Shown here: positions 1 through 52,831 of the stretch, piece by piece
Layout: every line of letters starts with the position of its first letter
Position numbering within the stretch: the first letter of the stretch is position 1
IMG/VR virus record: IMGVR_UViG_3300025668_000001
Span: 1 to 52,831 of that record
Direction: 5' to 3' (one strand)
Length of the DNA stretch: 52,831 nt
From: a virus
Lineage: Duplodnaviria > Caudoviricetes
Position numbers and translations under genes: made by a program
The notes under the pieces: model-generated
Told to the model about the DNA's origin: nothing
The model's database searches: none
Seen by the model: only the letters and a program-made list of their open reading frames with translations

Positions 1-99
1 AACTGCTTCATAATTGAAGCGGTCTTTCATCTCATCAGTGACACCTGTCATGGCCCACTTCAGTGCTTTATTGACTGCATCCAGTTCGTCTGGGTGTAT
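1..99. repeat. Terminal overlap, identical to 52733-52831 (circular assembly overlap)
   Basis: Exact 99-bp match that falls inside the polA reading frame, which continues across the join. Confidence 0.95.
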
Positions 100-2049
100 G
101 TCCACAACGATGCTGTCATGGACTGTCAGGACTAACTTAGACTTGAGTTCTAGCTCCCGAAATTTCCGAAGCGCACGAACACATGCCAGTGGTACTTGAT
201 CCGCCGTCGCAAAGCTCTGAACCGGAAAGTTAACCAACTGCGTATGGTTAGTGACTCTTCCTGACCGAGTCCGTTTAGCTCCGGGGAATGCAAACTGGCG
301 GCCAGACGGCGTTTGTACAAAGCCTCGTCTGAGTACTTGATCCCCAAGTTCTGTGTGCCATTTTTTGAGTCCTTTGTAGACATGGAAATACTCCTTGAAA
401 TATGCCTGTACATGCTCCGGCTCACCAGCGCCCATCCCTCCGTAGAGGGGGCTGAACGTCACACTCTTGGCCGCAGACCTTTGATCTTTAGTAACTTTTT
501 CGGGTTCTATCTGGTGTATGATAGCCGCAGTCTGGCTGTGTACATCCTTACCATTCAGAATATCCTCGATGATCTGAGGATCTCGAGACAACTCCCCAGC
601 AACACGAAATTCTAATCCGCTGAAATCCCATTCCCCAACGCTACCGCCGGGGAACCGGCTCACAATCGCCTTACGAACCTCGAACTTGTTGCCCTTGGGT
701 AGGTTCTGGAAGTTTGGGTTAGTGGACGACAGACGGCCTGTGGCGGTCACTGTCTGATTAAAGCTCGAGTGCAGTAGGCCAGAGGGTCTAGTCCACAGTC
801 TGATGCCCTTAACGAAGCTGTCGAGGTATGTGCTTATGGCATTAAGTCGACTGGTCTTCTCAAGGAATTCTACAGCAATCAGGTTGTCTTTGAACTTGGC
901 CTGTTGGATCAGCTTCTTTACTGTGACCTTGTCGGTCTTGAAGCCGTTGATAGAGGCATCCGCTGCGGACGTAGGGTTTAGTTTCAGACCTGCCACTCGG
1001 CTAGTAGGCACATATAGAGCGCCTTCACCCTGACACACAGGGCACTTGGTTAGCTGCTTAAACGGGTGCCCATCCTTACGGATCTTCTGGATCTTACCCT
1101 TGCCATCACACTCGATGCAGTGATGGGCTACGGTACGATATATCTTCTGGGTGGTCTCACGGACCCGGCGACTAAACTGTGAGGCATTGAGGCGAGGTGG
1201 GTACAAGGGCTTACCTCTGTGATCCACGCCGATGTTCCAAGCCTGACGATGTTCTTCACGGTCTTTAACCTGACGGCTATAAACCACCCGAGACATATCT
1301 ATCCCTGAGTTGAGGTTGATTGGGCTGTCACCCATCACCTCTACAACTATCTCATCCAGACGCTTCTCTAATTGATCCTTCTCTGTCTGATATAGTAGGC
1401 CCACCTCATCCAGAGTATCGAGATCTATCTTGATGCCATTGCCTTCGATCTCCAGAAGGAACTCCAACATATCCATCGTAAGATCCATGACCTTACCTAG
1501 AGAGGACAGTTCTTCGGTGGCAAGCTCGGACTGTTGTTGGGAGTATATCTCCGCACAGGCGATAACATCCGCCTCGGCATACTCGTGTACAGTGGCTAGT
1601 GGCATAGCCTCGAAGCCGGTACCGGACTTGAATAACTCATCAACTAGGTCAGACTTCTTGCGAGTTACATCCCGTCTTTCGGCTGTAGCTTTAAGCGACA
1701 ATTCGGTACGTTGGCCACGGGCTAATAGATACTCGGCTACCATAGTACAGTATATACGATCTGGTATACGGAAGCCCATCTCGAGCAGCCAGAAGGCATC
1801 GAACTTAGCGTTGTGGCACACCAGTACGTCAGCCCAATCCAGAGCCTCTTGCATATCGTGCCGGGAGTTAGGGATCTCACACTCGTTATGGAAGAAGACT
1901 GAATACTCTACATTCAGAGGAGTGACGCCACCCTTGGCCCAGTAACCTGATACCAGCTTATTCTCTGGGTGCTTGGGTGAGTTGTCTTTCTTATCGCCAA
2001 TCTTCTTTACTGTAGTCTCGAGATCGAGGAACAGAACATTATTCGACAT
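1..2049 (-). CDS. polA: DNA polymerase family A with DnaJ-like zinc-finger insertion (main part; wraps to 52664, ~705 aa). Absent from the ORF track
   Basis: Manual translation from ATG 2049: MSNNVLFLDLETT (Exo I), CIECDGKG and CPVCQGEG (1119-1021), motif A DFSGLEFR, motif B KSVTFSPLYG, motif C VHDSIV. Confidence 0.95.
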   Translation of the reverse strand, partial: MSNNVLFLDLETTVKKIGDKKDNSPKHPENKLVSGYWAKGGVTPLNVEYSVFFHNECEIPNSRHDMQEALDWADVLVCHNAKFDAFWLLEMGFRIPDRIYCTMVAEYLLARGQRTELSLKATAERRDVTRKKSDLVDELFKSGTGFEAMPLATVHEYAEADVIACAEIYSQQQSELATEELSSLGKVMDLTMDMLEFLLEIEGNGIKIDLDTLDEVGLLYQTEKDQLEKRLDEIVVEVMGDSPINLNSGIDMSRVVYSRQVKDREEHRQAWNIGVDHRGKPLYPPRLNASQFSRRVRETTQKIYRTVAHHCIECDGKGKIQKIRKDGHPFKQLTKCPVCQGEGALYVPTSRVAGLKLNPTSAADASINGFKTDKVTVKKLIQQAKFKDNLIAVEFLEKTSRLNAISTYLDSFVKGIRLWTRPSGLLHSSFNQTVTATGRLSSTNPNFQNLPKGNKFEVRKAIVSRFPGGSVGEWDFSGLEFRVAGELSRDPQIIEDILNGKDVHSQTAAIIHQIEPEKVTKDQRSAAKSVTFSPLYGGMGAGEPEHVQAYFKEYFHVYKGLKKWHTELGDQVLRRGFVQTPSGRQFAFPGAKRTRSGRVTNHTQLVNFPVQSFATADQVPLACVRALRKFRELELKSKLVLTVHDSIVVDIHPDELDAVNKALKWAMTGVTDEMKDRFNYEAV

Positions 2050-3259
2050 AGCGGGACACCTCTGGCTCGATGTTGCAGATGATTGTTCCATGCCAGCCGG
2101 ACAGCTTGTTCTTAGAGATGGTAACAAACCGGGTATGGTCTGGCTCGTTAGTCTCCATCTCTGCGTTGTGCCTACCCAGACCGAGAATGAGATCGCTTTC
2201 TGCGGCCTTCCCGATCTTCGAACCTTCCATCATTGTGAATGATAGACGAGACTTCTTCTCGGCGTCCGCCGAGGCTTGGGACACCGCAATCACTGCACAG
2301 TCGTGCCGCTTGGCCACCTCTCTCAGGCGACGATACAACTCCCTCAGACGCTCGTGTCCGGCATTATACTGGCCCTCGATCTGGATCTTGTCCGCTTGAT
2401 CTAAGATCAGGACATCGACGGCCTCGGTCTCACACTTGGCCTCAATTTGGGCCAGCGTCCAATCCTGTACATCGAACATCTCAATCTGGTTTTCGATGTC
2501 AGTGAACTTCTGGCGGCAGAGGTTGGGGTTCTCTTTAATCTGGTGCTTGTCCATTCCTGAGTAGGCTTGCATAGCCCGGTACATTGTACGGCTGGTCCGC
2601 TCCTCGTTACCGAGGTAAAGAACCTTGGCCCCTTGCGAACAGAAGCCCCCGGGGGCGCAGCACAGACTGATCACAAAGGCAGTCTTACCAGTGTTTGGGG
2701 TAGCGAATACAATCCCAAACTCCGCTGGGCCTATGCCATAGCATACCTCTTTGATCGTAGAGATGTTAAATGCCCAGCGAGACTCATCACCCGACTCGGC
2801 CATAAGCTCGAAGATATCTTTAGTGGTTGGGGTACCGAAGTCATCTGGCGTGAAGCCATCCTTGTTGTTCTCCATCTTATTACGAAGAACATCGAACAGA
2901 TCGAAGTTACCTTCATTGATCTGTACCCCAAGGTTGGCTATTTCCAAGCCTTCTGACTTGCGCCACATATCTGCTATGATGTCTGAGGCTATATCGTCTG
3001 ACATAGGGTCAGTGTTAGCCACAGCCGTGACCATATCCTTTATTATAGCTTTGTCAGAGGATGTAGCTACTGGGTGGTGGACATCATACAGAGCCATTAG
3101 CTCTCTGGGTGTGATGTCATGGTCATACTTTTCATGTGCTGATGTGAGGATCTTATATAGTTCTCTGGCATCATCTCCAAATAACTCGGCCTTCAAACGG
3201 CTCTTGTTCTCTCTGTAAAACTGGCTCGATAGTAAGTTTCTTATCACTGCGTGGTCCAA
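2039..3259 (-). CDS. Replicative DNA helicase (SF4, DnaB/RecA-like)
   Basis: Walker A ATPNTGKT, Walker B LILDQAD, VSQA and ISKNK motifs; TTG start with AAGGA upstream. Confidence 0.9.
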   Translation of the reverse strand: MDHAVIRNLLSSQFYRENKSRLKAELFGDDARELYKILTSAHEKYDHDITPRELMALYDVHHPVATSSDKAIIKDMVTAVANTDPMSDDIASDIIADMWRKSEGLEIANLGVQINEGNFDLFDVLRNKMENNKDGFTPDDFGTPTTKDIFELMAESGDESRWAFNISTIKEVCYGIGPAEFGIVFATPNTGKTAFVISLCCAPGGFCSQGAKVLYLGNEERTSRTMYRAMQAYSGMDKHQIKENPNLCRQKFTDIENQIEMFDVQDWTLAQIEAKCETEAVDVLILDQADKIQIEGQYNAGHERLRELYRRLREVAKRHDCAVIAVSQASADAEKKSRLSFTMMEGSKIGKAAESDLILGLGRHNAEMETNEPDHTRFVTISKNKLSGWHGTIICNIEPEVSRYVE

Positions 3260-3333
3260 AGCGCACTCATCCTTTCAAGTTAGTGTGCTTAACTAAGTGC
3301 CACGAGCGACACTGTGGTGTCAACAGAAGACAC

Positions 3334-3360
3334 AAAAAAAGCCCCGCTAAAAAGCGAGGC
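3334..3360 (-). terminator. Rho-independent terminator
   Basis: GCCTCGC-TTTTTA-GCGGGGC followed by T7 on the minus strand. Confidence 0.8.
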
Positions 3361-3391
3361 CTTCTAAGTCCTACCAGTATGGGGAAGGTGG

Positions 3392-3589
3392 TTAGCTGTT
3401 ACGGAACTTCATCTTCTTAATATCCAGTGAGTCTCCACGGCGTTCCTTCATATCCATCGCATAGTTGAAGACGTGCTTGTTACCTGTCACAATATTCTTC
3501 AAGGCTTCGGCCAGCTTTTCCTCTTGCTCTCCGGCTTCCTTGAATCCATCAAAATTAAAATCGATGACTAATACGGCTCGTGCTTTCAT
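3392..3589 (-). CDS. Hypothetical protein (65 aa)
   Basis: ORF with AAGGA SD, followed by a terminator. Confidence 0.75.
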   Translation of the reverse strand: MKARAVLVIDFNFDGFKEAGEQEEKLAEALKNIVTGNKHVFNYAMDMKERRGDSLDIKKMKFRNS

Positions 3590-3837
3590 AGGTCCATTTC
3601 CTTTAGTTTAACGTCGGTACATGGGACTTCGACGATTATATACACTTACACCCTAGTGGGTAGAATCAGGCTATATAACTAAAATTGGAGGGCCGACAGG
3701 GGGAGTAGAAGATAGGGAGCAGAAAAAACCACCATTAGGTTTTCCATGCTTATCGGAAAGAGCTTCACCAGAGATTATATTCCTTGCAGCACGAGACTTA
3801 ACACAAGACATCAGGTAGGACCAAGTATACCGGCCCC

Positions 3838-4608
3838 TTACTGTATCACGTTCAATATCTGTTTTACTGTAAGCCACTTCAAATCCTCTACTGTGAACCT
3901 CACAGCCACCTTGGTAATGGACTGTATTGATCTCGACATCGAGACTGCTTTAGAACTAGCATCCTTGTCAAGAATAATTATGACCTCATCAAAGTGCTGT
4001 AGTTGTGCTTTAATAGAGTGGTTCATCCGTGTACCAAGTAAAGCATAGCCAGAATAACCTTCAACTCGAGCTACAGAACAGGCGCTGGGAGCGTCCTCTA
4101 CCAATATTGGAATGCCTTGGCCCACCTGTATTCCTTTGGATGTATCTCCATAAGTATACCATTTGGGTGTACGGCCATCTAAGGCTCGGCCTACCGCTCC
4201 TTTACCGTCGTCAGTATAGAAGAGAACTCTATTGTCTCGAGGAGCATACTTAACCTTGATCAGACCGTCCCTATAAGCCTCGAGGCTATTAACTGACTCG
4301 ACATAGGCCAGAGCCTCTTTGTGATGGTCTATAGAGCTTACGATTGATGGTAGTGAATTGTAGTAGACAGCCTTAGTCTCTTTACCTCGAAGGTAGTCCT
4401 TAACCCCTGAAGCACCTCTACCGGCATTGTAAGATCCTTTGACCCCACACGATGATCTAAAGCAATTCCATAAGAGCTTACCATCCTGCTTCAATATACC
4501 AAACTTCTTACGGCCCCCGCAGAACGGACAGTCTAAAGACTTCTTCTCACCATCATTGATTCGTATTGATGATAGGATGTCTATTTGATCCCTGTATGAA
4601 TACTTCAT
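3838..4608 (-). CDS. DNA primase (zinc finger + TOPRIM)
   Basis: CPFC...CFRSSC zinc site, LVED and LDKD TOPRIM motifs. Confidence 0.9.
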   Translation of the reverse strand: MKYSYRDQIDILSSIRINDGEKKSLDCPFCGGRKKFGILKQDGKLLWNCFRSSCGVKGSYNAGRGASGVKDYLRGKETKAVYYNSLPSIVSSIDHHKEALAYVESVNSLEAYRDGLIKVKYAPRDNRVLFYTDDGKGAVGRALDGRTPKWYTYGDTSKGIQVGQGIPILVEDAPSACSVARVEGYSGYALLGTRMNHSIKAQLQHFDEVIIILDKDASSKAVSMSRSIQSITKVAVRFTVEDLKWLTVKQILNVIQ

Positions 4609-4760
4609 CTAAACCTCTATGATGGGGATAGTTCGGGGCCAAACGGCCCCTCACTTATACACCTAAAAAACCATTTGTATAGAGCCAAAATGCACACTTT
4701 AGTAACGGCCCAGCCACGGGTACACATTGTAAGTACCTGATATATATACTGGGTCGTATA

Positions 4761-4799
4761 CCCTGAAGGTCGCCAGTTCAAATCTGGCTCCCGCAACCA
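4761..4799 (+). mobile_element. Putative attP: 3' half of an initiator tRNA-Met gene
   Basis: CCTGAAGGTC-GCCAG-TTCAAAT-CTGGC-TCCCGCA-ACCA gives a perfect T-arm, an fMet-type acceptor strand and CCA; the 5' half is absent; integrase lies 2 kb away. Confidence 0.8.
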
Positions 4800-4849
4800 T
4801 TTCTAACAATTTCAATGGCTTACTCCCCCCTAGTGGGGTGGAGTGGGTT

Positions 4850-5407
4850 TTAGTGGTCTGAGATAGCATTTTTATCAGTCTCAAACATCTGGCAGACCGA
4901 ATCAAAGTCTAGCTTTGTAGATAACGCTACAGCAATCCTATCCTTCTCAGAACCTGAGTGTACACTGTGCAGCTTCGTAACATCTAGAATGTATGCGTCA
5001 CCATCCTCTGCCACAAACGAGGCGATAGTGTCTACATCCTCGAAATGATAGGCGCAGCCTGTGGTCTGGTTAGGCAGCTTGAAGGGCTTGGTACCATCCT
5101 TGGGTTTGTTGAAGTCAGTCGTGTATCCTCCTGACTTGAGGTACAGGTTAATGACCGTACACACGTCGCTGTCGATGTGTGGGATGATGTCTCGGTTGAT
5201 GTGCATGTGAAGAGGCACGAACTTATGCCTCATTGCTACAGGAATATGGCTGAGTAGTTGGGCGGTCATCTTGTGGCTGATGATGCAGTTCTTGTATGCA
5301 ATGCCTTCGAACTTACCATCCTTCTCTATGCCATACTTAACCACATCTATGGGACCGGCAGACACCTCTTGGGCATCAAAGCCAATGTCGATCTTCTTAT
5401 AGTGCAT
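4850..5407 (-). CDS. Putative 2OG-Fe(II) oxygenase/cupin-fold protein
   Basis: HxD (PHIDS), distal His (LHSV) and C-terminal Arg (DRIAVAL). Confidence 0.6.
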
Positions 5408-5618
5408 TGCGTTGCTCCTTAATTACCAATTCGTACTTGCTGAACAATTGCTCGAACTTCCACTGATACAGTTGCTGCATCCCCATTAAGGTGTTCATCA
5501 TTTCATCTTGGGTAGGCTCACGCTCACCATCACCTATCTGCCTGAAGACAACTTGAAGGTCATCGCAAACATGCCAACAGTCCATAATCATTGGTTCTAG
5601 GTCATGTATCTTAGTCAT
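5397..5618 (-). CDS. Hypothetical protein (73 aa)
   Basis: ORF overlaps both neighbours as in an operon. Confidence 0.8.
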
Positions 5619-6315
5619 CTCTAAGCGCCGCCCATGATACAGGAAACAGTTCTTCCATTTTAAGATTAATGTCTGATGCTACCTTCTGTGTCTCTTCCTG
5701 TGTATCGGACGCACAACGTAGGCGGCACATATCAGCGAAGGCATCGAGTGACCCGCTCCACATCCACTCGGTGATAGTATTCTGAGGTAATACCATCCGG
5801 GCCTGTTCTGGACACACCCCAGCCTTTAATTTGGATTTGTATATCTCTAAGCACCCCGAGTTGTTTTCGTCTAACAACCAATCCGCAGAAGTTTTCCTGC
5901 TACTGTCTGAACCTAAAATATTACCGGAAGTATCAAATTGGGTTAGGTCTACCACACCCTCACTGCCTTGCTTCTTGTCGGCACTGCGCCCACGCCATAC
6001 TTCAGGCTCATAGAACTCTGGTTCATAATCAACATACCGGCGGCTGATCTCATTCCAACGTAGGAACTTATGTTTCACTAGCTGCCGTGCTACAAAAATT
6101 GGAGCCTTGACGTGGAAACTGGCAAAGCAGTGACCAAACGGGCTGATATGGCGTTCTCTTGCGAGATACCGGATCAGTGTGCGGTCTTTTTCTTTGAGGA
6201 AAGGCGGACCCCAAGGATCGTGTTCCATCTTACTTGTCTTATTAAATGAAACACGGGCTGCGTTAGCCACTGTGAGGTCTGTACCCATGTGGTCAATGTA
6301 TGTTGCTTCAATCAT
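5611..6315 (-). CDS. thyX: FAD-dependent thymidylate synthase
   Basis: [20 protein letters not shown]...NEISRRY and EQARMVLPQ motifs. Confidence 0.95.
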
Positions 6316-6452
6316 CTGGTTTTCCTCAATTCATCACGGACAGCGACGATCAGATCGATCAGTCTTTCGGTTGTTTGTTGGGCTGGCTTGCCTGTCAGCC
6401 TTTGCAGATCCTGTTCGAAGGCCTTCCGGGCCTCATTTACGTCTTTACTCAT
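6312..6452 (-). CDS. Small hypothetical protein (46 aa), not in ORF track
   Basis: MSKDVNEARKAFEQDLQRL...; GGAGG SD; fills the gap with overlapping start and stop codons. Confidence 0.75.
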   Translation of the reverse strand: MSKDVNEARKAFEQDLQRLTGKPAQQTTERLIDLIVAVRDELRKTR

Positions 6453-6754
6453 TAATACCTCCGCTTGCAGTTCGGGCAGCATAGCTCTGTTAAAGCAGTT
6501 ACCTTGCGCTCTGCGTCTTCGATAAACTCAAAAACGCAGACGTAAGAATATCCTTTGACCACATCCGTCTCGAAGTCCCTGTCGTCTGTATCAGTCATGG
6601 GGACGATCTCATTGTGCGGGGTGTACAGCGTACACATAAACTTCTCATCTTCCGTGTTGCAGTGTTTGCGCAGCACATAGACGTAATAGCCGTCTTTTAT
6701 CGGGAAGTTCATTTCTTCTATGAGGCAGTCAGGGAAGTTGTCTTCATCATACAT
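6452..6754 (-). CDS. Hypothetical protein (100 aa)
   Basis: ORF with leader TAGGAAATGACCAATG. Confidence 0.75.
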   Translation of the reverse strand: MYDEDNFPDCLIEEMNFPIKDGYYVYVLRKHCNTEDEKFMCTLYTPHNEIVPMTDTDDRDFETDVVKGYSYVCVFEFIEDAERKVTALTELCCPNCKRRY

Positions 6755-6817
6755 TGGTCATTTCCTATTCAGTTATAAGTAGATGTCTTTGATGACAGGC
6801 GGTGTTAACGTCTGTGT

Positions 6818-7924
6818 TCATCCAAATCTCTTGCTCATGGCGCTTGCGGCCAGTTTCTTGGTGGGGCGAACATATACATTCAATACATTCCGGCTCATGT
6901 GACCCGTGACTGACCGTAGTTCGTCCTCTGTGCATCCGGCTTCCGCCAGTTCTGTTGCGCCCGTGCGCCGGAGATCTCTAAGTTGTAGTTCTTCGGGCAA
7001 ACCGGCGGCTTGGCGGATCTTTGCAGCGTACTTGCTGTACAGACGCATGTCGTAAGGTCTTCCAGTGGTCTCTGATATGATGATAGGCCCGTCTTTGGTC
7101 TGTTTCATGCCTGAGAGGCGCTGTATTAGCTGCGGAGAGGCCTCTAGCTTCACTTCCGCCTTGGTTTTCTCTTGCACGAAGGTAAAGACACCATTTTTAT
7201 ACTGATCCCATGTGATCTGACGCATGTCTCCGGGCCGCTGACACAGGTGATAGCACAACAGAGCCAGTGTACCGACACTAGACAACCCTTGTTTGTCTGA
7301 TTGGGCTATAAACTCATCCACTTGCTCGGGTTCCCACAGTATCACACGAGGTGGTGTCTCACTAAGACCCATCTGGGCGAATGGATTGACTGCATTAGGC
7401 GATAGGAAGCCTCGACGGCCTGTGAACCATATGCGGCGGAGTATCTTACACACACCATTGGCTCTGTGGACACTGAATTGCTCACGAACTGCATCGTATA
7501 CCTTGTCGGCCATAGCTGCGTCCACGCTTCGAGCCAGCACCTGACCGAAAACTGCATTGGCACCACCGATGCGAAGGCTGGCGACAGTCTTGTACAAGAA
7601 CCTGTACGTCCGCTTTGTGTTTGGCGTCTTGTGCTTGAATGCTTTGTGTTGTGTGTAGAAGTGAAAGAGGGCATCTACGGTCTCTCTATCGATCTTAGAT
7701 TGCTTCTCTCGGGTTCTTTCGAACTCTTCGATGGCCCTCATAATCATTTTACAGTGTGTGGCAGCCTCTTCACGGCTTTCAAACTGTTCGTAGGTGGCTC
7801 CTACATGCTCTCGAGCGTAGTCTGAGGGGTTACATACCCACACATAATGGCCCTTACGGCTCCGGCGCTCCAAATATTTGATCTTCTCCATGTTCCGATA
7901 CCTTAAATAGTTATACGCTCTCAT
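6818..7924 (-). CDS. int: Tyrosine recombinase/integrase
   Basis: Catalytic residues CQRPGD, QEKT, LRDLRRTGAT, TGH and VY; an alternative start at 7891 is possible. Confidence 0.92.
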   Translation of the reverse strand: MRAYNYLRYRNMEKIKYLERRSRKGHYVWVCNPSDYAREHVGATYEQFESREEAATHCKMIMRAIEEFERTREKQSKIDRETVDALFHFYTQHKAFKHKTPNTKRTYRFLYKTVASLRIGGANAVFGQVLARSVDAAMADKVYDAVREQFSVHRANGVCKILRRIWFTGRRGFLSPNAVNPFAQMGLSETPPRVILWEPEQVDEFIAQSDKQGLSSVGTLALLCYHLCQRPGDMRQITWDQYKNGVFTFVQEKTKAEVKLEASPQLIQRLSGMKQTKDGPIIISETTGRPYDMRLYSKYAAKIRQAAGLPEELQLRDLRRTGATELAEAGCTEDELRSVTGHMSRNVLNVYVRPTKKLAASAMSKRFG

Positions 7925-7969
7925 TGGCTACAGTACGCCATTAGTTAAGGTCAAGCAAAAAAATAATTG

Positions 7970-8000
7970 TTGACGTATATTGGTCCTCTGCTAGTATCAT
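7970..8000 (+). promoter_or_regulatory. Sigma70-like promoter, divergent from int
   Basis: TTGACG, 16-bp spacer ending in TGC, then TAGTAT. Confidence 0.55.
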
Positions 8001-8082
8001 AGGTGCGAAAGTGTTTTCGCATCCTCCCTGTGAGTATTTATACTCTAACTCTAGCCCCTAGACTTCGGTCTGGGGGTTTTTT
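8001..8082 (+). ncRNA. Candidate sRNA with an anti-SD TCCTCCCT segment
   Basis: Promoter upstream, two hairpins, terminator GCCCCTAGAC-TTCG-GTCTGGGGGT plus T run, no ORF. Confidence 0.5.
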
Positions 8083-8096
8083 AGTGGATGGGCCAT

Positions 8097-8120
8097 AAAA
8101 AAAGGCCTCCGAAGAGGCCT
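8097..8120 (-). terminator. Rho-independent terminator
   Basis: AGGCCTC-TTCG-GAGGCCT followed by a T run on the minus strand. Confidence 0.85.
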
Positions 8121-8131
8121 CAATTCAATCT

Positions 8132-8424
8132 GACTGGCACGTCAAACATTAACTGCTACTAGTGACTCTAGCTATAGTAGGGAATCCTTCGTCATATCCA
8201 TCATCTACTGCCTTTGTGGTGAATATTGTGTCCGAATCTAATTGCAGGACTACTTGATCTGTTCCTGTTTCGTTTGCTGCCTCTGAAGCACTTATCAGCG
8301 CATTGCCTAACTCTTGCGCCATATTCTTTTGTAGTATCATACTTCATTACCTCTTGCTCTTGGTGACTATCGTATTGATACTTTAATTCTCAAAAGACTG
8401 GCACGTCAAGCATTAACTGCTACT
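8132..8424. repeat. 29-bp direct repeat pair (8132-8160 and 8396-8424)
   Basis: GACTGGCACGTCAA(A/G)CATTAACTGCTACT with one mismatch. Confidence 0.9.
8149..8340 (-). CDS. Hypothetical protein (63 aa) bracketed by the direct repeats
   Basis: ORF with GAGG SD. Confidence 0.7.
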   Translation of the reverse strand: MILQKNMAQELGNALISASEAANETGTDQVVLQLDSDTIFTTKAVDDGYDEGFPTIARVTSSS

Positions 8425-8633
8425 CATAAAATGGCATAGCCAAATTTTGCTCAGTGCATAGTTATCCACATCCTCGGCTCCCGGCCATCCACAATCAGAT
8501 CGACGCCGCACCGCCGCACGAAATCGTTTTATAAGATGACGAACAAATAATTCGACACCCTATCGACACTTTGTTATGTGTCGAGCCGGGGCCGAGTGGC
8601 TCTGCTTAAATCTAACTCATGGAGACTGACCAA

Positions 8634-8948
8634 ATGAACACCGAAAAAATCGACATTGGCGAACTGGCCAACAATCTGAGCAACAACCAAATCTGTGATT
8701 TGCTGGGACGAGTAGGGGATCGCATCAACATTTTTTATGGGCTGCACAATATGTGCTGCCTGTCATCTGATTTTGCTAACGCATCGATGAACGGCCCGGT
8801 CATCCAGATAAATTGCGAGACCGCATATTTGGATGATCTGAGTGAGCATGAGTTTTTCGCTTATGCTGTGGCCAAGGGTGGCGGGAATACAGAAGGCCAG
8901 CACGAAGGCTGCAACCACGAAAACGAGGGGGACGCATCCGATGGCTGA
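8634..8948 (+). CDS. Hypothetical putative early protein (104 aa)
   Basis: ATG follows the shared leader GGAGACTGACCAA. Confidence 0.75.
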   Translation: MNTEKIDIGELANNLSNNQICDLLGRVGDRINIFYGLHNMCCLSSDFANASMNGPVIQINCETAYLDDLSEHEFFAYAVAKGGGNTEGQHEGCNHENEGDASDG

Positions 8949-9228
8949 TAATTCCCTACCTGATGAAATGGCAATTTTGCTCATCCATGCCGCCACCAAA
9001 TCGGACGGCTGCCCGGTTCCCTTCCCTACTATCTCGAGGCCACAGGCCGGGGATCGAAAGCAGCGCACCCCTGCCGAGCTAGACAAGGCCGCCGAGGGGC
9101 TTCTGCGCCGGGGCTATTTATCCCGCCGGGTGACCACTAACCGGCAGAAGGTGTGGCGCACCGTCCGAGGGGTGGGTGATTGCACCCTCGAGATCACCGA
9201 GTTGGGCCGAGCGGCCATCCGCTGGTGA
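8941..9228 (+). CDS. Hypothetical protein, winged-helix-like (resembles the N-terminal region of DUF3489 proteins)
   Basis: GLLRRGYL...WR...LEITELGRAAI pattern; GAGGGGG SD. Confidence 0.55.
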   Translation: MADNSLPDEMAILLIHAATKSDGCPVPFPTISRPQAGDRKQRTPAELDKAAEGLLRRGYLSRRVTTNRQKVWRTVRGVGDCTLEITELGRAAIRW

Positions 9229-9307
9229 TGGGGCCGGTCTACTCCCTTCTTGGGTTTTTCACATTCTGGGGTCTGCTTTTCTATTGGCTGGCCAGTTAAA
9301 AATAAGA

Positions 9308-9330
9308 GCCGCCCTCCGGGGCGGTTTTTT
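9308..9330 (+). terminator. Rho-independent terminator
   Basis: GCCGCCC-TCCG-GGGCGGT followed by a T run. Confidence 0.8.
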
Positions 9331-9625
9331 CTTGACACCCCTCAGAGCCATTTTCCGGCCCTCTGAGTGGGGGGTTATCGGCCCGGGCACTACATATCAA
9401 AAAAACCCGTTCCCTGTATTCAGGGCCAATAATGTCTTTTTAGAGGTGTATTATGGCCCGTTTTGTACTGTATTTTTTCAGCCCTATATATAGTGACCAT
9501 TTAAGTTCCCAAGATGGGGAATTCTTTGTCACCTGATAAAGGGCTTGCAAATCACATTAGTTGAATGCTAAGGGTGGGCATGGCCGGAGGCCTGTCAAAT
9601 TTTTATCTAACTTGGAGACTGACCA

Positions 9626-10612
9626 ATGAACACTTACACAAACCTTTCGCACCTCTCACCTGAAATCATTTCTCTTGCACAGCGTTTGCATGAGCGCCAA
9701 CAGGCCGAGCAGCCCAGCCCAGCAATGAAGCGCCTGTTTCCTGCTCTGGATAAAACCGGGTTCACCGCCGAGGCTGTCGAGCTATTCCATGAAATGAACG
9801 GCACAGAAAACAACTACGGCGAATTCGCCGGGGTTCCTGAGAACGTGGGCCGCCTGATCCGCCGCACCGATACCAACCAGCCTTTGGGTGTGGTGGGTGA
9901 ACGCTACGCAATCGCACAGAATGGTGATCTGGCCGCTAAACTGGCCGAGGGCTGCGAGGCTGCACTTCCTACCCGGGCGCTGCAAAACATCGAACTGCGG
10001 GAAAGCATCAGCCGCAACGGGCGGTTCAGCCGCTTCGAATATTCTTTTCCTGAACTGGGCGCAGACATCCGCCAGCTAACAGGCCGCAGCACTTCCCTCA
10101 AATTCCGGGTTGCGGTGGTCAATGGATTTTCAGGCACGAGTATCCGTGCGACGGCAGGCGCAATCGATTGGTATTGCGACAATGGCATGACGTTTGGAGA
10201 GTTCGAAACCTCTGTTTTCCGCCATACGTCCGGCTTTAACCCAAACAAGGTAAAGCAGTTTGTGACGCTCGAGGCCGAGCGGTTCAAAGAGCGTGTGAGC
10301 ATCTGGCAGCGTTGGGCCTTGAATGAGATCAACCCATCCGAGGCCGAGCTTTGCTTAGAGGAAGCCGGGATGGCTGGCCGCACAATCAAGCGTGTAATGG
10401 AGCAGCTAGACCTCGAGGCGCAAGAACGTGGAATGACAACGTGGGCCGTATATTCAGCGTTGACCTACCGCTCGAGCCACAACAGCGAACGGTTTGGCGT
10501 CCGCAATTCCAACAATATAGACAATGTGGCCGAGGTGTTGGATCGCCGTGAGCGTGAGGTGGGCCAGATCATAAGTCATCCGGCAATGGCACGGATCGGC
10601 ATGGCCGCCTAA
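9626..10612 (+). CDS. DUF932-family protein
   Basis: R-TDTNQPLGVVGERY..QN, VNGFSG and CDNGM...RHT pattern typical of DUF932. Confidence 0.75.
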   Translation: MNTYTNLSHLSPEIISLAQRLHERQQAEQPSPAMKRLFPALDKTGFTAEAVELFHEMNGTENNYGEFAGVPENVGRLIRRTDTNQPLGVVGERYAIAQNGDLAAKLAEGCEAALPTRALQNIELRESISRNGRFSRFEYSFPELGADIRQLTGRSTSLKFRVAVVNGFSGTSIRATAGAIDWYCDNGMTFGEFETSVFRHTSGFNPNKVKQFVTLEAERFKERVSIWQRWALNEINPSEAELCLEEAGMAGRTIKRVMEQLDLEAQERGMTTWAVYSALTYRSSHNSERFGVRNSNNIDNVAEVLDRREREVGQIISHPAMARIGMAA

Positions 10613-10613
10613 A

Positions 10614-10691
10614 GTCGAAACGCCCGGTTCATCGCCGGGCGTCTGCCGGGAAGGCTCCACACAATGTGGCCCGGTACTGATGAGACAAGCC
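10614..10691 (+). ncRNA. Hammerhead ribozyme, type II (copy 1), predicted cleavage after C10643
   Basis: GTC-GAAA-[CGCCCGG/CCGGGCG]-TC-[TGCCGGG/CCCGGTA]-CTGATGA-GAC; complete catalytic core; tail AGCC can pair with bulge GGCT. Confidence 0.92.
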
Positions 10692-10713
10692 CCCTAACTT
10701 GGAGACTGACCAA

Positions 10714-11259
10714 ATGAACACTCAAACCAAAATCACCCTGACAGGTTCAACACCCGCCGAGACTGTTTCCGGCCCTAAGTGGGTTGCCACTAAGACCCGC
10801 ACCGCTTGGGCGCATGGTGCTGTGATCGCAGAGAGCCGCCGACAGGGCCGCACCTTGCAGACGCTGGCTGAGGAGTATGGTGTGAGCATTGGCACAATTG
10901 ATCGGATCGCCGAGGCGCAGCCGCAGCCGCTGGCCCATGATCGGAGGGCATTGTTGAACGCCAAGACATTGCTGGACGCTGTACAGGCTGCCCGTGATGC
11001 CCGGAATGATATGGCCGCCCAGTTGCTCGAGGCGCAGCACGATTTGGCCAATGCGAAGCTGGGCGAGGCGTCCGCCATTGCACGGCTCAACGATCCGAGC
11101 GTGGCTAACAAGTGGAAGGCCGAGGCGCACCAAGAATATTTGCGCCGGGATGAGGCCGAGCGTGACCGGGCGGCAGCGGAGGCACAGATCGAAATGATGG
11201 CCGAGCGGCTGGCAGAATGTCGGGGCCGGGGTTTCTGGGCACGGGTATTCAATCGCTAA
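10714..11259 (+). CDS. HTH + coiled-coil protein (181 aa)
   Basis: TLQTLAEEYGVSIGTIDRI HTH, Ala-rich coil, C-terminal GFWARVF. Confidence 0.7.
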   Translation: MNTQTKITLTGSTPAETVSGPKWVATKTRTAWAHGAVIAESRRQGRTLQTLAEEYGVSIGTIDRIAEAQPQPLAHDRRALLNAKTLLDAVQAARDARNDMAAQLLEAQHDLANAKLGEASAIARLNDPSVANKWKAEAHQEYLRRDEAERDRAAAEAQIEMMAERLAECRGRGFWARVFNR

Positions 11260-11333
11260 GTCGAAACCGGGGCGCTGCCCCGGTCTGCGGGATAGGCTGC
11301 ACACAACGTGCTCCCGTACTGATGAGACAAGCC
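11260..11333 (+). ncRNA. Hammerhead ribozyme, type II (copy 2), predicted cleavage after C11285
   Basis: GTC-GAAA-[CCGGGGC/GCCCCGG]-TC-[TGCGGGA/TCCCGTA]-CTGATGA-GAC-AAGCC; stems covary with copy 1. Confidence 0.92.
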
Positions 11334-11355
11334 GCTAACTTGGAGACTGACCACA

Positions 11356-11691
11356 ATGAAACTTTTGACCAAAGCAAACCGCACGAAGCTCGAGGCAAAC
11401 GCCCGGAAGACTGAGATCGAAGGCGAAGACGATCACCGCCCGGTGGTTAAACTGTTTGACCCCTGCGGCGCTGCCACTTGGCTGTTGACCGAGATTGAGG
11501 GCGACATTGCCTTTGGCCTCTGTGATCTGGGCATGGGTTCGCCGGAGCTTGGCAGCGTATCGATCACCGAGCTTGAGGCCATCAAGGGGCCGCTGGGGAT
11601 CGGTATTGAGCGGGACCAATACTTTGAGGCTGAGATGACGATCTCAGAATATGCCGAGGCCGCCCGTGCCTCTGGCTCGATTGCAGCGTAA
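11356..11691 (+). CDS. DUF2958-family protein
   Basis: PVVKLFDPCGAATWLLTE, AFGLCDLGMGSPELGSV and IERD motifs. Confidence 0.85.
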   Translation: MKLLTKANRTKLEANARKTEIEGEDDHRPVVKLFDPCGAATWLLTEIEGDIAFGLCDLGMGSPELGSVSITELEAIKGPLGIGIERDQYFEAEMTISEYAEAARASGSIAA

Positions 11692-11704
11692 GGGGGGCGA
11701 GATC

Positions 11705-12199
11705 ATGGGATTGGATATGTACCTATCAGGCGATAAATACTTCGTGCCAGATCATAAAACCCTACAGGCTGAGTATGAGGCCGGGAAAGAACGCCCCGGC
11801 CCTTCAGAGGCCCGGACACTGGGCAAGCCTGTCGATGCGGATGGTGAGCACATCAGTAGCAGCCAGCACGATCTGGGGTATTGGCGCAAGTTCGCACCGC
11901 TGCACAATTACATCGTCCAGAACTTCGCCAATGGTGTGGATGAATGCCAGCAGATCGAACTAACAGAGGACGATTTGGAAAAGATCGCTGTGGCCCTGAC
12001 AGATGGTGCCCTGCCATCTAATGACGACTGCGGCGGGTTCTTTTTTGGCTCGAGTGATGTGTGGGATGAATACCGGGCCGAGGCTGCACAGCATGCCGCA
12101 AAGATCCGGGCAGCCGCCCAGTGGATCAACAGCTCCCCACTTCACCCCAGCGGATCTTGTGCACAGTGGCGCAGCGTCCACTATCAGGCGAGTTGGTGA
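11705..12199 (+). CDS. Conserved phage hypothetical protein
   Basis: MGLDMYL...GYWRK..LHNY...GFFFG...YQASW family pattern. Confidence 0.8.
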   Translation: MGLDMYLSGDKYFVPDHKTLQAEYEAGKERPGPSEARTLGKPVDADGEHISSSQHDLGYWRKFAPLHNYIVQNFANGVDECQQIELTEDDLEKIAVALTDGALPSNDDCGGFFFGSSDVWDEYRAEAAQHAAKIRAAAQWINSSPLHPSGSCAQWRSVHYQASW

Positions 12200-12200
12200 G

Positions 12201-12431
12201 ATGACCTACCAGCAACTGAGCCAATACGTTTGCAGCAAGTGCGGGTCTGATCACCTTGGCTGGGATGCTTGGGCTGATGAAAACGGCCAAGTGATCGGCG
12301 TAATGGATTTCAACCAGTGTCTAGATGCAGAGTGCGGTGCGGAAAGTACAGCCGTCTTGCGCATCGATCTGGAGACACAGGGCACCGCCGAGGCCTTGGA
12401 GCGAGTGAACGAGCAGGAGGGCGCAGCATGA
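12201..12431 (+). CDS. Small putative zinc-ribbon protein (76 aa)
   Basis: CSKC...CLDAEC. Confidence 0.65.
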   Translation: MTYQQLSQYVCSKCGSDHLGWDAWADENGQVIGVMDFNQCLDAECGAESTAVLRIDLETQGTAEALERVNEQEGAA

Positions 12432-12622
12432 GCGAGGTTCCCCTAACAGAGGCGCAGCGCCTATCGATTAAACAGGTTCACGCCCGGTTCGAAATCCTGC
12501 AACCGCTCGATCAGTTCACCGCATCCGCAAAGCCTCAACTGGGCTGGGATGATGGCTCGATCCTGATCAACGCCAAAGGGATGTGGATTGGCATTGAGGC
12601 GGACGGCAGCCGCCACAGCTAA
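12428..12622 (+). CDS. Hypothetical protein (64 aa)
   Basis: AGGAGG SD, ATGA overlap, ends WIGIEADGSRHS. Confidence 0.75.
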   Translation: MSEVPLTEAQRLSIKQVHARFEILQPLDQFTASAKPQLGWDDGSILINAKGMWIGIEADGSRHS

Positions 12623-12648
12623 CAGCCACCACCACAGAACAACATCAG

Positions 12649-12677
12649 AGGCCCGGTTAACCCCCGGGCCTTTTCTT
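12649..12677 (+). terminator. Terminator closing the early operon
   Basis: AGGCCCGG/CCGGGCCT stem followed by TTTCTT. Confidence 0.8.
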
Positions 12678-12849
12678 ATGCCTGAGAGCCACACAGAGCC
12701 ACGCACAGGGCCGTTAACAGTTACGGCATGAGGTGACACCTACCAGAGGGGCGACAAGGGCACTCAGACGGGCGCACAGAGGCTCTCAGAGATGGGCCGC
12801 CTGAGATGGCTGCACCGGGCGCAGGATCGGGACGCTGGCCGGGATCGAT

Positions 12850-12946
12850 CACCCGGGCGATGTCGTGACGGGATGCAGCAAGGCGGACACCCGGGCGATG
12901 TCGTGACGGGATGCAGCAAGGCGGACACCCGGGCGGACACCCGGGC
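12850..12946. repeat. Tandem repeat: two 38-bp units plus two short CACCCGGGC copies
   Basis: CACCCGGGCGATGTCGTGACGGGATGCAGCAAGGCGGA at 12850 and 12888; CACCCGGGC again at 12926 and 12938. Confidence 0.9.
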
Positions 12947-13462
12947 CAGAGGTGACGGGATATCGTACACCCGGCGGCCCCTCCCGCTTTCGCCTGTGAT
13001 ACGGCAACGGCTAGAGATCGGAGGCTATTTCCCCAGCCCACGAACAAACCACGGCAATCCGCCCGGGCTATATGGGGTAGGGGTCTCGCAATCCCGGGGC
13101 CGATACCTAAGAGGTAACAGGCCGAGGCCTCGAAACACTGGCCCGAGCCTCAAAGCCCAATGAAATAAGGGGCTTCCGGCCACGATCAAGCCGCTCAGAC
13201 CCCTGCCGCACCCCCCATGCGAGTGCCACCGGGGGGGTACCCGGTAGCGTATACCACTCTGACCAAATCTGGGGATTTTAGCACCGTAAATGACCCGGGT
13301 GCGGACCCGAGGAATTGGTTATGTCAAAGCACAAAGCGGTATTTCGGGGAAGATATCCGGTAAAGTGTCAATAACTCGGTTCTCTAAACGCTACTAGTAT
13401 GGGGAAATAGGGTAGGCTGACCGTCTGAGCCTTAGTTAGGGGTCAATATATGCACCTAACTG

Positions 13463-13491
13463 TTGACCTACACCCTAGACTTAGTTATTGT
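13463..13491 (+). promoter_or_regulatory. Sigma70-like promoter
   Basis: TTGACC-17bp-TATTGT. Confidence 0.65.
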
Positions 13492-13542
13492 ACCTCTATC
13501 TGGGGTAATATCCCGGGTATGCGCCAGCTAAGAGGATCTGAT

Positions 13543-13878
13543 ATGTCGGATTATGGCGTCAGCTTAGACTTAGAGGTGCCAGTTTACCTCGAACATGACC
13601 TTGAGGTGGACGATGATGGGACGCTGTACCTTAATTCGTTCCTCTACATCGGAGATAACGACGACTCGACGGAGGTTCGGATAGAATTCCAGCCTTTGGT
13701 GGAGTCGGTGGTCGATGTAGCCCGGGATTTCAACGACGGCTATAAGCAGTTGTACGGTATTGCCCATGAATTTGATCGCCACGCCGCTCGTATGCGTGAG
13801 TTAGCCGAGAAGATGGAGGATTCGGTAGTTAATATCGGAGATCTATTCGAAGTCGGAGATCTCGACGATGTGGAGTGA
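13543..13878 (+). CDS. Acidic hypothetical protein (111 aa)
   Basis: GAGGA SD before ATG 13543. Confidence 0.75.
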   Translation: MSDYGVSLDLEVPVYLEHDLEVDDDGTLYLNSFLYIGDNDDSTEVRIEFQPLVESVVDVARDFNDGYKQLYGIAHEFDRHAARMRELAEKMEDSVVNIGDLFEVGDLDDVE

Positions 13879-14257
13879 CTCAGAGCTAGTAGATTTCTCC
13901 AAAGCAGAGATGCTTGAGGCTCATGTACGCAAGAAGCTGGCTAATAACCTAGCGGTGGCCGCTAACAAGTGCAGAGAACAAGGCCTACCGTTTAATATTA
14001 CGGCGGATGACCTCATGCCAGCGCCTCTGAAGTGTCCTGTCTTCGGATTTAAGCTCGACTGGTACAAGGATGGACGAGGCGGGGCCGACGATAGCCCTAG
14101 TATAGACCGTCTCATCCCTGAAGAGGGATATGTGCCCGGTAATGTCACGCTAATATCTCTCAAGGCCAACCGTATTAAGAACGACAGTGATCTGTCAGAG
14201 CTTCGTATGGTAGCAGACTGGGTAGAGGCCCAGATAACGGAAAAGGCCCGAGCATAA
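13868..14257 (+). CDS. HNH-like endonuclease
   Basis: CPVFG...SPSIDRLIP..GYVPGNV..IS..AN..KND. Confidence 0.75.
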   Translation: MWSDSELVDFSKAEMLEAHVRKKLANNLAVAANKCREQGLPFNITADDLMPAPLKCPVFGFKLDWYKDGRGGADDSPSIDRLIPEEGYVPGNVTLISLKANRIKNDSDLSELRMVADWVEAQITEKARA

Positions 14258-14337
14258 AGCTCGAGCCTCTCAGATACACTATCACCACCTTGTAGATGTA
14301 ACCAAGGCTAGGGTATATTTAGCCCCCCCTAACCACA
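14241..14337 (-). ncRNA. Candidate sRNA (~95 nt)
   Basis: Promoter TTGCCA-17-TACAAT (14372-14344) and terminator AGGCTCGAGC-TTTAT-GCTCGGGCCT-TTT; no ORF between them. Confidence 0.5.
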
Positions 14338-14399
14338 ATTAGGATTGTAGCACGGATTTCGTGTTTTGGCAATACTAAATCCAATACCTACACTTACCG

Positions 14400-14429
14400 T
14401 TGACCTTGTTGTGCCATTTGAGGTATAAT
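14400..14429 (+). promoter_or_regulatory. Sigma70-like promoter of the late arm
   Basis: TTGACC-18bp-TATAAT. Confidence 0.7.
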
Positions 14430-14467
14430 TATTGGGTGGCGGATACTCCATACAGTGAGTAACTTAC

Positions 14468-14725
14468 TTGTCCATCAACTTACATTACATTCGTGCAGCC
14501 ATTGAGGCTAATACAGGGGTCCGTCTCACTCTCGAGCGCACCCGGGAGTATTTAGTCGAAGAGGGTCTTATTACCCAGCGGCAAGCGGATAAAGAAGCAA
14601 TGATCTTTCGAGGCTATGGCGAGTTCTTCCAAGAAGACAACCCCTCCACCCTTATCAAGGAAGATCCTCAAGACGTTAGAGACGATCTCCGTAGAGAGAT
14701 TCGTAATTTGGAGAATTCACGATGA
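14468..14725 (+). CDS. Hypothetical protein (85 aa)
   Basis: ORF directly after the promoter, ATGA overlap with the next gene. Confidence 0.7.
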   Translation: MSINLHYIRAAIEANTGVRLTLERTREYLVEEGLITQRQADKEAMIFRGYGEFFQEDNPSTLIKEDPQDVRDDLRREIRNLENSR

Positions 14726-14922
14726 AAGTGACTAAGGCTAACTGTGGTGCGTCTGTTAAGGCAGCTATGGGCGGATATATGGAAGTAGGTAAGGGTAAGG
14801 GGTTCTCCTCCGGCGGTATGGCCGAGAAGAAGCGTACCTCCAAGGCCAAAGAGGCCGGTACCTACAAAAAGGGTGAAATGGTTGAAGCCAGCTACGGCGG
14901 CATGGCTAAGAAGAAGAAGTAA
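14722..14922 (+). CDS. Small basic protein with repeated xxxGGM motifs
   Basis: GGAG SD; Lys-rich. Confidence 0.75.
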   Translation: MKVTKANCGASVKAAMGGYMEVGKGKGFSSGGMAEKKRTSKAKEAGTYKKGEMVEASYGGMAKKKK

Positions 14923-15116
14923 TGGCTGCGTGGGTGGCCTTGGTGTATATGTGCAGCCCATTAGGGGCTTCATGTAACATGATAGGATCACCCAACCTGT
15001 TCCTCCAAAAAGAGGACTGCCGACGAGAAATGATCTCTGTAGCCAAATATTACGAGGCACAGCAATTTCTAGTACACGGCTTCTGCCACGAAGTTAAGTT
15101 AGATCATACCGCATAG
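14922..15116 (+). CDS. Hypothetical protein (64 aa, 4 Cys)
   Basis: TAATG translational coupling. Confidence 0.65.
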   Translation: MAAWVALVYMCSPLGASCNMIGSPNLFLQKEDCRREMISVAKYYEAQQFLVHGFCHEVKLDHTA

Positions 15117-15196
15117 CGGGTATTCCAATTATGCACCTACTACGCACTTAACTAGGTGCGATATAATTATCTCTGGACCAAGCAAAGGAGATAATT

Positions 15197-15346
15197 ATGG
15201 GCTGGTTAAAATCAATACACAAAGCAATTTCTGAAGCACAGATGCGCCGGGTGGCGTACTGGCAGCTACAGAACTTAACAGACAAAGATCTCAAGGACAT
15301 CGGGATAACCCGAGGCGAGATCAGAGAAGCCGCAAGAGGTATCTAA
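15197..15346 (+). CDS. DUF1127 (YjiS-like) small protein, 49 aa, not in ORF track
   Basis: MGWLKSIHKAISEAQMRRVAYWQLQNLTDKDLKDIGITRGEI...; AAGGAG SD; TATAAT at 15162. Confidence 0.85.
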   Translation: MGWLKSIHKAISEAQMRRVAYWQLQNLTDKDLKDIGITRGEIREAARGI

Positions 15347-15376
15347 TACCCGGGCTTCCACTCACGGGGCGGGAAC

Positions 15377-15838
15377 ATGATAGCAGAGCTTGCGGCGTTT
15401 AACGCTGCGTTTGGCGTCGTTAAGACAGCTATTACACACGGAAGAGATATAGCATCCTGCGCCAAGTCTATCGGGGACATGATAGGGGCGCAGGAATCTC
15501 TTAGGGCACGAGGCGAAAAGAAGAAGAACAGTATTTGGTACTCTCTAGCGGGTAAGGATACCAACGACTTTGAAGAGTTTATGGCCCTCGAGCAAATTAA
15601 GGAGCAACGCAAAGAACTCCTACAGGCTCTCCAGCTACTAGGCCGCCCGGGCCTTAAAGACGACTACCTTAGGTTTGAGGCGGAAGCCAGACGGCAGCGA
15701 CGGACAGACGCCGCAGAGGCGGAGGCCCGAGCCTCTAAGATAATAGAGTGGGGCGTTGGTATACTGGCAGTCCTCACAGCTATTGGTCTTATGGGGTATG
15801 GTCTATTCATCCTCGGTAGGTCTCAAGGTAAATGGTGA
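15377..15838 (+). CDS. Hypothetical membrane-anchored protein
   Basis: Coiled-coil-like body with a C-terminal hydrophobic helix. Confidence 0.8.
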   Translation: MIAELAAFNAAFGVVKTAITHGRDIASCAKSIGDMIGAQESLRARGEKKKNSIWYSLAGKDTNDFEEFMALEQIKEQRKELLQALQLLGRPGLKDDYLRFEAEARRQRRTDAAEAEARASKIIEWGVGILAVLTAIGLMGYGLFILGRSQGKW

Positions 15839-16002
15839 TCTGGCCTTTAGTGGCAGTGGGATACGCAATGGTATTCTTCAACGCCCAGCCTCCTTCCACA
15901 TTCGTGAAGGTCTGCAAATACCAAAACCCCAACAATCAGTTTGCGACGGAGACCCATTGGGTTTGGCCAGAGCAACACTGCCCACCCGGAATAAAGAGAT
16001 AG
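15832..16002 (+). CDS. Small hypothetical protein (56 aa), not in ORF track
   Basis: MVIWPLVAVGYAMVFF...VCKY...HCPPGIKR fills the gap between neighbours. Confidence 0.55.
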   Translation: MVIWPLVAVGYAMVFFNAQPPSTFVKVCKYQNPNNQFATETHWVWPEQHCPPGIKR

Positions 16003-16007
16003 ATTGA

Positions 16008-16247
16008 ATGGCTGTCGATAAATCCAAGATGAAGTGCAACAAACCACGACGGACGCCAGACGGCTCTAAGAAGTTTGTGGTTAAGGCTTGCAAGGACGGC
16101 AAAGAGAAGATTGTCCGATACGGCGATTCCAACATGACTATCAAGAAATCTAACCCTAAACGGCGCAAGTCCTTTCGGTCTCGCCATAACTGCGACACAG
16201 CCACGGACAAATTTACTGCCCGTTACTGGTCGTGTAAGAATTGGTGA
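16008..16247 (+). CDS. Basic conserved phage protein (DUF6321-like)
   Basis: KKFVVKAC...IVRYGD...RRKSFRSRHNC...ARYWSCKNW. Confidence 0.75.
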   Translation: MAVDKSKMKCNKPRRTPDGSKKFVVKACKDGKEKIVRYGDSNMTIKKSNPKRRKSFRSRHNCDTATDKFTARYWSCKNW

Positions 16248-16251
16248 TAGT

Positions 16252-16389
16252 ATGTCCCTAGTTAAGAACATCAGAAATGCCCAGAAGAAGGGCACAGCTA
16301 AGTCTAAGAAGAACAGCACAGTGAGTGCGAAGGCATATAAAGACATGCAAAAAGGCTGGCCTAAAAAAGGGAAGAAAAAGAAGCGATGA
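16252..16389 (+). CDS. Small Lys-rich protein (45 aa), not in ORF track
   Basis: MSLVKNIRNAQKKG...GWPKKGKKKKR; ATGA overlap with the next gene. Confidence 0.7.
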   Translation: MSLVKNIRNAQKKGTAKSKKNSTVSAKAYKDMQKGWPKKGKKKKR

Positions 16390-16652
16390 CGGATGATAGG
16401 CTAAGTCGCATGGAAGAGAAGATTGATAGATTATCGGATGCAGTGGTTGCTATGGCTCGTATGGAAGAGCGTATGATCAGTGTGTTTAAGCGTCTTGAGG
16501 CCTTCGATTCCTCCTACAGAAAAATAGACGAACGAATGGATGATATGGAAAGACAAGCAATAGCTCGTGGCCAGAAGATAGCTTTTGCTGAGAGGTTCTT
16601 CTGGATGATATGCACAGGCGCAGTCGGCCTTGCATTTATATATTTGAGGTAA
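16386..16652 (+). CDS. Coiled-coil protein with C-terminal TM helix (XhlA/holin-like)
   Basis: Heptad-rich N-terminus and hydrophobic C-terminus. Confidence 0.65.
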   Translation: MTDDRLSRMEEKIDRLSDAVVAMARMEERMISVFKRLEAFDSSYRKIDERMDDMERQAIARGQKIAFAERFFWMICTGAVGLAFIYLR

Positions 16653-16654
16653 TT

Positions 16655-17041
16655 ATGGACGGTCCTAAAAAATTATCAGACAGACAGGAAGCATTCCTAG
16701 ACGCTCTCTTAGGAGACGCCCGGGGTAATGTACGTCAGGCCATGCGAACCGCTGGCTATTCTGACTCCACCCGTACCTCTGAGGCTATTGCGCCAATCAA
16801 AGACGAGATTGTTGATCGAGCGTCCATGCTATTGGCGTCTAATGCGCCAAAGGCTGCATTTGGTATCTTAGGGGTATTGGATGACCCGAGCGCAATGGGC
16901 GCACGGAATGCTGTGGCTGCTGCCCGTGAGGTGCTGGACCGTTCTGGTTTGGTGAAGAAGGAACAGGTTGAGGTCAAAGGGGTAGAGGGTGGTATTTTCA
17001 TCCTTCCGCCGAAGAAGACTGAAGAAGATGGCTTGGGATAA
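16655..17041 (+). CDS. terS: Putative terminase small subunit
   Basis: LSDRQEAFLDAL...A...AGYS HTH pattern; immediately upstream of TerL. Confidence 0.7.
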   Translation: MDGPKKLSDRQEAFLDALLGDARGNVRQAMRTAGYSDSTRTSEAIAPIKDEIVDRASMLLASNAPKAAFGILGVLDDPSAMGARNAVAAAREVLDRSGLVKKEQVEVKGVEGGIFILPPKKTEEDGLG

Positions 17042-18887
17042 CAGAACACGAAGTAACGCCAAACAGGCTATACCTTATGCCTACAAGCCGGACGAAGAAG
17101 ATCCGCTAATTGTAGTACCTGACATGGACATGGTCCCTCTAGTTGAAGAGGCTATGGACTACCTAGACAAGGGTCATTCGCTTAGAGAGACCGCACACTG
17201 GCTGTCCGAGAAGACTGGTAAGAAGATCTCTCATCAAGGCTTGAGTAACATCTGGCGTAGGCACCGTAACAGTGACCGTCAGAAGACATTAGCTAAAACA
17301 GCTAAAAAGCGGAAACCCAAGACACCCAAGGATAAGTACGAGGCCCGTCTCAAGCGCAAGATCTCTGACTCCAAGCGTGTGAAGACAATGGCGGAGAAGA
17401 AACTCTCTGAGATGAAAGAGCCAGAAGAACGGCTCGGAATGCCATCTCGGGGGATTAGCGAGGGACTAGACTTTGAGGCCATACCCGAAGAACGGGAAGT
17501 TATATTCAAACCAAACGCCGGTCCACAAACAGAGTTTTTGGCGGCACCAGAAAGAGAAGTCCTTTATGGCGGCGCAGCCGGTGGCGGAAAAAGTTTTGGA
17601 CTACTCGCAGACCCCATGCGATACTTTTCTGTCCCTGAATTCAATGGACTTATCCTACGACGCACAAACGACGAACTCAGAGAGCTTGTCTGGAAAAGTC
17701 AGGAATTATATCCGAAAGCGTACCCGGGAGCGAAATGGCAGGAGAAGAAGAGCCAGTGGGTCTTCCCATCAGGAGCCAAGCTATGGATGACCTACCTTGA
17801 GCGAGACGAAGATGTTTTGCGGTATCAGGGCCAAGCGTTCAGCTACATAGCCTTCGACGAACTAACTCAACACCCCACGCCATTTGCGTGGACTTACATG
17901 CGCTCACGCTTGCGTACAACAAACCCAGACCTCCCTGTGTTTATGAGAGGCACTACAAACCCCGGCGGCCCCGGTCACCAATGGGTTAAGTCGATGTTTA
18001 TTGATCCAGCCCCAGCGGGTCGTCCGTTTGTGGCTACCGACATCGAGACTGGCGATCCACTCTTATACCCGGAGAACCACGACAAAGCGGGTCAACCTTT
18101 ATTCTACCGGCGGTTCATTCCTGCCACACTGAGAGATAACCCCTACCTATTTGATGAGGGTACATACGAAGCCAATCTCTTATCTCTACCAGAGATGCAG
18201 AGGCGGCAGTTGCTAGAGGGCGACTGGGCTATTGCCGAAGGCGCTGCCTTCTCCGAGTTTAAGCAGTCTGTCCATGTAACCGAGCCATTTGAAATCCCAA
18301 GTGAGTGGCGTAAGTTCCGCTCGTGCGATTACGGTTATAGCTCTTATAGTGCGGTTCATTGGTTTGCTATTGACCCCTCCTATGAAACACTCTATTGTTA
18401 CCGTGAACTGTACGTTAGTAAGCACACTGGTAGGGACTTAGCAAAGGCTGTTCTTGACGCAGAGCGTGGTGAAAGTGTACAATATGGTATACTCGATAGT
18501 TCTTGCTGGCATAATCGAGGGCAAATCGGACCAAGCATTGCAGAAGAAATGATCTCTATCGGCTGTAGATGGAGACCGTCTGATCGAAGTGCTGGTGCCC
18601 GTGTAGCTGGTAAAAACAGATTTCACGAAGTTTTGAAGGTAGACGAAGACACCGGAATTCCCGGTATAGTCTTCTTTAACAACTGCCGACAGATAATAGC
18701 AGACCTCCCCGTAATCCCCTCTGACCCAAAGGGTACGGATGATATCGATCCTCGATACAAAAATGACCACGCATACGACTCGGTAAGATACGCAATCATG
18801 TCTAGGCCGAAGGCGTTCTCTCCCTTCGATATGGGCGGAAAACCTATCACTGCGTGGCAACCTTCTGATTCAGTATTTGGATACTAA
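17028..18887 (+). CDS. terL: Terminase large subunit with an N-terminal HTH-like extension
   Basis: Walker A GGAAGGGKS, Walker B IAFDE, TTNPGG, nuclease residues DYGY and DHAYD. Confidence 0.93.
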   Translation: MAWDNRTRSNAKQAIPYAYKPDEEDPLIVVPDMDMVPLVEEAMDYLDKGHSLRETAHWLSEKTGKKISHQGLSNIWRRHRNSDRQKTLAKTAKKRKPKTPKDKYEARLKRKISDSKRVKTMAEKKLSEMKEPEERLGMPSRGISEGLDFEAIPEEREVIFKPNAGPQTEFLAAPEREVLYGGAAGGGKSFGLLADPMRYFSVPEFNGLILRRTNDELRELVWKSQELYPKAYPGAKWQEKKSQWVFPSGAKLWMTYLERDEDVLRYQGQAFSYIAFDELTQHPTPFAWTYMRSRLRTTNPDLPVFMRGTTNPGGPGHQWVKSMFIDPAPAGRPFVATDIETGDPLLYPENHDKAGQPLFYRRFIPATLRDNPYLFDEGTYEANLLSLPEMQRRQLLEGDWAIAEGAAFSEFKQSVHVTEPFEIPSEWRKFRSCDYGYSSYSAVHWFAIDPSYETLYCYRELYVSKHTGRDLAKAVLDAERGESVQYGILDSSCWHNRGQIGPSIAEEMISIGCRWRPSDRSAGARVAGKNRFHEVLKVDEDTGIPGIVFFNNCRQIIADLPVIPSDPKGTDDIDPRYKNDHAYDSVRYAIMSRPKAFSPFDMGGKPITAWQPSDSVFGY

Positions 18888-18890
18888 CAC

Positions 18891-21026
18891 ATGGCTTTAA
18901 TGGACCGCCCCGAAGATCTCTCTACCGACGCAAAGGCAGACGACACTAACGTCATTGCCTTAGAAGAGGATGGAGATGTACCTCAAGAGAACCTCGAGTT
19001 CTCTGGCCTAGTGGCCTACATCAACTCCCAGTATCAGCGGTCTAAGACCCGCCGGGAGATGGATGAAGAGCGGTGGCTACAAGGATATCGCAACTATCGT
19101 GGCTTGTATGGCCCCGAGGTTCAATTTACGGACACAGAGAAGTCTCAAGCATTTATCAAGATCACCAAGACTAAAGTCCTAGCCAGCTATGCACAGATCG
19201 TAGATGTTCTTTTTGCAGGGTCTAAGTTCCCAATCGGCATTGAACCACGGAAGTATCCTAACAACGTGGCCGACTCTGTGTCTTTTGATCCTAAGAAGAT
19301 CACTCCAGAGAAGATCGAAGAGAAGCTCGGTAAACAAATTGGCACAAAGAACAACATCACCCGCCCAGACTTGGAGCGGGATGCAGGTCTATACAACAAA
19401 AAACTACAGGACGTTGAGAATGATCTTGAGATGGGTCCGGGGACTACCCCGTCTGCGGTTACTTGGGAGCCAGCTAAAAAGGCGGCTGCTAACATGGAGA
19501 CCCGCATCCATGACCAGTTGGATGAGACAAATGCAGACAAACACCTACGCTCAGTCGCTTTCGAGACAGCTTTGTTTGGTACTGGCATACTCAAAGGACC
19601 GTTTGCTTACGATAAGGAATACCCTCGCTGGAACGAAGATGGTGAGTATGATCCTATCATCCAGACTATTCCAAAAGTAGAGGCAGTAAGTATCTGGGAC
19701 TTCTACCCAGATCCAGACGCACGTTCTATGTCAGACGCAGAATACACAGTAGAGCGTCACCGCATGAGCCGTACACAGGTACGGGCACTAAAGAACCGTC
19801 CATTCTTCCGTGAGGAAAGCATCGAACTCGCTCTTGAGTTTGGTACGAACTACACCCAGCACTATTGGGAAGACATCCTCGAAGACAATAACGTGGACTC
19901 AGATATAGATCGTTTTGAGGTTCTGGAATATTGGGGCATCATCGACACCGAGACAGCTATGGCTGCCGACATAGAGATCCCTGAAGAATTCGAAGACAGA
20001 GACGAAGTACAAATTAATGCTTGGGTGTGTAACGGCCAGATCCTCCGTTTGGTTATGAACCCGTTTACCCCAACCCGTATTCCATATGCAGCGGTTCCTT
20101 ACGAATTGAACCCGTACAGCTTCTTTGGCATTGGTGTGGCAGAGAATATGGAAGACACGCAGTTGCTGATGAATGGCTTCATGCGTATGGCTGTCGATAA
20201 CGCAGCATTGTCTGGTAACCTACTGATCGAGGTGGACGAAACTAACCTTGTACCCGGCCAGGATATGAAGGTTTTCCCGGGCAAAATTTTCCGGCGTCAG
20301 GCGGGTGCCCCGGGTCAAGCGATTTTTGGCACCAAGTTCCCCAACGTAAGCCAAGAGCTAATTATGATGTTCGACAAGGCCCGTCAGTTGGCGGATGAAA
20401 GCACTGGTATGCCTTCCTTTGCACACGGCTCCACTGGAGTTATGGGTGTAGGTCGTACTGCTTCCGGTATGTCTATGTTAATGGGTGCCGCTGCACAGAA
20501 CATTAAGGCCGTAGTCCGTAACATCGACGACTACCTTCTTAACCCTCTAGGCCGAGCTTTGTTCGCATTCAATATGCAATTCAACTTCGACAAAGACACT
20601 GTAGGTGATCTTGAGGTCGTGGCCCGAGGTACCGAGAGCTTGATGCGGAATGAGATCCGCTCACAGCGACTTATGCAGTTTATGAACATGACGGCTAACC
20701 CAGCCATGATGCCTTTCGTGAAGTATGATTATATCCTTCGTGAGATTGCGGCGTCTATGGATCTGGATGAAGCGAAGGTCTTAAACGATCCTCGTGAAGC
20801 AGCACTACAGGCAAAACTAATGGCTGAGTTACAAGCCATGATGCCACCACCACCTCCACAGGCACAACAGCCTCAGGGTGGTCCACCTTCACCACAAGAT
20901 CCTACGGGAACTGGCGGAGGTAATATTGCGCCCGGAAACGCACCAGAACCCGGCTCTCCCGGCTTCACAGGCGGCGGCGGTGGCGCAAATGGTGGCAACC
21001 CGCCACCCCAACCCCCACAAGGATAA
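18891..21026 (+). CDS. Portal (head-tail connector) protein
   Basis: 711 aa after TerL; FGTGILKG and WDFYPDP motifs; Pro/Gln/Gly-rich tail. Confidence 0.88.
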   Translation: MALMDRPEDLSTDAKADDTNVIALEEDGDVPQENLEFSGLVAYINSQYQRSKTRREMDEERWLQGYRNYRGLYGPEVQFTDTEKSQAFIKITKTKVLASYAQIVDVLFAGSKFPIGIEPRKYPNNVADSVSFDPKKITPEKIEEKLGKQIGTKNNITRPDLERDAGLYNKKLQDVENDLEMGPGTTPSAVTWEPAKKAAANMETRIHDQLDETNADKHLRSVAFETALFGTGILKGPFAYDKEYPRWNEDGEYDPIIQTIPKVEAVSIWDFYPDPDARSMSDAEYTVERHRMSRTQVRALKNRPFFREESIELALEFGTNYTQHYWEDILEDNNVDSDIDRFEVLEYWGIIDTETAMAADIEIPEEFEDRDEVQINAWVCNGQILRLVMNPFTPTRIPYAAVPYELNPYSFFGIGVAENMEDTQLLMNGFMRMAVDNAALSGNLLIEVDETNLVPGQDMKVFPGKIFRRQAGAPGQAIFGTKFPNVSQELIMMFDKARQLADESTGMPSFAHGSTGVMGVGRTASGMSMLMGAAAQNIKAVVRNIDDYLLNPLGRALFAFNMQFNFDKDTVGDLEVVARGTESLMRNEIRSQRLMQFMNMTANPAMMPFVKYDYILREIAASMDLDEAKVLNDPREAALQAKLMAELQAMMPPPPPQAQQPQGGPPSPQDPTGTGGGNIAPGNAPEPGSPGFTGGGGGANGGNPPPQPPQG

Positions 21027-21028
21027 GT

Positions 21029-21169
21029 ATGGAAGATACAGTAATATATAACCCCGTATTTGAAGATGATGAATCTTGCTGCCCTACTTGTGAAGATCAC
21101 GAGTATTGCATGCAAGTGTCGTGTGCGTGTGAAAGGCAACACTCATCGGATAATGTTGTAACAGAATAA
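21029..21169 (+). CDS. Small acidic Cys-rich protein (46 aa), not in ORF track
   Basis: MEDTVIYNPVFEDDESCCPTCEDHEYCMQVSCACERQH...; AAGGA SD; fills the gap exactly. Confidence 0.6.
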   Translation: MEDTVIYNPVFEDDESCCPTCEDHEYCMQVSCACERQHSSDNVVTE

Positions 21170-21172
21170 TCA

Positions 21173-21388
21173 ATGGACAAACAGTTTTATCGCCAGCTTC
21201 TGTTGCTGGTTAACAACGAGGATCAGTACCAGCGTCTCATTACATACGTTGATGCCCGTATCCAGCAAATCAGACAATTCATGGACACAGAGAAGGACCA
21301 CCACCGCATCCTAGAGATGCAGGGAGCCATCTCCGAATTGAAGCGATTTAAAACCCTCAGAGACGAAGTCATTAAGGGCGCAGAATAA
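21173..21388 (+). CDS. Conserved hypothetical protein downstream of portal
   Basis: QG-containing helical protein in the typical post-portal position. Confidence 0.8.
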   Translation: MDKQFYRQLLLLVNNEDQYQRLITYVDARIQQIRQFMDTEKDHHRILEMQGAISELKRFKTLRDEVIKGAE

Positions 21389-24300
21389 ATGAGCGAGAAT
21401 CCTAACGAGCAAGGTTTGATGGCAGACGTTAATCCAGACGCCATAGCTCCCCCGGACCCCAACGATCCAGACATCACCTCAATTACTGAAGACGAAATCG
21501 ATATGATCGAGCGTCTGGTGTTTGCGGAAGCTGGAACTGAGGGTGAAGAGGGTCGTGACGCTGTTCGTGGTGTGATATTCAATCGACTATCGTCGGACAG
21601 GTTTCCCAACTCTGTACAAGAAGTTATTGAGCAACGAGGCCAATTTGAGCCTATTGGCAAGCATGGGAATGTATTTAACATCCCTGTCCCAGAAGATAAG
21701 CTCGAGAGCCAGAAGTACGAGATGGATGCCTATCTCAACACCGGCGTAGATGCGTCTGGTGGCCGTACCTTCTTCCTGAACAAAGACATTGCGAAGCGTC
21801 GGGGCACAGACTTCTCGGGTGATAAGCCTCTCACGATAGGTAAGCATACATTCTACTCTGGGTTCCCGGGGCAAGAGCCTGTACGGGTATCACCTACATC
21901 TCACAACATTACTGTGGTGGACAGCCGTCCGGGTACTATTGAACAACTTATGGACGGAACTATGGCTCCGGTTATTTCCGAAGACGCCGTGGCTCCCGCT
22001 TCTGATCAGGAAGCCCTAGTGGCAGACACTGGATCTCAGTTCGCCAGCCTAGCTCCTACTAACGACACAGCATCTACTCCCAGTCCTCGCTTATCAACAG
22101 CCACTGACGATGTTCTGTCTAATTTTACTACTCGTGATCGTTCTGATGTGGGTAACCAGACCCGCTCTATGTTTAACCTCGATGCTCCGGGCACGATGGA
22201 AGACTATGATGCAGATACTGGCCGAGTAAACACAGGTATCCTGCAATCTATCCGTGAAGCACTAGGCTTTGCAGAAGGCGGTATGGCTGTATCTCCTAAC
22301 CAAGACATTGAGCCGCCTCAGGGTGATGGCTCTGTCTTACTTCCCTATGAGCCTACTCTCCAAGAGAAGGCCAAGTACGCAATATCAGGCTTCCTACAAG
22401 ACAAGTTTGGTATGGGTAACTACGAAGCTAACGATCTATCGGAAAAGTTTACGGGGAATCCAAATGCGACTGACGGAAGTTATGGTATTGGCATTGCTGA
22501 TTTTACTCCTGCCGGTCTTGTTTTTGGTGCTGATAACGCAAAAGACAGCTTCCAAAGAGCAAGAAACACAGATGACCGACTTGGAATGGGACTTGCGGTG
22601 GTCGAAGGTGGACTCGCAGCCGCAGAAGCCTTCCCCCTCACAAAAGGACTAGCGAAGGCGGGTAAGCGTGGTCTAGAGAAGCTATCCGACGTAGCAGCCA
22701 ATATGGACCCTAATACTGTAGGTTCCCTTGGCGGGAATATCTTCTCTGACATTCCCCCGGCAGCAAACGCACAAAAAACACAGATTGCAGGTACTCTTCC
22801 TACTTACCGCAAAGCAGACGTGATTTTAAACGAGAATGCACCAGAAGGTGATACTTTAGACTTTGGTGCGGGACTAGGTCTCTCTCAAAAGGAATTGGGG
22901 TACGATACATACGAACCCTTTCCTCGAGAGGGATTTGATCCGACATTTCAGTCTGCGGGAGATATTCCTGACAACTCCTACTCTCGGGTAACAAACTTTA
23001 ACGTACTGAATGTTGTACCTCCCGAGATGCGTGATGAAATTGTACAGGACATTGGTAGGGTTCTATCTCCAGACGGCGTGGCCCTCATTACTACCCGTGG
23101 TCGGGATGTTATGTCTGCTAAAGGAACCCCGGGTGATGAGCCTATGTCTTTAGTAACCTCTATTGGAACCTATCAGAAGGGTTTCACGCAGAAGGAGCTA
23201 CAGGAATACATCACTACAACGCTAGGCGAAGGCTTTGAGGTTACTCGCCTGAAGTTAGGTCCAGCCGGTGTGCAGGTCCGTAAGATTGCAGATACTACAC
23301 AGACAGCCGACTCAACCCCTGCACAGGCCGTATTAGACATCCGTGCGGCTCAAATGGATCTGGCGGTTAAGGATAGAATCCAACCCAGTGGTGAGAACCC
23401 TCTGTTTGATCTCTCCCCGGAGAGCTACACGAACACCCTACCAGAACAAAAGCCTACATATGTACCTCGCCAAGACGTAGGTACCAATAAACCTCTTCCC
23501 GGCAATGACCGGGGCCGTCCTGTCAGTGCCGCTATGGACAAGATAGCGGACCGTCTAGCAGAGCGTATGAAGCCTTGGCTGGGTACAGAAGCACAATATT
23601 TCTATCACACCGGACCTATCGTAGACAAAGCCTTAGACATGGGTTTCTCTAAAGAAGAGATATACGACTGGATGAAGGAGTTTGCCGAGGCATATGCTGC
23701 CACAAGCCCTCGTACAGAGACGGCACAGAACATTCGTAATGCAACCTTGGTAATGACCAAGCGCCAGCTAGGCATCGATCTAGATGAGATGATTGGTCCG
23801 GGTGGTACTGGCATTAACGAAAGAGGCTATCCTATGATGATTGGCCGTAAGGGCGATCTTGCACCGGATAAGGATGGCAATCTAAAACCCCTAAAAGCAG
23901 ACGGTATCCATAGGAAGCTACGGGATGATGTAGACGCAGGGGGCATCAATCCAGACACTAATCCCAAGCCAGCTACCTTTGCTGAAAACGTATACGGAAA
24001 CCTAGATGGCGTTACTGTAGACACTCACGCTGTCCGTGGTGCCTTAGATGCTATGAATGAGATAGATCCGGGTAGCATTCCGATTGACTTCATCAAGCCT
24101 AAGTACAGAGACAAGTATCTTGCAGACCCGTCTTCTCTAAACCCTGCCACAATGATTGATGACTCGATTAAATCTCAGACAAATAAAGGTCAGAGTAAGC
24201 AAGTAGAGTATGCAGTATTCTCTGACATATATCGCTTGGCCGCTGAAAAGCTCGGGGTATCCCCGGCGGAAGCACAGTCTATGGGCTGGTTTGGTTCCGG

Positions 24301-25267
24301 TGACAGCACAGGCCTTGCATCTGAACTGAAGTCCGTAGCACGTCTTCTCGATGAACGTATCGACGTAACTGCACAGGCTATGGGTGAGGACAAGGAAACA
24401 GTCTTCCGCAAGCTACTAAACCGAGACATCCCAGTTCTACAGATATTTGGTACCGCTGGAGCGGGGGCCGCAGCCCTCGGATCTATGGATGAACAGATGC
24501 AGCAATTCTCCAAAGGCGGTCTCACGCAAGGGGAATCCGAAAAAGGTATCCGCACCCAAGAGGGCAAGGACATGGCCGATAAAGTCTTCAAGCTGGACTT
24601 TAGTAAGGCCGATATAAATGACGATGGCAAACTATCCGAGTACGAGAAAGCTCGAGGCGAAGCTATCCAGAAGGCAACAAATGAAGAGGATGGCATTATG
24701 ATGGCTGCTCACGGCGGAATGCCTTGTGGTTGTGGTGGAGATTGTGACGGATCGTGTGGTGATGACGGGTCTATGCCCGGAATGATCGTAGGCACTGACC
24801 CCGTATCAGGTAACGAGATCCCTCTAGGGTCAGAGGCAGAGAATGTTCGGGACGATATCCCAGCGATGCTGTCTGAAGGCGAATACGTCTTACCGGCAGA
24901 TGTGGTCAAATGGCATGGCCTCAAGCACATCTCGAGCATGATGATGGAAGCCAAGGCCGGTCTTATGTCGCTCCAAGCGATGGGACAGATCCACGAAGTA
25001 GAAGAGGTCTTCTATGATGAGGAAGAAGAATACAGCGATGATATGGTGGAGTGCCCTGAGTGTGGCGGCGAAGGTTGTGAACACTGCGACGGCATGGGCT
25101 ACCATTCTGAAGCTGAAGAAAGTTATGAGACACCTGAAGGTAATGAAGTAGACATTGCCGAGGTGATTACCGAGGAGGAAACTCCCGAGTACGACGAAGA
25201 AGAAGATACCGTCGAGACTATCAGTTATGCGATGAAAAGCACCCCAAAGATTGCTTTCATTCGATAA
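21389..25267 (+). CDS. Large multidomain protein: SleB-like cell-wall hydrolase, class I SAM methyltransferase, HhH-like domain and conserved C-terminal domain
   Basis: VFAEA...VIFNR...QFEP...IGKHTFY; LDFGAGLG...NVLNVV; VTVDTH...AEAQSMGW; DDIPAMLSEGEYV. Confidence 0.75.
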   Translation: MSENPNEQGLMADVNPDAIAPPDPNDPDITSITEDEIDMIERLVFAEAGTEGEEGRDAVRGVIFNRLSSDRFPNSVQEVIEQRGQFEPIGKHGNVFNIPVPEDKLESQKYEMDAYLNTGVDASGGRTFFLNKDIAKRRGTDFSGDKPLTIGKHTFYSGFPGQEPVRVSPTSHNITVVDSRPGTIEQLMDGTMAPVISEDAVAPASDQEALVADTGSQFASLAPTNDTASTPSPRLSTATDDVLSNFTTRDRSDVGNQTRSMFNLDAPGTMEDYDADTGRVNTGILQSIREALGFAEGGMAVSPNQDIEPPQGDGSVLLPYEPTLQEKAKYAISGFLQDKFGMGNYEANDLSEKFTGNPNATDGSYGIGIADFTPAGLVFGADNAKDSFQRARNTDDRLGMGLAVVEGGLAAAEAFPLTKGLAKAGKRGLEKLSDVAANMDPNTVGSLGGNIFSDIPPAANAQKTQIAGTLPTYRKADVILNENAPEGDTLDFGAGLGLSQKELGYDTYEPFPREGFDPTFQSAGDIPDNSYSRVTNFNVLNVVPPEMRDEIVQDIGRVLSPDGVALITTRGRDVMSAKGTPGDEPMSLVTSIGTYQKGFTQKELQEYITTTLGEGFEVTRLKLGPAGVQVRKIADTTQTADSTPAQAVLDIRAAQMDLAVKDRIQPSGENPLFDLSPESYTNTLPEQKPTYVPRQDVGTNKPLPGNDRGRPVSAAMDKIADRLAERMKPWLGTEAQYFYHTGPIVDKALDMGFSKEEIYDWMKEFAEAYAATSPRTETAQNIRNATLVMTKRQLGIDLDEMIGPGGTGINERGYPMMIGRKGDLAPDKDGNLKPLKADGIHRKLRDDVDAGGINPDTNPKPATFAENVYGNLDGVTVDTHAVRGALDAMNEIDPGSIPIDFIKPKYRDKYLADPSSLNPATMIDDSIKSQTNKGQSKQVEYAVFSDIYRLAAEKLGVSPAEAQSMGWFGSGDSTGLASELKSVARLLDERIDVTAQAMGEDKETVFRKLLNRDIPVLQIFGTAGAGAAALGSMDEQMQQFSKGGLTQGESEKGIRTQEGKDMADKVFKLDFSKADINDDGKLSEYEKARGEAIQKATNEEDGIMMAAHGGMPCGCGGDCDGSCGDDGSMPGMIVGTDPVSGNEIPLGSEAENVRDDIPAMLSEGEYVLPADVVKWHGLKHISSMMMEAKAGLMSLQAMGQIHEVEEVFYDEEEEYSDDMVECPECGGEGCEHCDGMGYHSEAEESYETPEGNEVDIAEVITEEETPEYDEEEDTVETISYAMKSTPKIAFIR

Positions 25268-25339
25268 TTTGCGTGGCATGGGCTACCCGCAAAACCCCGG
25301 TTAATTCCGGCTACTTTTCGGCCCCCCAAGGAGAAAATC

Positions 25340-26119
25340 ATGGCTAAGTACCGTGGTGGGTATCGGGATGACCTCGATACCGCAGAGAAACCATACTCGG
25401 AAGAGATGGTTCAAGAGGCGCAACCCGCACCTACTGATAATGATGAAGCATCGTTCAAGAAGCGTTACGGTGACCTTCGTCGTCATATGCAAAACCAGAT
25501 GTCCACGAAAGATCGTGAACTTCAGGAGATGAAAGCACAGCTAGAGTCGGCTACCAAACAACAGATCCGGTTTCCAAAGTCGGAAAAAGAAGTAGCGGAC
25601 TGGATGAAGAAGTATCCTGACGTAGCCTCAATCATCGACACGATTGCACAGAAGCGTTCCTTAGAGGCGCTGGCGATGGGTGAGAAGAAGATGGAGAGCC
25701 TAAAAAAGCTCGAAACCAGCATCACCCGTGAGAAAGCAGAGATGTCCCTAAAGCGGCTACATCCAGACTTTGATCGAATTCGCCAAGATCCTAACTTCCA
25801 TGCATGGGCTGGTAAGCAGCCTAAATGGATTCAAGACGCTCTGTATAAGAATGCTAACGATCCTATATCTGCCGCACGGGCAATTGACCTGTACAAGGCG
25901 GACAAAGGTATCAAACGAACTCGAGCCACCAGCAACGACGCAGCTAAGTCTGTAGGCCGCACAAGCGGATCAGCCCCGGCGTCAGGTGGACGTGCCCGTT
26001 TCACAGAAAGCCAAGTCAGCAAAATGTCTTCGGCAGAATATGAAAAGAACGAGGCAGCTATTCTGGAATCCATCAAGCGTGGTGACTTCCAGTATGATAT
26101 GTCGGGCGGTGCCCGATAA
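25340..26119 (+). CDS. Capsid scaffolding protein
   Basis: FKKRYGDLRRH, coiled coil, HPDF; immediately before the major capsid gene. Confidence 0.75.
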   Translation: MAKYRGGYRDDLDTAEKPYSEEMVQEAQPAPTDNDEASFKKRYGDLRRHMQNQMSTKDRELQEMKAQLESATKQQIRFPKSEKEVADWMKKYPDVASIIDTIAQKRSLEALAMGEKKMESLKKLETSITREKAEMSLKRLHPDFDRIRQDPNFHAWAGKQPKWIQDALYKNANDPISAARAIDLYKADKGIKRTRATSNDAAKSVGRTSGSAPASGGRARFTESQVSKMSSAEYEKNEAAILESIKRGDFQYDMSGGAR

Positions 26120-26128
26120 ACAGACCCC

Positions 26129-26158
26129 TTGATTATACGCACCTAAGGGTGGTATAAT
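26129..26158 (+). promoter_or_regulatory. Sigma70-like promoter of the capsid gene
   Basis: TTGATT-18bp-TATAAT with TG just upstream of -10. Confidence 0.65.
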
Positions 26159-26411
26159 ACTAGGGCATAAGAATTGCATAAGTAGCAATCTATAAGGCAA
26201 CGTAGAGCCACTGAGTTAAGTCTACCTCTACAAAACCAAACCCCAATACAGAAGCAAGAACCTCGAAGACTACCAGAGCCTGTAGGCCCGTGGATGGTTA
26301 GCGCCTGAAACGCACCCTAGAGCAAGTTCTGCCCTTACTTCGTTCTTCTATCTGACCTTAGCAAGTCACTCTTAGTGACTTTTGTTATCGCCATTAGAAG
26401 GAGAACAAACA

Positions 26412-27467
26412 ATGGCATTCGCAAAAGCATCAGGTTATTCCAACCTGCCCAACGGAAACTTTTCGCCCGTCATCTACTCGCAGAAGGTCCAGAAGGAATT
26501 CCGCAAGACTTCCGTCTGTGAAGACATCACGAATACTGATTACACAGGTGAGATTAGCCAATACGGGGACTCGGTCCGCATTATAAAAGAGCCTGAGATC
26601 ACTGTGAGCAACTATGCTCGTGGTACAACTTTGGCTACACAAGATATTGCCGACGCAGACTTTACAATGGTTGTCGATCAAGCCAACTACTTCCAGTTTG
26701 CAATCGACGACATCGAGGCCGCACATTCTCACATAAATTTCATGGACTTAGCTACAGATCGTGCAGCATATCGTCTAGCCGACACATTTGACTCAGAAGT
26801 TCTGGGTTATCTGTCCGGTTGGTCCGGGGGCGCTGGCTCTTGGGCACGTCGTACCGCAGCTAACGGCACAAAAGCCAATACAGCGGCAGACGCAGACGAA
26901 CTCTTGGCAGCAAACAAGCTGGACATCACTGACTTTGGTGGTTCTGACTTGGGCGGCGGCGCAGAAGTCACGTCTATCCCAGTAGCAGCCGGTGGCGGCG
27001 CTGGTGGTATCACATCTCCTCTGGCCTTGCTTAACCGCATTGCCCGTAAGATGGATCAAGCCAACGTAGACCAAGATGGTCGCTGGGTCGTCCTTGACCC
27101 GGTAATGATCGAACTCTTGATGGACGAAGATTCAAAATTCGTAGATCGGGACTTTGGTGGTACAGACGAGATCCGTAATGGTCGCATGGGTGGTAACTTG
27201 GTTCGTGGGCTTCGTGTCTACAAATCCAACAACCTTCCATACATCGGTACAGGTCCAGACACGACAGCGGCAGGCGGCTCAGAGACTGCTTTCGGCGTTA
27301 TTGTCGCTGGTCACGATTCTGCTATCGCATCTGCACAACAGCTTGCGAAAACAGAGAGCTTCCGCTCACCAGAAACCTTCTCGGACATCGTCCGTGGGAT
27401 GCAGCTTTATGGCCGGAAAGTTCTCCGCCCAGAAGCTATTTTCACAGCTAACTACAACACAGCTTAA
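26412..27467 (+). CDS. Major capsid protein
   Basis: GNFSPVIYS, GEISQYGDSVRI, DIVRGMQLYGRKVLRPE; AAGGAG SD before ATG 26412. Confidence 0.92.
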   Translation: MAFAKASGYSNLPNGNFSPVIYSQKVQKEFRKTSVCEDITNTDYTGEISQYGDSVRIIKEPEITVSNYARGTTLATQDIADADFTMVVDQANYFQFAIDDIEAAHSHINFMDLATDRAAYRLADTFDSEVLGYLSGWSGGAGSWARRTAANGTKANTAADADELLAANKLDITDFGGSDLGGGAEVTSIPVAAGGGAGGITSPLALLNRIARKMDQANVDQDGRWVVLDPVMIELLMDEDSKFVDRDFGGTDEIRNGRMGGNLVRGLRVYKSNNLPYIGTGPDTTAAGGSETAFGVIVAGHDSAIASAQQLAKTESFRSPETFSDIVRGMQLYGRKVLRPEAIFTANYNTA

Positions 27468-27474
27468 AACTTTA

Positions 27475-27496
27475 GGGGAGGCCTTCGGGCCTCTCC
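27475..27496 (+). terminator. Hairpin after the capsid gene (stabiliser or weak terminator)
   Basis: GGGGAGGCC-TTCG-GGCCTCTCC with a poor U tract. Confidence 0.6.
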
Positions 27497-27517
27497 ATCC
27501 CTTATTGAGAGCTAAAC

Positions 27518-28207
27518 ATGCCATCCACTTTCATCAGTCTTACAAATGCCTTACTCCGCCGCTTGAATGAGGTGGAGATTGAAGAAGCTGACTTTGCTAG
27601 TGTCCGTGGTGTACAGGCGTTAGCCAAAGACGCAGTTCGTGCGTCGATTGCGAAGATAAACGCCGCAGAATTTGAGTGGCCGTTTAACTCAGCGGAACAC
27701 TCTCAGTCCCTCACAGTAGGCCAAGAAGATTATAGCTGGCCACAGTATTTCAAGTCGGTTGAATGGAACAGCTTCTACATCGTCAATGATGGAGTTAACA
27801 CCAACACAACCACTTCTCTAGATTTTGTCTCTCGTGATTACTACTACGACAGACTCCGTAATGCAGATTTAGATGCCGGGGCATCCGGTCTAGGTTTACC
27901 TAACTATGTGTTTCCGTTGCATGGCAATGGCTATGGTATCTCTGCATCACCTGATAAGGCCTACACCGTTAGGTTCCGTTACTTCCTGAATTACGCAGAG
28001 TTGATCAATAACGTAGATCAAACCCGTGTACCTACTACCTATGATCACGTCTTAATCGCCGGTGCCATGTATCATATGTACCTGTTCCGAGATAACTCGG
28101 AGATGGCAGGTATTGCTGACCAAGAGTTCCGGGGCGGTATCAAGGAGATGCAGACCCTCCTATTGAACAAATATGCTTCAATAGAAGACACTCGGATTAG
28201 CTTCTAA
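27518..28207 (+). CDS. Tail tubular protein A / adaptor-like
   Basis: Position after capsid; LTNALLRRLNEV and WPF motifs. Confidence 0.7.
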   Translation: MPSTFISLTNALLRRLNEVEIEEADFASVRGVQALAKDAVRASIAKINAAEFEWPFNSAEHSQSLTVGQEDYSWPQYFKSVEWNSFYIVNDGVNTNTTTSLDFVSRDYYYDRLRNADLDAGASGLGLPNYVFPLHGNGYGISASPDKAYTVRFRYFLNYAELINNVDQTRVPTTYDHVLIAGAMYHMYLFRDNSEMAGIADQEFRGGIKEMQTLLLNKYASIEDTRISF

Positions 28208-30063
28208 TGCCTGATAAAATCCAGTCGTTTAAGGTCGTCTCCCAAGGCGGCCTAGACGCCAGTCAAAACCACCTATTGCTGTCTGAAGAAGATCCCGGTG
28301 TAGCCATTCGATTGGTGAACTATGAGGTGTCTCTCTTCGGCGGCTATCGTCGTATTAACGGCTTCTCACCTTATGGTGGTGATAGCATTGCTACGGTGGG
28401 TGGTACTGAGTCAGACGGACGAGTGTTCAACCTATCCATATACTACGACGACAACTTGCTTCGAGAAGACTTACTTGCATCCCGCAAAGACCGTCCATTT
28501 GAATATAGGATGAGTACAACTAGGTCTGTATTCAGTGGAGCGGACTTTAATGGCAGAACTCTATCCGTCACTAACTCTGTTTCGTTGGGAGTATATCTCA
28601 ATGGCAGTGAGTTGGCTCGATCCCAATACACTATCGATATCAGTAACAATGCTATTACCCTAAACACGGCAGCGGAAGCAGACGACACCGTAGTTATTGA
28701 TAACCACGAGTATAAATTTTACCGCTTCGTGACTTTAGTTGGGTGGCAGGAATACACAACAGGGCTAAACCATTACACTCGATCTCAGCCTTTTGCGACT
28801 GAAGTATTCAGGATTAGGTCTGCACAGTTTAACTTCGGTGATGGTAACAAGATATGTTTCGTCGATGGGGTTAACAACGCCGTAGTCTTTGACGGAATAA
28901 ACTGGAAAGCCATTTCCCCATCTGGTGCAGGTACCTCTGTCAGTCCCGGTGGAGTTATGTGTTTTGGCGCACCCGAGGTAGTAGAGGTATACGAGAACCA
29001 TCTGTGGCTTGGTGGAGATAAGACAGACGCATCTAATATTGCGTATTCCACTCCCCGGGATGAGAATAATTGGACAGCGGCGGGAGGTGCGGGTCAGCTT
29101 CCTATTGGCTATGACTTAGTGCAGTTTAAGCCCTTCCGAGACAACCTGTTTATCTTCGGTGAAAATGCCATCAAGAAGGCTATAACTAACTCAGACGTTA
29201 ATGTGCCCTTCATCCTCGAACAGGTTACAGCCAACGTGGGGTGTGTAGCTAGAGACAGCGTACTAGAACTTGGCGGTGACCTAGTCTTCTTAGCCCCAGA
29301 TGGCCTACGTCCTGTGGCAGGTACTTCCCGTATTGGTGACGTTGAACTGGAGACAATCTCAAAGCGTATACAGACTACAATCTCTCAGTTGCCTTCCGAG
29401 TATAACTTGAAGAACTTGTGTGGTTGTGTGATCCGAAACAAGTCTCAACTCCGCTACTTCATCTCTGAACCCACTACCTCATTAGCAGATGCTTTTGGTA
29501 TCATCGGTGGCTTGCGTACATCTGACCAACGTCTTGGATGGGAGTTTGGTGAGTTACTAGGTATTAGGGCGTCCTGTACTACATCAGGTTACATTGATGG
29601 ATCTGAGTTCGTCTTTCATGGAGACTATGACGGTAAAGTATATCAGCAAGAGAGCGGAAATACATTTGCTGGAGAGCCAATCCTAGCGGTTTATTCTACA
29701 CCATTCTTTGATTTTGGGGACACTGAAGTCCGTAAGATCATGCGGAAGGTTAACACATTCATTCGGGCTGAAGGCCCACTAGAAATGAACATTGCGGTTA
29801 TATATGATTGGTATTCTCCAGACGTATCCAACCCGTCCTCTTACACCGAGGAAAGCCGAGGACAGCCGGTACAGTACCGTGTCCCGGGCATCGACTATAA
29901 CGCAGCCCTAGTTACTTACGGTGGGTCTGAGAAGCCTATTCTCAACACTCCCATCGAAGGTAGCGGGAACTCCGTACAAATAACTTATGTAACCTCAGGC
30001 GACTTTGCACCTTATTCCATCCAAGGCATTGTCTTTGAGTTCAGTATCGCAGGGAGACGATAA
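28207..30063 (+). CDS. Tail tubular protein B / nozzle-like
   Basis: GGL N-terminus, beta-rich, NVGCVARDSV...FLAPDGLR. Confidence 0.7.
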   Translation: MPDKIQSFKVVSQGGLDASQNHLLLSEEDPGVAIRLVNYEVSLFGGYRRINGFSPYGGDSIATVGGTESDGRVFNLSIYYDDNLLREDLLASRKDRPFEYRMSTTRSVFSGADFNGRTLSVTNSVSLGVYLNGSELARSQYTIDISNNAITLNTAAEADDTVVIDNHEYKFYRFVTLVGWQEYTTGLNHYTRSQPFATEVFRIRSAQFNFGDGNKICFVDGVNNAVVFDGINWKAISPSGAGTSVSPGGVMCFGAPEVVEVYENHLWLGGDKTDASNIAYSTPRDENNWTAAGGAGQLPIGYDLVQFKPFRDNLFIFGENAIKKAITNSDVNVPFILEQVTANVGCVARDSVLELGGDLVFLAPDGLRPVAGTSRIGDVELETISKRIQTTISQLPSEYNLKNLCGCVIRNKSQLRYFISEPTTSLADAFGIIGGLRTSDQRLGWEFGELLGIRASCTTSGYIDGSEFVFHGDYDGKVYQQESGNTFAGEPILAVYSTPFFDFGDTEVRKIMRKVNTFIRAEGPLEMNIAVIYDWYSPDVSNPSSYTEESRGQPVQYRVPGIDYNAALVTYGGSEKPILNTPIEGSGNSVQITYVTSGDFAPYSIQGIVFEFSIAGRR

Positions 30064-32786
30064 TGGCTGGCTATACCCGGCAATCTACCTCACAGATTAT
30101 TAACGGCGCAAACATCACTGCGCCTCCGTTGAACGCTGAGTTTAACCAGTTGGCAAGCTCTTTTGGAGTAACTGGACACACGCACGACGGTACGTCAGGT
30201 AATGCCCCTAAAATTGATCTAGCTACCTCTGTGACGGGATATCTCCCGGCTACAAACGGCGGTACAGGCGGAAAGAATAACTTAGCGGCTACTACCAATC
30301 CCGGTAATGGTGACGACGCAGATGACGGCTATAGCCGGGGTTCTTACTGGTATAACTATACTGGTGACCGCTGGTATATTTGTATCAACAACACTGTAGG
30401 CTCCGCCGTATGGCGTGAGATGCTTATGGTTGAGACCGGGTCTGTAATTGAACCCGGTATCACTGGTGCAGTAGATCTTGGCTCCACAACCTTCAAGTTC
30501 AAAGACACCCATCTATCGGGGTCCATGAATTCCGTATCCGCAGCTATATCTGGCAACATGACGGTAGGGGGTACGCAGACTAATACTGGTGCCGCCACTT
30601 TTAATGGCTCGGCTACATTCAACAACATCACAAACTTTAACGGCGCATCAAATACTATTGCCAATGCGGCTATCACATCTGGTACCATTAATGGGACTAC
30701 AATTGGTGGAGCCACTGCCGCTGCGGGTACATTCACGGCGTTGACTGCTAACAACTCAGCTAACCTGACTAATGCTACTATATCCGGCGGTACAATCAAC
30801 AACAGCGTGATTGGTGGTACTACGCCACTAAACATCACAGGACTTACTGTAGCGGCCTCTACAGGCTTCTCAGGAGACCTCACTGGTAATGTCTCAGGCA
30901 ATGTTACAGGTAATCTCACAGGCGCTGTGACGGGCGCTGTGACCGGGGATGTAACAGGTAACGTAACCGCTTCCAGTGGATCTTCTACATTCAACAATGT
31001 GGTGATCAATGGTAGCTTGGACATGGATGCTACAACAGCGTCCACCATTACGGGTCTGTCTACTCCTCTGAACCCTACTGATGCTTCGACAAAAGCGTAT
31101 GTGGACCAACAAGTAGCACTCGTTTTATCCTCTGCACCGGCTGCATTAGATACACTCAATGAGTTAGCCGCAGCAATCAATGACGACGCTAACTTTGCTA
31201 CAACAGTCAACAATAGCATTGCCACTAAGCTCTCTTTGAGCGGCGGCACGATGTCTGGTAATATTGATCTCGATAGCACCAACAAGATCACAAACATGCC
31301 GACGCCGTCAGCCAACTCTGACGGATCAAACAAAGGCTACGTTGATACGCAGAGAGACACTCGTCTAGCTACCACTGGCGGCACGATGTCTGGCGCTATC
31401 AATATGAACTCTCAGGCTATCACTAGCCTAGCCAACCCGGCTAACAATGGTGACGCAGCCAACAAATTATATGTGGATTCGATCTTAGGCTCTGCTACTT
31501 CGGCTGCGGCCAGTGCCTCTACTGCATCTGCATTGGCGGCTCAAGCCTCTGGATCTGCGGCTAACGCACAGGCATCAGAGGATGAGGCACAAGAGTGGGC
31601 CACAAAGACCACAGGCACCGTCACAGGCGAGAGTGAATACTCGGCCAAGGAATATGCCATCGGTACTGTTATTCGAGGCAACATTGGTTCAGCGAAGGAC
31701 TGGGCAACCTACACCGGCGGCACAGTAGACGGGACTAATTACTCAGCTAAATACTGGGCAACAGACGCTAATATTGGTACTATCGCTACGAACATCGACG
31801 ATCTGGTCAACGTAGCCAATGACCTTAGTTCAGGTAATTTCGTAGCCGGTCAGATATATGACTTCGGGGCCATTACAGACGCTGCCACAGGCACCAGTGG
31901 TGCGCCAGATGGCTTCATTGTCACTGTGGCTAACAATCTAGCAGACATACAGACCGTATCTAATGTTATAACGAATGTTAATACGGTGGCCGGAATAAGC
32001 GCCAATGTCACTACAGTGGCTGGGGTAAGTAGCGCAGTATCAACATTGGCGGCTATAAGCTCAGATGTATCGGCAGTAGCCCCTATTGCAGCAAATGTGA
32101 CTACTGTGGCTGGTGTCTCGTCCGACGTTACGGCAGTGGCTAATAACAATGCGAATATCAACACAGTGGTCGGTCAGATCACACCTAACAATAACATTAG
32201 TACATTGGCGTCTATTGCCGGAAATATTTCCACAGTTGCGTCAGTAAGTGTTGACGTTACTACTGTAGCTGGTATATCATCTAATGTAACCGCAGTGGCG
32301 AATAATAACGCCAATGTCACCTCAGTAGCAAACATCGATAGTGACGTAACCGCAGTGGCGGGTATCGCAAGTGATGTAACTACAGCGGCTACTAACGTCA
32401 CTGACATCACAAACTTCGCTGATGTATACCAAGGCCCAAAGGCCACCGCACCCACACAGCGTAATAACAACAGTTCTCTAGTGGCGGGTGACCTGTACTT
32501 CGACACTACCTCAGGATTCATGCGGTACTACAGCGGAAGTTCTTGGGTCAACATTACCGCACCCACCGGGGATATGGGTAACCAGAACTCCACTAGCGTG
32601 GCGATCACAGGCGGCTCTATCACAGGTATCACAGACCTAGAGATTGCAGACGGCGGTACTGGAGCTTCTAGCGCACCAGCGGCTCGTACAAACCTCGGAC
32701 TAGATACAATGGCTACGCAAGCCGCAAACAATGTCGCCATCACGGGCGGAACAATATCAGTCGATTTTGACTTCGGGAGTATTTAA
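30063..32786 (+). CDS. Tail fiber protein
   Basis: MAGYTRQ start, Gly/Thr-rich, LDTLNELAAA, GGTMSG and TTVAG repeats. Confidence 0.85.
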   Translation: MAGYTRQSTSQIINGANITAPPLNAEFNQLASSFGVTGHTHDGTSGNAPKIDLATSVTGYLPATNGGTGGKNNLAATTNPGNGDDADDGYSRGSYWYNYTGDRWYICINNTVGSAVWREMLMVETGSVIEPGITGAVDLGSTTFKFKDTHLSGSMNSVSAAISGNMTVGGTQTNTGAATFNGSATFNNITNFNGASNTIANAAITSGTINGTTIGGATAAAGTFTALTANNSANLTNATISGGTINNSVIGGTTPLNITGLTVAASTGFSGDLTGNVSGNVTGNLTGAVTGAVTGDVTGNVTASSGSSTFNNVVINGSLDMDATTASTITGLSTPLNPTDASTKAYVDQQVALVLSSAPAALDTLNELAAAINDDANFATTVNNSIATKLSLSGGTMSGNIDLDSTNKITNMPTPSANSDGSNKGYVDTQRDTRLATTGGTMSGAINMNSQAITSLANPANNGDAANKLYVDSILGSATSAAASASTASALAAQASGSAANAQASEDEAQEWATKTTGTVTGESEYSAKEYAIGTVIRGNIGSAKDWATYTGGTVDGTNYSAKYWATDANIGTIATNIDDLVNVANDLSSGNFVAGQIYDFGAITDAATGTSGAPDGFIVTVANNLADIQTVSNVITNVNTVAGISANVTTVAGVSSAVSTLAAISSDVSAVAPIAANVTTVAGVSSDVTAVANNNANINTVVGQITPNNNISTLASIAGNISTVASVSVDVTTVAGISSNVTAVANNNANVTSVANIDSDVTAVAGIASDVTTAATNVTDITNFADVYQGPKATAPTQRNNNSSLVAGDLYFDTTSGFMRYYSGSSWVNITAPTGDMGNQNSTSVAITGGSITGITDLEIADGGTGASSAPAARTNLGLDTMATQAANNVAITGGTISVDFDFGSI

Positions 32787-32789
32787 ACA

Positions 32790-33980
32790 ATGGCAAACGC
32801 ACTTCAGCTACGCCGTGGCACCACCACTCAGCACAATTCCTTCACGGGTCTAGCTGGCGAAGTCACGGTTGATACAGACAAAGAAACAGTAGTCGTACAT
32901 GACGGCTCTACGGCTGGGGGTTTTCCTCTTGCCCGGGCCTCTGACCTAACTAACTTCGACGCAGATACCCTAGACGGTAAGCAACTTGCTACCATCGAGA
33001 GCGAGTATCAGGCATTCGCAAACACAGCGGCAGCTAACGTAGTAGACAGCGCACCGGGTACACTGGACACGCTGAACGAATTGGCAGCGGCTCTGGGCGA
33101 TGACGCCAACTTTGCTACTACAGTTACGAACAGTATTGCGACTAAGCTAAATTCGAGTGCCTACACGGCAGCGGATGTTCTAACGAAAATCAAGACGGTT
33201 GATGGCTCTGGTTCAGGACTAGATGCCGACACCTTAGATGGCGTTCATCTTTCTAATATTGCGAGAACCGACACCCACGAAGACTTCCAATCGAGTGTAA
33301 CTTTTGCCAACATTAACATTGACCCAGATGGTTATAGCTCTGGTAAATCTGGCGGTTTTGGTACTGTCTATGACGGTAGTGGCTGGCAAGCTCCGGGCTT
33401 ATTTATTTCTGGGGGTACGGGTAAAGCGGCGGCATTTGCAGCGGCGGGTGGTAATATATACTTCGGTACCCAAGACGGCACAAATACCAATTCAATGTCA
33501 TCTTGGCTAACTGTTACACAGTCTTCAAAAACAGCATCCTTCGATGGGAAGATTATTGCAAACAGCAATATTATTGCAAACAGCACGCTGGAAATTGAGG
33601 AAGTTGTTGAGAAGGTGCAAACATCGACATCAACAAGTGGTACCATCACATGGTATTCAAACTCTCAGGCAATCGTTTATTATACTGCGAACCAGACAGC
33701 CAATCGCACAATCAATTTTGTAGGCGATGGTTCTACGACGATGAACAGCTTTTTAGATGTAGGCAAATCTTACACTGCTTCAGTCGTAATGACCCAAGGC
33801 TCCACAGCCTACTACCTCAACGCCTACCAAGTAGATGGTTCAACGGTCACACCAAAGTGGTCTGGCGGCTCGGCTCCAACCGAGGGCAACGCCGACAGTC
33901 TTGACGTATACACATTCACGATCATCAAGACGGCGGATGCTACTTACACTGTGCTGGCTTCCCAGACGCAGTTTGCTTAA
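32790..33980 (+). CDS. Tail fiber protein (Mtd-like N-terminus)
   Basis: LQLRRGTT...GEVTVDTDK...VHDG; GSGLDADTLDG. Confidence 0.85.
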   Translation: MANALQLRRGTTTQHNSFTGLAGEVTVDTDKETVVVHDGSTAGGFPLARASDLTNFDADTLDGKQLATIESEYQAFANTAAANVVDSAPGTLDTLNELAAALGDDANFATTVTNSIATKLNSSAYTAADVLTKIKTVDGSGSGLDADTLDGVHLSNIARTDTHEDFQSSVTFANINIDPDGYSSGKSGGFGTVYDGSGWQAPGLFISGGTGKAAAFAAAGGNIYFGTQDGTNTNSMSSWLTVTQSSKTASFDGKIIANSNIIANSTLEIEEVVEKVQTSTSTSGTITWYSNSQAIVYYTANQTANRTINFVGDGSTTMNSFLDVGKSYTASVVMTQGSTAYYLNAYQVDGSTVTPKWSGGSAPTEGNADSLDVYTFTIIKTADATYTVLASQTQFA

Positions 33981-33995
33981 TTAGAGGGCCGAGCC

Positions 33996-34952
33996 ATGAA
34001 CTCATTCTGGATGCCTAAAAAACAGCCTTTGTATGCTCCTATGCTCTCTACCTTTGGGGGCGGGTCGGCTCGTGGTTTTAACCCCGGTGGTGGTGGTGGT
34101 GGTATGTCCTTCACTTCAAAGTCTATATTCGATGGAAACTATTCTAGTTATATCAAACTTAGTGGCGCAACAGCCTACAGGGGCATGATGTTTGTGTATG
34201 AGGACTATTTTGATACGGGTGATGATCATCTTATGGTATTCAAAGAGCAAGCCTCTACTTGGTTTAATTCAGGGGAATATCGTAGGCGGACGGCTGGCAC
34301 AACACTGGCACTGCAAAGCACTCCGACTACCTTTACTGGTAGTAATGCCAACATTGGCGGGGCTAGGGATGTTGCCTACTATGTAGATACGAATGGAAAT
34401 TACAACGTATATGTTTCGTCTTATGCCAGCCCAAACGGTGTCCTTCATTATACGCTTCCGGGCGGCCTGTCAGATTTGAGAAGTGACTGGTCTAACGCAA
34501 CACATGTAGCGGACTTTACCCCCAGTTCTGGGAGTTCTTGGGGAGTTGCAGTCGATTTTACTCGTCATTATCTCTATCTGGGCACCCACTCTAATAATCT
34601 TCTGTGGCGATGGGATATTGACCCAGCAGACGGATCACTTGATTTTAACAGCAGGGCCAGTACACAAGTTAATGGGGCGAATGGTCAGGCCGCTGGTATG
34701 GCCGTGGCTTATGATCCGTGGGCAGACGCCATTTATACCGGCACTACTTATAGCCAATCGCCACTAGAGATAGTAGTGCTTGACGCAGCAAATTGGACGC
34801 AATCCCCCATAGGTCGGATAACCGTGTCCAACCTTAATAGTTGGGTTAGTTCTATAGGGTGTATTGAAGTGTCTGAAGACACTCTCTATTTCCAAGGGGA
34901 CGAAAATAGTGCCAGCTCCGTTTCTAAACCTATCACAGCCCTGTCCCGGTGA
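33996..34952 (+). CDS. Putative receptor-binding/virion beta-rich protein
   Basis: PMLSTFGGGSARGF N-terminus followed by a propeller-like region. Confidence 0.55.
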   Translation: MNSFWMPKKQPLYAPMLSTFGGGSARGFNPGGGGGGMSFTSKSIFDGNYSSYIKLSGATAYRGMMFVYEDYFDTGDDHLMVFKEQASTWFNSGEYRRRTAGTTLALQSTPTTFTGSNANIGGARDVAYYVDTNGNYNVYVSSYASPNGVLHYTLPGGLSDLRSDWSNATHVADFTPSSGSSWGVAVDFTRHYLYLGTHSNNLLWRWDIDPADGSLDFNSRASTQVNGANGQAAGMAVAYDPWADAIYTGTTYSQSPLEIVVLDAANWTQSPIGRITVSNLNSWVSSIGCIEVSEDTLYFQGDENSASSVSKPITALSR

Positions 34953-35383
34953 TCTCATCCCTCCTAGCACCGCCCCAAGTCCTCAAACTATGGCCTCTAC
35001 TTGAACCACATATAGAGTCCGCCCTTCACCACTCAATAGGTGAATATGATCCTTTCTCAATCTGCCTCATGGCCCTGTCTGAACAGGCACACATCTGGCT
35101 AACCCGAGACGAAGACGGTCAAGTGATAACCGTAATAGTCACTAGGTTCACCTCCAGCGCACACAGCAAGTCTCTGCTTATTATGACCTGCGCTGGGCAA
35201 GTCCCTGACTGGGACACTTGGACCGCTCATCATACAACACTCGAAAAATTCGCAAAGAATAACGGGTGCAATTCAATGCAAGTGTGGGGTCGTCGAGGCT
35301 GGGAAAGAAGGCTTCGTCATCTAGAGAGCAACAAAGGTAAGCCCTACCAGCTTCTCTACCACGTCTACAACATGGAGATATAA
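34949..35383 (+). CDS. GNAT-like protein
   Basis: LEKFAKNNGC...WGRRGWER pattern. Confidence 0.6.
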   Translation: MISSLLAPPQVLKLWPLLEPHIESALHHSIGEYDPFSICLMALSEQAHIWLTRDEDGQVITVIVTRFTSSAHSKSLLIMTCAGQVPDWDTWTAHHTTLEKFAKNNGCNSMQVWGRRGWERRLRHLESNKGKPYQLLYHVYNMEI

Positions 35384-35384
35384 T

Positions 35385-36824
35385 ATGGGAAATCCTTTCC
35401 TTACAATGTTCGGCCCCGGGCGGTACCTTAACCCTCGTGCTTCTGGTATGATTGTTTTTAAAGGTTCTAGCGGCCCGTCGCTGGCTGAAATTAAGTCCGC
35501 TGTTAAAGAATACGCTGACCCCGAGTTCAAAGACGTATTTAGTGGCCAAGACGACATCAGCGGTGACATCACCGATATGAACTACGACATGAAAACATAT
35601 TACTCAGACCTAGATGATGCCGTCGATGACGTGTATACAGGCATGACAACCGGCTTTGGTGACCAAGAGACCAACTTCGACAATCTGTCCGACGACGTTG
35701 AGGGTGTTGGCGACAAAGTAACTGACGGGTTTAGTGACCAAGAAGACTATATGGACGATGCCTTCGAGGGCCAAGAGGACTTCATCACGGATGAGTTTGG
35801 TGATCAACGAGAATACATCGGCGATGAATTTAAGGATCAAGGCGAGGATATTACTGAGGGATTCAAAGATACCAAGGGGGATATCGCTGGATCTCGCCAA
35901 GACATTCTAGACCAGCTTGGGGTTAACAAGACAGACCTTGAAGGCTTCCTGAATGACAAGTTTGGAAGTGTCTCTGATATGACAGGCGGTCGTTTCGACA
36001 GCATAGACGGCCTTCTAGGCACACTACAGACCGGACAGACCTCTGGCTTCGGTGATCTCACCCGTGATATGACCGCTGGCCAAAGTGATATTCAAACCGC
36101 CGTAGATGGTATGAGTGGAAACCTCGACACTTACTACGGTGACCTGTCACAGGGTCAGACAGATATATCCGGTACCTTAGGCGGACTAACCTCCGACTTC
36201 TCAACCTTCACCGATCAGTATGGCGATGATACTACGCTGGCTAACCGTGCCCGTAATGACCTACAGACAGGCCTACAGAACGCCGTATCCGGTATTCAGG
36301 GCAGCTTGTCAGAAAATGCTGCGTCCACTACGGATCAGATCCAAGCCGCCGCTGATAATAACGCCCGAGCCACAGAAGATGCAGCGGCTCAACTTGATAC
36401 AAACTTTGCTGATGTAGCTCGGTCTTTGACTATGGGTGTAGAGGCTTCCACCGCAGAAGGCCAAGCAGCGCAAGACGAATACCTCAACAAGCTGAATGAC
36501 GTGCGTAGCCTCGTAACTAACCAAGGCGATCAGTTAGACGCCAGTGTCCGTGACAGCTACTCCAACCTAGCCAATTCGTTTGATACCCAAGGCCGCCTTA
36601 TCGCCAACAGCGTAAATGCCCAAGGTCAGGAAACAAAACGAGCCATCGACAAGAATGGTAATCTAATGATCTCACAATTTGATCAACAGGGAAATCGTAT
36701 TAGCCAGTTTGGCTACGACATGAACCAGATGTTTAGCACCTTGGATAGCATCCAGAATAGCACAATTTATCGCACTGGTATGATGTCACCGGCTACTCAG
36801 CCGTATGCTTCTACTCGAGGATAA
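35385..36824 (+). CDS. Acidic helical repeat protein (putative internal virion protein)
   Basis: 11-residue F-x-D-Q periodicity; lies in the structural arm. Confidence 0.6.
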   Translation: MGNPFLTMFGPGRYLNPRASGMIVFKGSSGPSLAEIKSAVKEYADPEFKDVFSGQDDISGDITDMNYDMKTYYSDLDDAVDDVYTGMTTGFGDQETNFDNLSDDVEGVGDKVTDGFSDQEDYMDDAFEGQEDFITDEFGDQREYIGDEFKDQGEDITEGFKDTKGDIAGSRQDILDQLGVNKTDLEGFLNDKFGSVSDMTGGRFDSIDGLLGTLQTGQTSGFGDLTRDMTAGQSDIQTAVDGMSGNLDTYYGDLSQGQTDISGTLGGLTSDFSTFTDQYGDDTTLANRARNDLQTGLQNAVSGIQGSLSENAASTTDQIQAAADNNARATEDAAAQLDTNFADVARSLTMGVEASTAEGQAAQDEYLNKLNDVRSLVTNQGDQLDASVRDSYSNLANSFDTQGRLIANSVNAQGQETKRAIDKNGNLMISQFDQQGNRISQFGYDMNQMFSTLDSIQNSTIYRTGMMSPATQPYASTRG

Positions 36825-36827
36825 GTT

Positions 36828-37556
36828 ATGATCCCTGATAATATCAGCGAGGCGGGTGTTCGCCTCGTTAAAAAGTTCGAAGGACTACACAAGGAAGGTA
36901 AGGATGGTCTAATCCATTCGTATCGATGCCCCGCCGGAAAGTACACGATTGGCTGGGGTTCGTGCAAAGGCGTCCGCTCTGGTATGCGTATTACCGTAGA
37001 GGAAGCCGAGGCTCGTCTCGTAACTGATCTAGAAGATCACGCAAAGGCGATCCACCGCTATGTGGAAGTCCCTCTCAGCCAAAACCAGTATGATGCTCTG
37101 ACCTCGTTCATTTTCAACGTCGGTGCAGCCAACTTCAAGTCCAGCACCCTTCTTAAAAAGTTAAACAAGGGTGAATACCACGACGTACCTAACCAGCTAA
37201 TGCGCTGGAATAAGGCTCGGGTAGACGGCAAGCTAACACCTCTGCGTGGCCTCACACGTCGTCGTGCAGCCGAAGCGGCTCTGTTCTCAATGGATGCTAA
37301 ACTGGCCGGTGATGGTGGGGATAAGATGCCCCAGAAGATCGAGGAAGCAAAACCCAAGCCACTAGCTAAGTCTAAGACAATGGCTGGTGCGGGTGTAGCC
37401 GGTGCCGCTACGGCATTGAGCGAGATTGCTCCACAGATCGAGGCCTTAGTTCCATACAGCGATAGCATGAAGACAATCTTCCTGTTGTGTGCTGTCGGAG
37501 GTATCGCCCTAGTAGCCTATTCCCGCTGGAAAGACAGTAAGGAAGGCACCCGATAA
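36828..37556 (+). CDS. Endolysin (GH24 lysozyme) with C-terminal hydrophobic helices
   Basis: KFEG, YRCPAGKYTIGWG, QYDALTSFIFNVG, GLTRRRAAE. Confidence 0.93.
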   Translation: MIPDNISEAGVRLVKKFEGLHKEGKDGLIHSYRCPAGKYTIGWGSCKGVRSGMRITVEEAEARLVTDLEDHAKAIHRYVEVPLSQNQYDALTSFIFNVGAANFKSSTLLKKLNKGEYHDVPNQLMRWNKARVDGKLTPLRGLTRRRAAEAALFSMDAKLAGDGGDKMPQKIEEAKPKPLAKSKTMAGAGVAGAATALSEIAPQIEALVPYSDSMKTIFLLCAVGGIALVAYSRWKDSKEGTR

Positions 37557-37813
37557 TGTTCGGATTTATCACAGGCAAGATTAAGACCGCTATCATCATA
37601 GCCTTCTCTGTAGCCTTGCCTGTGATCTACGTCTTAGGCCGCCTCGGTGGTGGCCGCAGGGTTAAGAACGCAGTCCTGAAAGACGAATTAGAGGCCGCAA
37701 ATAAGCGGTCTGACTTTTATAAGGCGATGCAGGGCCATGAATCAGATGTTCAAGCTAACGCTCCTCGTAATCGGACTGAGCTTGTTGAGCGGGTGCGCCG
37801 AGACGGTCTTTAG
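37556..37813 (+). CDS. Putative inner-membrane spanin (Rz-like)
   Basis: N-terminal TM helix; follows endolysin; overlapped by a lipoprotein gene. Confidence 0.6.
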   Translation: MFGFITGKIKTAIIIAFSVALPVIYVLGRLGGGRRVKNAVLKDELEAANKRSDFYKAMQGHESDVQANAPRNRTELVERVRRDGL

Positions 37814-37997
37814 AACAAAACTAGAGATCTACTGCCCACCAATTAACGATTACTCAGACCAGTTCAATGAACAACTAGCCGACGAATTGGATGCTTTGCC
37901 CGAAGATAGCTGGGCCATCCCAGAGGCTATGTTTGGATACATAAAGTTACGGGATCGAGTGAAATCCTGCCAAGAGGAAAAGAAAAATTATGGCTGA
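37746..37997 (+). CDS. Putative outer-membrane spanin lipoprotein (Rz1-like)
   Basis: MFKLTLLVIGLSLLSGC lipobox. Confidence 0.65.
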   Translation: MFKLTLLVIGLSLLSGCAETVFRTKLEIYCPPINDYSDQFNEQLADELDALPEDSWAIPEAMFGYIKLRDRVKSCQEEKKNYG

Positions 37998-39825
37998 TGT
38001 ATTATCTACACAGGGGCTGATTGGCGATCCCAGCGCATTGCCAAATAGCGTGAACATGGTCGGTAACACAGACGTTACCAATGTGTCTGAAGACATCATC
38101 GGAGACCCCGGTGCATTCCTTGAGCGCAAAGACATGAAGCTGAGTGACGAAGTCCCTACTATCGACGCAGATACATCAGGGACCAACATCGACGGTAAAG
38201 ATCCTCGCTTCAGTTCGGACACTAACGCACTAAGCAAAGACGCCGATACTGTAGGCTACACAAACACAGCCGTGGATCAGGTCAAGAAAGATGCCGAGAC
38301 ATTCGAGGCCGAGACTACATTTGATCGTGTAACCCGTGATGAGAACGACGTAGACGCCGCTACAGGCGAAGTTAGAGACGAAGCAATCATAGACGCAGAA
38401 GATATGACTGTGGACATGACAGGGGCTGGTACAGGGCGCAACGAGGATGGTACAGTTAACCAACTCGGCGTGGCTGTTAACGACTTTGCCTCTCAGGACA
38501 TTTCAAACGTAATCGACACCTCCACAGTAGCCGGTAAGATACTGGCCCAGACGCTGGGGGAAGGTAATTACACCGACTCGAAGCAGACCGTAATGGGTCA
38601 GCTAGAACTTATATCACAACAGTTCACAGGCCCAGACGGACAGCCTAAGATCCCTACATGGGCAGCGGGTATTGCTCGTAACGTGAACCGTACATTTGCC
38701 TTTACTAATGCCGGTACTGCCGGACAAGCCGCCATAGCCCAAGCTATGATCGAGGCCACGCTACCTATTGCCCAGCAAGACGCCCAGATCTTTAGCAGCA
38801 TTGCTATGAAGAACTTGGACAACAAGCAGCAAGCCACAATCAACAAGGCGATGATCCTATCCAAGCTCGAGTTAGCCAACCTAGACGCCCGGATGAATGC
38901 GGCTCTGAACAACTCTAAGAACTTCATGCAGATGGATCTGGCTAATATGTCCAACATCCAGCAAGCTCGAGTAATCAACAGTCAGTCCCGGGTACAGTCT
39001 CTATTAGAAGACGCTAAGATGACTAACGCCGCTCGTATGTTCTCAGCGGAACAGACCAACGACATGAATAAGTTCTACGATCAGCTTGATACGAACATCA
39101 GCATTTTTAATGCCGAGCAACTAAACGGGATGAAGAAGTTTAATACCGGAGAGGTGAATGACCGATCTGAGTTTAACTCCTCGCTCGAGAATGCCCGTGA
39201 ACAGTTTTACCAAAACATGCAGTACAACATCGATCTGTCCAACGCCAAGTGGCGTCAGTCGGTAACCCTGCAAAATAACCAGAACAAATTTGATGCCGCA
39301 GCCACCGACGTGAAGAACATGGTAGGCCTTACATCCGAGCAACTAAATCAGATGTGGGATCGTTCAGACGCACAGCTAGACTGGACGTGGAAGTCTTCTG
39401 AGAACCAAGCAGACCGGGACATGAAGATGTTCCAGATGAAGATGGAAATGCAGATGGCCGCAATGAAGGCCAAGGCTGACAAGAAGAAGGGTCTATTTGG
39501 TGCTATTGGATCTGTAATGGGTTCAGTGGCTGGGGGTATGTTTGGAAACGGCGGTATGTTTGGTGGAACTACAGGTCTTAGTACATTACTAAGTCTTTGG
39601 CCCTCAGACGAACAACTCAAAGAGAACATCACCCGCATCGGAACACACAAGTCCGGTCTCCCTCTCTATAAGTGGGATTGGTCAGAGACTGCTAAATCCA
39701 TCGGCGCTGAGAAGTTCCACAACGTAGGTGTGATGGCCCAAGAGGCTATGAAGACACACCCACACGCCGTGTCACGTCACCCGATACACGGATATCTTAC
39801 AGTTAAGTATGAGAGGCTCCAATGA
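37990..39825 (+). CDS. Putative internal virion/ejection protein with a C-terminal peptidase S74-like domain
   Basis: Asn/Gln-rich helical region, Gly-rich segment, SDEQLKENI...GVMAQE...V.Y. Confidence 0.7.
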   Translation: MADVLSTQGLIGDPSALPNSVNMVGNTDVTNVSEDIIGDPGAFLERKDMKLSDEVPTIDADTSGTNIDGKDPRFSSDTNALSKDADTVGYTNTAVDQVKKDAETFEAETTFDRVTRDENDVDAATGEVRDEAIIDAEDMTVDMTGAGTGRNEDGTVNQLGVAVNDFASQDISNVIDTSTVAGKILAQTLGEGNYTDSKQTVMGQLELISQQFTGPDGQPKIPTWAAGIARNVNRTFAFTNAGTAGQAAIAQAMIEATLPIAQQDAQIFSSIAMKNLDNKQQATINKAMILSKLELANLDARMNAALNNSKNFMQMDLANMSNIQQARVINSQSRVQSLLEDAKMTNAARMFSAEQTNDMNKFYDQLDTNISIFNAEQLNGMKKFNTGEVNDRSEFNSSLENAREQFYQNMQYNIDLSNAKWRQSVTLQNNQNKFDAAATDVKNMVGLTSEQLNQMWDRSDAQLDWTWKSSENQADRDMKMFQMKMEMQMAAMKAKADKKKGLFGAIGSVMGSVAGGMFGNGGMFGGTTGLSTLLSLWPSDEQLKENITRIGTHKSGLPLYKWDWSETAKSIGAEKFHNVGVMAQEAMKTHPHAVSRHPIHGYLTVKYERLQ

Positions 39826-40028
39826 GATTTGAAGAAGCCGTAATCAAGGCCATTCGCTCCTATTACCGGGGCGAGGTTCCTGAGAAGACCTTCGAGGTTT
39901 TCCCCGACATGAAGTACACCCCACAATATTTTGCAGACTTCGAGAAGACCTTGATCGAGGACTTGGGCGATGAAGCCGGAGAGCGCATCGACGACTCAGA
40001 AGAAGAGGAGATCGAAGATGAGGACTGA
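39822..40028 (+). CDS. Hypothetical acidic protein
   Basis: ATGA overlap with the upstream gene. Confidence 0.7.
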   Translation: MRFEEAVIKAIRSYYRGEVPEKTFEVFPDMKYTPQYFADFEKTLIEDLGDEAGERIDDSEEEEIEDED

Positions 40029-40596
40029 ACCTGAATTTGATGGGCCAATCCCCGGCGAGAACTTCACCTCTGATACTAAGAACTACCCGTGGCACCGTCC
40101 GCCTGAAATTACAGACTACGACGAGGCACTAGAGTTTGCCGCTAAAGAGTTTAAGAAGCCCAATGCTCTAATCGGGCTTGAGACCATGCTGGCCAACGGA
40201 ATTACAGTAGCAACTATGACCGACTTCTACCTTACCCGAAACGTGGGGCTAGGTAAGTGGACGCTAGACTTTGCCCTCGTGATTGCTGGCCCTGTGGCCA
40301 AGACCATCGAGCTTATCGCCGTTCAGGCGGGATACGACTACGAGATGGGTATTGATGAAGAGATTACCGTAGCTACCAAAGAAATGGTGGCCGACATGGT
40401 GGAACTCATAGGGGAAGACGAAGAGGAAGAAGAAGGCCTCGACGACACCCCGGGAGAAGTTATGCCGGAAGAAGATCCCGTAGAAGGCGGTGGTCTTATG
40501 TCCGCTATGTCAGGTCTGGATGATGGTCCTGCCGACAAAGATACCCAAGACGAGATGCTTGGATACTCCGAAGAAGAGGAGCCAGAAGTAGTATGA
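40018..40596 (+). CDS. Conserved phage structural-region protein
   Basis: FDGPIPGENFT...YPWHRPP motif; GAGGAG SD. Confidence 0.8.
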   Translation: MRTEPEFDGPIPGENFTSDTKNYPWHRPPEITDYDEALEFAAKEFKKPNALIGLETMLANGITVATMTDFYLTRNVGLGKWTLDFALVIAGPVAKTIELIAVQAGYDYEMGIDEEITVATKEMVADMVELIGEDEEEEEGLDDTPGEVMPEEDPVEGGGLMSAMSGLDDGPADKDTQDEMLGYSEEEEPEVV

Positions 40597-43382
40597 GTTA
40601 TGGTGAATACAAATTCGGAGACTTTATGAAGAACTACGACGTAGGCGGTCCAAGTGACGGCCTTGTGGGGTTCGCAGAAGGTTTTGCGGCTGGTTTTGTA
40701 CCTGCATATGCGGCGTCTAATAAGGCGGCTGCCGACAAAGAACTGGCTCTAGCTAAACTAGATAAACAAGCTGAGATTGATGCCGCCAAGGCGAAGGCCG
40801 AAACAACCAGCGAATATAATGAGATGATGAAAAAGGCTAAAAACATCGTCTCTACGCTGACGTTGCCTCCCGGGGTAAATCCTAATGATGCGGTGATGAC
40901 CGCCTACACGATGCTTAATGGCGGTATATCAGACAACACGGTGTTCACTCAGTTAAGTAAGGCGATTGAGGATAAGACATTGGTGTATTCTGATGAATCT
41001 CCTACTGAGACAGCCCCCCCGACTGCCGCAGAACCCGTCCCAGAGGCTGCCCCGGTAACATCACCTCTAGATGATGAAATGAACAAGGCCTTCGGTAAAC
41101 AATCCGCTGTACAGCCAGCCCCAGAGCCAGCACCTACAGTCGTATCACAAGATGAAACACCGGCTGAGACGGACGGAGAGCCTGTACAAGAGGCCTCTCT
41201 CGGAAGTGAATGGGCGCAGAGATTTGTAGACCGGCAAGAAGCCCGTATCAATGCTGCGTCAGAGACACAGGTAGCATCCCTAGAGACAAAGACTGACGTA
41301 ACCAACCCGGATGGTCTGGGTGGTGGCTCTGATAGTGCCGCTGATATTGTTCTAGCAGACGCAGATGGTGTTGCCACTCCGTCAGAGCGTACCGCAGCGA
41401 CTGTGCGAACACTGAAGATTAACCCTCTGGCTAAAACTGCCGCCGCAGAAGAGATCGAAATTAATAAGATCGATGACTACGAGAAAGCTATGGCCGCTGT
41501 TGTAGCACTAACGGGTGTGGCTGGTCAGGAGGAAAAGCTGAAACGTGCCAGATTCCTTCTAAAGCAATACACCGCCACCCCAAAGATTGGTGACATGAAC
41601 GAACAGCAACTTGATGCGTTTATAAGACTGACAAGCTCCATAGGTACTATGCCTCCTGAATATAAGGCAATTGACGCTCAAGTAATGAACTCACTTCGGG
41701 TACAGGCTGCCGACTTCCTCAAGGATACTCGGAATAAGTCTCTACCGTCACTGTCCTCTACAAACCCAGATGAACTCCGGGGTGTTCAGAGAGACATCAC
41801 GACAGGTCGTATAACCAACGTATCTACAGTGTATAGGGACCAACTGGCTGAACGTATAAAGGCTCTAGACATAAAGGCAGAAGCGGAGCGGGTAGCTGGC
41901 CTTACGCCAGAAAAGGTAGTCCAAGAGGCACAACGTGCATTTATAGCTGGACTATCCCCCGATTTGTCTTTCGAAGACAGGAAAGCCGCTATTCAGAATT
42001 GGCAGTCTACTGAGGGACAATTACTTCTCAGCGTCATGCGGTTCACCGATAAGCCAGATAAGCCTCAAGAGATCAGTAACTTCGAGGAGGCGCTGGTAAA
42101 TGAAGTCATGCGCACACCCGAATATGAGAACGCAGATAGTGCCGGTAGAGAGGCTCTACTTGTCCGTGCTAAAGGCCTACTCACTAGCCGAGGAAATGAC
42201 ACTCTAACCTCAGGTGAATTGGCACAGAATCTGGCACAAGCTCGTCTTGATCTTACCTCAAAAGACCCCAAAGTCGTGGCGGATGCACAGCTATATATAG
42301 ATGTAGTTTACCCCACCCAGAGACAAGCACTAGCGGACGTAAGCTCTATTGGGAAAACGCCAAATAGAGACACGGTAGCCATCTTAACTGATGGTAGACG
42401 TATTGCGGTAATGTCAGACGGAAATAATGGGTATACTGATCTTCAAGGCAAACCCGTAACAGATATCCAATCTATTACTACAGAGAAAATGTCTGATAAC
42501 ACTAGGGCCGCTGTGACGGCCATTAGTGGTCCTCTAGACGAACAAGCCGCTAAGATGGCTGCGGCAGTTAACGTCGCTACCCTTGGATATGAACTCGAGA
42601 AGATGGCCACTGAGTATGAAGGTGTTCTAACCCGAGTAGGCGGGGCACAGGCCTTCCTATCAAGCGTAAAAGTGGAGATAGGTGCCGCCTTGAATATCAT
42701 TGGTGAAGCCAGCGACGATCAAGAGCTAAACCAAGAAACTGTCCTACAGAAAGTTAATGATTACCTATCCAACAGCGCACTGAGCGAAGAAGAAGCCGCA
42801 ATGGTTAAAGAATTCATGGCTGCGTCTACTCGTTACATCTTTGCAGCGGGTAAGGCTCTCGGCCAAGAAGGTAATGGCTTCTCTAACCAAGACTATAACA
42901 ATATCAGGTCCGCCCTACTCAACAGCAATAACCTGAAGAGCTTTGGTGGAAACATGCGTACCTTTGCTCGTGAGAGACTTACGGATGCCACGAGGACTGC
43001 TAAACAACTAGCTGGTCGTACTGGAGTTCGTCAGGCACAGGACTACGGTGGTACTATTGGTAACGAAATATTTACTGCGGACCAATACTTCACAATGTTG
43101 GCCGACGGTGTACCAGATGCCGTAGATTACATGGCTTGGGCCTATAAAGGGGCACCTATTGAAGTAAATCTTGCATCCGGTCCTGATACACCCGCAGGGC
43201 AGATATCTGGAAACCTGTTTAACAAATATGTAGGTATATACAAAAATACCGACACCGACGAGGGGAAACAGGAATTTGGGAATAACCTGCTAATAGCACT
43301 GACCTCATTGCTGGGTAGTCCAGAGAAGGCTCAGGATGAGTTAGACAGGATTATAGCCGAATCGAATAAAGGGGGTGAATGA
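40593..43382 (+). CDS. Putative internal virion protein (929 aa)
   Basis: Large helical ORF near the end of the structural arm. Confidence 0.65.
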   Translation: MSYGEYKFGDFMKNYDVGGPSDGLVGFAEGFAAGFVPAYAASNKAAADKELALAKLDKQAEIDAAKAKAETTSEYNEMMKKAKNIVSTLTLPPGVNPNDAVMTAYTMLNGGISDNTVFTQLSKAIEDKTLVYSDESPTETAPPTAAEPVPEAAPVTSPLDDEMNKAFGKQSAVQPAPEPAPTVVSQDETPAETDGEPVQEASLGSEWAQRFVDRQEARINAASETQVASLETKTDVTNPDGLGGGSDSAADIVLADADGVATPSERTAATVRTLKINPLAKTAAAEEIEINKIDDYEKAMAAVVALTGVAGQEEKLKRARFLLKQYTATPKIGDMNEQQLDAFIRLTSSIGTMPPEYKAIDAQVMNSLRVQAADFLKDTRNKSLPSLSSTNPDELRGVQRDITTGRITNVSTVYRDQLAERIKALDIKAEAERVAGLTPEKVVQEAQRAFIAGLSPDLSFEDRKAAIQNWQSTEGQLLLSVMRFTDKPDKPQEISNFEEALVNEVMRTPEYENADSAGREALLVRAKGLLTSRGNDTLTSGELAQNLAQARLDLTSKDPKVVADAQLYIDVVYPTQRQALADVSSIGKTPNRDTVAILTDGRRIAVMSDGNNGYTDLQGKPVTDIQSITTEKMSDNTRAAVTAISGPLDEQAAKMAAAVNVATLGYELEKMATEYEGVLTRVGGAQAFLSSVKVEIGAALNIIGEASDDQELNQETVLQKVNDYLSNSALSEEEAAMVKEFMAASTRYIFAAGKALGQEGNGFSNQDYNNIRSALLNSNNLKSFGGNMRTFARERLTDATRTAKQLAGRTGVRQAQDYGGTIGNEIFTADQYFTMLADGVPDAVDYMAWAYKGAPIEVNLASGPDTPAGQISGNLFNKYVGIYKNTDTDEGKQEFGNNLLIALTSLLGSPEKAQDELDRIIAESNKGGE

Positions 43383-46300
43383 TGGAGCCTGAAGTAACCG
43401 TAGAATCCCTTTTGAAAATGGCGGAAGAGACAGGAGATCTATCTACAGGTGGCGAAAGCCCCTCAATAGAAGATCTCTTAGAAATGGCCAGAAAATCTGG
43501 GGACATGGAGAAGCCAGACGAAAACCCACTCTTTACCGCAGACCAATACTACGCCCCGCCCAGCCTACTTCAGACTATGGGCATCACTAGCATTGACGAA
43601 GATGACCCTATCTATCGAAACCTGATGACTAACCCGGACTTCCGTGAGGCGGAGCCGTCAGAACGTCGTCGGATGTTCAGGATAGCAGTAGATGATGCTA
43701 ACCAAGCCTTATACGAAAGGCAGGGGACAGAGGCTGACGTTGGGCCTATTGCAGATGTACTGGGTGATGGTACAAACCCAAGGTTTCAAATGGGTGTGGA
43801 TGCAGATGGACAGGAACAGAAGTATGTAGTCCCGGCACCCAGCTCCCGTGGCGCAGATATGATCTTTGGTGAGACTGGTGGCAACGTGCTTCGGTCTATC
43901 ACCGGAGGGGTAATGCAAGCCGGTAGAATGATTGCAGGTCTACCAGAGGCAATTGCCGATCAGGTAGGTGATGATGAAGAAGACAACGCCGTAAATACTA
44001 CCCGACAGAATTTTCCTCTAGCCCCACCAGAAAATCAGTATGATGCGATGGGACAAGAGATCACCTCCATGATCGTAGGCGGTATAGGTGGCGCTGGGCT
44101 AGTCTCTAATTTGTCTAAGGTTCTTGGCCTTACTCCAAAAATGGCAGAGTGGACATCTAAAGCGTTAGCCAAATTAAAAGGCAAATCCCCCGCAGAGATA
44201 GCAGACGCTGCCCGTGTAATGTCACAGATACTTATTGCGGGTACGGGCGCAAACTTAGGGGCTTCAGCTACAACACCAGAAGAAACTAAGCCTCTCTTTG
44301 GAGACGAAATAGTATCTAGTTTGGGTATATCCCCAGAGGACAACCGATTTCTGGCTAACTTTTCAGACAACGTAGCCTTCTCAACTGGACTAACCATACT
44401 GGGAAGGTTGGCTGTAGCGGGTGGCAGAGCAATCAAGAAGGTAAGTCAGGGCGCATTAGCCGCCAATAAAAACTTCAGAGACCGTGATATAGGCCTCGTT
44501 ATCCTGTCTGGACTAGACCCCAACCTAGTAGGCGCACCCGCAGAAATTATCGCCCAACGGGCTAGAATTATGGGTGAGGTACTTATCAAAAACAAAGAAT
44601 TTACCTCAGAGCTACTTTCGAACAAAACCATACCATTAGACAGCCTGACCGCCTTACGGGCGGGTGTGGATGAGTATGTAGACCGAGCTTACAGTTTCCA
44701 GAAAAGTCTCATGGGCACAAAGGAGTGGGATAAATTTCGTTCTGATCTAGCAATAAACATAGTGTCAGAGATGAATAGTCTCCGTGTATCTAGGGCTTCC
44801 GCCCGTGAAATTATAACTAAAGAAGGTGATATGGCGGCAGGTATGGCCGACGCTTTCACTGGGACAGCGGATGAACTTGCTGGCGCAGCCTCAGATGGAT
44901 TAACTCGCCCGGGTGTAGACCTAGCCGCAGAGCAACTTGGTAGGCCTGTAATTGACGCTGTCGAAGACGCCACAGAAAAACTATCAGGTGCCACTGCTAC
45001 CCGAGACTTAGTAGGACAGCAGCTTGAGGTTGCCGCCAGCCGAAATGCTGTGACGGACGCTCTCCTTGATGCCCGTAGAGGTAATGCACTAGGTTCTGAT
45101 CAAACTATGAGGGCACTCCTAGAGAAATTATCTGGTCCAGACCTATATAACTCATGGCAACGCTCCTCGTCTGCGTACAAAGATGCGTTTAAAAATCTAC
45201 CAGACGACATACCTCTGCCAGTTGAAGAGTTTGTGTCTCTAGTAGAAGCATCGTTCCCTGATCCTAAGATGTGGCCCAACCTCATCGATCAAGTAACGCT
45301 GACAGAGACTGTCGAAGACCCGCTAAAGACCCTTCTAGCTTTGGTGACCCCAAAGGCTGATGTAGGTACCGCTGGCATGAAGTCTTCGGCTTCCCCCGGC
45401 ACTTTAACGGTAGAGACCTATGAGGAGATGGTTCAGAGGCTGACGGACCAAGGTACAAGTTTTAAACAAGTATATACTGAACTGCGTCCGGCATTGGAAC
45501 TCCGTATCAGAGCCTTACGGGCACAGAAGCTAGATACTAACGCTGCGCCCCTTATAGCATTGAAGAGGGGTATTGATGCTATTGCGGAAGGAATTGGAGA
45601 CCCCGCCTTTATAGACGCTAAAACCAAGTATATGGAGCATGCAGAAACATTCCTCAACACGCAGCCTCTCCGTGCATACGACACGGCGGTCAAGGATATT
45701 GTGGAAAATGCCCCGGGTCCAAGAACCGGAATACCTAAAGGGCAACCAGATGCCTATAAGGCTGGGCTAGATGCTCTAAAGCAGTCTGTAGACGAAGACT
45801 TCACTCCCTATGCAGAGGCCTTTATTCGTGCCTTAAACCAAGGCGCTGACCAAAGCCTGAACCCAGAGTTGTCTGAGGCTTACATCGGACTGGCTATGAA
45901 TGCCCTTAGTAGGTCTCTAGAAGCGGGTCAGACTGTTACCTCCCGTAGCATACGGAACGCCACCCAGCCGTTTGTAGATCAACTAAAGCGCATCCGTGGC
46001 GGTGTATATGAAAGGTGGGCCTCCGTAGTACAAGACTTAGAGGCACTAGAGGCTGGCCTAATTACCGCAGATCAAGCGGTAGCTAACCTAGCTAGGGAGA
46101 AAGCCGGAGTTCTGTCTAATGCTACTAAGGACGTAGCCGGAAAGTTTGTATTTGATCTGCCGGGAGTACCTAAGATTAAGGATAACCCGCAGTCTGTCTT
46201 CAAACAAATCTATAGGTCTGCGGACTCACCTGACATTACTCGTAGGCTACTAGAGGCTGCCGACAGCCAAGGTAACCCAATGGTGCGTCAGGGCATGCAA

Positions 46301-46918
46301 GCGGCATTTATTGATGACTTAGCCAGCCGGTTATTTACCAACAAGCCAATGGCAATCTCCACCAAGGACACTTCAAAAAATTCTATGCAAGTTTCGCAGT
46401 CACAGCTTGTTGGGATTCTAAGTGACAGATCAAGCCCAACCCTAAAGACACTAAATATACTTTTCGCAGATGACCCCGACAGGGCAGCGCAGATCGTAAG
46501 TATGCTGGAGATCCAAGAGTTAATTGCTGGATCTAAGAATTTAAGAGGTGACCTAAAGGGTTCAAGCACGGCAATAGACAGCAAGATTACCTATGACAAA
46601 GATCTTACTAAACTTATGGACCGTATTATCACGCTTCGATTTGGCGTTCTAAATACAACCGCCACGGTTACACGAAACTTAGTTGGGGCACTAACTGCCG
46701 GTTACAAGGGTTCCGTACAGGAAGCAGCGGAACAGACAATCAGATTCATAGCGGCTGAACCTCTAGAATTTGATCGTGTCTTGAAGTTAGTAGCTGAAGG
46801 TAAGGACGCTGATGCAATGCAGATTATGACTTACTGGGCCTCTCGAGGGGCGCTAGGTGGGGCCAAAGTTCGTGGATCTACAGACGAACAAACCCGGGAA
46901 GCACTACCCGTAGAATAG
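43379..46918 (+). CDS. Putative internal virion protein (1179 aa)
   Basis: Large terminal structural ORF, Ala/Gly-rich helical. Confidence 0.65.
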   Translation: MMEPEVTVESLLKMAEETGDLSTGGESPSIEDLLEMARKSGDMEKPDENPLFTADQYYAPPSLLQTMGITSIDEDDPIYRNLMTNPDFREAEPSERRRMFRIAVDDANQALYERQGTEADVGPIADVLGDGTNPRFQMGVDADGQEQKYVVPAPSSRGADMIFGETGGNVLRSITGGVMQAGRMIAGLPEAIADQVGDDEEDNAVNTTRQNFPLAPPENQYDAMGQEITSMIVGGIGGAGLVSNLSKVLGLTPKMAEWTSKALAKLKGKSPAEIADAARVMSQILIAGTGANLGASATTPEETKPLFGDEIVSSLGISPEDNRFLANFSDNVAFSTGLTILGRLAVAGGRAIKKVSQGALAANKNFRDRDIGLVILSGLDPNLVGAPAEIIAQRARIMGEVLIKNKEFTSELLSNKTIPLDSLTALRAGVDEYVDRAYSFQKSLMGTKEWDKFRSDLAINIVSEMNSLRVSRASAREIITKEGDMAAGMADAFTGTADELAGAASDGLTRPGVDLAAEQLGRPVIDAVEDATEKLSGATATRDLVGQQLEVAASRNAVTDALLDARRGNALGSDQTMRALLEKLSGPDLYNSWQRSSSAYKDAFKNLPDDIPLPVEEFVSLVEASFPDPKMWPNLIDQVTLTETVEDPLKTLLALVTPKADVGTAGMKSSASPGTLTVETYEEMVQRLTDQGTSFKQVYTELRPALELRIRALRAQKLDTNAAPLIALKRGIDAIAEGIGDPAFIDAKTKYMEHAETFLNTQPLRAYDTAVKDIVENAPGPRTGIPKGQPDAYKAGLDALKQSVDEDFTPYAEAFIRALNQGADQSLNPELSEAYIGLAMNALSRSLEAGQTVTSRSIRNATQPFVDQLKRIRGGVYERWASVVQDLEALEAGLITADQAVANLAREKAGVLSNATKDVAGKFVFDLPGVPKIKDNPQSVFKQIYRSADSPDITRRLLEAADSQGNPMVRQGMQAAFIDDLASRLFTNKPMAISTKDTSKNSMQVSQSQLVGILSDRSSPTLKTLNILFADDPDRAAQIVSMLEIQELIAGSKNLRGDLKGSSTAIDSKITYDKDLTKLMDRIITLRFGVLNTTATVTRNLVGALTAGYKGSVQEAAEQTIRFIAAEPLEFDRVLKLVAEGKDADAMQIMTYWASRGALGGAKVRGSTDEQTREALPVE

Positions 46919-46953
46919 AAACAACCCCTCCGGGCTTTCGCTCGAAGGGGCTG
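46916..46953 (-). terminator. Terminator between the convergent arms
   Basis: CAGCCCCTTCGAGC-GAAA-GCCCGGAGGGGTTG followed by TTTCT. Confidence 0.75.
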
Positions 46954-46988
46954 CTATCTAACTTGAAAAGTGACCAAACCTTTCAAGT
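46916..46988 (-). ncRNA. Candidate trans-acting antisense sRNA against the early-gene leaders
   Basis: Promoter TTGACC-17-TATAAC (47020-46992); 5' hairpin containing UUUGGUCACUUUUCAAGUUAGAU; GAAA-loop terminator. Confidence 0.65.
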
Positions 46989-47016
46989 ATTGTTATACCT
47001 ATACAAGGCTCTGAGG

Positions 47017-47241
47017 TCAACTGTCCTCAGGGCTTTTTTCTTGTTCTACCTCGGGTTCTGGTCGATTTTTCTCGAACAGAGACACCTCGAACAAAGACCG
47101 ATTTAAGAGCCAGTGCATATACGGAAGGCTGTTGATCGAGCTATTCATGTATACTTGACCGTTGTTATCAAAGCCACAAACCAAGACGGACTGTAGCTTC
47201 TGTTTCTTGGCCTCTTTAAAGACCTGATTGATTTCTTCCAT
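47017..47241 (-). CDS. Hypothetical protein (74 aa)
   Basis: AGGAG SD. Confidence 0.8.
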   Translation of the reverse strand: MEEINQVFKEAKKQKLQSVLVCGFDNNGQVYMNSSINSLPYMHWLLNRSLFEVSLFEKNRPEPEVEQEKSPEDS

Positions 47242-47250
47242 GATAATCTC

Positions 47251-47679
47251 CTAATTCACGGAGCCAAGGGTGTAGAATGATACTTCCTCGGCGGGGATGT
47301 CGTAAAACCGCTCTCCAAAGGGCGATTTATAGTTGGGTACTTCTACGCAAGGCGCAGCGGCCACTGTCTTACGTCCTACCCTAGCCACTGCATGCAATCC
47401 GGCGTTGAAAACGAGGAACTGCGTGGGTTTAGTTAGGAACTTGGCCTTTCGAACGGGTATATGCAGCGTGGAGTAGCTAAACTGCACCCCATGCCAGCTT
47501 TTCTTGACCTCTACCTCACAATAGAAGGTCTTACCCTTGCCTCTGACCACAAGATCGACGCCAAATTGATCCTCGTGGTCCTCACAGTGGTATCCTGCGT
47601 GTTCCCAGAAGGCTTTAGCCCTATCTCTGGCCGGGGCATCATACACATCAAATTCATGCTGCTCGAATTCTTTGTACAT
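47251..47679 (-). CDS. PD-(D/E)xK nuclease-fold protein
   Basis: GVDLVV...CEVEVKK. Confidence 0.6.
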   Translation of the reverse strand: MYKEFEQHEFDVYDAPARDRAKAFWEHAGYHCEDHEDQFGVDLVVRGKGKTFYCEVEVKKSWHGVQFSYSTLHIPVRKAKFLTKPTQFLVFNAGLHAVARVGRKTVAAAPCVEVPNYKSPFGERFYDIPAEEVSFYTLGSVN

Positions 47680-47839
47680 CAGACATATACCCCTTTTGGT
47701 TTTCAACGTAGGCTACATCGAAGCCACGTTGCCATTCCTTGTGGTTCAGAGATCCACTAGAGAACGGTGAGTTAAAAACGCCTTTGTGGAATGCTTCGAT
47801 CCCTTTGTTAAAGGCTCTTGTTAATGTTGGGTTGCTCAT
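47654..47839 (-). CDS. Small Rmf-like protein
   Basis: RAFNKGIEAFHKG..NSPF......EWQRGF matches the Rmf spacing pattern. Confidence 0.5.
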   Translation of the reverse strand: MSNPTLTRAFNKGIEAFHKGVFNSPFSSGSLNHKEWQRGFDVAYVENQKGYMSDVQRIRAA

Positions 47840-47905
47840 AACCTACCTCGTTTTTAGTAAGTCCCTGCGTATTTGATCCAACTCTCCATAAGTGGTACGG
47901 GGTAA

Positions 47906-49591
47906 TTAAACCCCGCACGAACCTCCTGTTCCTGAGATGTCGCATATGTCGTGTGTCTCAACATGCTCGTCAAACTCTTCGCCTAGCTTTTCAACGGCCT
48001 CTGAATAGGGGACAGAGGTAAGAGGCTGACCGCCTCGGCTGCCGTCTGGATAACAGGTGAACCCTCGAAGGCGTGGAGCATACTTCGCTAGTGTCTGTGC
48101 GAACCTATCCACCGTACCCTCATTGTTGAGTTTAGACCCCCATGCAGGAAGGTTGATGGTGGATGAGATGGACATATCAACATAGTCTTGTACATCTGCT
48201 TGGAATGCCATTCGACGCTCGTAGTCGTCTGCTAAATCCAAAGCACTCTCAACATTATCAGGATGTGCGCCATATCTGTCGATTAGTTCCTGTGCAGCGG
48301 AGTCTACTACATACTGATATACCCAACGAGTGTTACCTTTGAGATAACGTCGCTTATACGCCACAGCAAAGATTGGCTCTACGCCTGTAGAAGTACCGGC
48401 AAGGATGCCAATAGATCCTGTTGGTGCAATAGCACGATTGGCCACTGGACGGCTGATACCAAACTCGTCCGCAGTTTCTCTAGATACTTTATCGCTGACG
48501 CCTTTATAGACCTGCAACCACGAGTGTAGTTCTGGAGTTACCTCGTACTTGGACCCACGCTGGATCAACCACTCGTGCATACCCATCAGGCCTAGACCCA
48601 AACGACGGTTCTTCTCACGAGTTTCGTATACCTTGTCGTAAGGCAGCTTGGCTTTAAGTGTGCCGCAGATAAGGAACTTAGTACCCAACGCAACGATGTC
48701 TGCCATCTCATCGATGTTCTCGATGCGGCCCATATTGATAGAGCCGAGGTTGCACACGTCACTATCATCTGCCGAGGTTACCTCAGTACAGGCGTTGCGC
48801 AGTGTGTCGTTCTCTTTATCAAAGAAGTTAAAGGAGAAACCCGGCTCGGCAGACTGCATAGCCTGACGGACGTTCTTCATAAACACTTCACCTACTTCAC
48901 CTGTCTTGTAATAGTTAAGCAGCCATTCAGTGTCGTAGTTCACAGAGATGTTGGTCATGTCCAACGGGGCAGGGAAATTAAAGTCTTCCTGCTTAATATC
49001 CCATAATGTCTTTCCTGTGCTACCCACAGGCATGTTGGCCCAATCTTTAGCACCTAGAAACTCGTGAATATCGCCGTGCTTCCAGTTGAGGCTGGCATAG
49101 ATAGCACTACGGCGTGATCCACCCTGCATCACACGGCGGCCAATCTCATTCAGCATATTCATTTTGGGGATAGGTCCGCTTGCCTGACCACCTGTTTTAG
49201 CGATAGGAGATCCGCTGGCACGGTAAACAGAATAGTCTACACCAATGCCGCCGCCTGTCATCAAGGCGCTCTCGGCTTTCCACGATAGGTTGGCCCAATC
49301 CTCACGGGTGTCTTCTTCCGCCTTCAGAAGATAACAGTTGTTGAAGAATTTGTTGGGCCGTCCTGCATAATAGAGATAACGGCCACCGGGAATGAATTTC
49401 ATCTCACGCACATACTGTGTGAGTTGATCAATTTCTTCTTGAGATAGAAACTCTCCGCAGACATCGTCAATCAATGTCTTAGCTAGTGCATCCCACGTTT
49501 CTGCACCTTCGTGCTTATACTTGTGGTTAAAGATGTCTTCACTAAATTTGGATCGAAACGCTGGATTAAGGTTGGATTTAAAACTGCTCAT
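47906..49591 (-). CDS. nrdJ: Ribonucleotide reductase, class II (B12-dependent)
   Basis: NNCY, NACTE, CNLGSIN, RRLGLG, IAPTG, SISST; no beta-subunit gene in the genome. Confidence 0.85.
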   Translation of the reverse strand: MSSFKSNLNPAFRSKFSEDIFNHKYKHEGAETWDALAKTLIDDVCGEFLSQEEIDQLTQYVREMKFIPGGRYLYYAGRPNKFFNNCYLLKAEEDTREDWANLSWKAESALMTGGGIGVDYSVYRASGSPIAKTGGQASGPIPKMNMLNEIGRRVMQGGSRRSAIYASLNWKHGDIHEFLGAKDWANMPVGSTGKTLWDIKQEDFNFPAPLDMTNISVNYDTEWLLNYYKTGEVGEVFMKNVRQAMQSAEPGFSFNFFDKENDTLRNACTEVTSADDSDVCNLGSINMGRIENIDEMADIVALGTKFLICGTLKAKLPYDKVYETREKNRRLGLGLMGMHEWLIQRGSKYEVTPELHSWLQVYKGVSDKVSRETADEFGISRPVANRAIAPTGSIGILAGTSTGVEPIFAVAYKRRYLKGNTRWVYQYVVDSAAQELIDRYGAHPDNVESALDLADDYERRMAFQADVQDYVDMSISSTINLPAWGSKLNNEGTVDRFAQTLAKYAPRLRGFTCYPDGSRGGQPLTSVPYSEAVEKLGEEFDEHVETHDICDISGTGGSCGV

Positions 49592-49601
49592 TTGAAGTGC
49601 C

Positions 49602-49928
49602 TCACCGATTATCGCCTGATCCTTGGATTACTCCACGGGCCAGTCTGCTATTTAATTTGTCTAGATTTTGTTGGGCTATTGTTTCCATACCGATGCCCAA
49701 GTCGGTACATAGGGCGGCTATATACCAAAGAACGTCACCTACTTCGTGGGAGATGGCTTCACGCTGCGTGGGGTCGAAGTGTCCGTTATTGTCACGCAAG
49801 ACCTTCTTGACCTTGCCAGCTACCTCACCTGCCTCTGAGAACAGCCCAAGTGCGGGGTACACGATTACATCTGCGTCGTTGTAGATGGCGGTCTTAGAGG
49901 CCTGTGTCTGATAGTCTTCAAACCTCAT
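49602..49928 (-). CDS. mazG: MazG-like nucleotide pyrophosphohydrolase
   Basis: LGLFSEAGEVAGKVKK...EVGDVLWY. Confidence 0.9.
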   Translation of the reverse strand: MRFEDYQTQASKTAIYNDADVIVYPALGLFSEAGEVAGKVKKVLRDNNGHFDPTQREAISHEVGDVLWYIAALCTDLGIGMETIAQQNLDKLNSRLARGVIQGSGDNR

Positions 49929-50208
49929 TAGAATTCTCCCCAATAGCCTCAATGATTTGATTGATGTACCATTTGGCCTTCTTGAGATCCTCGACTGCAT
50001 TGCCTTTGTAAGCATGACGCCACAAGTATTTCTGGGCATTGCCGTGGCAGTAGGATTTGAATCCCTCTTCGCCCAGTGCGTGATAGATTGCCTCAATGCA
50101 CTCGATGCCACTCTGGTTATAGTGGGGTGGATGATTGACCATATCTGACTGAGTTTCCCCGGTCAGAGTAAGTCCCGATAAATTTAATGTATGCCCATTG
50201 GTTTGCAT
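49918..50208 (-). CDS. DUF3310 (T7 gp1.7-like) protein
   Basis: VNHPPHY...IECIEAI...GNAQKYLWR...EDLKKAKWY. Confidence 0.9.
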   Translation of the reverse strand: MQTNGHTLNLSGLTLTGETQSDMVNHPPHYNQSGIECIEAIYHALGEEGFKSYCHGNAQKYLWRHAYKGNAVEDLKKAKWYINQIIEAIGENSNEV

Positions 50209-50217
50209 ATCTTCGCC

Positions 50218-50541
50218 TCAGTTTAGTTTGTTCTTGTTGAATGGGATGATCTTTTTGTTTGCCCGTGCCTCAAGCAGTTCTTCGTCTGGCTCGAATACCC
50301 ACTCTTCCTCTTCTTCACTCTCTTGGAGATCTCGAAGCATCCTTCCAATGACAGAAAAGTGGTCCATTGAAGTGTTGAGAGACAGGTTCAGGCCGTTCAG
50401 TAGGTCGATGAAGTACAGTGCCTTGTCTTCATCAAAGTCTTCAGAGAGGCTGTGCCCGTAGGCTACCTCTATTTCATCATCGTCCAATATTTTTAGACGT
50501 AGGAGTAAGGTGTTTTCCTCTAGGTCCGGGAAATTATCCAT
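50218..50541 (-). CDS. Hypothetical acidic protein
   Basis: ORF within the operon. Confidence 0.8.
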   Translation of the reverse strand: MDNFPDLEENTLLLRLKILDDDEIEVAYGHSLSEDFDEDKALYFIDLLNGLNLSLNTSMDHFSVIGRMLRDLQESEEEEEWVFEPDEELLEARANKKIIPFNKNKLN

Positions 50542-50887
50542 GTTGGCCCTTCATCATCTTAAAGAAATATTCTGCATCAATTACGGCTAGGGGCTTCTTC
50601 CTATCACCTTTGATAATTGCTACGGGTTCTGCCCCTTTGGGTGCGTTTACCTCGGCCTGTTCCATCACCTTGTAGACAGCGAAACTCTTGAAGGACTTGC
50701 ACTCGATGGAGAGCGGTAGAAGGCGTCTGGCAGCGGGACTAAGGACTATGTCTTCACCGCCAGCGCCCATTGATGTGGAGATAACATCCAGCGGCTCGAG
50801 TTTGGGAAAGGTCTCGTAGATCTTATCCCGCACCCACTGTTGGTGCTTTCTCCCTTTGGCCTTTGCAGAGCTAGTCTTGATTGCCAT
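50534..50887 (-). CDS. Holliday-junction resolvase-like endonuclease
   Basis: SAKAKGR...GEDI...SIECK. Confidence 0.8.
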   Translation of the reverse strand: MAIKTSSAKAKGRKHQQWVRDKIYETFPKLEPLDVISTSMGAGGEDIVLSPAARRLLPLSIECKSFKSFAVYKVMEQAEVNAPKGAEPVAIIKGDRKKPLAVIDAEYFFKMMKGQHG

Positions 50888-51767
50888 CGAGGACTTCACC
50901 TTCGTACTCAGTGTACCAGTAGTGTCTGGGGTTTTTGGCCTGAGACAGGGTCTGGGGAAGATGCTTGGCGTGTGGCCAGCATGACCCTAGATACGAACAG
51001 AACCCACACTGAGAAGGCAGACGCTTTGATCCAGTAGGTTGCTTACGGAACGTCTCGTCCTCTGGCTCGAAGCAACGCTTGAACTCACCGTCGATGTTCT
51101 CAATCTTGTCTTTGATTGAGTCTACGACTTGCTCTTGCCTTTCCTCACTCTGAGGACACTCGACGAACTTCACATGGCCGGACGATTTATCCACCACTAT
51201 CCATCCACCGGGCTGCTTCTGTTGGGCCATAGAGTAGACGTACAACTGGTTCACATAACCAAAGTCGTCACTCTTATCTAAACCCTCAAAGCCGTTGCTC
51301 CACTTGTGAGAGAAGGCCCACGGGCTGGCTGACTTTGTGTCCCAGACCTTATCGTCAATATCGATATCGGACTCGCCCTTAATGGACGTGCCTTCGATCT
51401 CTAACGTGACCTTGTCCTTACCGCCTGTGATGTTGAACTTGGCGGCACGAAGTAACACTTCGATGATACATTCAATAGCATCACCGTGCATCATCCGTAT
51501 TATGTGGTTGTAAGGCATCCGTGTCTTAGGCTTACCCATCTTCTCCATCTGTAACTGACAGAGAGGGCGGCCAGTGTTAGAACCACGAATGCGAAATGAT
51601 GGCTCTGGCTCACGCAATAGCTGCTTTGCCATAGCCTCTTTCCACATTTCACCAGCGTCATCGATGATCTTGAGGATCTCCGCCTTATTTTGGCGAAGAT
51701 CTTCGTTGTCATTGTTCGATAGGCGCTCGGTAAATTGCTGGAACTTAACCTCGTGCGGATGTTCCAT
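50871..51767 (-). CDS. PD-(D/E)xK exonuclease (Cas4-like)
   Basis: PLCQ...GESD...WDTKS...QLYVY...CGFCSYLGSC. Confidence 0.8.
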   Translation of the reverse strand: MEHPHEVKFQQFTERLSNNDNEDLRQNKAEILKIIDDAGEMWKEAMAKQLLREPEPSFRIRGSNTGRPLCQLQMEKMGKPKTRMPYNHIIRMMHGDAIECIIEVLLRAAKFNITGGKDKVTLEIEGTSIKGESDIDIDDKVWDTKSASPWAFSHKWSNGFEGLDKSDDFGYVNQLYVYSMAQQKQPGGWIVVDKSSGHVKFVECPQSEERQEQVVDSIKDKIENIDGEFKRCFEPEDETFRKQPTGSKRLPSQCGFCSYLGSCWPHAKHLPQTLSQAKNPRHYWYTEYEGEVLDGNQD

Positions 51768-52615
51768 TAGTCGTGATCGTCTTCGAGATCAGCGTCCAAG
51801 GCATTCATGGCTTCCATATCGATAGCATCAATACCACCTAGTGCAGCATTGTACTTCTGTTTGATCCTGTCGTTGTCTGACGAAATCATTTCAGCGAAGC
51901 GAAGCATGGTCTGGTAGGTGTCGTCGTCCAGAGGCACAGGATTTAGTAGGTCTGGCTCATAGTCGAAGGTATAGTATACCACAGATCCCATCTCTTGTTC
52001 AATTGATTTCACCGTCACCCAGAAGTCTTTAAAGTCACGGCCAGAGATTTTCTTGATCACCTGATCCTCGAAGGTCATGTAGTTGCCACGCTTGTTCATC
52101 AGGATCATAGGCTGGTTCTCAATGACCACCTCTTCACCCTCTGCGGTGACACCCTTGTAGGATACTAAACCACGAAGCTGGCGGAACAGATTGATGGTAG
52201 AGAACTTGGCCTTCTCTTCCTTACCCCAGTCTTCCATCTGCTTTGACGTAGGCTTACCACACCGAATGGTACCTAGTTCATCGATAGGCTCCATAGAGAA
52301 CCGTGGGATCATAATGGTACGGTTCCGAGGCTTCATCTCCTCTTCATCGAAGTCGATCCACTGAAAGACTTGGGACAGAACCCGGATCTTCACCTCTTCA
52401 GCGTAGACCTCTTTCTCCAAACCTTTGACGTAGAACATACCGATCTTGTCTTTGATCGAGCGGCCTTCTTTGTCCTTGCGTTGATAGTTGATTTTCAACT
52501 CAGGTAGACGGTTGGACGGCGCACGATCACCGCCGCCGATTGGGGCATCATTTAGGCCCAGAATTGCGTTAAGTTTTGCCATCTCTGCGGCGTTTGCTAC
52601 TGCTAAATCACCCAT
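51767..52615 (-). CDS. Putative single-stranded DNA-binding protein
   Basis: Located between polA and the exonuclease; acidic C-terminus. Confidence 0.55.
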   Translation of the reverse strand: MGDLAVANAAEMAKLNAILGLNDAPIGGGDRAPSNRLPELKINYQRKDKEGRSIKDKIGMFYVKGLEKEVYAEEVKIRVLSQVFQWIDFDEEEMKPRNRTIMIPRFSMEPIDELGTIRCGKPTSKQMEDWGKEEKAKFSTINLFRQLRGLVSYKGVTAEGEEVVIENQPMILMNKRGNYMTFEDQVIKKISGRDFKDFWVTVKSIEQEMGSVVYYTFDYEPDLLNPVPLDDDTYQTMLRFAEMISSDNDRIKQKYNAALGGIDAIDMEAMNALDADLEDDHD

Positions 52616-52663
52616 TGTGATCTCCTCTTCATTGGTGCGGCTAGGGTATAATAGTTAAGTGCG

Positions 52664-52831
52664 TCAGTCAACACTTAGTTCGGTCTGATCCATCCAATTT
52701 GGTCCGACAGAACCCTCTATATCCAGAGGTAGAACTGCTTCATAATTGAAGCGGTCTTTCATCTCATCAGTGACACCTGTCATGGCCCACTTCAGTGCTT
52801 TATTGACTGCATCCAGTTCGTCTGGGTGTAT
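52664..52831 (-). CDS. polA: C-terminal end of DNA polymerase A (continues from 1-2049)
   Basis: ...LPLDIEGSVGPNWMDQTELSVD*, in frame across the join. Confidence 0.93.
   Translation of the reverse strand: MHPDELDAVNKALKWAMTGVTDEMKDRFNYEAVLPLDIEGSVGPNWMDQTELSVD

Follow-up and report, generated by a model that had tools for sequence, protein, structure and literature searches.

Here, we show that four genes of a marine roseobacter phage each begin behind a near-identical copy of one short translation leader, and that genes have been exchanged precisely at these leaders among related phages. The DNA analysed, a window of 52,831 nucleotides, is a complete HMO-2011-type roseophage genome, near CRP-3. 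We think it probable, from the sequence, that the repeat loads ribosomes within a standardised 5′ UTR placed before each message-starting gene, and that it also serves as a recombination joint.

The core of the leader, GGAGACTGACCA, occurs in exactly four exact copies in the whole window, all on the plus strand, starting at 8621, 9614, 10701 and 11342 and separated by 0–3 nt from the ATGs at 8634, 9626, 10714 and 11356. These matches bear out the first-pass annotation, which had described four near-identical leaders at these start codons; its written consensus fits all four ATGs save for the ending ‘(CA)TG’, copy 4 reading GACCA-CA-ATG, with one A more. Copy 1 (8612..8636, +; CTAACTCATGGAGACTGACCAAATG), which has CAT where the 19-mer CTAACTNGGAGACTGACCA has T, lies 5′ of gene E (8634-8948; 104 aa, no family). 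Copy 2 (9607..9628, +; CTAACTTGGAGACTGACCAATG) lies 5′ of gene A (9626-10612; DUF932), copy 3 (10694..10716, +) 5′ of gene B (10714-11259; 181 aa, weak HTH and coiled coil), and copy 4 (11335..11358, +) 5′ of gene D (11356-11691; DUF2958). Of the ORFs behind the leaders, two are DUF932 and DUF2958 and the other two encode proteins that relatives share, and position together with sigma-70-like promoters suggests that they are early genes. Searches of the module proteins against PHROGs and Pfam gave no known function, and PDB sequence searches with proteins B, C and D no useful match. Protein C, a 95-aa product that is always linked, is weakly MarR/PadR-like (Foldseek E 0.011, TM 0.58, model pLDDT 68); its model looks, weakly, like a winged-helix DNA binder.

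In all four copies, GGAG stands 8–10 nt 5′ of the ATG and complements CCUCC of a roseobacter 16S 3′ end, as in a Shine-Dalgarno (SD) initiation region; in Yoonia, our roseobacter stand-in and not the phage's own host, the 16S 3′ end reads ...GGAUCACCUCCUUU. The identity reaches into coding sequence, with ATGAACAC present in three of the four copies. Centroid folds leave the leader unpaired in all four contexts, 3′ of a stable hairpin. Translationally coupled genes, for example those at 8941 and 11651, are without the leader. A fifth, looser site (TAACTGAATAGGAAATGACCAATG; 6752..6775, −) lies 5′ of ORF 6754..6452, the gene adjoining the integrase; relatives whose integrase is 99% identical have a different, translationally coupled gene at this place. 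The tyrosine integrase gene itself (6818-7924, −) adjoins the leader array.

Such recurrence is far from chance expectation. With up to three mismatches, CTAACTNGGAGACTGACCA matches four times, three times exactly and once at 46958 with three mismatches, where 0.02 matches are expected, and none of 100 shuffles reached four; copy 1 is absent from these matches because CAT replaces T there. The gapped pattern TAACT-N0-4-GGAG-N1-6-GACC gives four forward and no reverse matches, and its reversed control none. A looser regular expression that includes the minus-strand copy gives five, compared with 0.86 on average and at most 3 in 100 Markov-1 simulations. Counting the core with two mismatches allowed is uninformative (5 versus 4.72 expected), and it is the four exact copies that carry the argument.

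Copies 3 and 4 stand directly 3′ of Rfam Hammerhead_II matches, which upholds the earlier description of two leaders fused to hammerheads. Type II hammerhead 1 (10613-10695, +; 38.8 bits, gathering score 37) begins directly 3′ of the stop codon of A, and type II hammerhead 2 (11259-11337, +; 35.1 bits, E 1.9e-4, just short of that threshold) directly 3′ of that of B. Both have the catalytic core (CUGANGA ... GAAA with an NUH triplet) in the form of CUGAUGAG, CGAAAC and GUC; one relative's core is CUGACGAG, the change falling at a variable core position. Cleavage is predicted after C10643 (GUC^U) and after C11285, and would leave a 70-nt 5′ UTR in either case. Hammerhead 1 folds as two hairpins with a tail-to-loop complement, AGCC/GGCU. 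When nine related loci were searched with RF02276, 14 of 18 motif-found candidates had E <= 0.1, and six reached the gathering score. The type II fold, with two hairpins of at least 4 bp, appears in 56 of 64 candidate stretches (five of the 64 are spurious anchors), and in 54 the tail and the loop are complementary over at least 4 nt; the pairs differ by copy (AGCC/GGCU, GCCC/GGGC, GGCC/GGCC, GUCA/UGAC). A 4-nt complement can readily arise by chance, and the argument for a pseudoknot rests on fixed position and co-varying pairs.

Upstream of leaders 1 and 2 there are sites that we read by eye as putative promoters, conservation adding to the case for leader 2. A GC hairpin predicted by folding (8587..8604, +) lies before leader 1, just 3′ of a promoter-like site at about 8551-8579; before leader 2, TTGCAA-N16-GCTAAG is followed by a GC hairpin (9545..9596, +), and the promoter-like blocks are conserved in 8/8 relatives. 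A consensus promoter scan called neither site. Between gene C and the putative promoter of A is a terminator-like GC hairpin with a T-run (9305..9335, +), called on the minus strand by the scan and conserved in relatives. Thus, with copies 3 and 4 behind hammerheads and copies 1 and 2 behind a promoter-like site and 5′ hairpin, each leader has a stable hairpin upstream of it and lies close to a predicted mRNA 5′ end. None of the sequencing runs listed as holding the stretch is RNA, and the one RNA run of the same study has next to none of the sampled words.

An exact scan of IMG/VR for the 19-mer gave no matches, and relatives were gathered through protein searches. In about 40 related phage loci, the leader takes the form of (C/T)TAACT, GGAG, an A-rich spacer with GACC, and ATG AA. 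Conservation was assessed over 83 distinct leader contexts from the window and 38 related loci, three or four rows of which are false positives. TAACT is present in 66 contexts and GACC in 71; the SD was called as GGAG in 49 and, in another 18, as an AGGA that continues into AGGAG. The second codon begins with A in 75, and 42 have a hammerhead core at most 75 nt upstream. The gaps separating the three blocks range over 0–6 nt and 1–5 nt, and the linkers differ clade by clade while TAACT and GACC stay constant; one clade has ACAAATT in place of CTAACT. In the slot of copy 2, TAACT, GACC and ATGA are invariant in 8/8 aligned relatives. Conservation of the spacer in relatives, which the first-pass annotation had made part of a test of its reading, thus holds for GACC, and the remaining spacer varies in both length and sequence.

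Compared with CRP-3 and locus L082, the leaders are 91–100% identical, flanking genes 81–93%, and replaced hammerhead stem I segments 30–42%. Copy 1 agrees at 24/25 alignment positions with CRP-3 and at 23/25 with L082, and copy 2 at 22/22 with both. Clade-specific variants are common to all leaders of a genome: the mean edit distance is 8.0 between leaders of different genes in one genome and 8.42 between leaders of the same gene in different genomes, and none of 2000 permutations was as low, although the effect is small and kinship of the loci inflates this test. In L003, L099 and CRP-235 the leader is present but ribozymes are not, which rules out the leader as a mere part of the hammerhead. 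A Hammerhead_II search found none in CRP-235, CRP-738, CRP-1 or HMO-2011, with two each in the positive controls CRP-3, CRP-212 and G003; the multi-copy leader pattern was not found in CRP-738, CRP-1 or HMO-2011, where counts were at control level. Nor was the leader found at 25/25 other viral and 37/37 bacterial DUF2958 loci. It therefore belongs to a lineage rather than to a gene, and is not a property of DUF2958 or DUF932 genes.

The genes behind these leaders have been swapped. A slot of promoter, hairpin and leader is followed by A, B, y or z, depending on the genome, and two gene orders exist, DUF932-B-DUF2958 versus B-DUF932-DUF2958. In 16 loci B is the next gene after A, and in 17 loci A is the next gene after B, the loci being partly non-independent. 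Alignments are homologous across the end of the upstream gene, the hammerhead and the leader, and homology stops at ATGAA. On a tree of the A protein (23 rows), gene order requires three changes, at least two of them forced by well-supported branches. Joints of the alternative order, B-hammerhead-leader-A, are also present in contigs of two marine metagenome runs, X2 and X4, from different studies. The earlier suggestion that the leaders act as joints for gene shuffling thus gains substance, with different genes behind the same slots, two orders, and homology ending at ATGAA. We infer that recombination at the leader was the cause of these swaps; what the comparison shows is its outcome, and breakpoints mark where homology ends, not where recombination began.

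How might such a module work? In the design that we propose, the mRNA 5′ end would be followed by a stable GC hairpin, a short A/T-rich linker, (C/U)UAACU, GGAG, the A-rich GACC spacer and AUG, usually with AA after it. The 5′ end would come either from a transcription start or from a type II hammerhead that cleaves itself and sits immediately behind the stop codon of the preceding gene. In the latter case, the ribozyme would uncouple the cistron from upstream RNA and leave a 5′-OH end capped by a hairpin. An unstructured leader would then present the same initiation signal for unrelated genes, following the logic of the RiboJ insulator; cleavage in vivo and equalised translation are both what the sequence would predict. 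With the same 20–30 nt before every cassette, homologous recombination could take place within a genome and between co-infecting relatives, exchanging whole ORF-plus-ribozyme cassettes precisely at the start codon and homogenising the leaders as well.

A plain ribosome-binding site needs neither TAACT nor GACC, so part of the conservation is left unexplained by the reading as a standard initiation module. The two conserved blocks seem to call for some sequence-specific reader. One candidate, in line with the regulator target suggested by the first-pass annotation and in our view a minority possibility, is that TAACT and GACC form the site of a trans-acting factor, which could be an RNA-binding protein of phage or host origin or a small RNA of the host, and which would switch all leader messages together. 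T4 RegA switches early mRNAs together. Such an operator can coexist with the standard initiation module. It would account for the retention of both blocks, at the frequencies given above and without exception in the eight orthologous slots, while adjoining linkers vary; for the clade variant shared by the leaders of one genome, as co-evolution with one reader would give; and for the fifth copy, on the other strand before the gene adjoining the integrase. However, no antisense match to the leader exists anywhere in the phage, family, PHROGs/Pfam and PDB searches revealed no RNA-binding family among the module proteins, protein C is weakly MarR/PadR-like, and the variable block spacing is awkward for one rigid binding site.

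A second candidate, rather improbable in our view, is a bipartite, extended SD in which (U)GACC(A) makes another contact with the 16S 3′ end, pairing with ...UGGAUCA 5′ of the anti-SD, with one bulged A and across a small internal loop. Using RNAduplex, we paired eight leader alleles with the last 20 nt of 16S from Yoonia, which is not the phage's host. Seven of the eight give GGAG:CUCC plus (U)GACCA:UGG-UCA at −8.2 to −13.4 kcal/mol, and energies weaken to about −6 to −7 once the GACC block is replaced by runs of A or U; the eighth, L015A, is without GACC and pairs only CCA besides the SD, at −7.8. With a 15-nt tail, only 2–25 of the 256 4-mers beat GACC. With a free 13-nt tail, however, 10–80 do, and the exact complement of the tail, which is never used, beats GACC in 7/7 alleles (13 nt) and in 6/7 (15 nt). 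Further points against this contact are that some of the pairing requires the end of helix 45 to open, that loop size differs between clades, that CTAACT, TGACCA and GACCA have no exact complement in Yoonia 16S, that the duplex of the whole leader with 16S is no better than with shuffles (fraction 0.39), and that the 16S used is not the host's.

It is very unlikely that the leader has no function beyond the SD, its identity reflecting recent duplication and gene conversion with TAACT and GACC hitch-hiking. Conversion does happen: the 3′ halves of hammerheads 1 and 2 are 84% identical over 51 nt, and L006 and L007 have swapped leader variants at genes E and A. But conversion would homogenise the linkers too, and these differ by clade, whereas TAACT and GACC are kept where protein B has fallen to about 47% identity; GACC is even retained in the ribozyme-free CRP-235.

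We give hardly any credence to a DNA-level element, whether promoter or recombinase site in an integron-like array served by the tyrosine integrase: the integrase gene does adjoin the array, and the leader-like site at 46958 has CTAACT too, as has the stretch directly 5′ of the TTGACC −35 box at 13456, but copies 3 and 4 are internal to an operon and follow ribozymes whose transcription has to start further upstream, the structures are hammerheads with intact catalytic cores rather than attC-like palindromes, the CRP-3 integrase is reported to integrate at tRNA-Met (PMC6918029), and the motif, which lacks the consistent −10 element of a promoter, is always on the coding strand at SD distance from an ATG, with the same bias in relatives and none in controls.

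Two smaller readings were rejected. An upstream mini-ORF (ATG ACC AAA TGA over the start) is at odds with variation of the two bases before GACC (AT, CT, AC, TA, AA, CA), and its ATG would be only 1–4 nt from the SD. An SD-sequestering mini-hairpin (UUGG/CCAA) has a 4-bp stem in copy 2 only, shows no covariation, and is left uncompensated in variants without CC.

The locus provides a concrete design, in which a ribozyme or promoter is followed by a hairpin and this by a single fixed ribosome-binding leader. The two conserved blocks adjoining the SD point to a further determinant of translation initiation. In natural variants, gene exchange falls exactly at the leader, which connects signals for RNA processing with the modular evolution of genomes in HMO-2011-type phages, reported to rank with the most abundant groups of marine viruses (PMC6918029, PMC9038755). 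More speculatively, and we put no great weight on this, ORF-plus-ribozyme units with a common leader could constitute a recombinase-free system of cassette exchange; a specific factor, or else a second contact with 16S, would in addition recognise TAACT and GACC and set the translation of every message freed by a ribozyme in concert. It is also possible that the doubly cut fragment could re-ligate into a circular mRNA, as its ends would come from two successive hammerheads, a 3′ half from the first and a 5′ half from the second, whose stem II strands match (GUC/GAC); Perreault et al. sought such circular products in other systems and saw none, as reported there (PMC3088659). The roles of genomic hammerheads in bacteria and phages are described as largely open (review, PMC6765202). 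Our literature search, which covered neither supplements nor subscription journals, found no paper on a shared leader after natural phage hammerheads, and the words ‘ribozyme’ and ‘hammerhead’ do not occur in the main texts of PMC6918029 and PMC9038755. Cultured phage-host pairs exist, with CRP-3, CRP-212 and CRP-235 growing on strain FZCC0040.

Several known systems resemble parts of this arrangement. Like the T4 RegA operators, the leader is one short sequence overlapping the ribosome-binding sites of several early messages; unlike them, it has an unrelated sequence, and no cognate repressor was found among the module proteins. In the T7 gene 10 epsilon enhancer, the upstream box was reportedly first proposed to be complementary to 16S rRNA; here, roseobacter 16S (that of Yoonia, not the host's own) holds no exact complement of CTAACT or ATCTAACTT. 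That enhancer (UUAACUUUAA; PMC9590205) is nonetheless similar in that a phage leader has (C/U)UAACU(U) immediately before a GGAGA Shine-Dalgarno, although the overlap is just 6–7 nt.

The closest natural parallel is with the prophage clusters of Perreault et al. (2011), who describe hammerheads flanking single genes, one example being the anti-restriction gene ardA, and proposed processing into single-gene mRNAs (PMC3088659). As there, the hammerheads are of type II, with loop I in a pseudoknot with the 3′ tail, they lie between genes of one operon, and the intervening genes vary. Here, by contrast, each ribozyme has one conserved ribosome-binding leader, also used without a ribozyme; the description of those clusters mentions none. 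The PeSLs of T4-type phages (Arbiol et al. 2010, PMC2839356; see also PMC4122927) combine a promoter with a terminator stem-loop. They too are short, conserved regulatory cassettes, set among small non-essential genes, and when their copies recombine, genes are shuffled, deleted and replaced (PMC2839356), much as gene gain, loss and replacement end in cassettes at the present leaders. They differ in that each cassette is described with a sigma-70 early promoter and terminator stem-loop, whereas the unit shared here is a ribosome-binding leader after a ribozyme or plain hairpin, with a promoter-like site at only two of four copies; copies 3 and 4 are promoterless, after ribozymes inside an operon. 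Cassette exchange, if true, would functionally parallel both integrons and PeSLs. Finally, as with RiboJ, in which a hammerhead removes upstream RNA and a hairpin is kept at the new 5′ end before the ribosome-binding site, giving every insulated gene the same 5′ end (PMC6206723), the sequence at both ribozymes would yield a stem I hairpin, then the leader, in a 70-nt UTR. RiboJ is synthetic and follows a promoter, whereas these ribozymes are natural, of type II and between cistrons, and the standard part includes the ribosome-binding site. If they do insulate, as we suppose, they would give synthetic biology ribozyme insulators of natural origin that bring along a portable alphaproteobacterial leader.

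An earlier claim, that a near-identical translation leader is repeated before four ATGs, is here confirmed and extended. GGAGACTGACCA occurs in exactly four copies in the window, on the + strand only, upstream of the ATGs at 8634, 9626, 10714 and 11356 (copies 1–4). The first-pass annotation had these ATG positions right but the motif ending partly wrong, as copy 4 carries CAA, not CA, before TG. The 19-mer formed by CTAACT plus GGAGACTGACCA has three exact copies and a weak look-alike at 46958, where 0.02 are expected; a count of four was reached in 0 of 100 shuffles. Copy 1 has CAT where the other copies have T. In the window, the gapped pattern TAACT..GGAG..GACC gives four forward matches, no reverse matches and no control matches. 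A looser scan yields five matches versus 0.86 expected, the fifth being a minus-strand site, TAACTGAATAGGAAATGACCAATG, upstream of ORF 6754..6452. This ORF (6452–6754, minus strand), which lies 3′ of the integrase gene and has a leader-like ribosome-binding site, is specific to the window genome; in two related phage loci with 99% identical integrase (L080 and L082), a different gene is found there, overlapping the integrase stop codon (ATGA). The leader motif is carried by none of the ~44 other gene starts inspected in the window, and genes C (8941) and G (11651), each overlapping the preceding stop codon, are without it.

The four leader-bearing genes are mutually unrelated. E (8634–8948) encodes a 104-aa protein of no family, A (9626–10612) a DUF932 protein, B (10714–11259) a 181-aa protein in which a coiled coil comes after a weak HTH, and D (11356–11691) a DUF2958 protein. 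Copies 3 and 4 are preceded by type II hammerheads, which start directly after the stop codons of A and B and score 38.8 bits (hammerhead 1, 10613–10695) and 35.1 bits (hammerhead 2, 11259–11337; E = 1.9e-4), the latter just under the Rfam gathering score of 37. Cuts are predicted after C10643 and C11285, leaving 70-nt UTRs, each of which would open with the stem I hairpin and pseudoknot tail. Upstream of copies 1 and 2 lie a promoter-like site and then a GC hairpin; copy 2 also has an upstream hairpin and T-run that resemble a terminator. That these sites act as promoters is our reading of the sequence. Conserved blocks, present in 8 of 8 relatives, support it; a consensus promoter scan called neither site. 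In centroid folds of all four contexts, the leader is unpaired, with a stable hairpin on its 5′ side.

Several other features of the window deserve mention. If cut at both predicted sites, the B message (10644–11285) would begin with the 3′ half of hammerhead 1 and end in the 5′ half of hammerhead 2, and its self-ligation to a circle is conceivable because the stem II strands match. On the + strand at 8016–8085, a promoter-like TTCGCA-17-TATACT runs directly into CTAACTC and a hairpin that, with its T-run, resembles a terminator, making this a candidate small RNA of ~35 nt that would start with the leader's upstream block. CTAACT also stands directly 5′ of two −35-like boxes, one at 13456–13491 (CTAACTGTTGACC..TATTGT) and the other in the leader look-alike at 46958–46976, which has no SD (CTAACTTGAAAAGTGACCA). 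The same CTAACTGTTGAC motif is present in promoters of relatives.

The virus record is complete, with direct terminal repeats at the ends of its 52,831 bp. Its gene products include a family A DNA polymerase, a DnaB-like helicase, ThyX, a tyrosine integrase, ribonucleotide reductase, MazG, a large terminase, and an SU10-type portal and adaptor. The terminase shares 99.8% identity with its counterpart in Roseobacter phage CRP-3, for which tRNA-Met is the reported integration site (PMC6918029). DNA identity over the leader region is 87% to CRP-3 and about 68% to CRP-212; all three are HMO-2011-type phages of RCA roseobacters.

Relatives were found by protein-guided searches, which covered IMG/VR loci, GenBank phages and 31 metagenome loci, the last retrieved with an alignment of protein B. 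The leader family is found in CRP-3, CRP-212, CRP-235 and dozens of marine contigs, and takes the form of an A/T-rich linker, (C/T)TAACT, 0–6 nt, GGAG or AAGG, an A-rich spacer with GACC, 0–4 nt and ATG. Among 83 distinct leader contexts, 3–4 of which are false positives, TAACT is present in 66 and GACC in 71. The SD is called as GGAG in 49 and as AGGA, reading on as AGGAG, in 18; a hammerhead core lies within 75 nt upstream in 42; and the second codon starts with A in 75 and with AA in 65. One clade has ACAAATT in place of TAACT and retains GACC. In L003 (4988–5039) and L099 (1000–1047), a plain GC hairpin replaces the A-B hammerhead, and the same leader comes next. CRP-235 has three leaders, and a Hammerhead_II search of this phage gave no match while the positive control worked. 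DUF2958 genes elsewhere lack the leader, with no copy at any of 25 other viral or 37 bacterial loci. Hence, the leader is a property of the phage lineage, not of the genes or the ribozyme. Searches of CRP-738, CRP-1 and HMO-2011 found neither leader nor ribozyme. In the CRP-235 record (L115), gp57 is annotated as starting 5′ of a leader copy, and the leader appears in the translation as KLRKGNDQ; the real start is probably the ATG directly 3′ of the leader.

Measured against CRP-3 and L082, the window's leaders are 91–100% identical, the flanking genes 81–93%, and the replaced hammerhead stem I 30–42%. TAACT, GACC and ATGA are the same in 8 of 8 sequences of the orthologous promoter-proximal slot, whose linkers vary. 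Linkers are clade-specific and common to all leaders within one genome: TAACT-T-GGAG in the window's clade, TAACT-A-GGAG in the L006 clade, and none in the CRP-212 and L015 clades. Over the 24 nt that precede the ATG, mean edit distance is 8.0 for different genes of the same genome, 8.42 for the same gene in different genomes, and 9.07 for different genes in different genomes. A distance of 8.0 or lower was reached in 0 of 2000 permutations, the effect being small and the loci related to one another. Leader variants at E and A are swapped in L006 and L007. The leaders are thus under purifying selection on two blocks, TAACT and GACC, with concerted evolution on top.

Comparison also supports the earlier proposal that genes are shuffled at the leaders, in that slots are variable, two gene orders occur, and homology ends after ATGAA. 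The gene behind the promoter-hairpin-leader slot 3′ of C is A in the window, CRP-3 and CRP-212 and B in L006 and L007; other genes occupy this place in L004 (y) and in L015 and L019 (z). The first leader slot holds E, the gene pair J+K, another gene, or none. Direct A-to-B order is seen in 16 loci and B-to-A in 17, several of these loci being near-duplicates. When A-hammerhead-B is aligned with A-hammerhead-D, homology covers the end of the upstream gene, the ribozyme and the leader, and divergence begins after ATGAA; B-hammerhead-D and B-hammerhead-A are likewise homologous up to the leader and diverge after ATGAA. The ribozyme therefore moves with the upstream gene, and the leader forms the joint. 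The window's hammerhead 1 is itself a chimera, with a stem III that matches the A-linked ribozyme of CRP-3 and a stem I, core and tail that share 84% identity with hammerhead 2. A tree built from 23 A proteins requires gene order to change three times, and well-supported branches force at least two of those changes. Since A is a mobile cassette in its own right, each change may reflect either a rearrangement or the import of a cassette. In two marine metagenome runs of different studies, contigs carry the B-hammerhead-leader-A joint as well as other versions of stem I.

G+C is 57–58% at 10001–14000 versus 47–51% across the remaining genome, which suggests a foreign origin of the DUF932/B/DUF2958 module. 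The stretch 12850–12946 contains a perfect 38-nt tandem duplication (12850–12887 and 12888–12925) and a third, partial copy of its junction; the unit length is not divisible by 3, and CRP-3 has no annotated gene at the corresponding stretch. Between the integrase gene and E, two 29-nt direct repeats (8132–8160 and 8396–8424; 97% identical, 264 nt apart) flank a minus-strand ORF of 63 aa, and may be operator or arm-type sites.

It had also been proposed that the leader is the target of a regulator. Protein C (95 aa, 8941–9228) is encoded in every leader-bearing locus that extends that far. Its predicted structure, of moderate confidence (pLDDT 68), bears a weak likeness to MarR/PadR winged-helix regulators (E 0.011, TM 0.58). 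A role as a DNA-binding regulator is more likely for C than binding of the leader, and the protein may regulate the conserved promoter directly downstream. Another candidate reader is the ribosome. In 16S rRNA of the roseobacter Yoonia, which is not the host of this phage, no exact complement of the TAACT or GACC block was found, and whole-leader pairing was no better than that of shuffles. At the 3′ end alone of this 16S, 7 of 8 alleles tested can pair as GGAG:CUCC plus (U)GACCA:UGG-UCA, one A being bulged; the eighth, without GACC, pairs only CCA besides the SD. For GACC to rank high, the end of helix 45 must open; 2–25 of 256 4-mers outscore GACC with a 15-nt 16S tail, and 10–80 do so with a free 13-nt tail. 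With the latter, the exact tail complement outscores GACC in 7 of 7 alleles and is never used by the phages. An antisense copy of the leader was sought in the phage, and none was found. We favor the reading that the leader is a standardized translation-initiation module doubling as a recombination joint.

Parts of this arrangement have precedents. In prophages, clustered hammerheads have been described that flank single, non-constant genes, with mRNA processing as the proposed role (Perreault et al. 2011, PMC3088659), and a 2019 review describes the purpose of such ribozymes as still open (PMC6765202). RiboJ follows a logic in common with the leader module, namely a cut, a hairpin and a ribosome-binding site (PMC6206723), and the PeSLs of T4-type phages are described as conserved regulatory cassettes that mediate modular shuffling (PMC2839356). 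The leader module brings these ideas together. We did not find in print a fixed ribosome-binding leader, with or without a ribozyme, as a unit of expression and exchange, though supplements may show one.

What the first reader, a model, noticed from the sequence alone, without database searches (positions are those of the whole stretch)
10614..11333. Two type II hammerhead ribozymes punctuating the early operon
Seen: both copies have the full CUGAUGA/GAAA core, a GUC cleavage triplet and the G10.1-C11.1 pair. They share an architecture: stem I with an AGGCU bulge and a 4-bp cap hairpin, plus a 3' AAGCC tail able to form a pseudoknot. Stem sequences differ by compensatory changes, which points to selection on structure. 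Each copy begins 0-1 nt after a stop codon and ends just before the shared RBS leader. Established: hammerhead cleavage leaves 5'-OH and 2',3'-cyclic phosphate ends, and hammerheads are known from phage intergenic regions. Inference: protein-free processing of the polycistronic early mRNA, analogous to RNase III processing in T7, giving 5'-OH structured ends that resist 5'-monophosphate-dependent decay.
Basis: partly seen in the sequence, partly recalled or inferred. Interest (0 to 1): 0.88.

Follow-up and report, generated by a model that had tools for sequence, protein, structure and literature searches.

The report
Two hammerhead ribozymes between roseophage genes
Two small self-cutting RNA motifs sit between the first three genes of an operon in a marine roseobacter phage, where they most likely cut the long message into single-gene pieces; they are real and well conserved, but this arrangement has been known in phages since 2011.

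Summary
Both stretches match Rfam Hammerhead_II: 10613-10695 at 38.8 bits (cut-off 37) and 11259-11337 at 35.1 bits, just below it. Each has an intact core, a GUC site (cleavage after C10643 and C11285), three helices and a 4-bp loop-I/3'-tail pseudoknot.

The window is a complete CRP-3-like (HMO-2011-type) temperate roseophage. Relatives carry hammerheads at the same junctions:
- 14 of 16 internal junctions of this operon have one, against 0 of 8 promoter-proximal genes.
- On the 13 copies in the alignment, 99% of cells are paired and 11 of 16 pairs change on both sides.

The most likely function is protein-free cutting of the polycistronic mRNA into pieces capped by hairpins. No RNA data could test this. 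"Early" and "5'-OH stabilises" remain unshown.

The kind is known: the type II pseudoknot and hammerheads flanking single phage genes were described in 2011 (PMC3088659). This scan has also noted it in at least 51 other genomes.

New here:
- It is unreported for roseophages, including cultured CRP-3 and CRP-212.
- A private bulge-plus-cap stem I is shared by both copies.
- Ribozyme halves behave as cassette linkers when gene order is permuted.

Verdict: a solid new member of a known kind, of moderate to low interest.

The parts
9538..9550 (+). Conserved promoter-like motif AAAGKGCTTGYWA (-35-like) that opens the operon
   Evidence: The regex is found about 70-85 nt upstream of the DUF932 start codon in 5 sources (window, L003, L005, CRP-3, CRP-212), exactly those in which no hammerhead precedes DUF932. 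That it is a promoter is inferred.
9577..9596 (+). GC hairpin in the predicted 5' UTR of the first gene
   Evidence: MFE fold. Hairpins of different sequence sit at the same place in L003, L005 and CRP-212. Its role as a 5' cap, analogous to stem I, is inferred.
9607..9624 (+). Leader copy 1 (CTAACTTGGAGACTGACC, holds the GGAG ribosome site), not preceded by a ribozyme
   Evidence: exact match; no hammerhead upstream.
9626..10612 (+). Gene 1, DUF932 protein (328 aa)
   Evidence: Pfam PF06067, E 1.4e-8; phrog_1221. 94% aa identity to CRP-3 gp57.
10613..10695 (+). Hammerhead ribozyme 1 (type II); predicted cleavage between C10643 and U10644
   Evidence: RF02276 at 38.8 bits, above the gathering score of 37. 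Helices parsed. The MFE fold equals the hammerhead fold.
10653..10656 (+). GGCU in the stem-I bulge of HH1, one strand of the pseudoknot
   Evidence: Complementary to AGCC 10688-10691. Formation is not testable here.
10688..10691 (+). AGCC in the 3' tail of HH1, the other strand of the pseudoknot
   Evidence: Rfam's consensus tail is AGCC.
10694..10711 (+). Leader copy 2
   Evidence: exact match.
10714..11259 (+). Gene 2 (181 aa), possibly helix-turn-helix, function unknown
   Evidence: Only a sub-threshold Sigma70_r4 hit (E 0.0035, 17.3 bits against a cut-off of 24.1). Homologs lie in all relatives but at a different position in L006 and L007.
11259..11337 (+). Hammerhead ribozyme 2 (type II); predicted cleavage between C11285 and U11286
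   Evidence: RF02276 at 35.1 bits, E 0.0018, below the gathering score. 76.8 bits with lineage model R1. Helices parsed. The MFE fold equals the hammerhead fold.
11295..11298 (+). GGCU in the stem-I bulge of HH2
   Evidence: Complementary to AGCC 11330-11333.
11330..11333 (+). AGCC in the 3' tail of HH2
11335..11352 (+). Leader copy 3
   Evidence: exact match.
11356..11691 (+). Gene 3, DUF2958 protein (111 aa)
   Evidence: Pfam PF11171, E 9.4e-42. 96% aa identity to CRP-3 gp55.

Best explanation
Both elements are active type II hammerhead ribozymes that are transcribed as part of one mRNA.

The transcript. It starts at a host-type promoter near 9540 and runs through the DUF932 gene, gene 2 and the DUF2958 gene.

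Folding and cleavage. As each ribozyme emerges from the polymerase it folds. Stems I and III are local hairpins. The 3-bp stem II and the GGCU:AGCC pseudoknot close the junction. The ribozyme then cuts after C10643 and after C11285.

The products. The message is cut into three pieces.
- Each upstream piece keeps its stop codon and ends 31 or 26 nt later, flush with the GC-rich stem III hairpin and carrying a 2',3'-cyclic phosphate.
- Each downstream piece begins with a 5'-OH base-paired at the foot of the 7-bp stem I. It then carries an identical-length 70-nt 5' UTR, made of the ribozyme remnant plus the standard 18-nt leader with GGAG.

The likely benefit. Each cistron's stability and translation would be uncoupled from its neighbours and given standard, hairpin-capped ends. 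This works like RNase III processing of T7 early mRNA, or like synthetic ribozyme insulators (both recalled).

What is shown here: motif, fold, covariation and placement at junctions. What is inferred: cleavage itself, and any effect on stability or translation.
For: 1. Family match: RF02276 at 38.8 and 35.1 bits. All core nucleotides and the three helices are present.
2. The MFE and centroid folds of both stretches are exactly the hammerhead junction.
3. Conservation: 13 copies in the window plus 6 of 7 relatives' loci, and a 14th in L044.
4. Covariation on the 13 aligned copies: 99% of cells paired, 11 of 16 pairs changed on both sides, 0 of 500 shuffles as high, and slid controls 23-53% paired.
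5. Pseudoknot: at least 4 bp in 13 of 13 copies, with three sequence classes that change on both strands (GGCU:AGCC, GGCC:GGCC, GGGC:GCCC).
6. Placement: 14 of 16 internal junctions carry a hammerhead against 0 of 8 promoter-proximal genes. When gene order is permuted (L006/G003, L007) the junctions still have one.
7. Generic arrangement: in 39 hammerheads from 29 unrelated viral contigs, 25 start within -1 to +7 nt of the stop codon of an ORF of at least 50 aa (7.2% for random placement). A start codon follows in 28, mostly 22-39 nt after stem II.
8. Published activity of the kind: type II pseudoknot hammerheads cleave in vitro (PMC3088659, passages). Three type II hammerheads near phage genes cleave in vivo in Desulfovibrio (PMC8782182, abstract and passages).
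9. Within the window, the stretch from the cleavage site to the start codon is 86% identical between the copies, against 65% upstream of the site. That is the predicted 5' UTR.
Against: - There is no direct evidence of cleavage for these or any CRP-3-type copies.
- HH2 is below Rfam's gathering score.
- Thermodynamic z-scores are modest (-2.3 and -1.7). The reverse strands fold about as well (-0.9 and -2.0), so stability alone does not discriminate.
- Predicted accessibility of the ribosome site is the same before and after cleavage (0.55-0.56 against 0.60 for gene 2; 0.63-0.71 against 0.66 for gene 3). Cleavage is therefore not predicted to unmask translation.
- L003, whose DUF932 protein is 85% identical, has no hammerhead at either junction. 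The ribozymes are dispensable for the operon.
- The only understood bacterial self-cleaving ribozyme, glmS, lowers expression after cleavage (PMC6765202). A 5'-OH is not necessarily protective.
- Many of the 14 copies are closely related, and L006 and L007 are identical within the ribozyme. The counts overstate the number of independent events.
Confidence: 0.7

Rival explanations
1. The ribozymes cleave, but the effect is negative. The 5'-OH products are degraded faster, as after glmS cleavage, or translation of downstream cistrons is decoupled and reduced. The hammerheads would then grade expression downward along the operon instead of stabilising each piece.
For: [quoted passage not shown] Alphaproteobacteria are recalled to have RNase J (not tested here). 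L003 does without ribozymes.
Against: Both cleavage products end flush with stable GC hairpins. Stem I starts at the very first nucleotide and stem III ends one base before the cut. By established knowledge of end-dependent RNases (recalled), this is the layout expected to block them. The promoter-proximal transcript also carries a 5' hairpin before the same leader, which suggests that hairpin capping is the selected feature.
Confidence: 0.12
2. The main reason these elements persist is genomic. The conserved cores and the standard leader would serve as homologous linkers, letting phages swap and reorder gene cassettes. Cleavage would be secondary or incidental.
For: - Gene order is permuted in L006/G003 and L007 (gene-2 homolog, then DUF932, then DUF2958), with hammerheads kept at the junctions.
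- The stem III type follows the upstream gene. The ACGCYCGGG type follows DUF932 in the window, CRP-3 and G003. The ACCGGGGC type follows gene 2 in the window, L006 and L007.
- Between the window and CRP-3, genes and cores are 82-89% identical but stem I is only 42-43% identical at both junctions.
Against: Linkers for recombination would not need intact catalytic cores, compensatory changes in every helix or a covarying pseudoknot. L003 keeps the leaders without ribozymes. The sample is small: 8 phages and one permutation event. This reading is compatible with the best explanation and does not exclude it.
Confidence: 0.1
3. Double cleavage releases gene 2 as a 642-nt RNA (10644-11285). Its 5'-OH and 2',3'-cyclic-phosphate ends are then joined, by the reverse hammerhead reaction or by a host RtcB-type ligase, into a circular mRNA. 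Alternatively the flanking pieces are spliced.
For: In a type II hammerhead the two halves on either side of the cut are self-contained hairpins. Both copies share the same stem II (GUC/GAC). The ends of the excised RNA could therefore rebuild a hybrid hammerhead. Perreault et al. raised this possibility (PMC3088659).
Against: Perreault et al. report that they could not detect circular or spliced products for clustered hammerheads (data not shown in the paper). Nothing in the sequence requires it. Gene 2 has its own stop codon and ribosome site.
Confidence: 0.05
4. The motifs are inactive relics or chance look-alikes: plain intergenic hairpins that happen to carry the core words.
For: HH2 is below Rfam's cut-off. 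Thermodynamic z-scores are unremarkable. L003 has a plain hairpin at the same junction.
Against: Full cores are present in 14 of 14 copies. 11 of 16 pairs have double changes and 99% of cells are paired. Lineage model scores are 54-96 bits. Two hits in 52.8 kb at E 2e-4 and 1.8e-3 both fall at gene junctions and both precede the same leader.
Confidence: 0.03

Closest known systems
Type II hammerhead ribozymes with a loop-I/3'-tail pseudoknot (Rfam RF02276; Perreault et al. 2011, PMC3088659)
   Same: Open stem II of 3 bp, hairpin-closed stems I and III, a consensus core, a GUC site, and a pseudoknot of at least 4 bp between loop I and the nucleotides just after stem II. The tail is AGCC, as in Rfam's consensus.
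   Different: The pseudoknot bases lie in a 6-nt bulge on the 5' side of stem I, and a further 4-5 bp hairpin caps the stem. In the others they lie in a plain terminal loop. None of the 39 hammerheads from 29 other viral contigs, nor the 12 copies in relatives, has this form. A pattern search for it found 6 contigs, none of them a hammerhead. The insertion costs HH2 the Rfam cut-off.
Clustered hammerheads flanking single genes or short gene blocks in prophages (Perreault et al. 2011, Figure 3 legend and text)
   Same: Several hammerheads on the coding strand flank individual genes in a temperate phage. The same processing hypothesis applies, and the gene content between the ribozymes varies.
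   Different: - The host lineage is an HMO-2011-type marine roseophage with cultured members, CRP-3 and CRP-212. Their papers have 0 occurrences of 'hammerhead' or 'ribozyme'.
- A comparative rule can be stated here: internal junctions have one, promoter-proximal genes do not.
- Every cistron has an identical leader and a 70-nt predicted 5' UTR.
RNase III processing of phage T7 early polycistronic mRNA (recalled, not checked in a paper here)
   Same: It works alike. Intergenic structured sites cut a long phage transcript into single-gene mRNAs that end in hairpins.
   Different: This is not the same family. T7 uses a host protein enzyme on a double-stranded site and leaves 5'-phosphate and 3'-OH ends. 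Here the RNA cuts itself and would leave 5'-OH and 2',3'-cyclic-phosphate ends.
Synthetic ribozyme insulators such as RiboJ (recalled; only a search listing was seen)
   Same: It works alike. A hammerhead upstream of a ribosome site removes variable upstream RNA, so each gene gets a defined, hairpin-started 5' UTR.
   Different: RiboJ is an engineered part derived from a plant satellite RNA, placed after promoters. Here the element is natural, type II, and sits between cistrons.

Membership tests
Hammerhead ribozyme, type II (RF02276) | Conserved catalytic core: C3-U4-G5-A6-N7-G8-A9 and G12-A13-A14 | tested here: met
   CUGAUGA at 10677-83 and 11319-25. GAA at 10617-19 and 11263-65. The core is intact in 14 of 14 lineage copies.
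Hammerhead ribozyme, type II (RF02276) | Cleavage triplet N-U-H, with an A15.1-U16.1 pair closing stem III | tested here: met
   GUC at 10641-43 and 11283-85. A10620-U10642 and A11266-U11284.
Hammerhead ribozyme, type II (RF02276) | Three helices around the core, with stems I and III closed by loops and stem II open (type II permutation), and N10.1-N11.1 paired | tested here: met
   Rfam structure alignment, helix parse, and MFE and centroid folds. G10684-C10616 and G11326-C11262.
Hammerhead ribozyme, type II (RF02276) | Helices supported by compensatory change among homologs | tested here: met
   Alignment A4 of 13 copies: 99% of cells paired, 11 of 16 pairs changed on both sides, 0 of 500 shuffles as high, slid controls 23-53% paired. 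Caveat: the alignment was fitted to the model and the copies are related.
Hammerhead ribozyme, type II (RF02276) | Pseudoknot between loop I and the 3' tail after stem II (common in the family, not universal) | tested here: met
   GGCU:AGCC in both copies. At least 4 bp at offset 0-2 in 13 of 13 copies, with three covarying classes. The cross-class control was confounded: 49 of 126 non-cognate pairs also match, because the classes overlap. Tertiary formation is not testable here.
Hammerhead ribozyme, type II (RF02276) | Rfam curated score cut-off of 37 bits (an operational filter, not a structural feature), HH1 | tested here: met
   38.8 bits.
Hammerhead ribozyme, type II (RF02276) | Rfam curated score cut-off of 37 bits (an operational filter, not a structural feature), HH2 | tested here: not met
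   35.1 bits, E 0.0018. The 16-nt insertion in loop I is shown in the alignment; that it accounts for the shortfall is my inference. All structural features above are met, and lineage model R1 gives 76.8 bits.
Hammerhead ribozyme, type II (RF02276) | Mg2+-dependent self-cleavage giving 2',3'-cyclic-phosphate and 5'-OH ends | not testable with these tools
   The only RNA run found held four short, low-depth contigs and gave no end information.
Clustered phage/prophage hammerheads flanking genes (Perreault 2011) | Two or more hammerheads close together on the coding strand, flanking a single gene or a short block, in a phage or prophage | tested here: met
   Two copies 646 nt apart flank gene 2 on the + strand. 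The record is a complete phage genome with an integrase, related to the temperate phage CRP-3.

The most novel reading that the evidence does not exclude
The ribozymes and the standard leader may form a natural cassette system.
- The 5' half of each hammerhead (stem III) belongs to the upstream gene, as its 3' cap.
- The 3' half plus the leader forms an interchangeable 5' UTR of exactly 70 nt, homogenised within the genome.
- Because the cut separates the two halves, genes could be reordered or swapped between phages at these linkers without changing each gene's expression context.
This would be a natural counterpart of engineered ribozyme insulators, and a driver of mosaicism in this abundant marine phage group.
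Probability: 0.2. Interest if true: 0.55.

Novelty: new member of a known kind. Interest (0 to 1): 0.3.

Why it matters
The biological role of bacterial and phage hammerheads is still described as largely elusive. The idea that they process polycistronic mRNAs still needs concrete work (PMC6765202).

This operon offers a compact test case in a globally distributed marine phage group:
- There are two cultured relatives, CRP-3 and CRP-212, with ribozymes at the same junctions.
- L003 is a natural variant without ribozymes.
- L006 and L007 are natural variants with permuted gene order.

It also shows that these phage genomes, annotated only with 'hypothetical protein' CDS at this locus, carry unannotated functional RNAs. 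It does not change what is known about the ribozyme class itself.

Tried and rejected
1. RNA evidence. One marine metatranscriptome run held 9% of the sampled words. Laid on 9400-12200, it gave 4 contigs of 151-186 nt at depth 2-3, covering 10747-10905, 11193-11262, 11795-11979 and 12062-12200. There were no joints and no end information at 10643/10644 or 11285/11286. Two further runs gave nothing. This says nothing for or against cleavage or transcription.
2. RBS unmasking by cleavage. Predicted accessibility is unchanged, so I rejected this mechanism.
3. A cryptic third ribozyme before gene 1, or degenerate copies elsewhere. Model R1 with filters off over the window and 7 loci found only the 13 copies. 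The other four hits were reverse-strand stem III palindromes and one 11-bit hit in L003.
4. The bulge-plus-cap stem I elsewhere. The pattern scan found 6 viral contigs, and 0 of 6 are hammerheads.
5. Prophage relatives in bacterial genomes. The DUF932 protein search gave 293 pattern matches and 0 relatives. A 17-mer of core plus tail gave 48 contigs, of which only 1 holds a complete type II hammerhead by my parser. By my rough estimate that is about the number of matches expected by chance in a collection of that size, so nothing follows from it about hosts or breadth.
6. Subgroup I relatives. CRP-1 and CRP-2 have no RF02276 match at E <= 1.
7. Consensus promoter and terminator scan of 8000-16000. 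The counts are at shuffle level (8 against 6.4, and 10 against 7.7), and it did not pick out the operon promoter.
8. Function of the operon genes. Only DUF932 and DUF2958 are recognisable. No paper holds both names.
9. The upstream element CTGGACACC seen in relatives occurs in the window at chance level.
10. The cross-class pseudoknot control was confounded by overlapping class definitions.
11. Weak Rfam hits (ryfA, Atu_C8 and others, E >= 0.2) are terminator hairpins or noise.
Full report
OBSERVATION

The stretch 10613-11337 holds two matches to Rfam Hammerhead_II (RF02276). The first is 10613-10695 at 38.8 bits, above the gathering score of 37 (E 2e-4). The second is 11259-11337 at 35.1 bits, just below it (E 1.8e-3). 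The other 8 matches of the permissive scan have E >= 0.2 and are noise or terminator hairpins.

Read by hand and with a helix parser, both copies have:
- CUGAUGA and GAAA cores;
- A15.1-U16.1 and a GUC site, with C17 at 10643 and 11285;
- a 3-bp open stem II (GUC/GAC, so G10.1-C11.1);
- a GC-rich stem III hairpin of 8-9 bp by the parser (which counts G-U pairs);
- a 7-bp stem I that carries a 6-nt bulge (AAGGCU or UAGGCU) and a 4-5 bp capping hairpin;
- a 3' tail AAGCC whose AGCC is complementary to the GGCU of the bulge.

The ribozymes begin 1 and 0 nt after the stop codons, which end at 10612 and 11259. They are followed by an identical 18-nt leader holding GGAG. That leader has 3 exact copies in the window, at 9607, 10694 and 11335, where 0.04 are expected.

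The MFE and centroid folds of both stretches reproduce the three-way junction exactly. The shuffle z-scores are modest (-2.3 and -1.7), and the reverse strands fold about as well.

In stem I and the cap, the two copies differ at 8 positions. Six of these make 3 compensated pairs, 2 are unpaired, and none is uncompensated (strings).

WHAT THE WINDOW IS

The window is a whole virus record of 52,831 bp with direct terminal repeats, estimated 100% complete.

The operon region is 84% identical to Roseobacter phage CRP-3 and 68% identical to CRP-212. CRP-3 is an HMO-2011-type podovirus that integrates at a tRNA-Met gene (PMC6918029, abstract and passages).

Gene layout:
- The - strand carries DNA polymerase, helicase, primase, thymidylate synthase and integrase on one side, and ribonucleotide reductase and a Cas4-like nuclease on the other.
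- The + strand runs from small genes, through the ribozyme operon, to endonuclease VII, terminase, portal and the structural genes.

A GC hairpin at 9309-9324 is followed by six T on the + strand. An AT-rich region follows, and then the operon:
- gene 1, 9626-10612 (DUF932);
- HH1;
- gene 2, 10714-11259 (only a sub-threshold helix-turn-helix-like hit);
- HH2;
- gene 3, 11356-11691 (DUF2958).

Nothing in the sequence shows that this operon is 'early'.

RELATIVES

Five viral contigs encoding DUF932 relatives (L003-L007) and the two cultured phages (L008, L009) were scanned.
- Rfam found 8 Hammerhead_II matches in these 7 loci, 5 of them above the cut-off.
- A helix parser and a lineage covariance model (R1, built on alignment A2 with a structure I derived) agree on 13 copies in the window plus 6 of the 7 loci, at 54-96 bits. 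With filters off, nothing else turned up in 89 kb.
- A 14th copy lies at the other end of L006's record.
- L003, and the 28.7-kb record it comes from (about 54% complete), have none.
- CRP-1 and CRP-2, of HMO-2011 subgroup I, have none.

On the model-fitted alignment of the 13 copies:
- 99% of cells are paired;
- 11 of 16 pairs show changes on both sides;
- 0 of 500 shuffles reach any of the five measures;
- sliding the partners drops pairing to 23-53%.

The caveats are that the alignment is fitted to the model and the sequences are related; L006 and L007 are identical within the ribozyme.

All 13 copies have at least 4 bp of complementarity between loop I and the first bases after stem II. 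There are three sequence classes that differ on both strands: GGCU:AGCC, GGCC:GGCC and GGGC:GCCC. My cross-class control was confounded by overlapping classes, with 49 of 126 non-cognate pairs also matching.

PLACEMENT RULE

A promoter-like motif (AAAGKGCTTGYWA) lies 70-85 nt upstream of DUF932 in the window, L003, L005, CRP-3 and CRP-212. It is followed by a GC hairpin of varying sequence and then the leader. These are exactly the sources with no hammerhead before DUF932.

In L004, L006 and L007 another gene precedes DUF932. That gene carries the same hairpin-plus-leader 5' region, and a hammerhead sits at the junction with DUF932.

Counting from the promoter-proximal gene to the DUF2958 gene, 14 of 16 internal junctions carry a hammerhead:
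- window 2 of 2;
- CRP-3 2 of 2;
- CRP-212 2 of 2;
- L005 2 of 2;
- L004 3 of 3;
- L006/G003 2 of 2;
- L007 1 of 1 seen;
- L003 0 of 2.

None of the 8 promoter-proximal genes has one. For L004, L006 and L007, calling the first gene promoter-proximal rests on similarity of the 5' region and not on the motif regex. I did not tabulate junctions downstream of gene 3. The models find no ribozyme there.

MODULES

In L006/G003 and L007 the gene before DUF932 is a homolog of the window's gene 2 (48-56% identity). DUF932 is followed directly by the DUF2958 gene (86% identity), so the gene order is permuted.

The stem III type follows the upstream gene:
- The ACGCYCGGG type follows DUF932 in the window, CRP-3 and G003.
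- The ACCGGGGC type follows gene 2 in the window, L006 and L007.

Between the window and CRP-3, the genes, promoter, HH1 5' half and cores are 82-89% identical, but stem I is 42-43% identical at both junctions.

Within the window, the two copies are 86% identical from the cut to the start codon, against 65% before the cut. Both predicted 5' UTRs are exactly 70 nt long (coordinates).

The bulge-plus-cap stem I was found nowhere else:
- It is absent from the 12 copies in relatives.
- It is absent from the 39 hammerheads of 29 other viral contigs.
- 0 of 6 pattern matches are hammerheads.

HOW COMMON THE ARRANGEMENT IS

An exact 17-mer of core plus tail occurs in 32 other viral contigs. Of these, 29 hold complete type II hammerheads, 39 in all.

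Of those 39:
- 25 start within -1 to +7 nt of the stop codon of an ORF of at least 50 aa (mode 0);
- 28 are followed by an ORF start 12-49 nt after stem II;
- 19 have both.

For 3,900 random placements the figures are 7.2%, 44.6% and 3.3%. The tight stop-ribozyme-leader-start arrangement is therefore generic for this class in phages.

MECHANISM

The best-supported reading is co-transcriptional self-cleavage that cuts the operon mRNA into three pieces.

From the sequence:
- Upstream pieces keep their stop codon and end 31 or 26 nt later, flush with stem III.
- Downstream pieces start base-paired at the foot of stem I and carry the standard leader.

From established knowledge (recalled): hairpins flush with RNA ends hinder end-dependent RNases.

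Predicted accessibility of the ribosome site does not change on cleavage. Uncoupling and end-capping therefore fit better than unmasking.

The direction of the effect is not settled. The one understood bacterial case, glmS, lowers expression (PMC6765202). The Collins et al. paper is not held, so the RNase J1 detail is recalled.

No RNA data could test cleavage (see Tried and rejected).

WHAT IS KNOWN

Perreault et al. 2011 (PMC3088659, abstract and passages) described:
- natural type II hammerheads;
- the loop-I/3'-tail pseudoknot and its importance for fast cleavage;
- hammerheads in phage intergenic regions;
- multiple hammerheads flanking single genes in prophages;
- the inference that long phage transcripts are processed into single-gene mRNAs.

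They also raised circular or spliced products and did not detect them.

A 2019 review still calls for work to define the purpose (PMC6765202, passages). Three type II hammerheads near phage genes cleave in vivo in Desulfovibrio (PMC8782182, abstract and passages). A 2026 paper on ribozymes in RNA viruses set aside hits in DNA bacteriophages as already described (PMC13725137, passages).

The CRP-3 and HMO-2011-type papers have 0 occurrences of 'hammerhead' or 'ribozyme' in their main text. No paper in the library holds both 'hammerhead' and 'roseophage'. The GenBank records list only hypothetical-protein CDS at this locus. Supplements were closed, so I could not check whether Perreault's alignments already include such marine sequences.

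This scan has noted the same kind of arrangement in at least 51 other genomes.

VERDICT

These are real, conserved and almost certainly active type II hammerheads, a new member of a known kind. It gains comparative support here but no direct proof, and 'early' and 'stabilising' are unshown.

The points worth keeping:
- the availability of cultured relatives;
- the natural ribozyme-free and permuted variants;
- the private stem I form;
- the hint that ribozyme halves and leaders act as cassette linkers.

Interest 0.3.

Noticed in passing
window 9309-9330: A GC hairpin (CCGCCC-UCCG-GGGCGG) is followed by six T on the + strand and has a T-rich stretch on the other strand. It is probably a bidirectional terminator that closes the small upstream genes before the ribozyme operon. 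The weak Rfam 'ryfA' hit (E 0.2) rests on this hairpin.
   Followed up: partly
L003 3985-4032 and 4540-4636: L003 is a close relative whose DUF932 protein is 85% identical. It has a plain GC hairpin plus leader at the first junction, and at the second junction a GC hairpin at the end of gene 2 followed by a short spacer and the leader. It has no ribozyme anywhere in its 28.7-kb record. It is a natural ribozyme-free variant of the operon.
   Followed up: partly
L006 2299-2990 with L044 (G003), and L007 2382-2989: Gene order is permuted relative to the window: gene-2 homolog, hammerhead, DUF932, hammerhead, DUF2958. The stem III type stays with the upstream gene.
   Followed up: yes
window 46958-46975: A fourth, degenerate copy of the leader (3 mismatches, GGAG lost) lies just after the 1179-aa ORF that ends at 46918. 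No ribozyme is nearby.
   Followed up: no
L004 1150-1214, L005 1820-1883, L009 210-270, L006 1400-1461, L007 1480-1543: Another conserved upstream element (CTGGACACC, about 30 nt, a GC hairpin, then the leader) precedes a further leader-bearing gene in the relatives. The window has no clear copy; the 9-mer occurs there at chance level.
   Followed up: partly
window 4-2127 (- strand): The DNA polymerase has weak hits to 'anti-termination protein Q-like' families at residues 332-379. This probably reflects the zinc-binding DnaJ-like insertion that the CRP-3 paper describes for HMO-2011-type polymerases.
   Followed up: no
window 21389-25267: A 1292-aa ORF has an endolysin-like N-terminal domain (residues about 30-190). 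It is likely an internal virion or ejection protein with a cell-wall hydrolase domain.
   Followed up: no
L004 3968-3972, L005, L009 and the j2 junctions: In several relatives the upstream stop codon is TAG, and its G is the first base of stem II (GUC). The stop codon and the ribozyme overlap by one base.
   Followed up: partly

What the first reader, a model, noticed from the sequence alone, without database searches (positions are those of the whole stretch)
46916..47020. Distant sRNA antisense to the shared ribosome-binding leader of the early genes
Seen: a minus-strand TTGACC-17-TATAAC promoter, a ~70-nt ORF-free unit and a GAAA-loop terminator. Its plus-strand image ATCTAACTTGAAAAGTGACCAAA (46956-46978) aligns to the early-leader consensus ATCTAACTTGGAGACTGACCAAA. 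20 of 23 positions are identical, and two of the three differences are G:U-compatible in the sRNA direction. About 22 bp could therefore form across the GGAG SD up to the AUG. The UUGGUC seed sits in a hairpin loop and fits the YUNR U-turn motif known from antisense RNAs. Inference: one trans-encoded RNA silences at least four early genes. It could act as a temporal shut-off or as RNA-based lysogenic immunity, comparable to P1 C4 or P4 CI RNA. No CI-like repressor is recognisable in this integrase-carrying genome. Together with the hammerheads, this is the best candidate for an undescribed system.
Basis: partly seen in the sequence, partly recalled or inferred. Interest (0 to 1): 0.92.

Follow-up and report, generated by a model that had tools for sequence, protein, structure and literature searches.

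The report
Phage small RNA targeting early-gene leaders
A marine Roseobacter phage carries a conserved gene for a roughly 70-base RNA whose exposed loop and tail are complementary to the ribosome-binding leader shared by four early genes, and the RNA and those leaders change together across related phages, which points to RNA-based control of early genes.

Summary

The window is a complete genome, 96% identical to Roseobacter phage CRP-3. At 46913-47020, between the converging late and replication arms, the minus strand carries four parts:
- a TTGACC-17-TATAAC promoter,
- a hairpin (SL1) with a UUGGUC loop,
- a GUUAG linker,
- a GAAA-loop terminator.

The plus-strand copy of this unit matches a leader found directly before four early start codons (8634, 9626, 10714, 11356).

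Relatives give 29 distinct variants of the unit, from 45 IMG/VR contigs, the window, CRP-3, CRP-212 and CRP-235.
- All 29 keep TTGACC.
- SL1 shows compensatory changes.
- SL1 has ten G·U cells that pair only on the minus strand.
- In seven genomes, each RNA pairs best with its own genome's leaders in 6 of 7 cases. The true pairing is the best of 5040 permutations.
- In the CRP-235 clade, GUUUAG in the RNA matches CTAAAC in the leaders.

No Rfam family matches, and the papers I searched do not mention it. Expression and repression remain untested.

The kind is known (base-pairing phage antisense RNA, closest to P1/P7 c4). The family and the one-RNA, several-tagged-leaders layout appear new.

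The parts
47015..47020 (-). -35 box TTGACC of the proposed sRNA promoter. It lies in the loop of the plus-strand late terminator and contains the TGA stop of the 74-aa ORF.
   Evidence: Sequence. TTGACC is invariant in 29 of 29 distinct variants of the unit. It is kept although the upstream ORF crosses it in a different frame in CRP-212.
46992..46997 (-). -10 box TATAAC, 17 nt from the -35 box. The start site is predicted near 46985.
   Evidence: In relatives the box is TAnnnN at 17 nt in 18 variants (TATAAC, TATACT, TACAAC, TACATA, TAAAAC, TACATT) or TATAAT at 18 nt in 11 variants. The consensus scan did not call it because it lacks a final T.
46961..46988 (-). Stem-loop SL1. Its 6-nt loop UUGGUC (46977-46972) is closed by U-A. 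The loop region pairs with UGACCAAA just 5' of the start codons, and the 3' half of the stem is antisense to the Shine-Dalgarno region.
   Evidence: MFE folds of 9 of 9 variants. RNAalifold found 7 pairs with both-sided changes, SL1 and terminator counted together. For SL1, 85.9% of cells pair versus 30-55% when partners are slid, and the covariation score was exceeded by 0 of 500 shuffles. Ten G·U cells are valid on the minus strand only.
46951..46960 (-). Linker between the hairpins, containing GUUAGAU. It is antisense to the AUCUAAC block 5' of the Shine-Dalgarno sequence.
   Evidence: GUUAG is invariant in the CTAAC clade and GUUUAG in the CRP-235 clade, matching CTAAAC leaders there. The 2 nt beyond it covary with the leaders as AT, TT or AA.
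46925..46950 (-). Stem-loop SL2, an intrinsic terminator with a GAAA tetraloop (46939-46936).
   Evidence: Relatives have different stems at the same place, with GAAA or UUCG loops on the minus strand. Their G·U pairs would be mismatches on the plus strand.
46913..46924 (-). U-rich tail (UUGUUUCUAUUC) and expected 3' end of the RNA. It overlaps the TAG stop (46916-46918) of the last late gene.
   Evidence: Most relatives have stronger U runs.
46956..46978 (+). Plus-strand 'leader image', 20 of 23 identical to the leader consensus. It lies inside the 3' UTR of the late operon and is therefore a perfect cis-antisense partner of the RNA.
47005..47039 (+). Intrinsic terminator of the rightward late operon. 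The sRNA promoter is embedded in it.
   Evidence: 12 pairs plus a T run. Its G·U pairs are valid on the plus strand only (read).
8610..8636 (+). Leader 1 with the start codon of a 104-aa early protein of unknown function.
   Evidence: Duplex energy -22.9, cofold ddG -8.9 to -11.6 kcal/mol.
9605..9628 (+). Leader 2 with the start codon of a DUF932 protein (328 aa).
   Evidence: Best trans site: duplex energy -26.8, ddG -10.8 to -20.7.
10692..10716 (+). Leader 3 with the start codon of a 181-aa protein (weak sigma-70 region-4-like match). It directly follows a type II hammerhead.
11333..11358 (+). Leader 4 with the start codon of a DUF2958 protein (111 aa). It directly follows a second hammerhead-like element.
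10613..10695 (+). Type II hammerhead ribozyme whose 3' tail abuts leader 3.
   Evidence: Rfam RF02276, 38.8 bits against a gathering score of 37.
11259..11337 (+). Second type II hammerhead-like element, abutting leader 4.
   Evidence: RF02276, 35.1 bits, just below the gathering score of 37, E = 1.4e-4.
47017..47241 (-). Last gene (74 aa) of the leftward replication-module arm. With no terminator before SL2, its transcript should run into the sRNA sequence.
   Evidence: phrog_11040, unknown function.
43379..46918 (+). Last late gene (1179 aa). Its mRNA 3' UTR spans the whole sRNA gene.

Best explanation
The region 46913-47020 on the minus strand encodes a small base-pairing RNA of about 65-72 nt. 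It has not been described before.

How it is probably made (inferred):
- Host RNA polymerase starts at a sigma-70-type promoter built into the terminator of the late operon.
- The same sequence is probably also made as the 3' end of the leftward replication-module transcript.
- Transcription ends at a tetraloop terminator that overlaps the stop codon of the last late gene.

How it probably acts:
- The RNA presents two sequences. One is the loop region of SL1 (UUUGGUCA, with the 6-nt loop UUGGUC at its centre). The other is the linker AGUUAGAU.
- These are complementary to the two conserved blocks (AUCUAAC and UGACCAAA) on either side of the Shine-Dalgarno sequence of a leader cassette.
- That cassette precedes four early genes: one of unknown function, a DUF932 protein, an HTH-like protein and a DUF2958 protein.
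- Loop-first contact, followed by opening of SL1, would give a duplex of about 22 bp from upstream of the Shine-Dalgarno sequence to position -1 of the AUG.
- The expected result is blocked 30S ribosome binding and exposure of the mRNA to RNases, so that the tagged genes are repressed after transcription.

Shown here:
- the anatomy of the unit;
- conservation of promoter geometry, loop and linker;
- structural covariation specific to the minus strand;
- genome-wide specificity of the predicted pairing;
- covariation between RNA and leaders across genomes.

Inferred:
- that the RNA is transcribed;
- the direction of the effect (repression);
- the timing.

CRP-3 integrates into its host, and no repressor was recognised. 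The late mRNA would titrate the RNA or interfere with its promoter. For these reasons I think the RNA acts before late transcription or in lysogens, rather than as a late shut-off. This last point is weakly supported.
For: 1. The similarity to the leader is not chance. There are 4 matches against 0 in 100 shuffles, and four leaders lie directly before ATGs.

2. All 13 syntenic IMG/VR loci that include the downstream region carry the unit; a 14th locus is cut short. Motif scans add 22 of 27 and 23 of 37 loci with the full architecture. All 10 matches in bacterial genome contigs lack the architecture, so the pattern alone does not produce it.

3. There are 29 distinct variants. All have TTGACC and a TAnnnN -10 box at 17 or 18 nt.

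4. Nine of 9 variants fold into the same two hairpins. The minus-sense fold is 5.6-14.3 kcal/mol more stable than the plus-sense fold in all 9, with z-scores of -4.5 to -7.7.

5. In SL1, 85.9% of 99 cells pair on the minus strand against 75.8% on the plus strand. Ten cells are G·U on the minus strand and none on the plus strand. The covariation score of 0.369 compares with a shuffle mean of 0.212 and was reached by 0 of 500 shuffles. One pair position shows five pair types. One variant has a matched insertion of about 3 bp in the stem.

6. Of 26,398 windows on both strands, the four leaders are the best four trans sites. Net cofold gain is -8.9 to -10.8 kcal/mol after paying for SL1 and target structure.

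7. The cognate RNA is the best partner for its own genome's leaders in 6 of 7 genomes. The true assignment is the single best of 5040 permutations, and 1 of 120 within the CTAAC clade alone (earlier versions). The CRP-235 RNA pairs with its own leaders at -25.3 kcal/mol, against -14.0 to -17.9 for the RNAs of the CTAAC-type genomes and -24.6 for that of G006, which belongs to CRP-235's own clade. This is because the linker and the leaders share a 1-nt insertion.

8. RNA and leaders occur together in 8 of 8 genomes with both regions available. [quoted passage not shown] In CRP-1 the convergent gap is only 40 nt.

9. The element keeps the two flanking blocks but never the leader's GGAG in the CTAAC clade. 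This is not what simple copying between leader and element would give.
Against: - There are no expression data of any kind.
- The window's -10 box (TATAAC) lacks the canonical final T, and the consensus scan did not call the promoter.
- The window's terminator tail is interrupted (UUG UUUC).
- The central part of the duplex, over the Shine-Dalgarno sequence, relies on two G·U pairs and one C·C mismatch. The same bases form A-U pairs inside SL1, so full zippering has to compete with a stable 9-11-bp stem. Functional pairing may be limited to the two flanking blocks.
- Element and leaders lie in the same orientation. Common descent or gene conversion could therefore contribute to their similarity and to some of the apparent covariation.
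- The covariation test rests on 7 genomes in two major clades and is not corrected for relatedness. In one genome (G003) a non-cognate RNA scored slightly better (-22.6 against -22.1).
- Leader sets were defined by a regular expression and miss leaders whose ATG overlaps the GACC block.
- Nothing shows the direction of regulation or rules out host targets.
Confidence: 0.7

Rival explanations
1. The RNA is real, but the early leaders are not its main target. Its main role could be in cis: pairing with the perfectly complementary 3' UTR of the late operon (processing or stability of late mRNA, or transcriptional interference between converging polymerases). Alternatively, it could act on host mRNAs.
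For: The best site by far is the overlapping plus-strand 3' UTR (duplex energy -34, ddG -74.9). The late terminator lies downstream of the whole unit, so late mRNA must contain its complement. Host targets could not be examined.
Against: A purely cis role does not explain three things. The loop and linker are invariant and match blocks on either side of the Shine-Dalgarno sequence of four distant genes. The linker indel is mirrored in the leaders. Cognate RNA-leader pairs are energetically best.
Confidence: 0.12
2. The functional strand is the plus strand. On this reading, the late mRNA 3' UTR carries a leader mimic without a Shine-Dalgarno sequence or a start codon. The mimic acts as a decoy for a factor that recognises the leader blocks (a protein, or the ribosome). 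No minus-strand RNA would be needed.
For: The element has the same orientation as the leaders in every genome and keeps exactly the two blocks the leaders keep. It certainly lies in a transcribed 3' UTR.
Against: Ten G·U cells in SL1 are A·C mismatches on the plus strand, and none go the other way. The minus-sense fold is more stable in 9 of 9 variants. SL2 has GNRA or UUCG loops and a U tail on the minus strand only. An invariant TTGACC with a correctly spaced -10 box faces the unit.
Confidence: 0.08
3. There is no regulator. On this reading the region is just a pair of interlocked terminators between converging operons, with a relic of a duplicated leader cassette trapped between them.
For: Both hairpins at the ends of the unit are plausible terminators. 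A leader cassette preceded by a hairpin resembles the layout at leaders 1 and 2, which fits an origin by duplication.
Against: A relic would decay. Here the loop and linker are invariant across flanking proteins only 37-42% identical, while the stem changes by compensatory substitutions and the linker tracks the leaders.
Confidence: 0.05
4. The conserved blocks are DNA operators for a phage or host DNA-binding protein, present both at the early genes and at the convergence point.
For: The blocks are conserved at the DNA level at all sites.
Against: The blocks are not palindromic. At two leaders they sit within a few nucleotides of a hammerhead and directly before start codons, which is RNA-level context. 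The stem covariation and its strand asymmetry are RNA signatures.
Confidence: 0.04

Closest known systems
c4 antisense RNA of phages P1 and P7 (Citron and Schuster 1990, as described in passages of the review PMC12197685)
   Same: It is a phage-encoded small RNA whose complementary sequences sit in loops. It pairs around a ribosome-binding site to block translation of a gene needed for lytic growth. Sequence differences between related phages set specificity (heteroimmunity). The covarying RNA-leader variants in CRP-3, CRP-212 and CRP-235, all isolated on strain FZCC0040, recall that pattern.
   Different: There is no sequence or structure homology: no Rfam match at E up to 10. From recall, c4 is cut out of the same transcript that carries its target and acts on one operon. 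Here the RNA gene lies on the opposite arm, about 35-38 kb from its targets (about 14-17 kb round the circular map). It has its own promoter inside a terminator and addresses a tag repeated on four separate cistrons.
CI RNA of satellite phage P4
   Same: It is an RNA rather than a protein that acts as the immunity factor, recognising short repeated target sequences in early transcripts.
   Different: From recall, P4 CI causes premature transcription termination and is processed from the target transcript. Here the geometry (Shine-Dalgarno sequence and AUG covered) points to control of translation, and the gene is separate.
P22 sar and lambda OOP cis-antisense RNAs (review PMC12197685, passages)
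   Same: They are short phage antisense RNAs ending at intrinsic terminators. sar blocks translation initiation of ant. The present RNA is also cis-antisense, to the late 3' UTR.
   Different: sar and OOP act on the gene they overlap. The proposed main targets here are distant and only partly complementary, as for trans-encoded sRNAs.
T4 RegB and RegA (recalled)
   Same: The logic is the same: a common feature in the ribosome-binding regions of many early mRNAs is used to shut them off together after transcription.
   Different: T4 uses proteins, an endonuclease that cuts at GGAG and a translational repressor. Here the agent would be an RNA, and the tag is two blocks on either side of the Shine-Dalgarno sequence.
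Bacterial sRNAs from mRNA 3' ends with their own internal promoter, such as MicL or DapZ, and plasmid antisense RNAs with YUNR loops, such as CopA and RNA I (recalled)
   Same: The RNA shares a terminator with an upstream operon and has a promoter overlapping the end of the last gene. Its recognition loop begins U-U-G-G, which fits Y-U-N-R.
   Different: It is encoded by a phage, and its targets are in the same phage genome. The U-turn geometry is only a motif match and was not tested.

Membership tests
Trans-encoded base-pairing small RNA (mechanistic class) | Independent transcription unit: a promoter and an intrinsic terminator on the same strand, with no coding potential | tested here: met
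   TTGACC with a TAnnnN box at 17 or 18 nt in 29 of 29 variants. Terminator hairpin with a U tail in 9 of 9 folded variants. No AUG, and indels not in multiples of three. This is in silico only.
Trans-encoded base-pairing small RNA (mechanistic class) | Conserved secondary structure supported by covariation on the transcribed strand | tested here: met
   85.9% of cells paired, 0 of 500 shuffles reach the covariation score, and 10 G·U cells are valid on the minus strand only.
Trans-encoded base-pairing small RNA (mechanistic class) | Complementarity to distant targets beyond chance, and co-evolving with them | tested here: met
   (leaders are the top 4 trans sites of 26,398 windows). (cognate best in 6 of 7, 1 of 5040 permutations). 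Matched indel.
Trans-encoded base-pairing small RNA (mechanistic class) | The RNA is expressed and changes target expression | not testable with these tools
   The only RNA runs found are assembled contigs that do not cover the region. This is no evidence either way.
C4 / CI antisense RNA family of P1, P7 and P4 | Homology to the described RNA family | tested here: not met
   An Rfam 15 scan of 46700-47300 at E up to 10 gave five sub-threshold matches to unrelated families and none to a phage antisense family. That Rfam holds a C4 model is recalled, not checked.
C4 / CI antisense RNA family of P1, P7 and P4 | The RNA is processed from the same transcript that carries its targets | tested here: not met
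   The gene lies on the opposite strand, at the far end of the other arm.
Cis-antisense RNA | Overlaps a transcript from the opposite strand with perfect complementarity | tested here: met
   The plus-strand terminator lies downstream of the whole unit. The perfect duplex is the top hit. This holds for the late 3' UTR, not for the leaders.
Type II hammerhead ribozyme (flanking the targets) | Match to RF02276 at or above the gathering score | tested here: met
   10613-10695 scores 38.8 bits against 37. The second copy, 11259-11337, scores 35.1 bits, just below the threshold.

The most novel reading that the evidence does not exclude
The RNA and its leader tag could form an RNA-based immunity code in a temperate marine podovirus group.

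- In a lysogen, or early in infection, the constitutively made RNA would keep the four tagged early genes untranslated. This would apply to the resident phage and to any incoming phage with the same tag.
- The universal loop contact (UUGGUC with UGACCAA) would give fast recognition.
- The variable linker and stem (AT, TT or AA before CUAAC; U or A after it; CUAAC or CUAAAC) would set specificity.
- CRP-3-, CRP-212- and CRP-235-type phages, which share host strain FZCC0040, would then fall into different immunity groups, as P1 and P7 do.
- The late mRNA 3' UTR, which contains a perfect leader mimic, would remove the RNA once late transcription starts.
- Origin: a leader cassette was duplicated at the end of the late operon and then acquired an antisense promoter.
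Probability: 0.25. Interest if true: 0.88.

Novelty: new variant of a known kind. Interest (0 to 1): 0.72.

Why it matters
HMO-2011-type phages are among the most abundant marine virus groups. CRP-3 is a member shown to integrate into its host (PMC6918029 and PMC9038755, passages read). No lysogeny regulator has been identified for these phages.

If this RNA works as proposed, it would give that group a candidate early-gene or immunity regulator. Because it is defined by short, co-varying sequence codes, it could be read directly from metagenomes.

It would also be an unusually clean natural case of one small RNA controlling several cistrons through a shared, portable leader tag. Two of those leaders sit directly after self-cleaving hammerheads.

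The comparative data already make precise, cheap experiments possible: loop, linker and leader compensatory mutants, and cross-immunity tests between three cultured phages on one host strain.

Tried and rejected
1. Expression evidence. The look-up of sequencing runs gave one marine metatranscriptome run holding 0.17 of the sampled words, and two runs with next to none. Read laying placed only 6 short contigs from X1 and one chimeric contig from X3 on 43000-51000. None lay on 46738-47271. These are assembled contigs without strand or ends, so this says nothing for or against transcription.

2. Prophage copies in bacterial genomes. A protein-guided scan of genome contigs found no relative. The RNA-core pattern gave 10 matches, none with the architecture.

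3. Exact leader 19-mer in viral contigs: 0 matches.

4. My first two degenerate patterns were too loose. They were filtered in scripts and replaced by tighter ones.

5. My first co-occurrence statement, that CRP-235 lacks both parts, was wrong. The patterns required CTAAC and GTTAG. Reading the intergenic region showed the CTAAAC and GTTTAG variant. [quoted passage not shown] For CRP-1, however, the convergent gap is only 40 nt.

6. The fifth-best predicted site (34457, plus strand, inside an ORF, ddG -9.7) was not pursued and is probably chance.

7. I considered extended pairing of the leader with the 16S rRNA 3' end as another reason for leader conservation. By eye this gave only a weak fit, and it was not computed.

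8. No covariance model was built. The SL2 columns of the MAFFT alignments are not structurally consistent, and folds and regular expressions were enough.

Supplementary files of the CRP papers were not seen. Figure S2 of PMC6918029 (integration site) might bear on the lysogeny argument.

10. Literature. Searches, and term look-ups in PMC6918029 and PMC9038755, found no mention of 'small RNA', 'antisense', 'hammerhead' or 'repressor' for these phages. One search was too unspecific to count.
Full report
**What the window is.**
The window is a complete virus record with direct terminal repeats. It is 96.2% identical over 12.8 kb to Roseobacter phage CRP-3, an HMO-2011-type podovirus isolated on Rhodobacteraceae strain FZCC0040. 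Genes run rightward from about 8.6 kb to 46918: early genes first, then structural genes. Genes run leftward from about 8.3 kb, across the record ends, to 47017: integrase, ThyX, replication genes, RNR. The finding sits exactly where the two arms converge.

**Checking the observation.**
- The 23-mer leader consensus has four matches with at most 3 mismatches, at 9605, 10692, 11333 and 46956. None of 100 shuffles gave a match.
- A 19-nt core is exact at the three leaders.
- A fourth leader with a 2-nt insertion precedes the ATG at 8634.
- Each leader ends 0-3 nt before its ATG.
- The tagged genes encode a 104-aa protein without matches, a DUF932 protein, a 181-aa protein with a sub-threshold sigma-70 region-4 match, and a DUF2958 protein.
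- Leaders 3 and 4 directly follow type II hammerheads: RF02276 at 38.8 bits, and 35.1 bits against a gathering score of 37. This is a known arrangement in phage transcripts (PMC3088659, passages read).
- On the minus strand I read TTGACC (47020-47015), 17 nt, TATAAC (46997-46992). Next comes a hairpin with loop UUGGUC (SL1, 46988-46961), then a linker containing GUUAGAU. Last are a GAAA-loop hairpin (46950-46925) and a U-rich tail over the TAG stop of the last late gene.
- The consensus scan did not list the promoter because it demands a final T in the -10 box. It did list the minus-strand terminator and a strong plus-strand terminator at 47005-47036.
- The -35 box lies in the loop of that plus-strand terminator. 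The TGA stop of the 74-aa leftward ORF lies inside the -35 box.

**Relatives.**
- CRP-3 has the same unit with two substitutions.
- CRP-212 has a diverged but recognisable unit at the same position, although its flanking protein is only about 36-40% identical.
- A protein-guided scan of IMG/VR gave 14 syntenic loci. All 13 that include the downstream region carry the unit.
- A scan with the RNA core motif gave 27 loci, 22 with the full promoter, SL1 and terminator architecture. The 10 matches of the same motif in bacterial genome contigs all lack that architecture.
- Reading the convergent gap of CRP-235 showed a further form with GUUUAG in the linker. A scan for that form gave 37 loci, 23 with the architecture.
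- In total there are 29 distinct 125-nt variants. All have TTGACC. The -10 box is TAnnnN at 17 nt in 18 variants and TATAAT at 18 nt in 11 variants.
- In CRP-212 the upstream ORF reads through the -35 hexamer in another frame and stops inside the -10 box. Protein coding therefore does not explain why the hexamer is invariant.
- From recall, a -10 box ending in C is usual for housekeeping promoters of alphaproteobacteria. I did not check this.

**Which strand is functional.**
- Nine of 9 representative variants fold into the same two hairpins in the minus sense.
- The minus-sense fold is 5.6 to 14.3 kcal/mol more stable than the plus-sense fold in all nine. Minus-sense z-scores are -4.5 to -7.7.
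- For the 11 pairs of SL1, 85.9% of 99 cells pair. This compares with 30-55% when partners are slid. None of 500 shuffles reached the covariation score.
- One pair position shows A-U, U-A, G-C, C-G and U·G.
- On the plus strand the same structure pairs in 75.8% of cells. All ten cells that are G·U on the minus strand are mismatches on the plus strand, and none go the other way.
- One variant carries a matched insertion of about three pairs in the stem. The alignment scores it as broken.
- The terminator hairpins have GAAA or UUCG loops and U tails on the minus strand only.
- Together these are signatures of a minus-strand RNA. They do not fit a plus-strand decoy or a DNA site.

**Does it address the leaders?**
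- In the window I scanned 26,398 overlapping 36-nt windows on both strands against the 23-nt anti-leader segment.
- After the perfectly complementary overlapping locus, the four leaders are the four best sites. Duplex energies are -22.9 to -26.8 kcal/mol, against a mean of -7.9 with SD 2.6.
- Cofolding the full RNA with 81-nt target contexts still gains 8.9-10.8 kcal/mol after opening SL1 and the target structure.
- The pairing has two solid blocks. The loop region pairs with UGACCAAA next to the AUG, and the linker plus lower stem pair with AUCUAACUUG.
- The centre, over GGAG, is weaker: two G·U pairs and a C·C mismatch.

**Covariation between the RNA and the leaders.**
- Eight genomes hold both regions: window, CRP-3, CRP-212, CRP-235, G001, G002, G003 and G006. 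All eight have both parts, in the same relative orientation.
- The two bases 5' of CUAAC are AT, TT or AA in the RNA gene and in most leaders of the same genome.
- The base after CUAACU is U or A in both.
- In the CRP-235 clade the leaders read CTAAAC or TTAAAC and the RNA linker reads GUUUAG.
- Sequences for the energy test were taken from files by regular expression. The mean duplex energy of each RNA with each genome's leaders was lowest for the cognate pair in 6 of 7 genomes (CRP-3 left out, because its RNA segment is identical to the window's).
- The true assignment is the single best of 5040 permutations, and 1 of 120 within the CTAAC clade (earlier versions).
- In G003 the window's RNA scores 0.5 kcal/mol better than the cognate RNA.
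- The test is not corrected for relatedness, and the regular expression misses leaders whose ATG overlaps the GACC block.
[quoted passage not shown] In CRP-1 the convergent gap is 40 nt, too short for the unit.

**What copying alone would not explain.**
The element and the leaders lie in the same orientation. Duplication of a leader cassette is therefore the likely origin, and gene conversion could add to the similarity. In the CTAAC clade, however, the element never carries the leader's GGAG. The bases in that stretch change in step with the other side of SL1. This fits selection on an RNA that must fold and still match the flanking blocks.

**Mechanism, with its status.**
- Shown: anatomy, conservation, strand-specific structure, specificity of the predicted pairing, and covariation with the targets.
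- Inferred:
  - transcription by the host polymerase from the embedded promoter;
  - read-through of the leftward operon into the unit, since no minus-strand terminator lies between 47017 and SL2;
  - loop-first recognition (the loop starts U-U-G-G, a YUNR motif match only);
  - occlusion of the Shine-Dalgarno sequence and AUG, and therefore repression.
- The late operon terminates downstream of the unit. Late mRNA therefore carries a perfect complement and should titrate or destroy the RNA, and late transcription runs head-on into its promoter.
- I therefore favour action early in infection or in lysogens over a late shut-off, but only weakly.
- CRP-3 integrates into a tRNA-Met gene (PMC6918029, passage read).
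- Thirty ORFs were scanned with Pfam, 10 of them also with PHROGs. None gave a repressor-like hit.

**Comparison with known systems.**
- No Rfam 15 family matches the region at E up to 10.
- The closest known system by logic is the c4 RNA of P1 and P7. It has loop-presented antisense sequences at a ribosome-binding site, and its specificity differs between related phages (PMC12197685, passages).
- The present RNA is not homologous to c4, is not cut from the target transcript, lies on the other genome arm, and addresses a tag repeated on four cistrons.
- P4 CI RNA, T4 RegA/RegB, sRNAs from mRNA 3' ends and YUNR-loop plasmid antisense RNAs are further analogies. All of these are recalled.
- The two genome papers on these phages do not contain the words small RNA, antisense, hammerhead or repressor in their main text. 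Supplements were closed.

**Verdict.**
The interpretation as a distant antisense RNA for a shared early leader is supported by every comparative test I could run. Expression, direction of the effect and biological role remain to be shown. It is a new RNA family and a new layout within a known mechanistic class.

Noticed in passing
window 7970-8090 (+): This looks like a second small-RNA unit between the integrase gene and the early region. It has TTGACG-17-TAGTAT (7970-7998), a short hairpin, the stretch UCCUCCCUGU (anti-Shine-Dalgarno-like), a UCUAACU copy at 8044, and a strong terminator at 8055-8085 with a T run. The 10-nt UCCUCCCUGU block and a downstream terminator are conserved in CRP-235, although the surrounding sequence is diverged. 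There is no Rfam match above threshold.
   Followed up: partly
window 10613-10695 and 11259-11337 (+): Two type II hammerheads sit between early cistrons, and their 3' tails end 0-2 nt before the CUAAC block of leaders 3 and 4. Binding of the small RNA next to the pseudoknot-forming tail might affect self-cleavage. The CRP-235 leaders lack hammerheads, so the ribozyme is not an obligatory part of the system.
   Followed up: partly
window 8548-8585 (+): Just upstream of the first leader, the motif CGACAC occurs three times, twice direct and once inverted, around a TATGTG box. This looks like an operator-and-promoter arrangement for the early operon.
   Followed up: no
window 34457-34492 (+): This is the fifth-best predicted pairing site of the small RNA, inside the ORF 33996-34952 (ddG -9.7). 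It is probably chance, and its conservation was not checked.
   Followed up: no
window 8634, 9626, 10714, 11356 (+): Conservation of the leader cassette extends into the first codons. Three of the four genes start ATGAACAC, and many relatives start ATGAA(C/A). The tag may therefore include a downstream element.
   Followed up: no
window 47654-47839 (-): A 61-aa ORF has a weak match, below cut-off, to ribosome modulation factor (PF04957, E = 0.0056).
   Followed up: no
window 8090-8125: A hairpin flanked by an A run and a T-rich stretch (GGCCTC CGAA GAGGCC) is conserved in CRP-235. It looks like a bidirectional terminator between the integrase region and the small leftward ORF 8149-8340.
   Followed up: no
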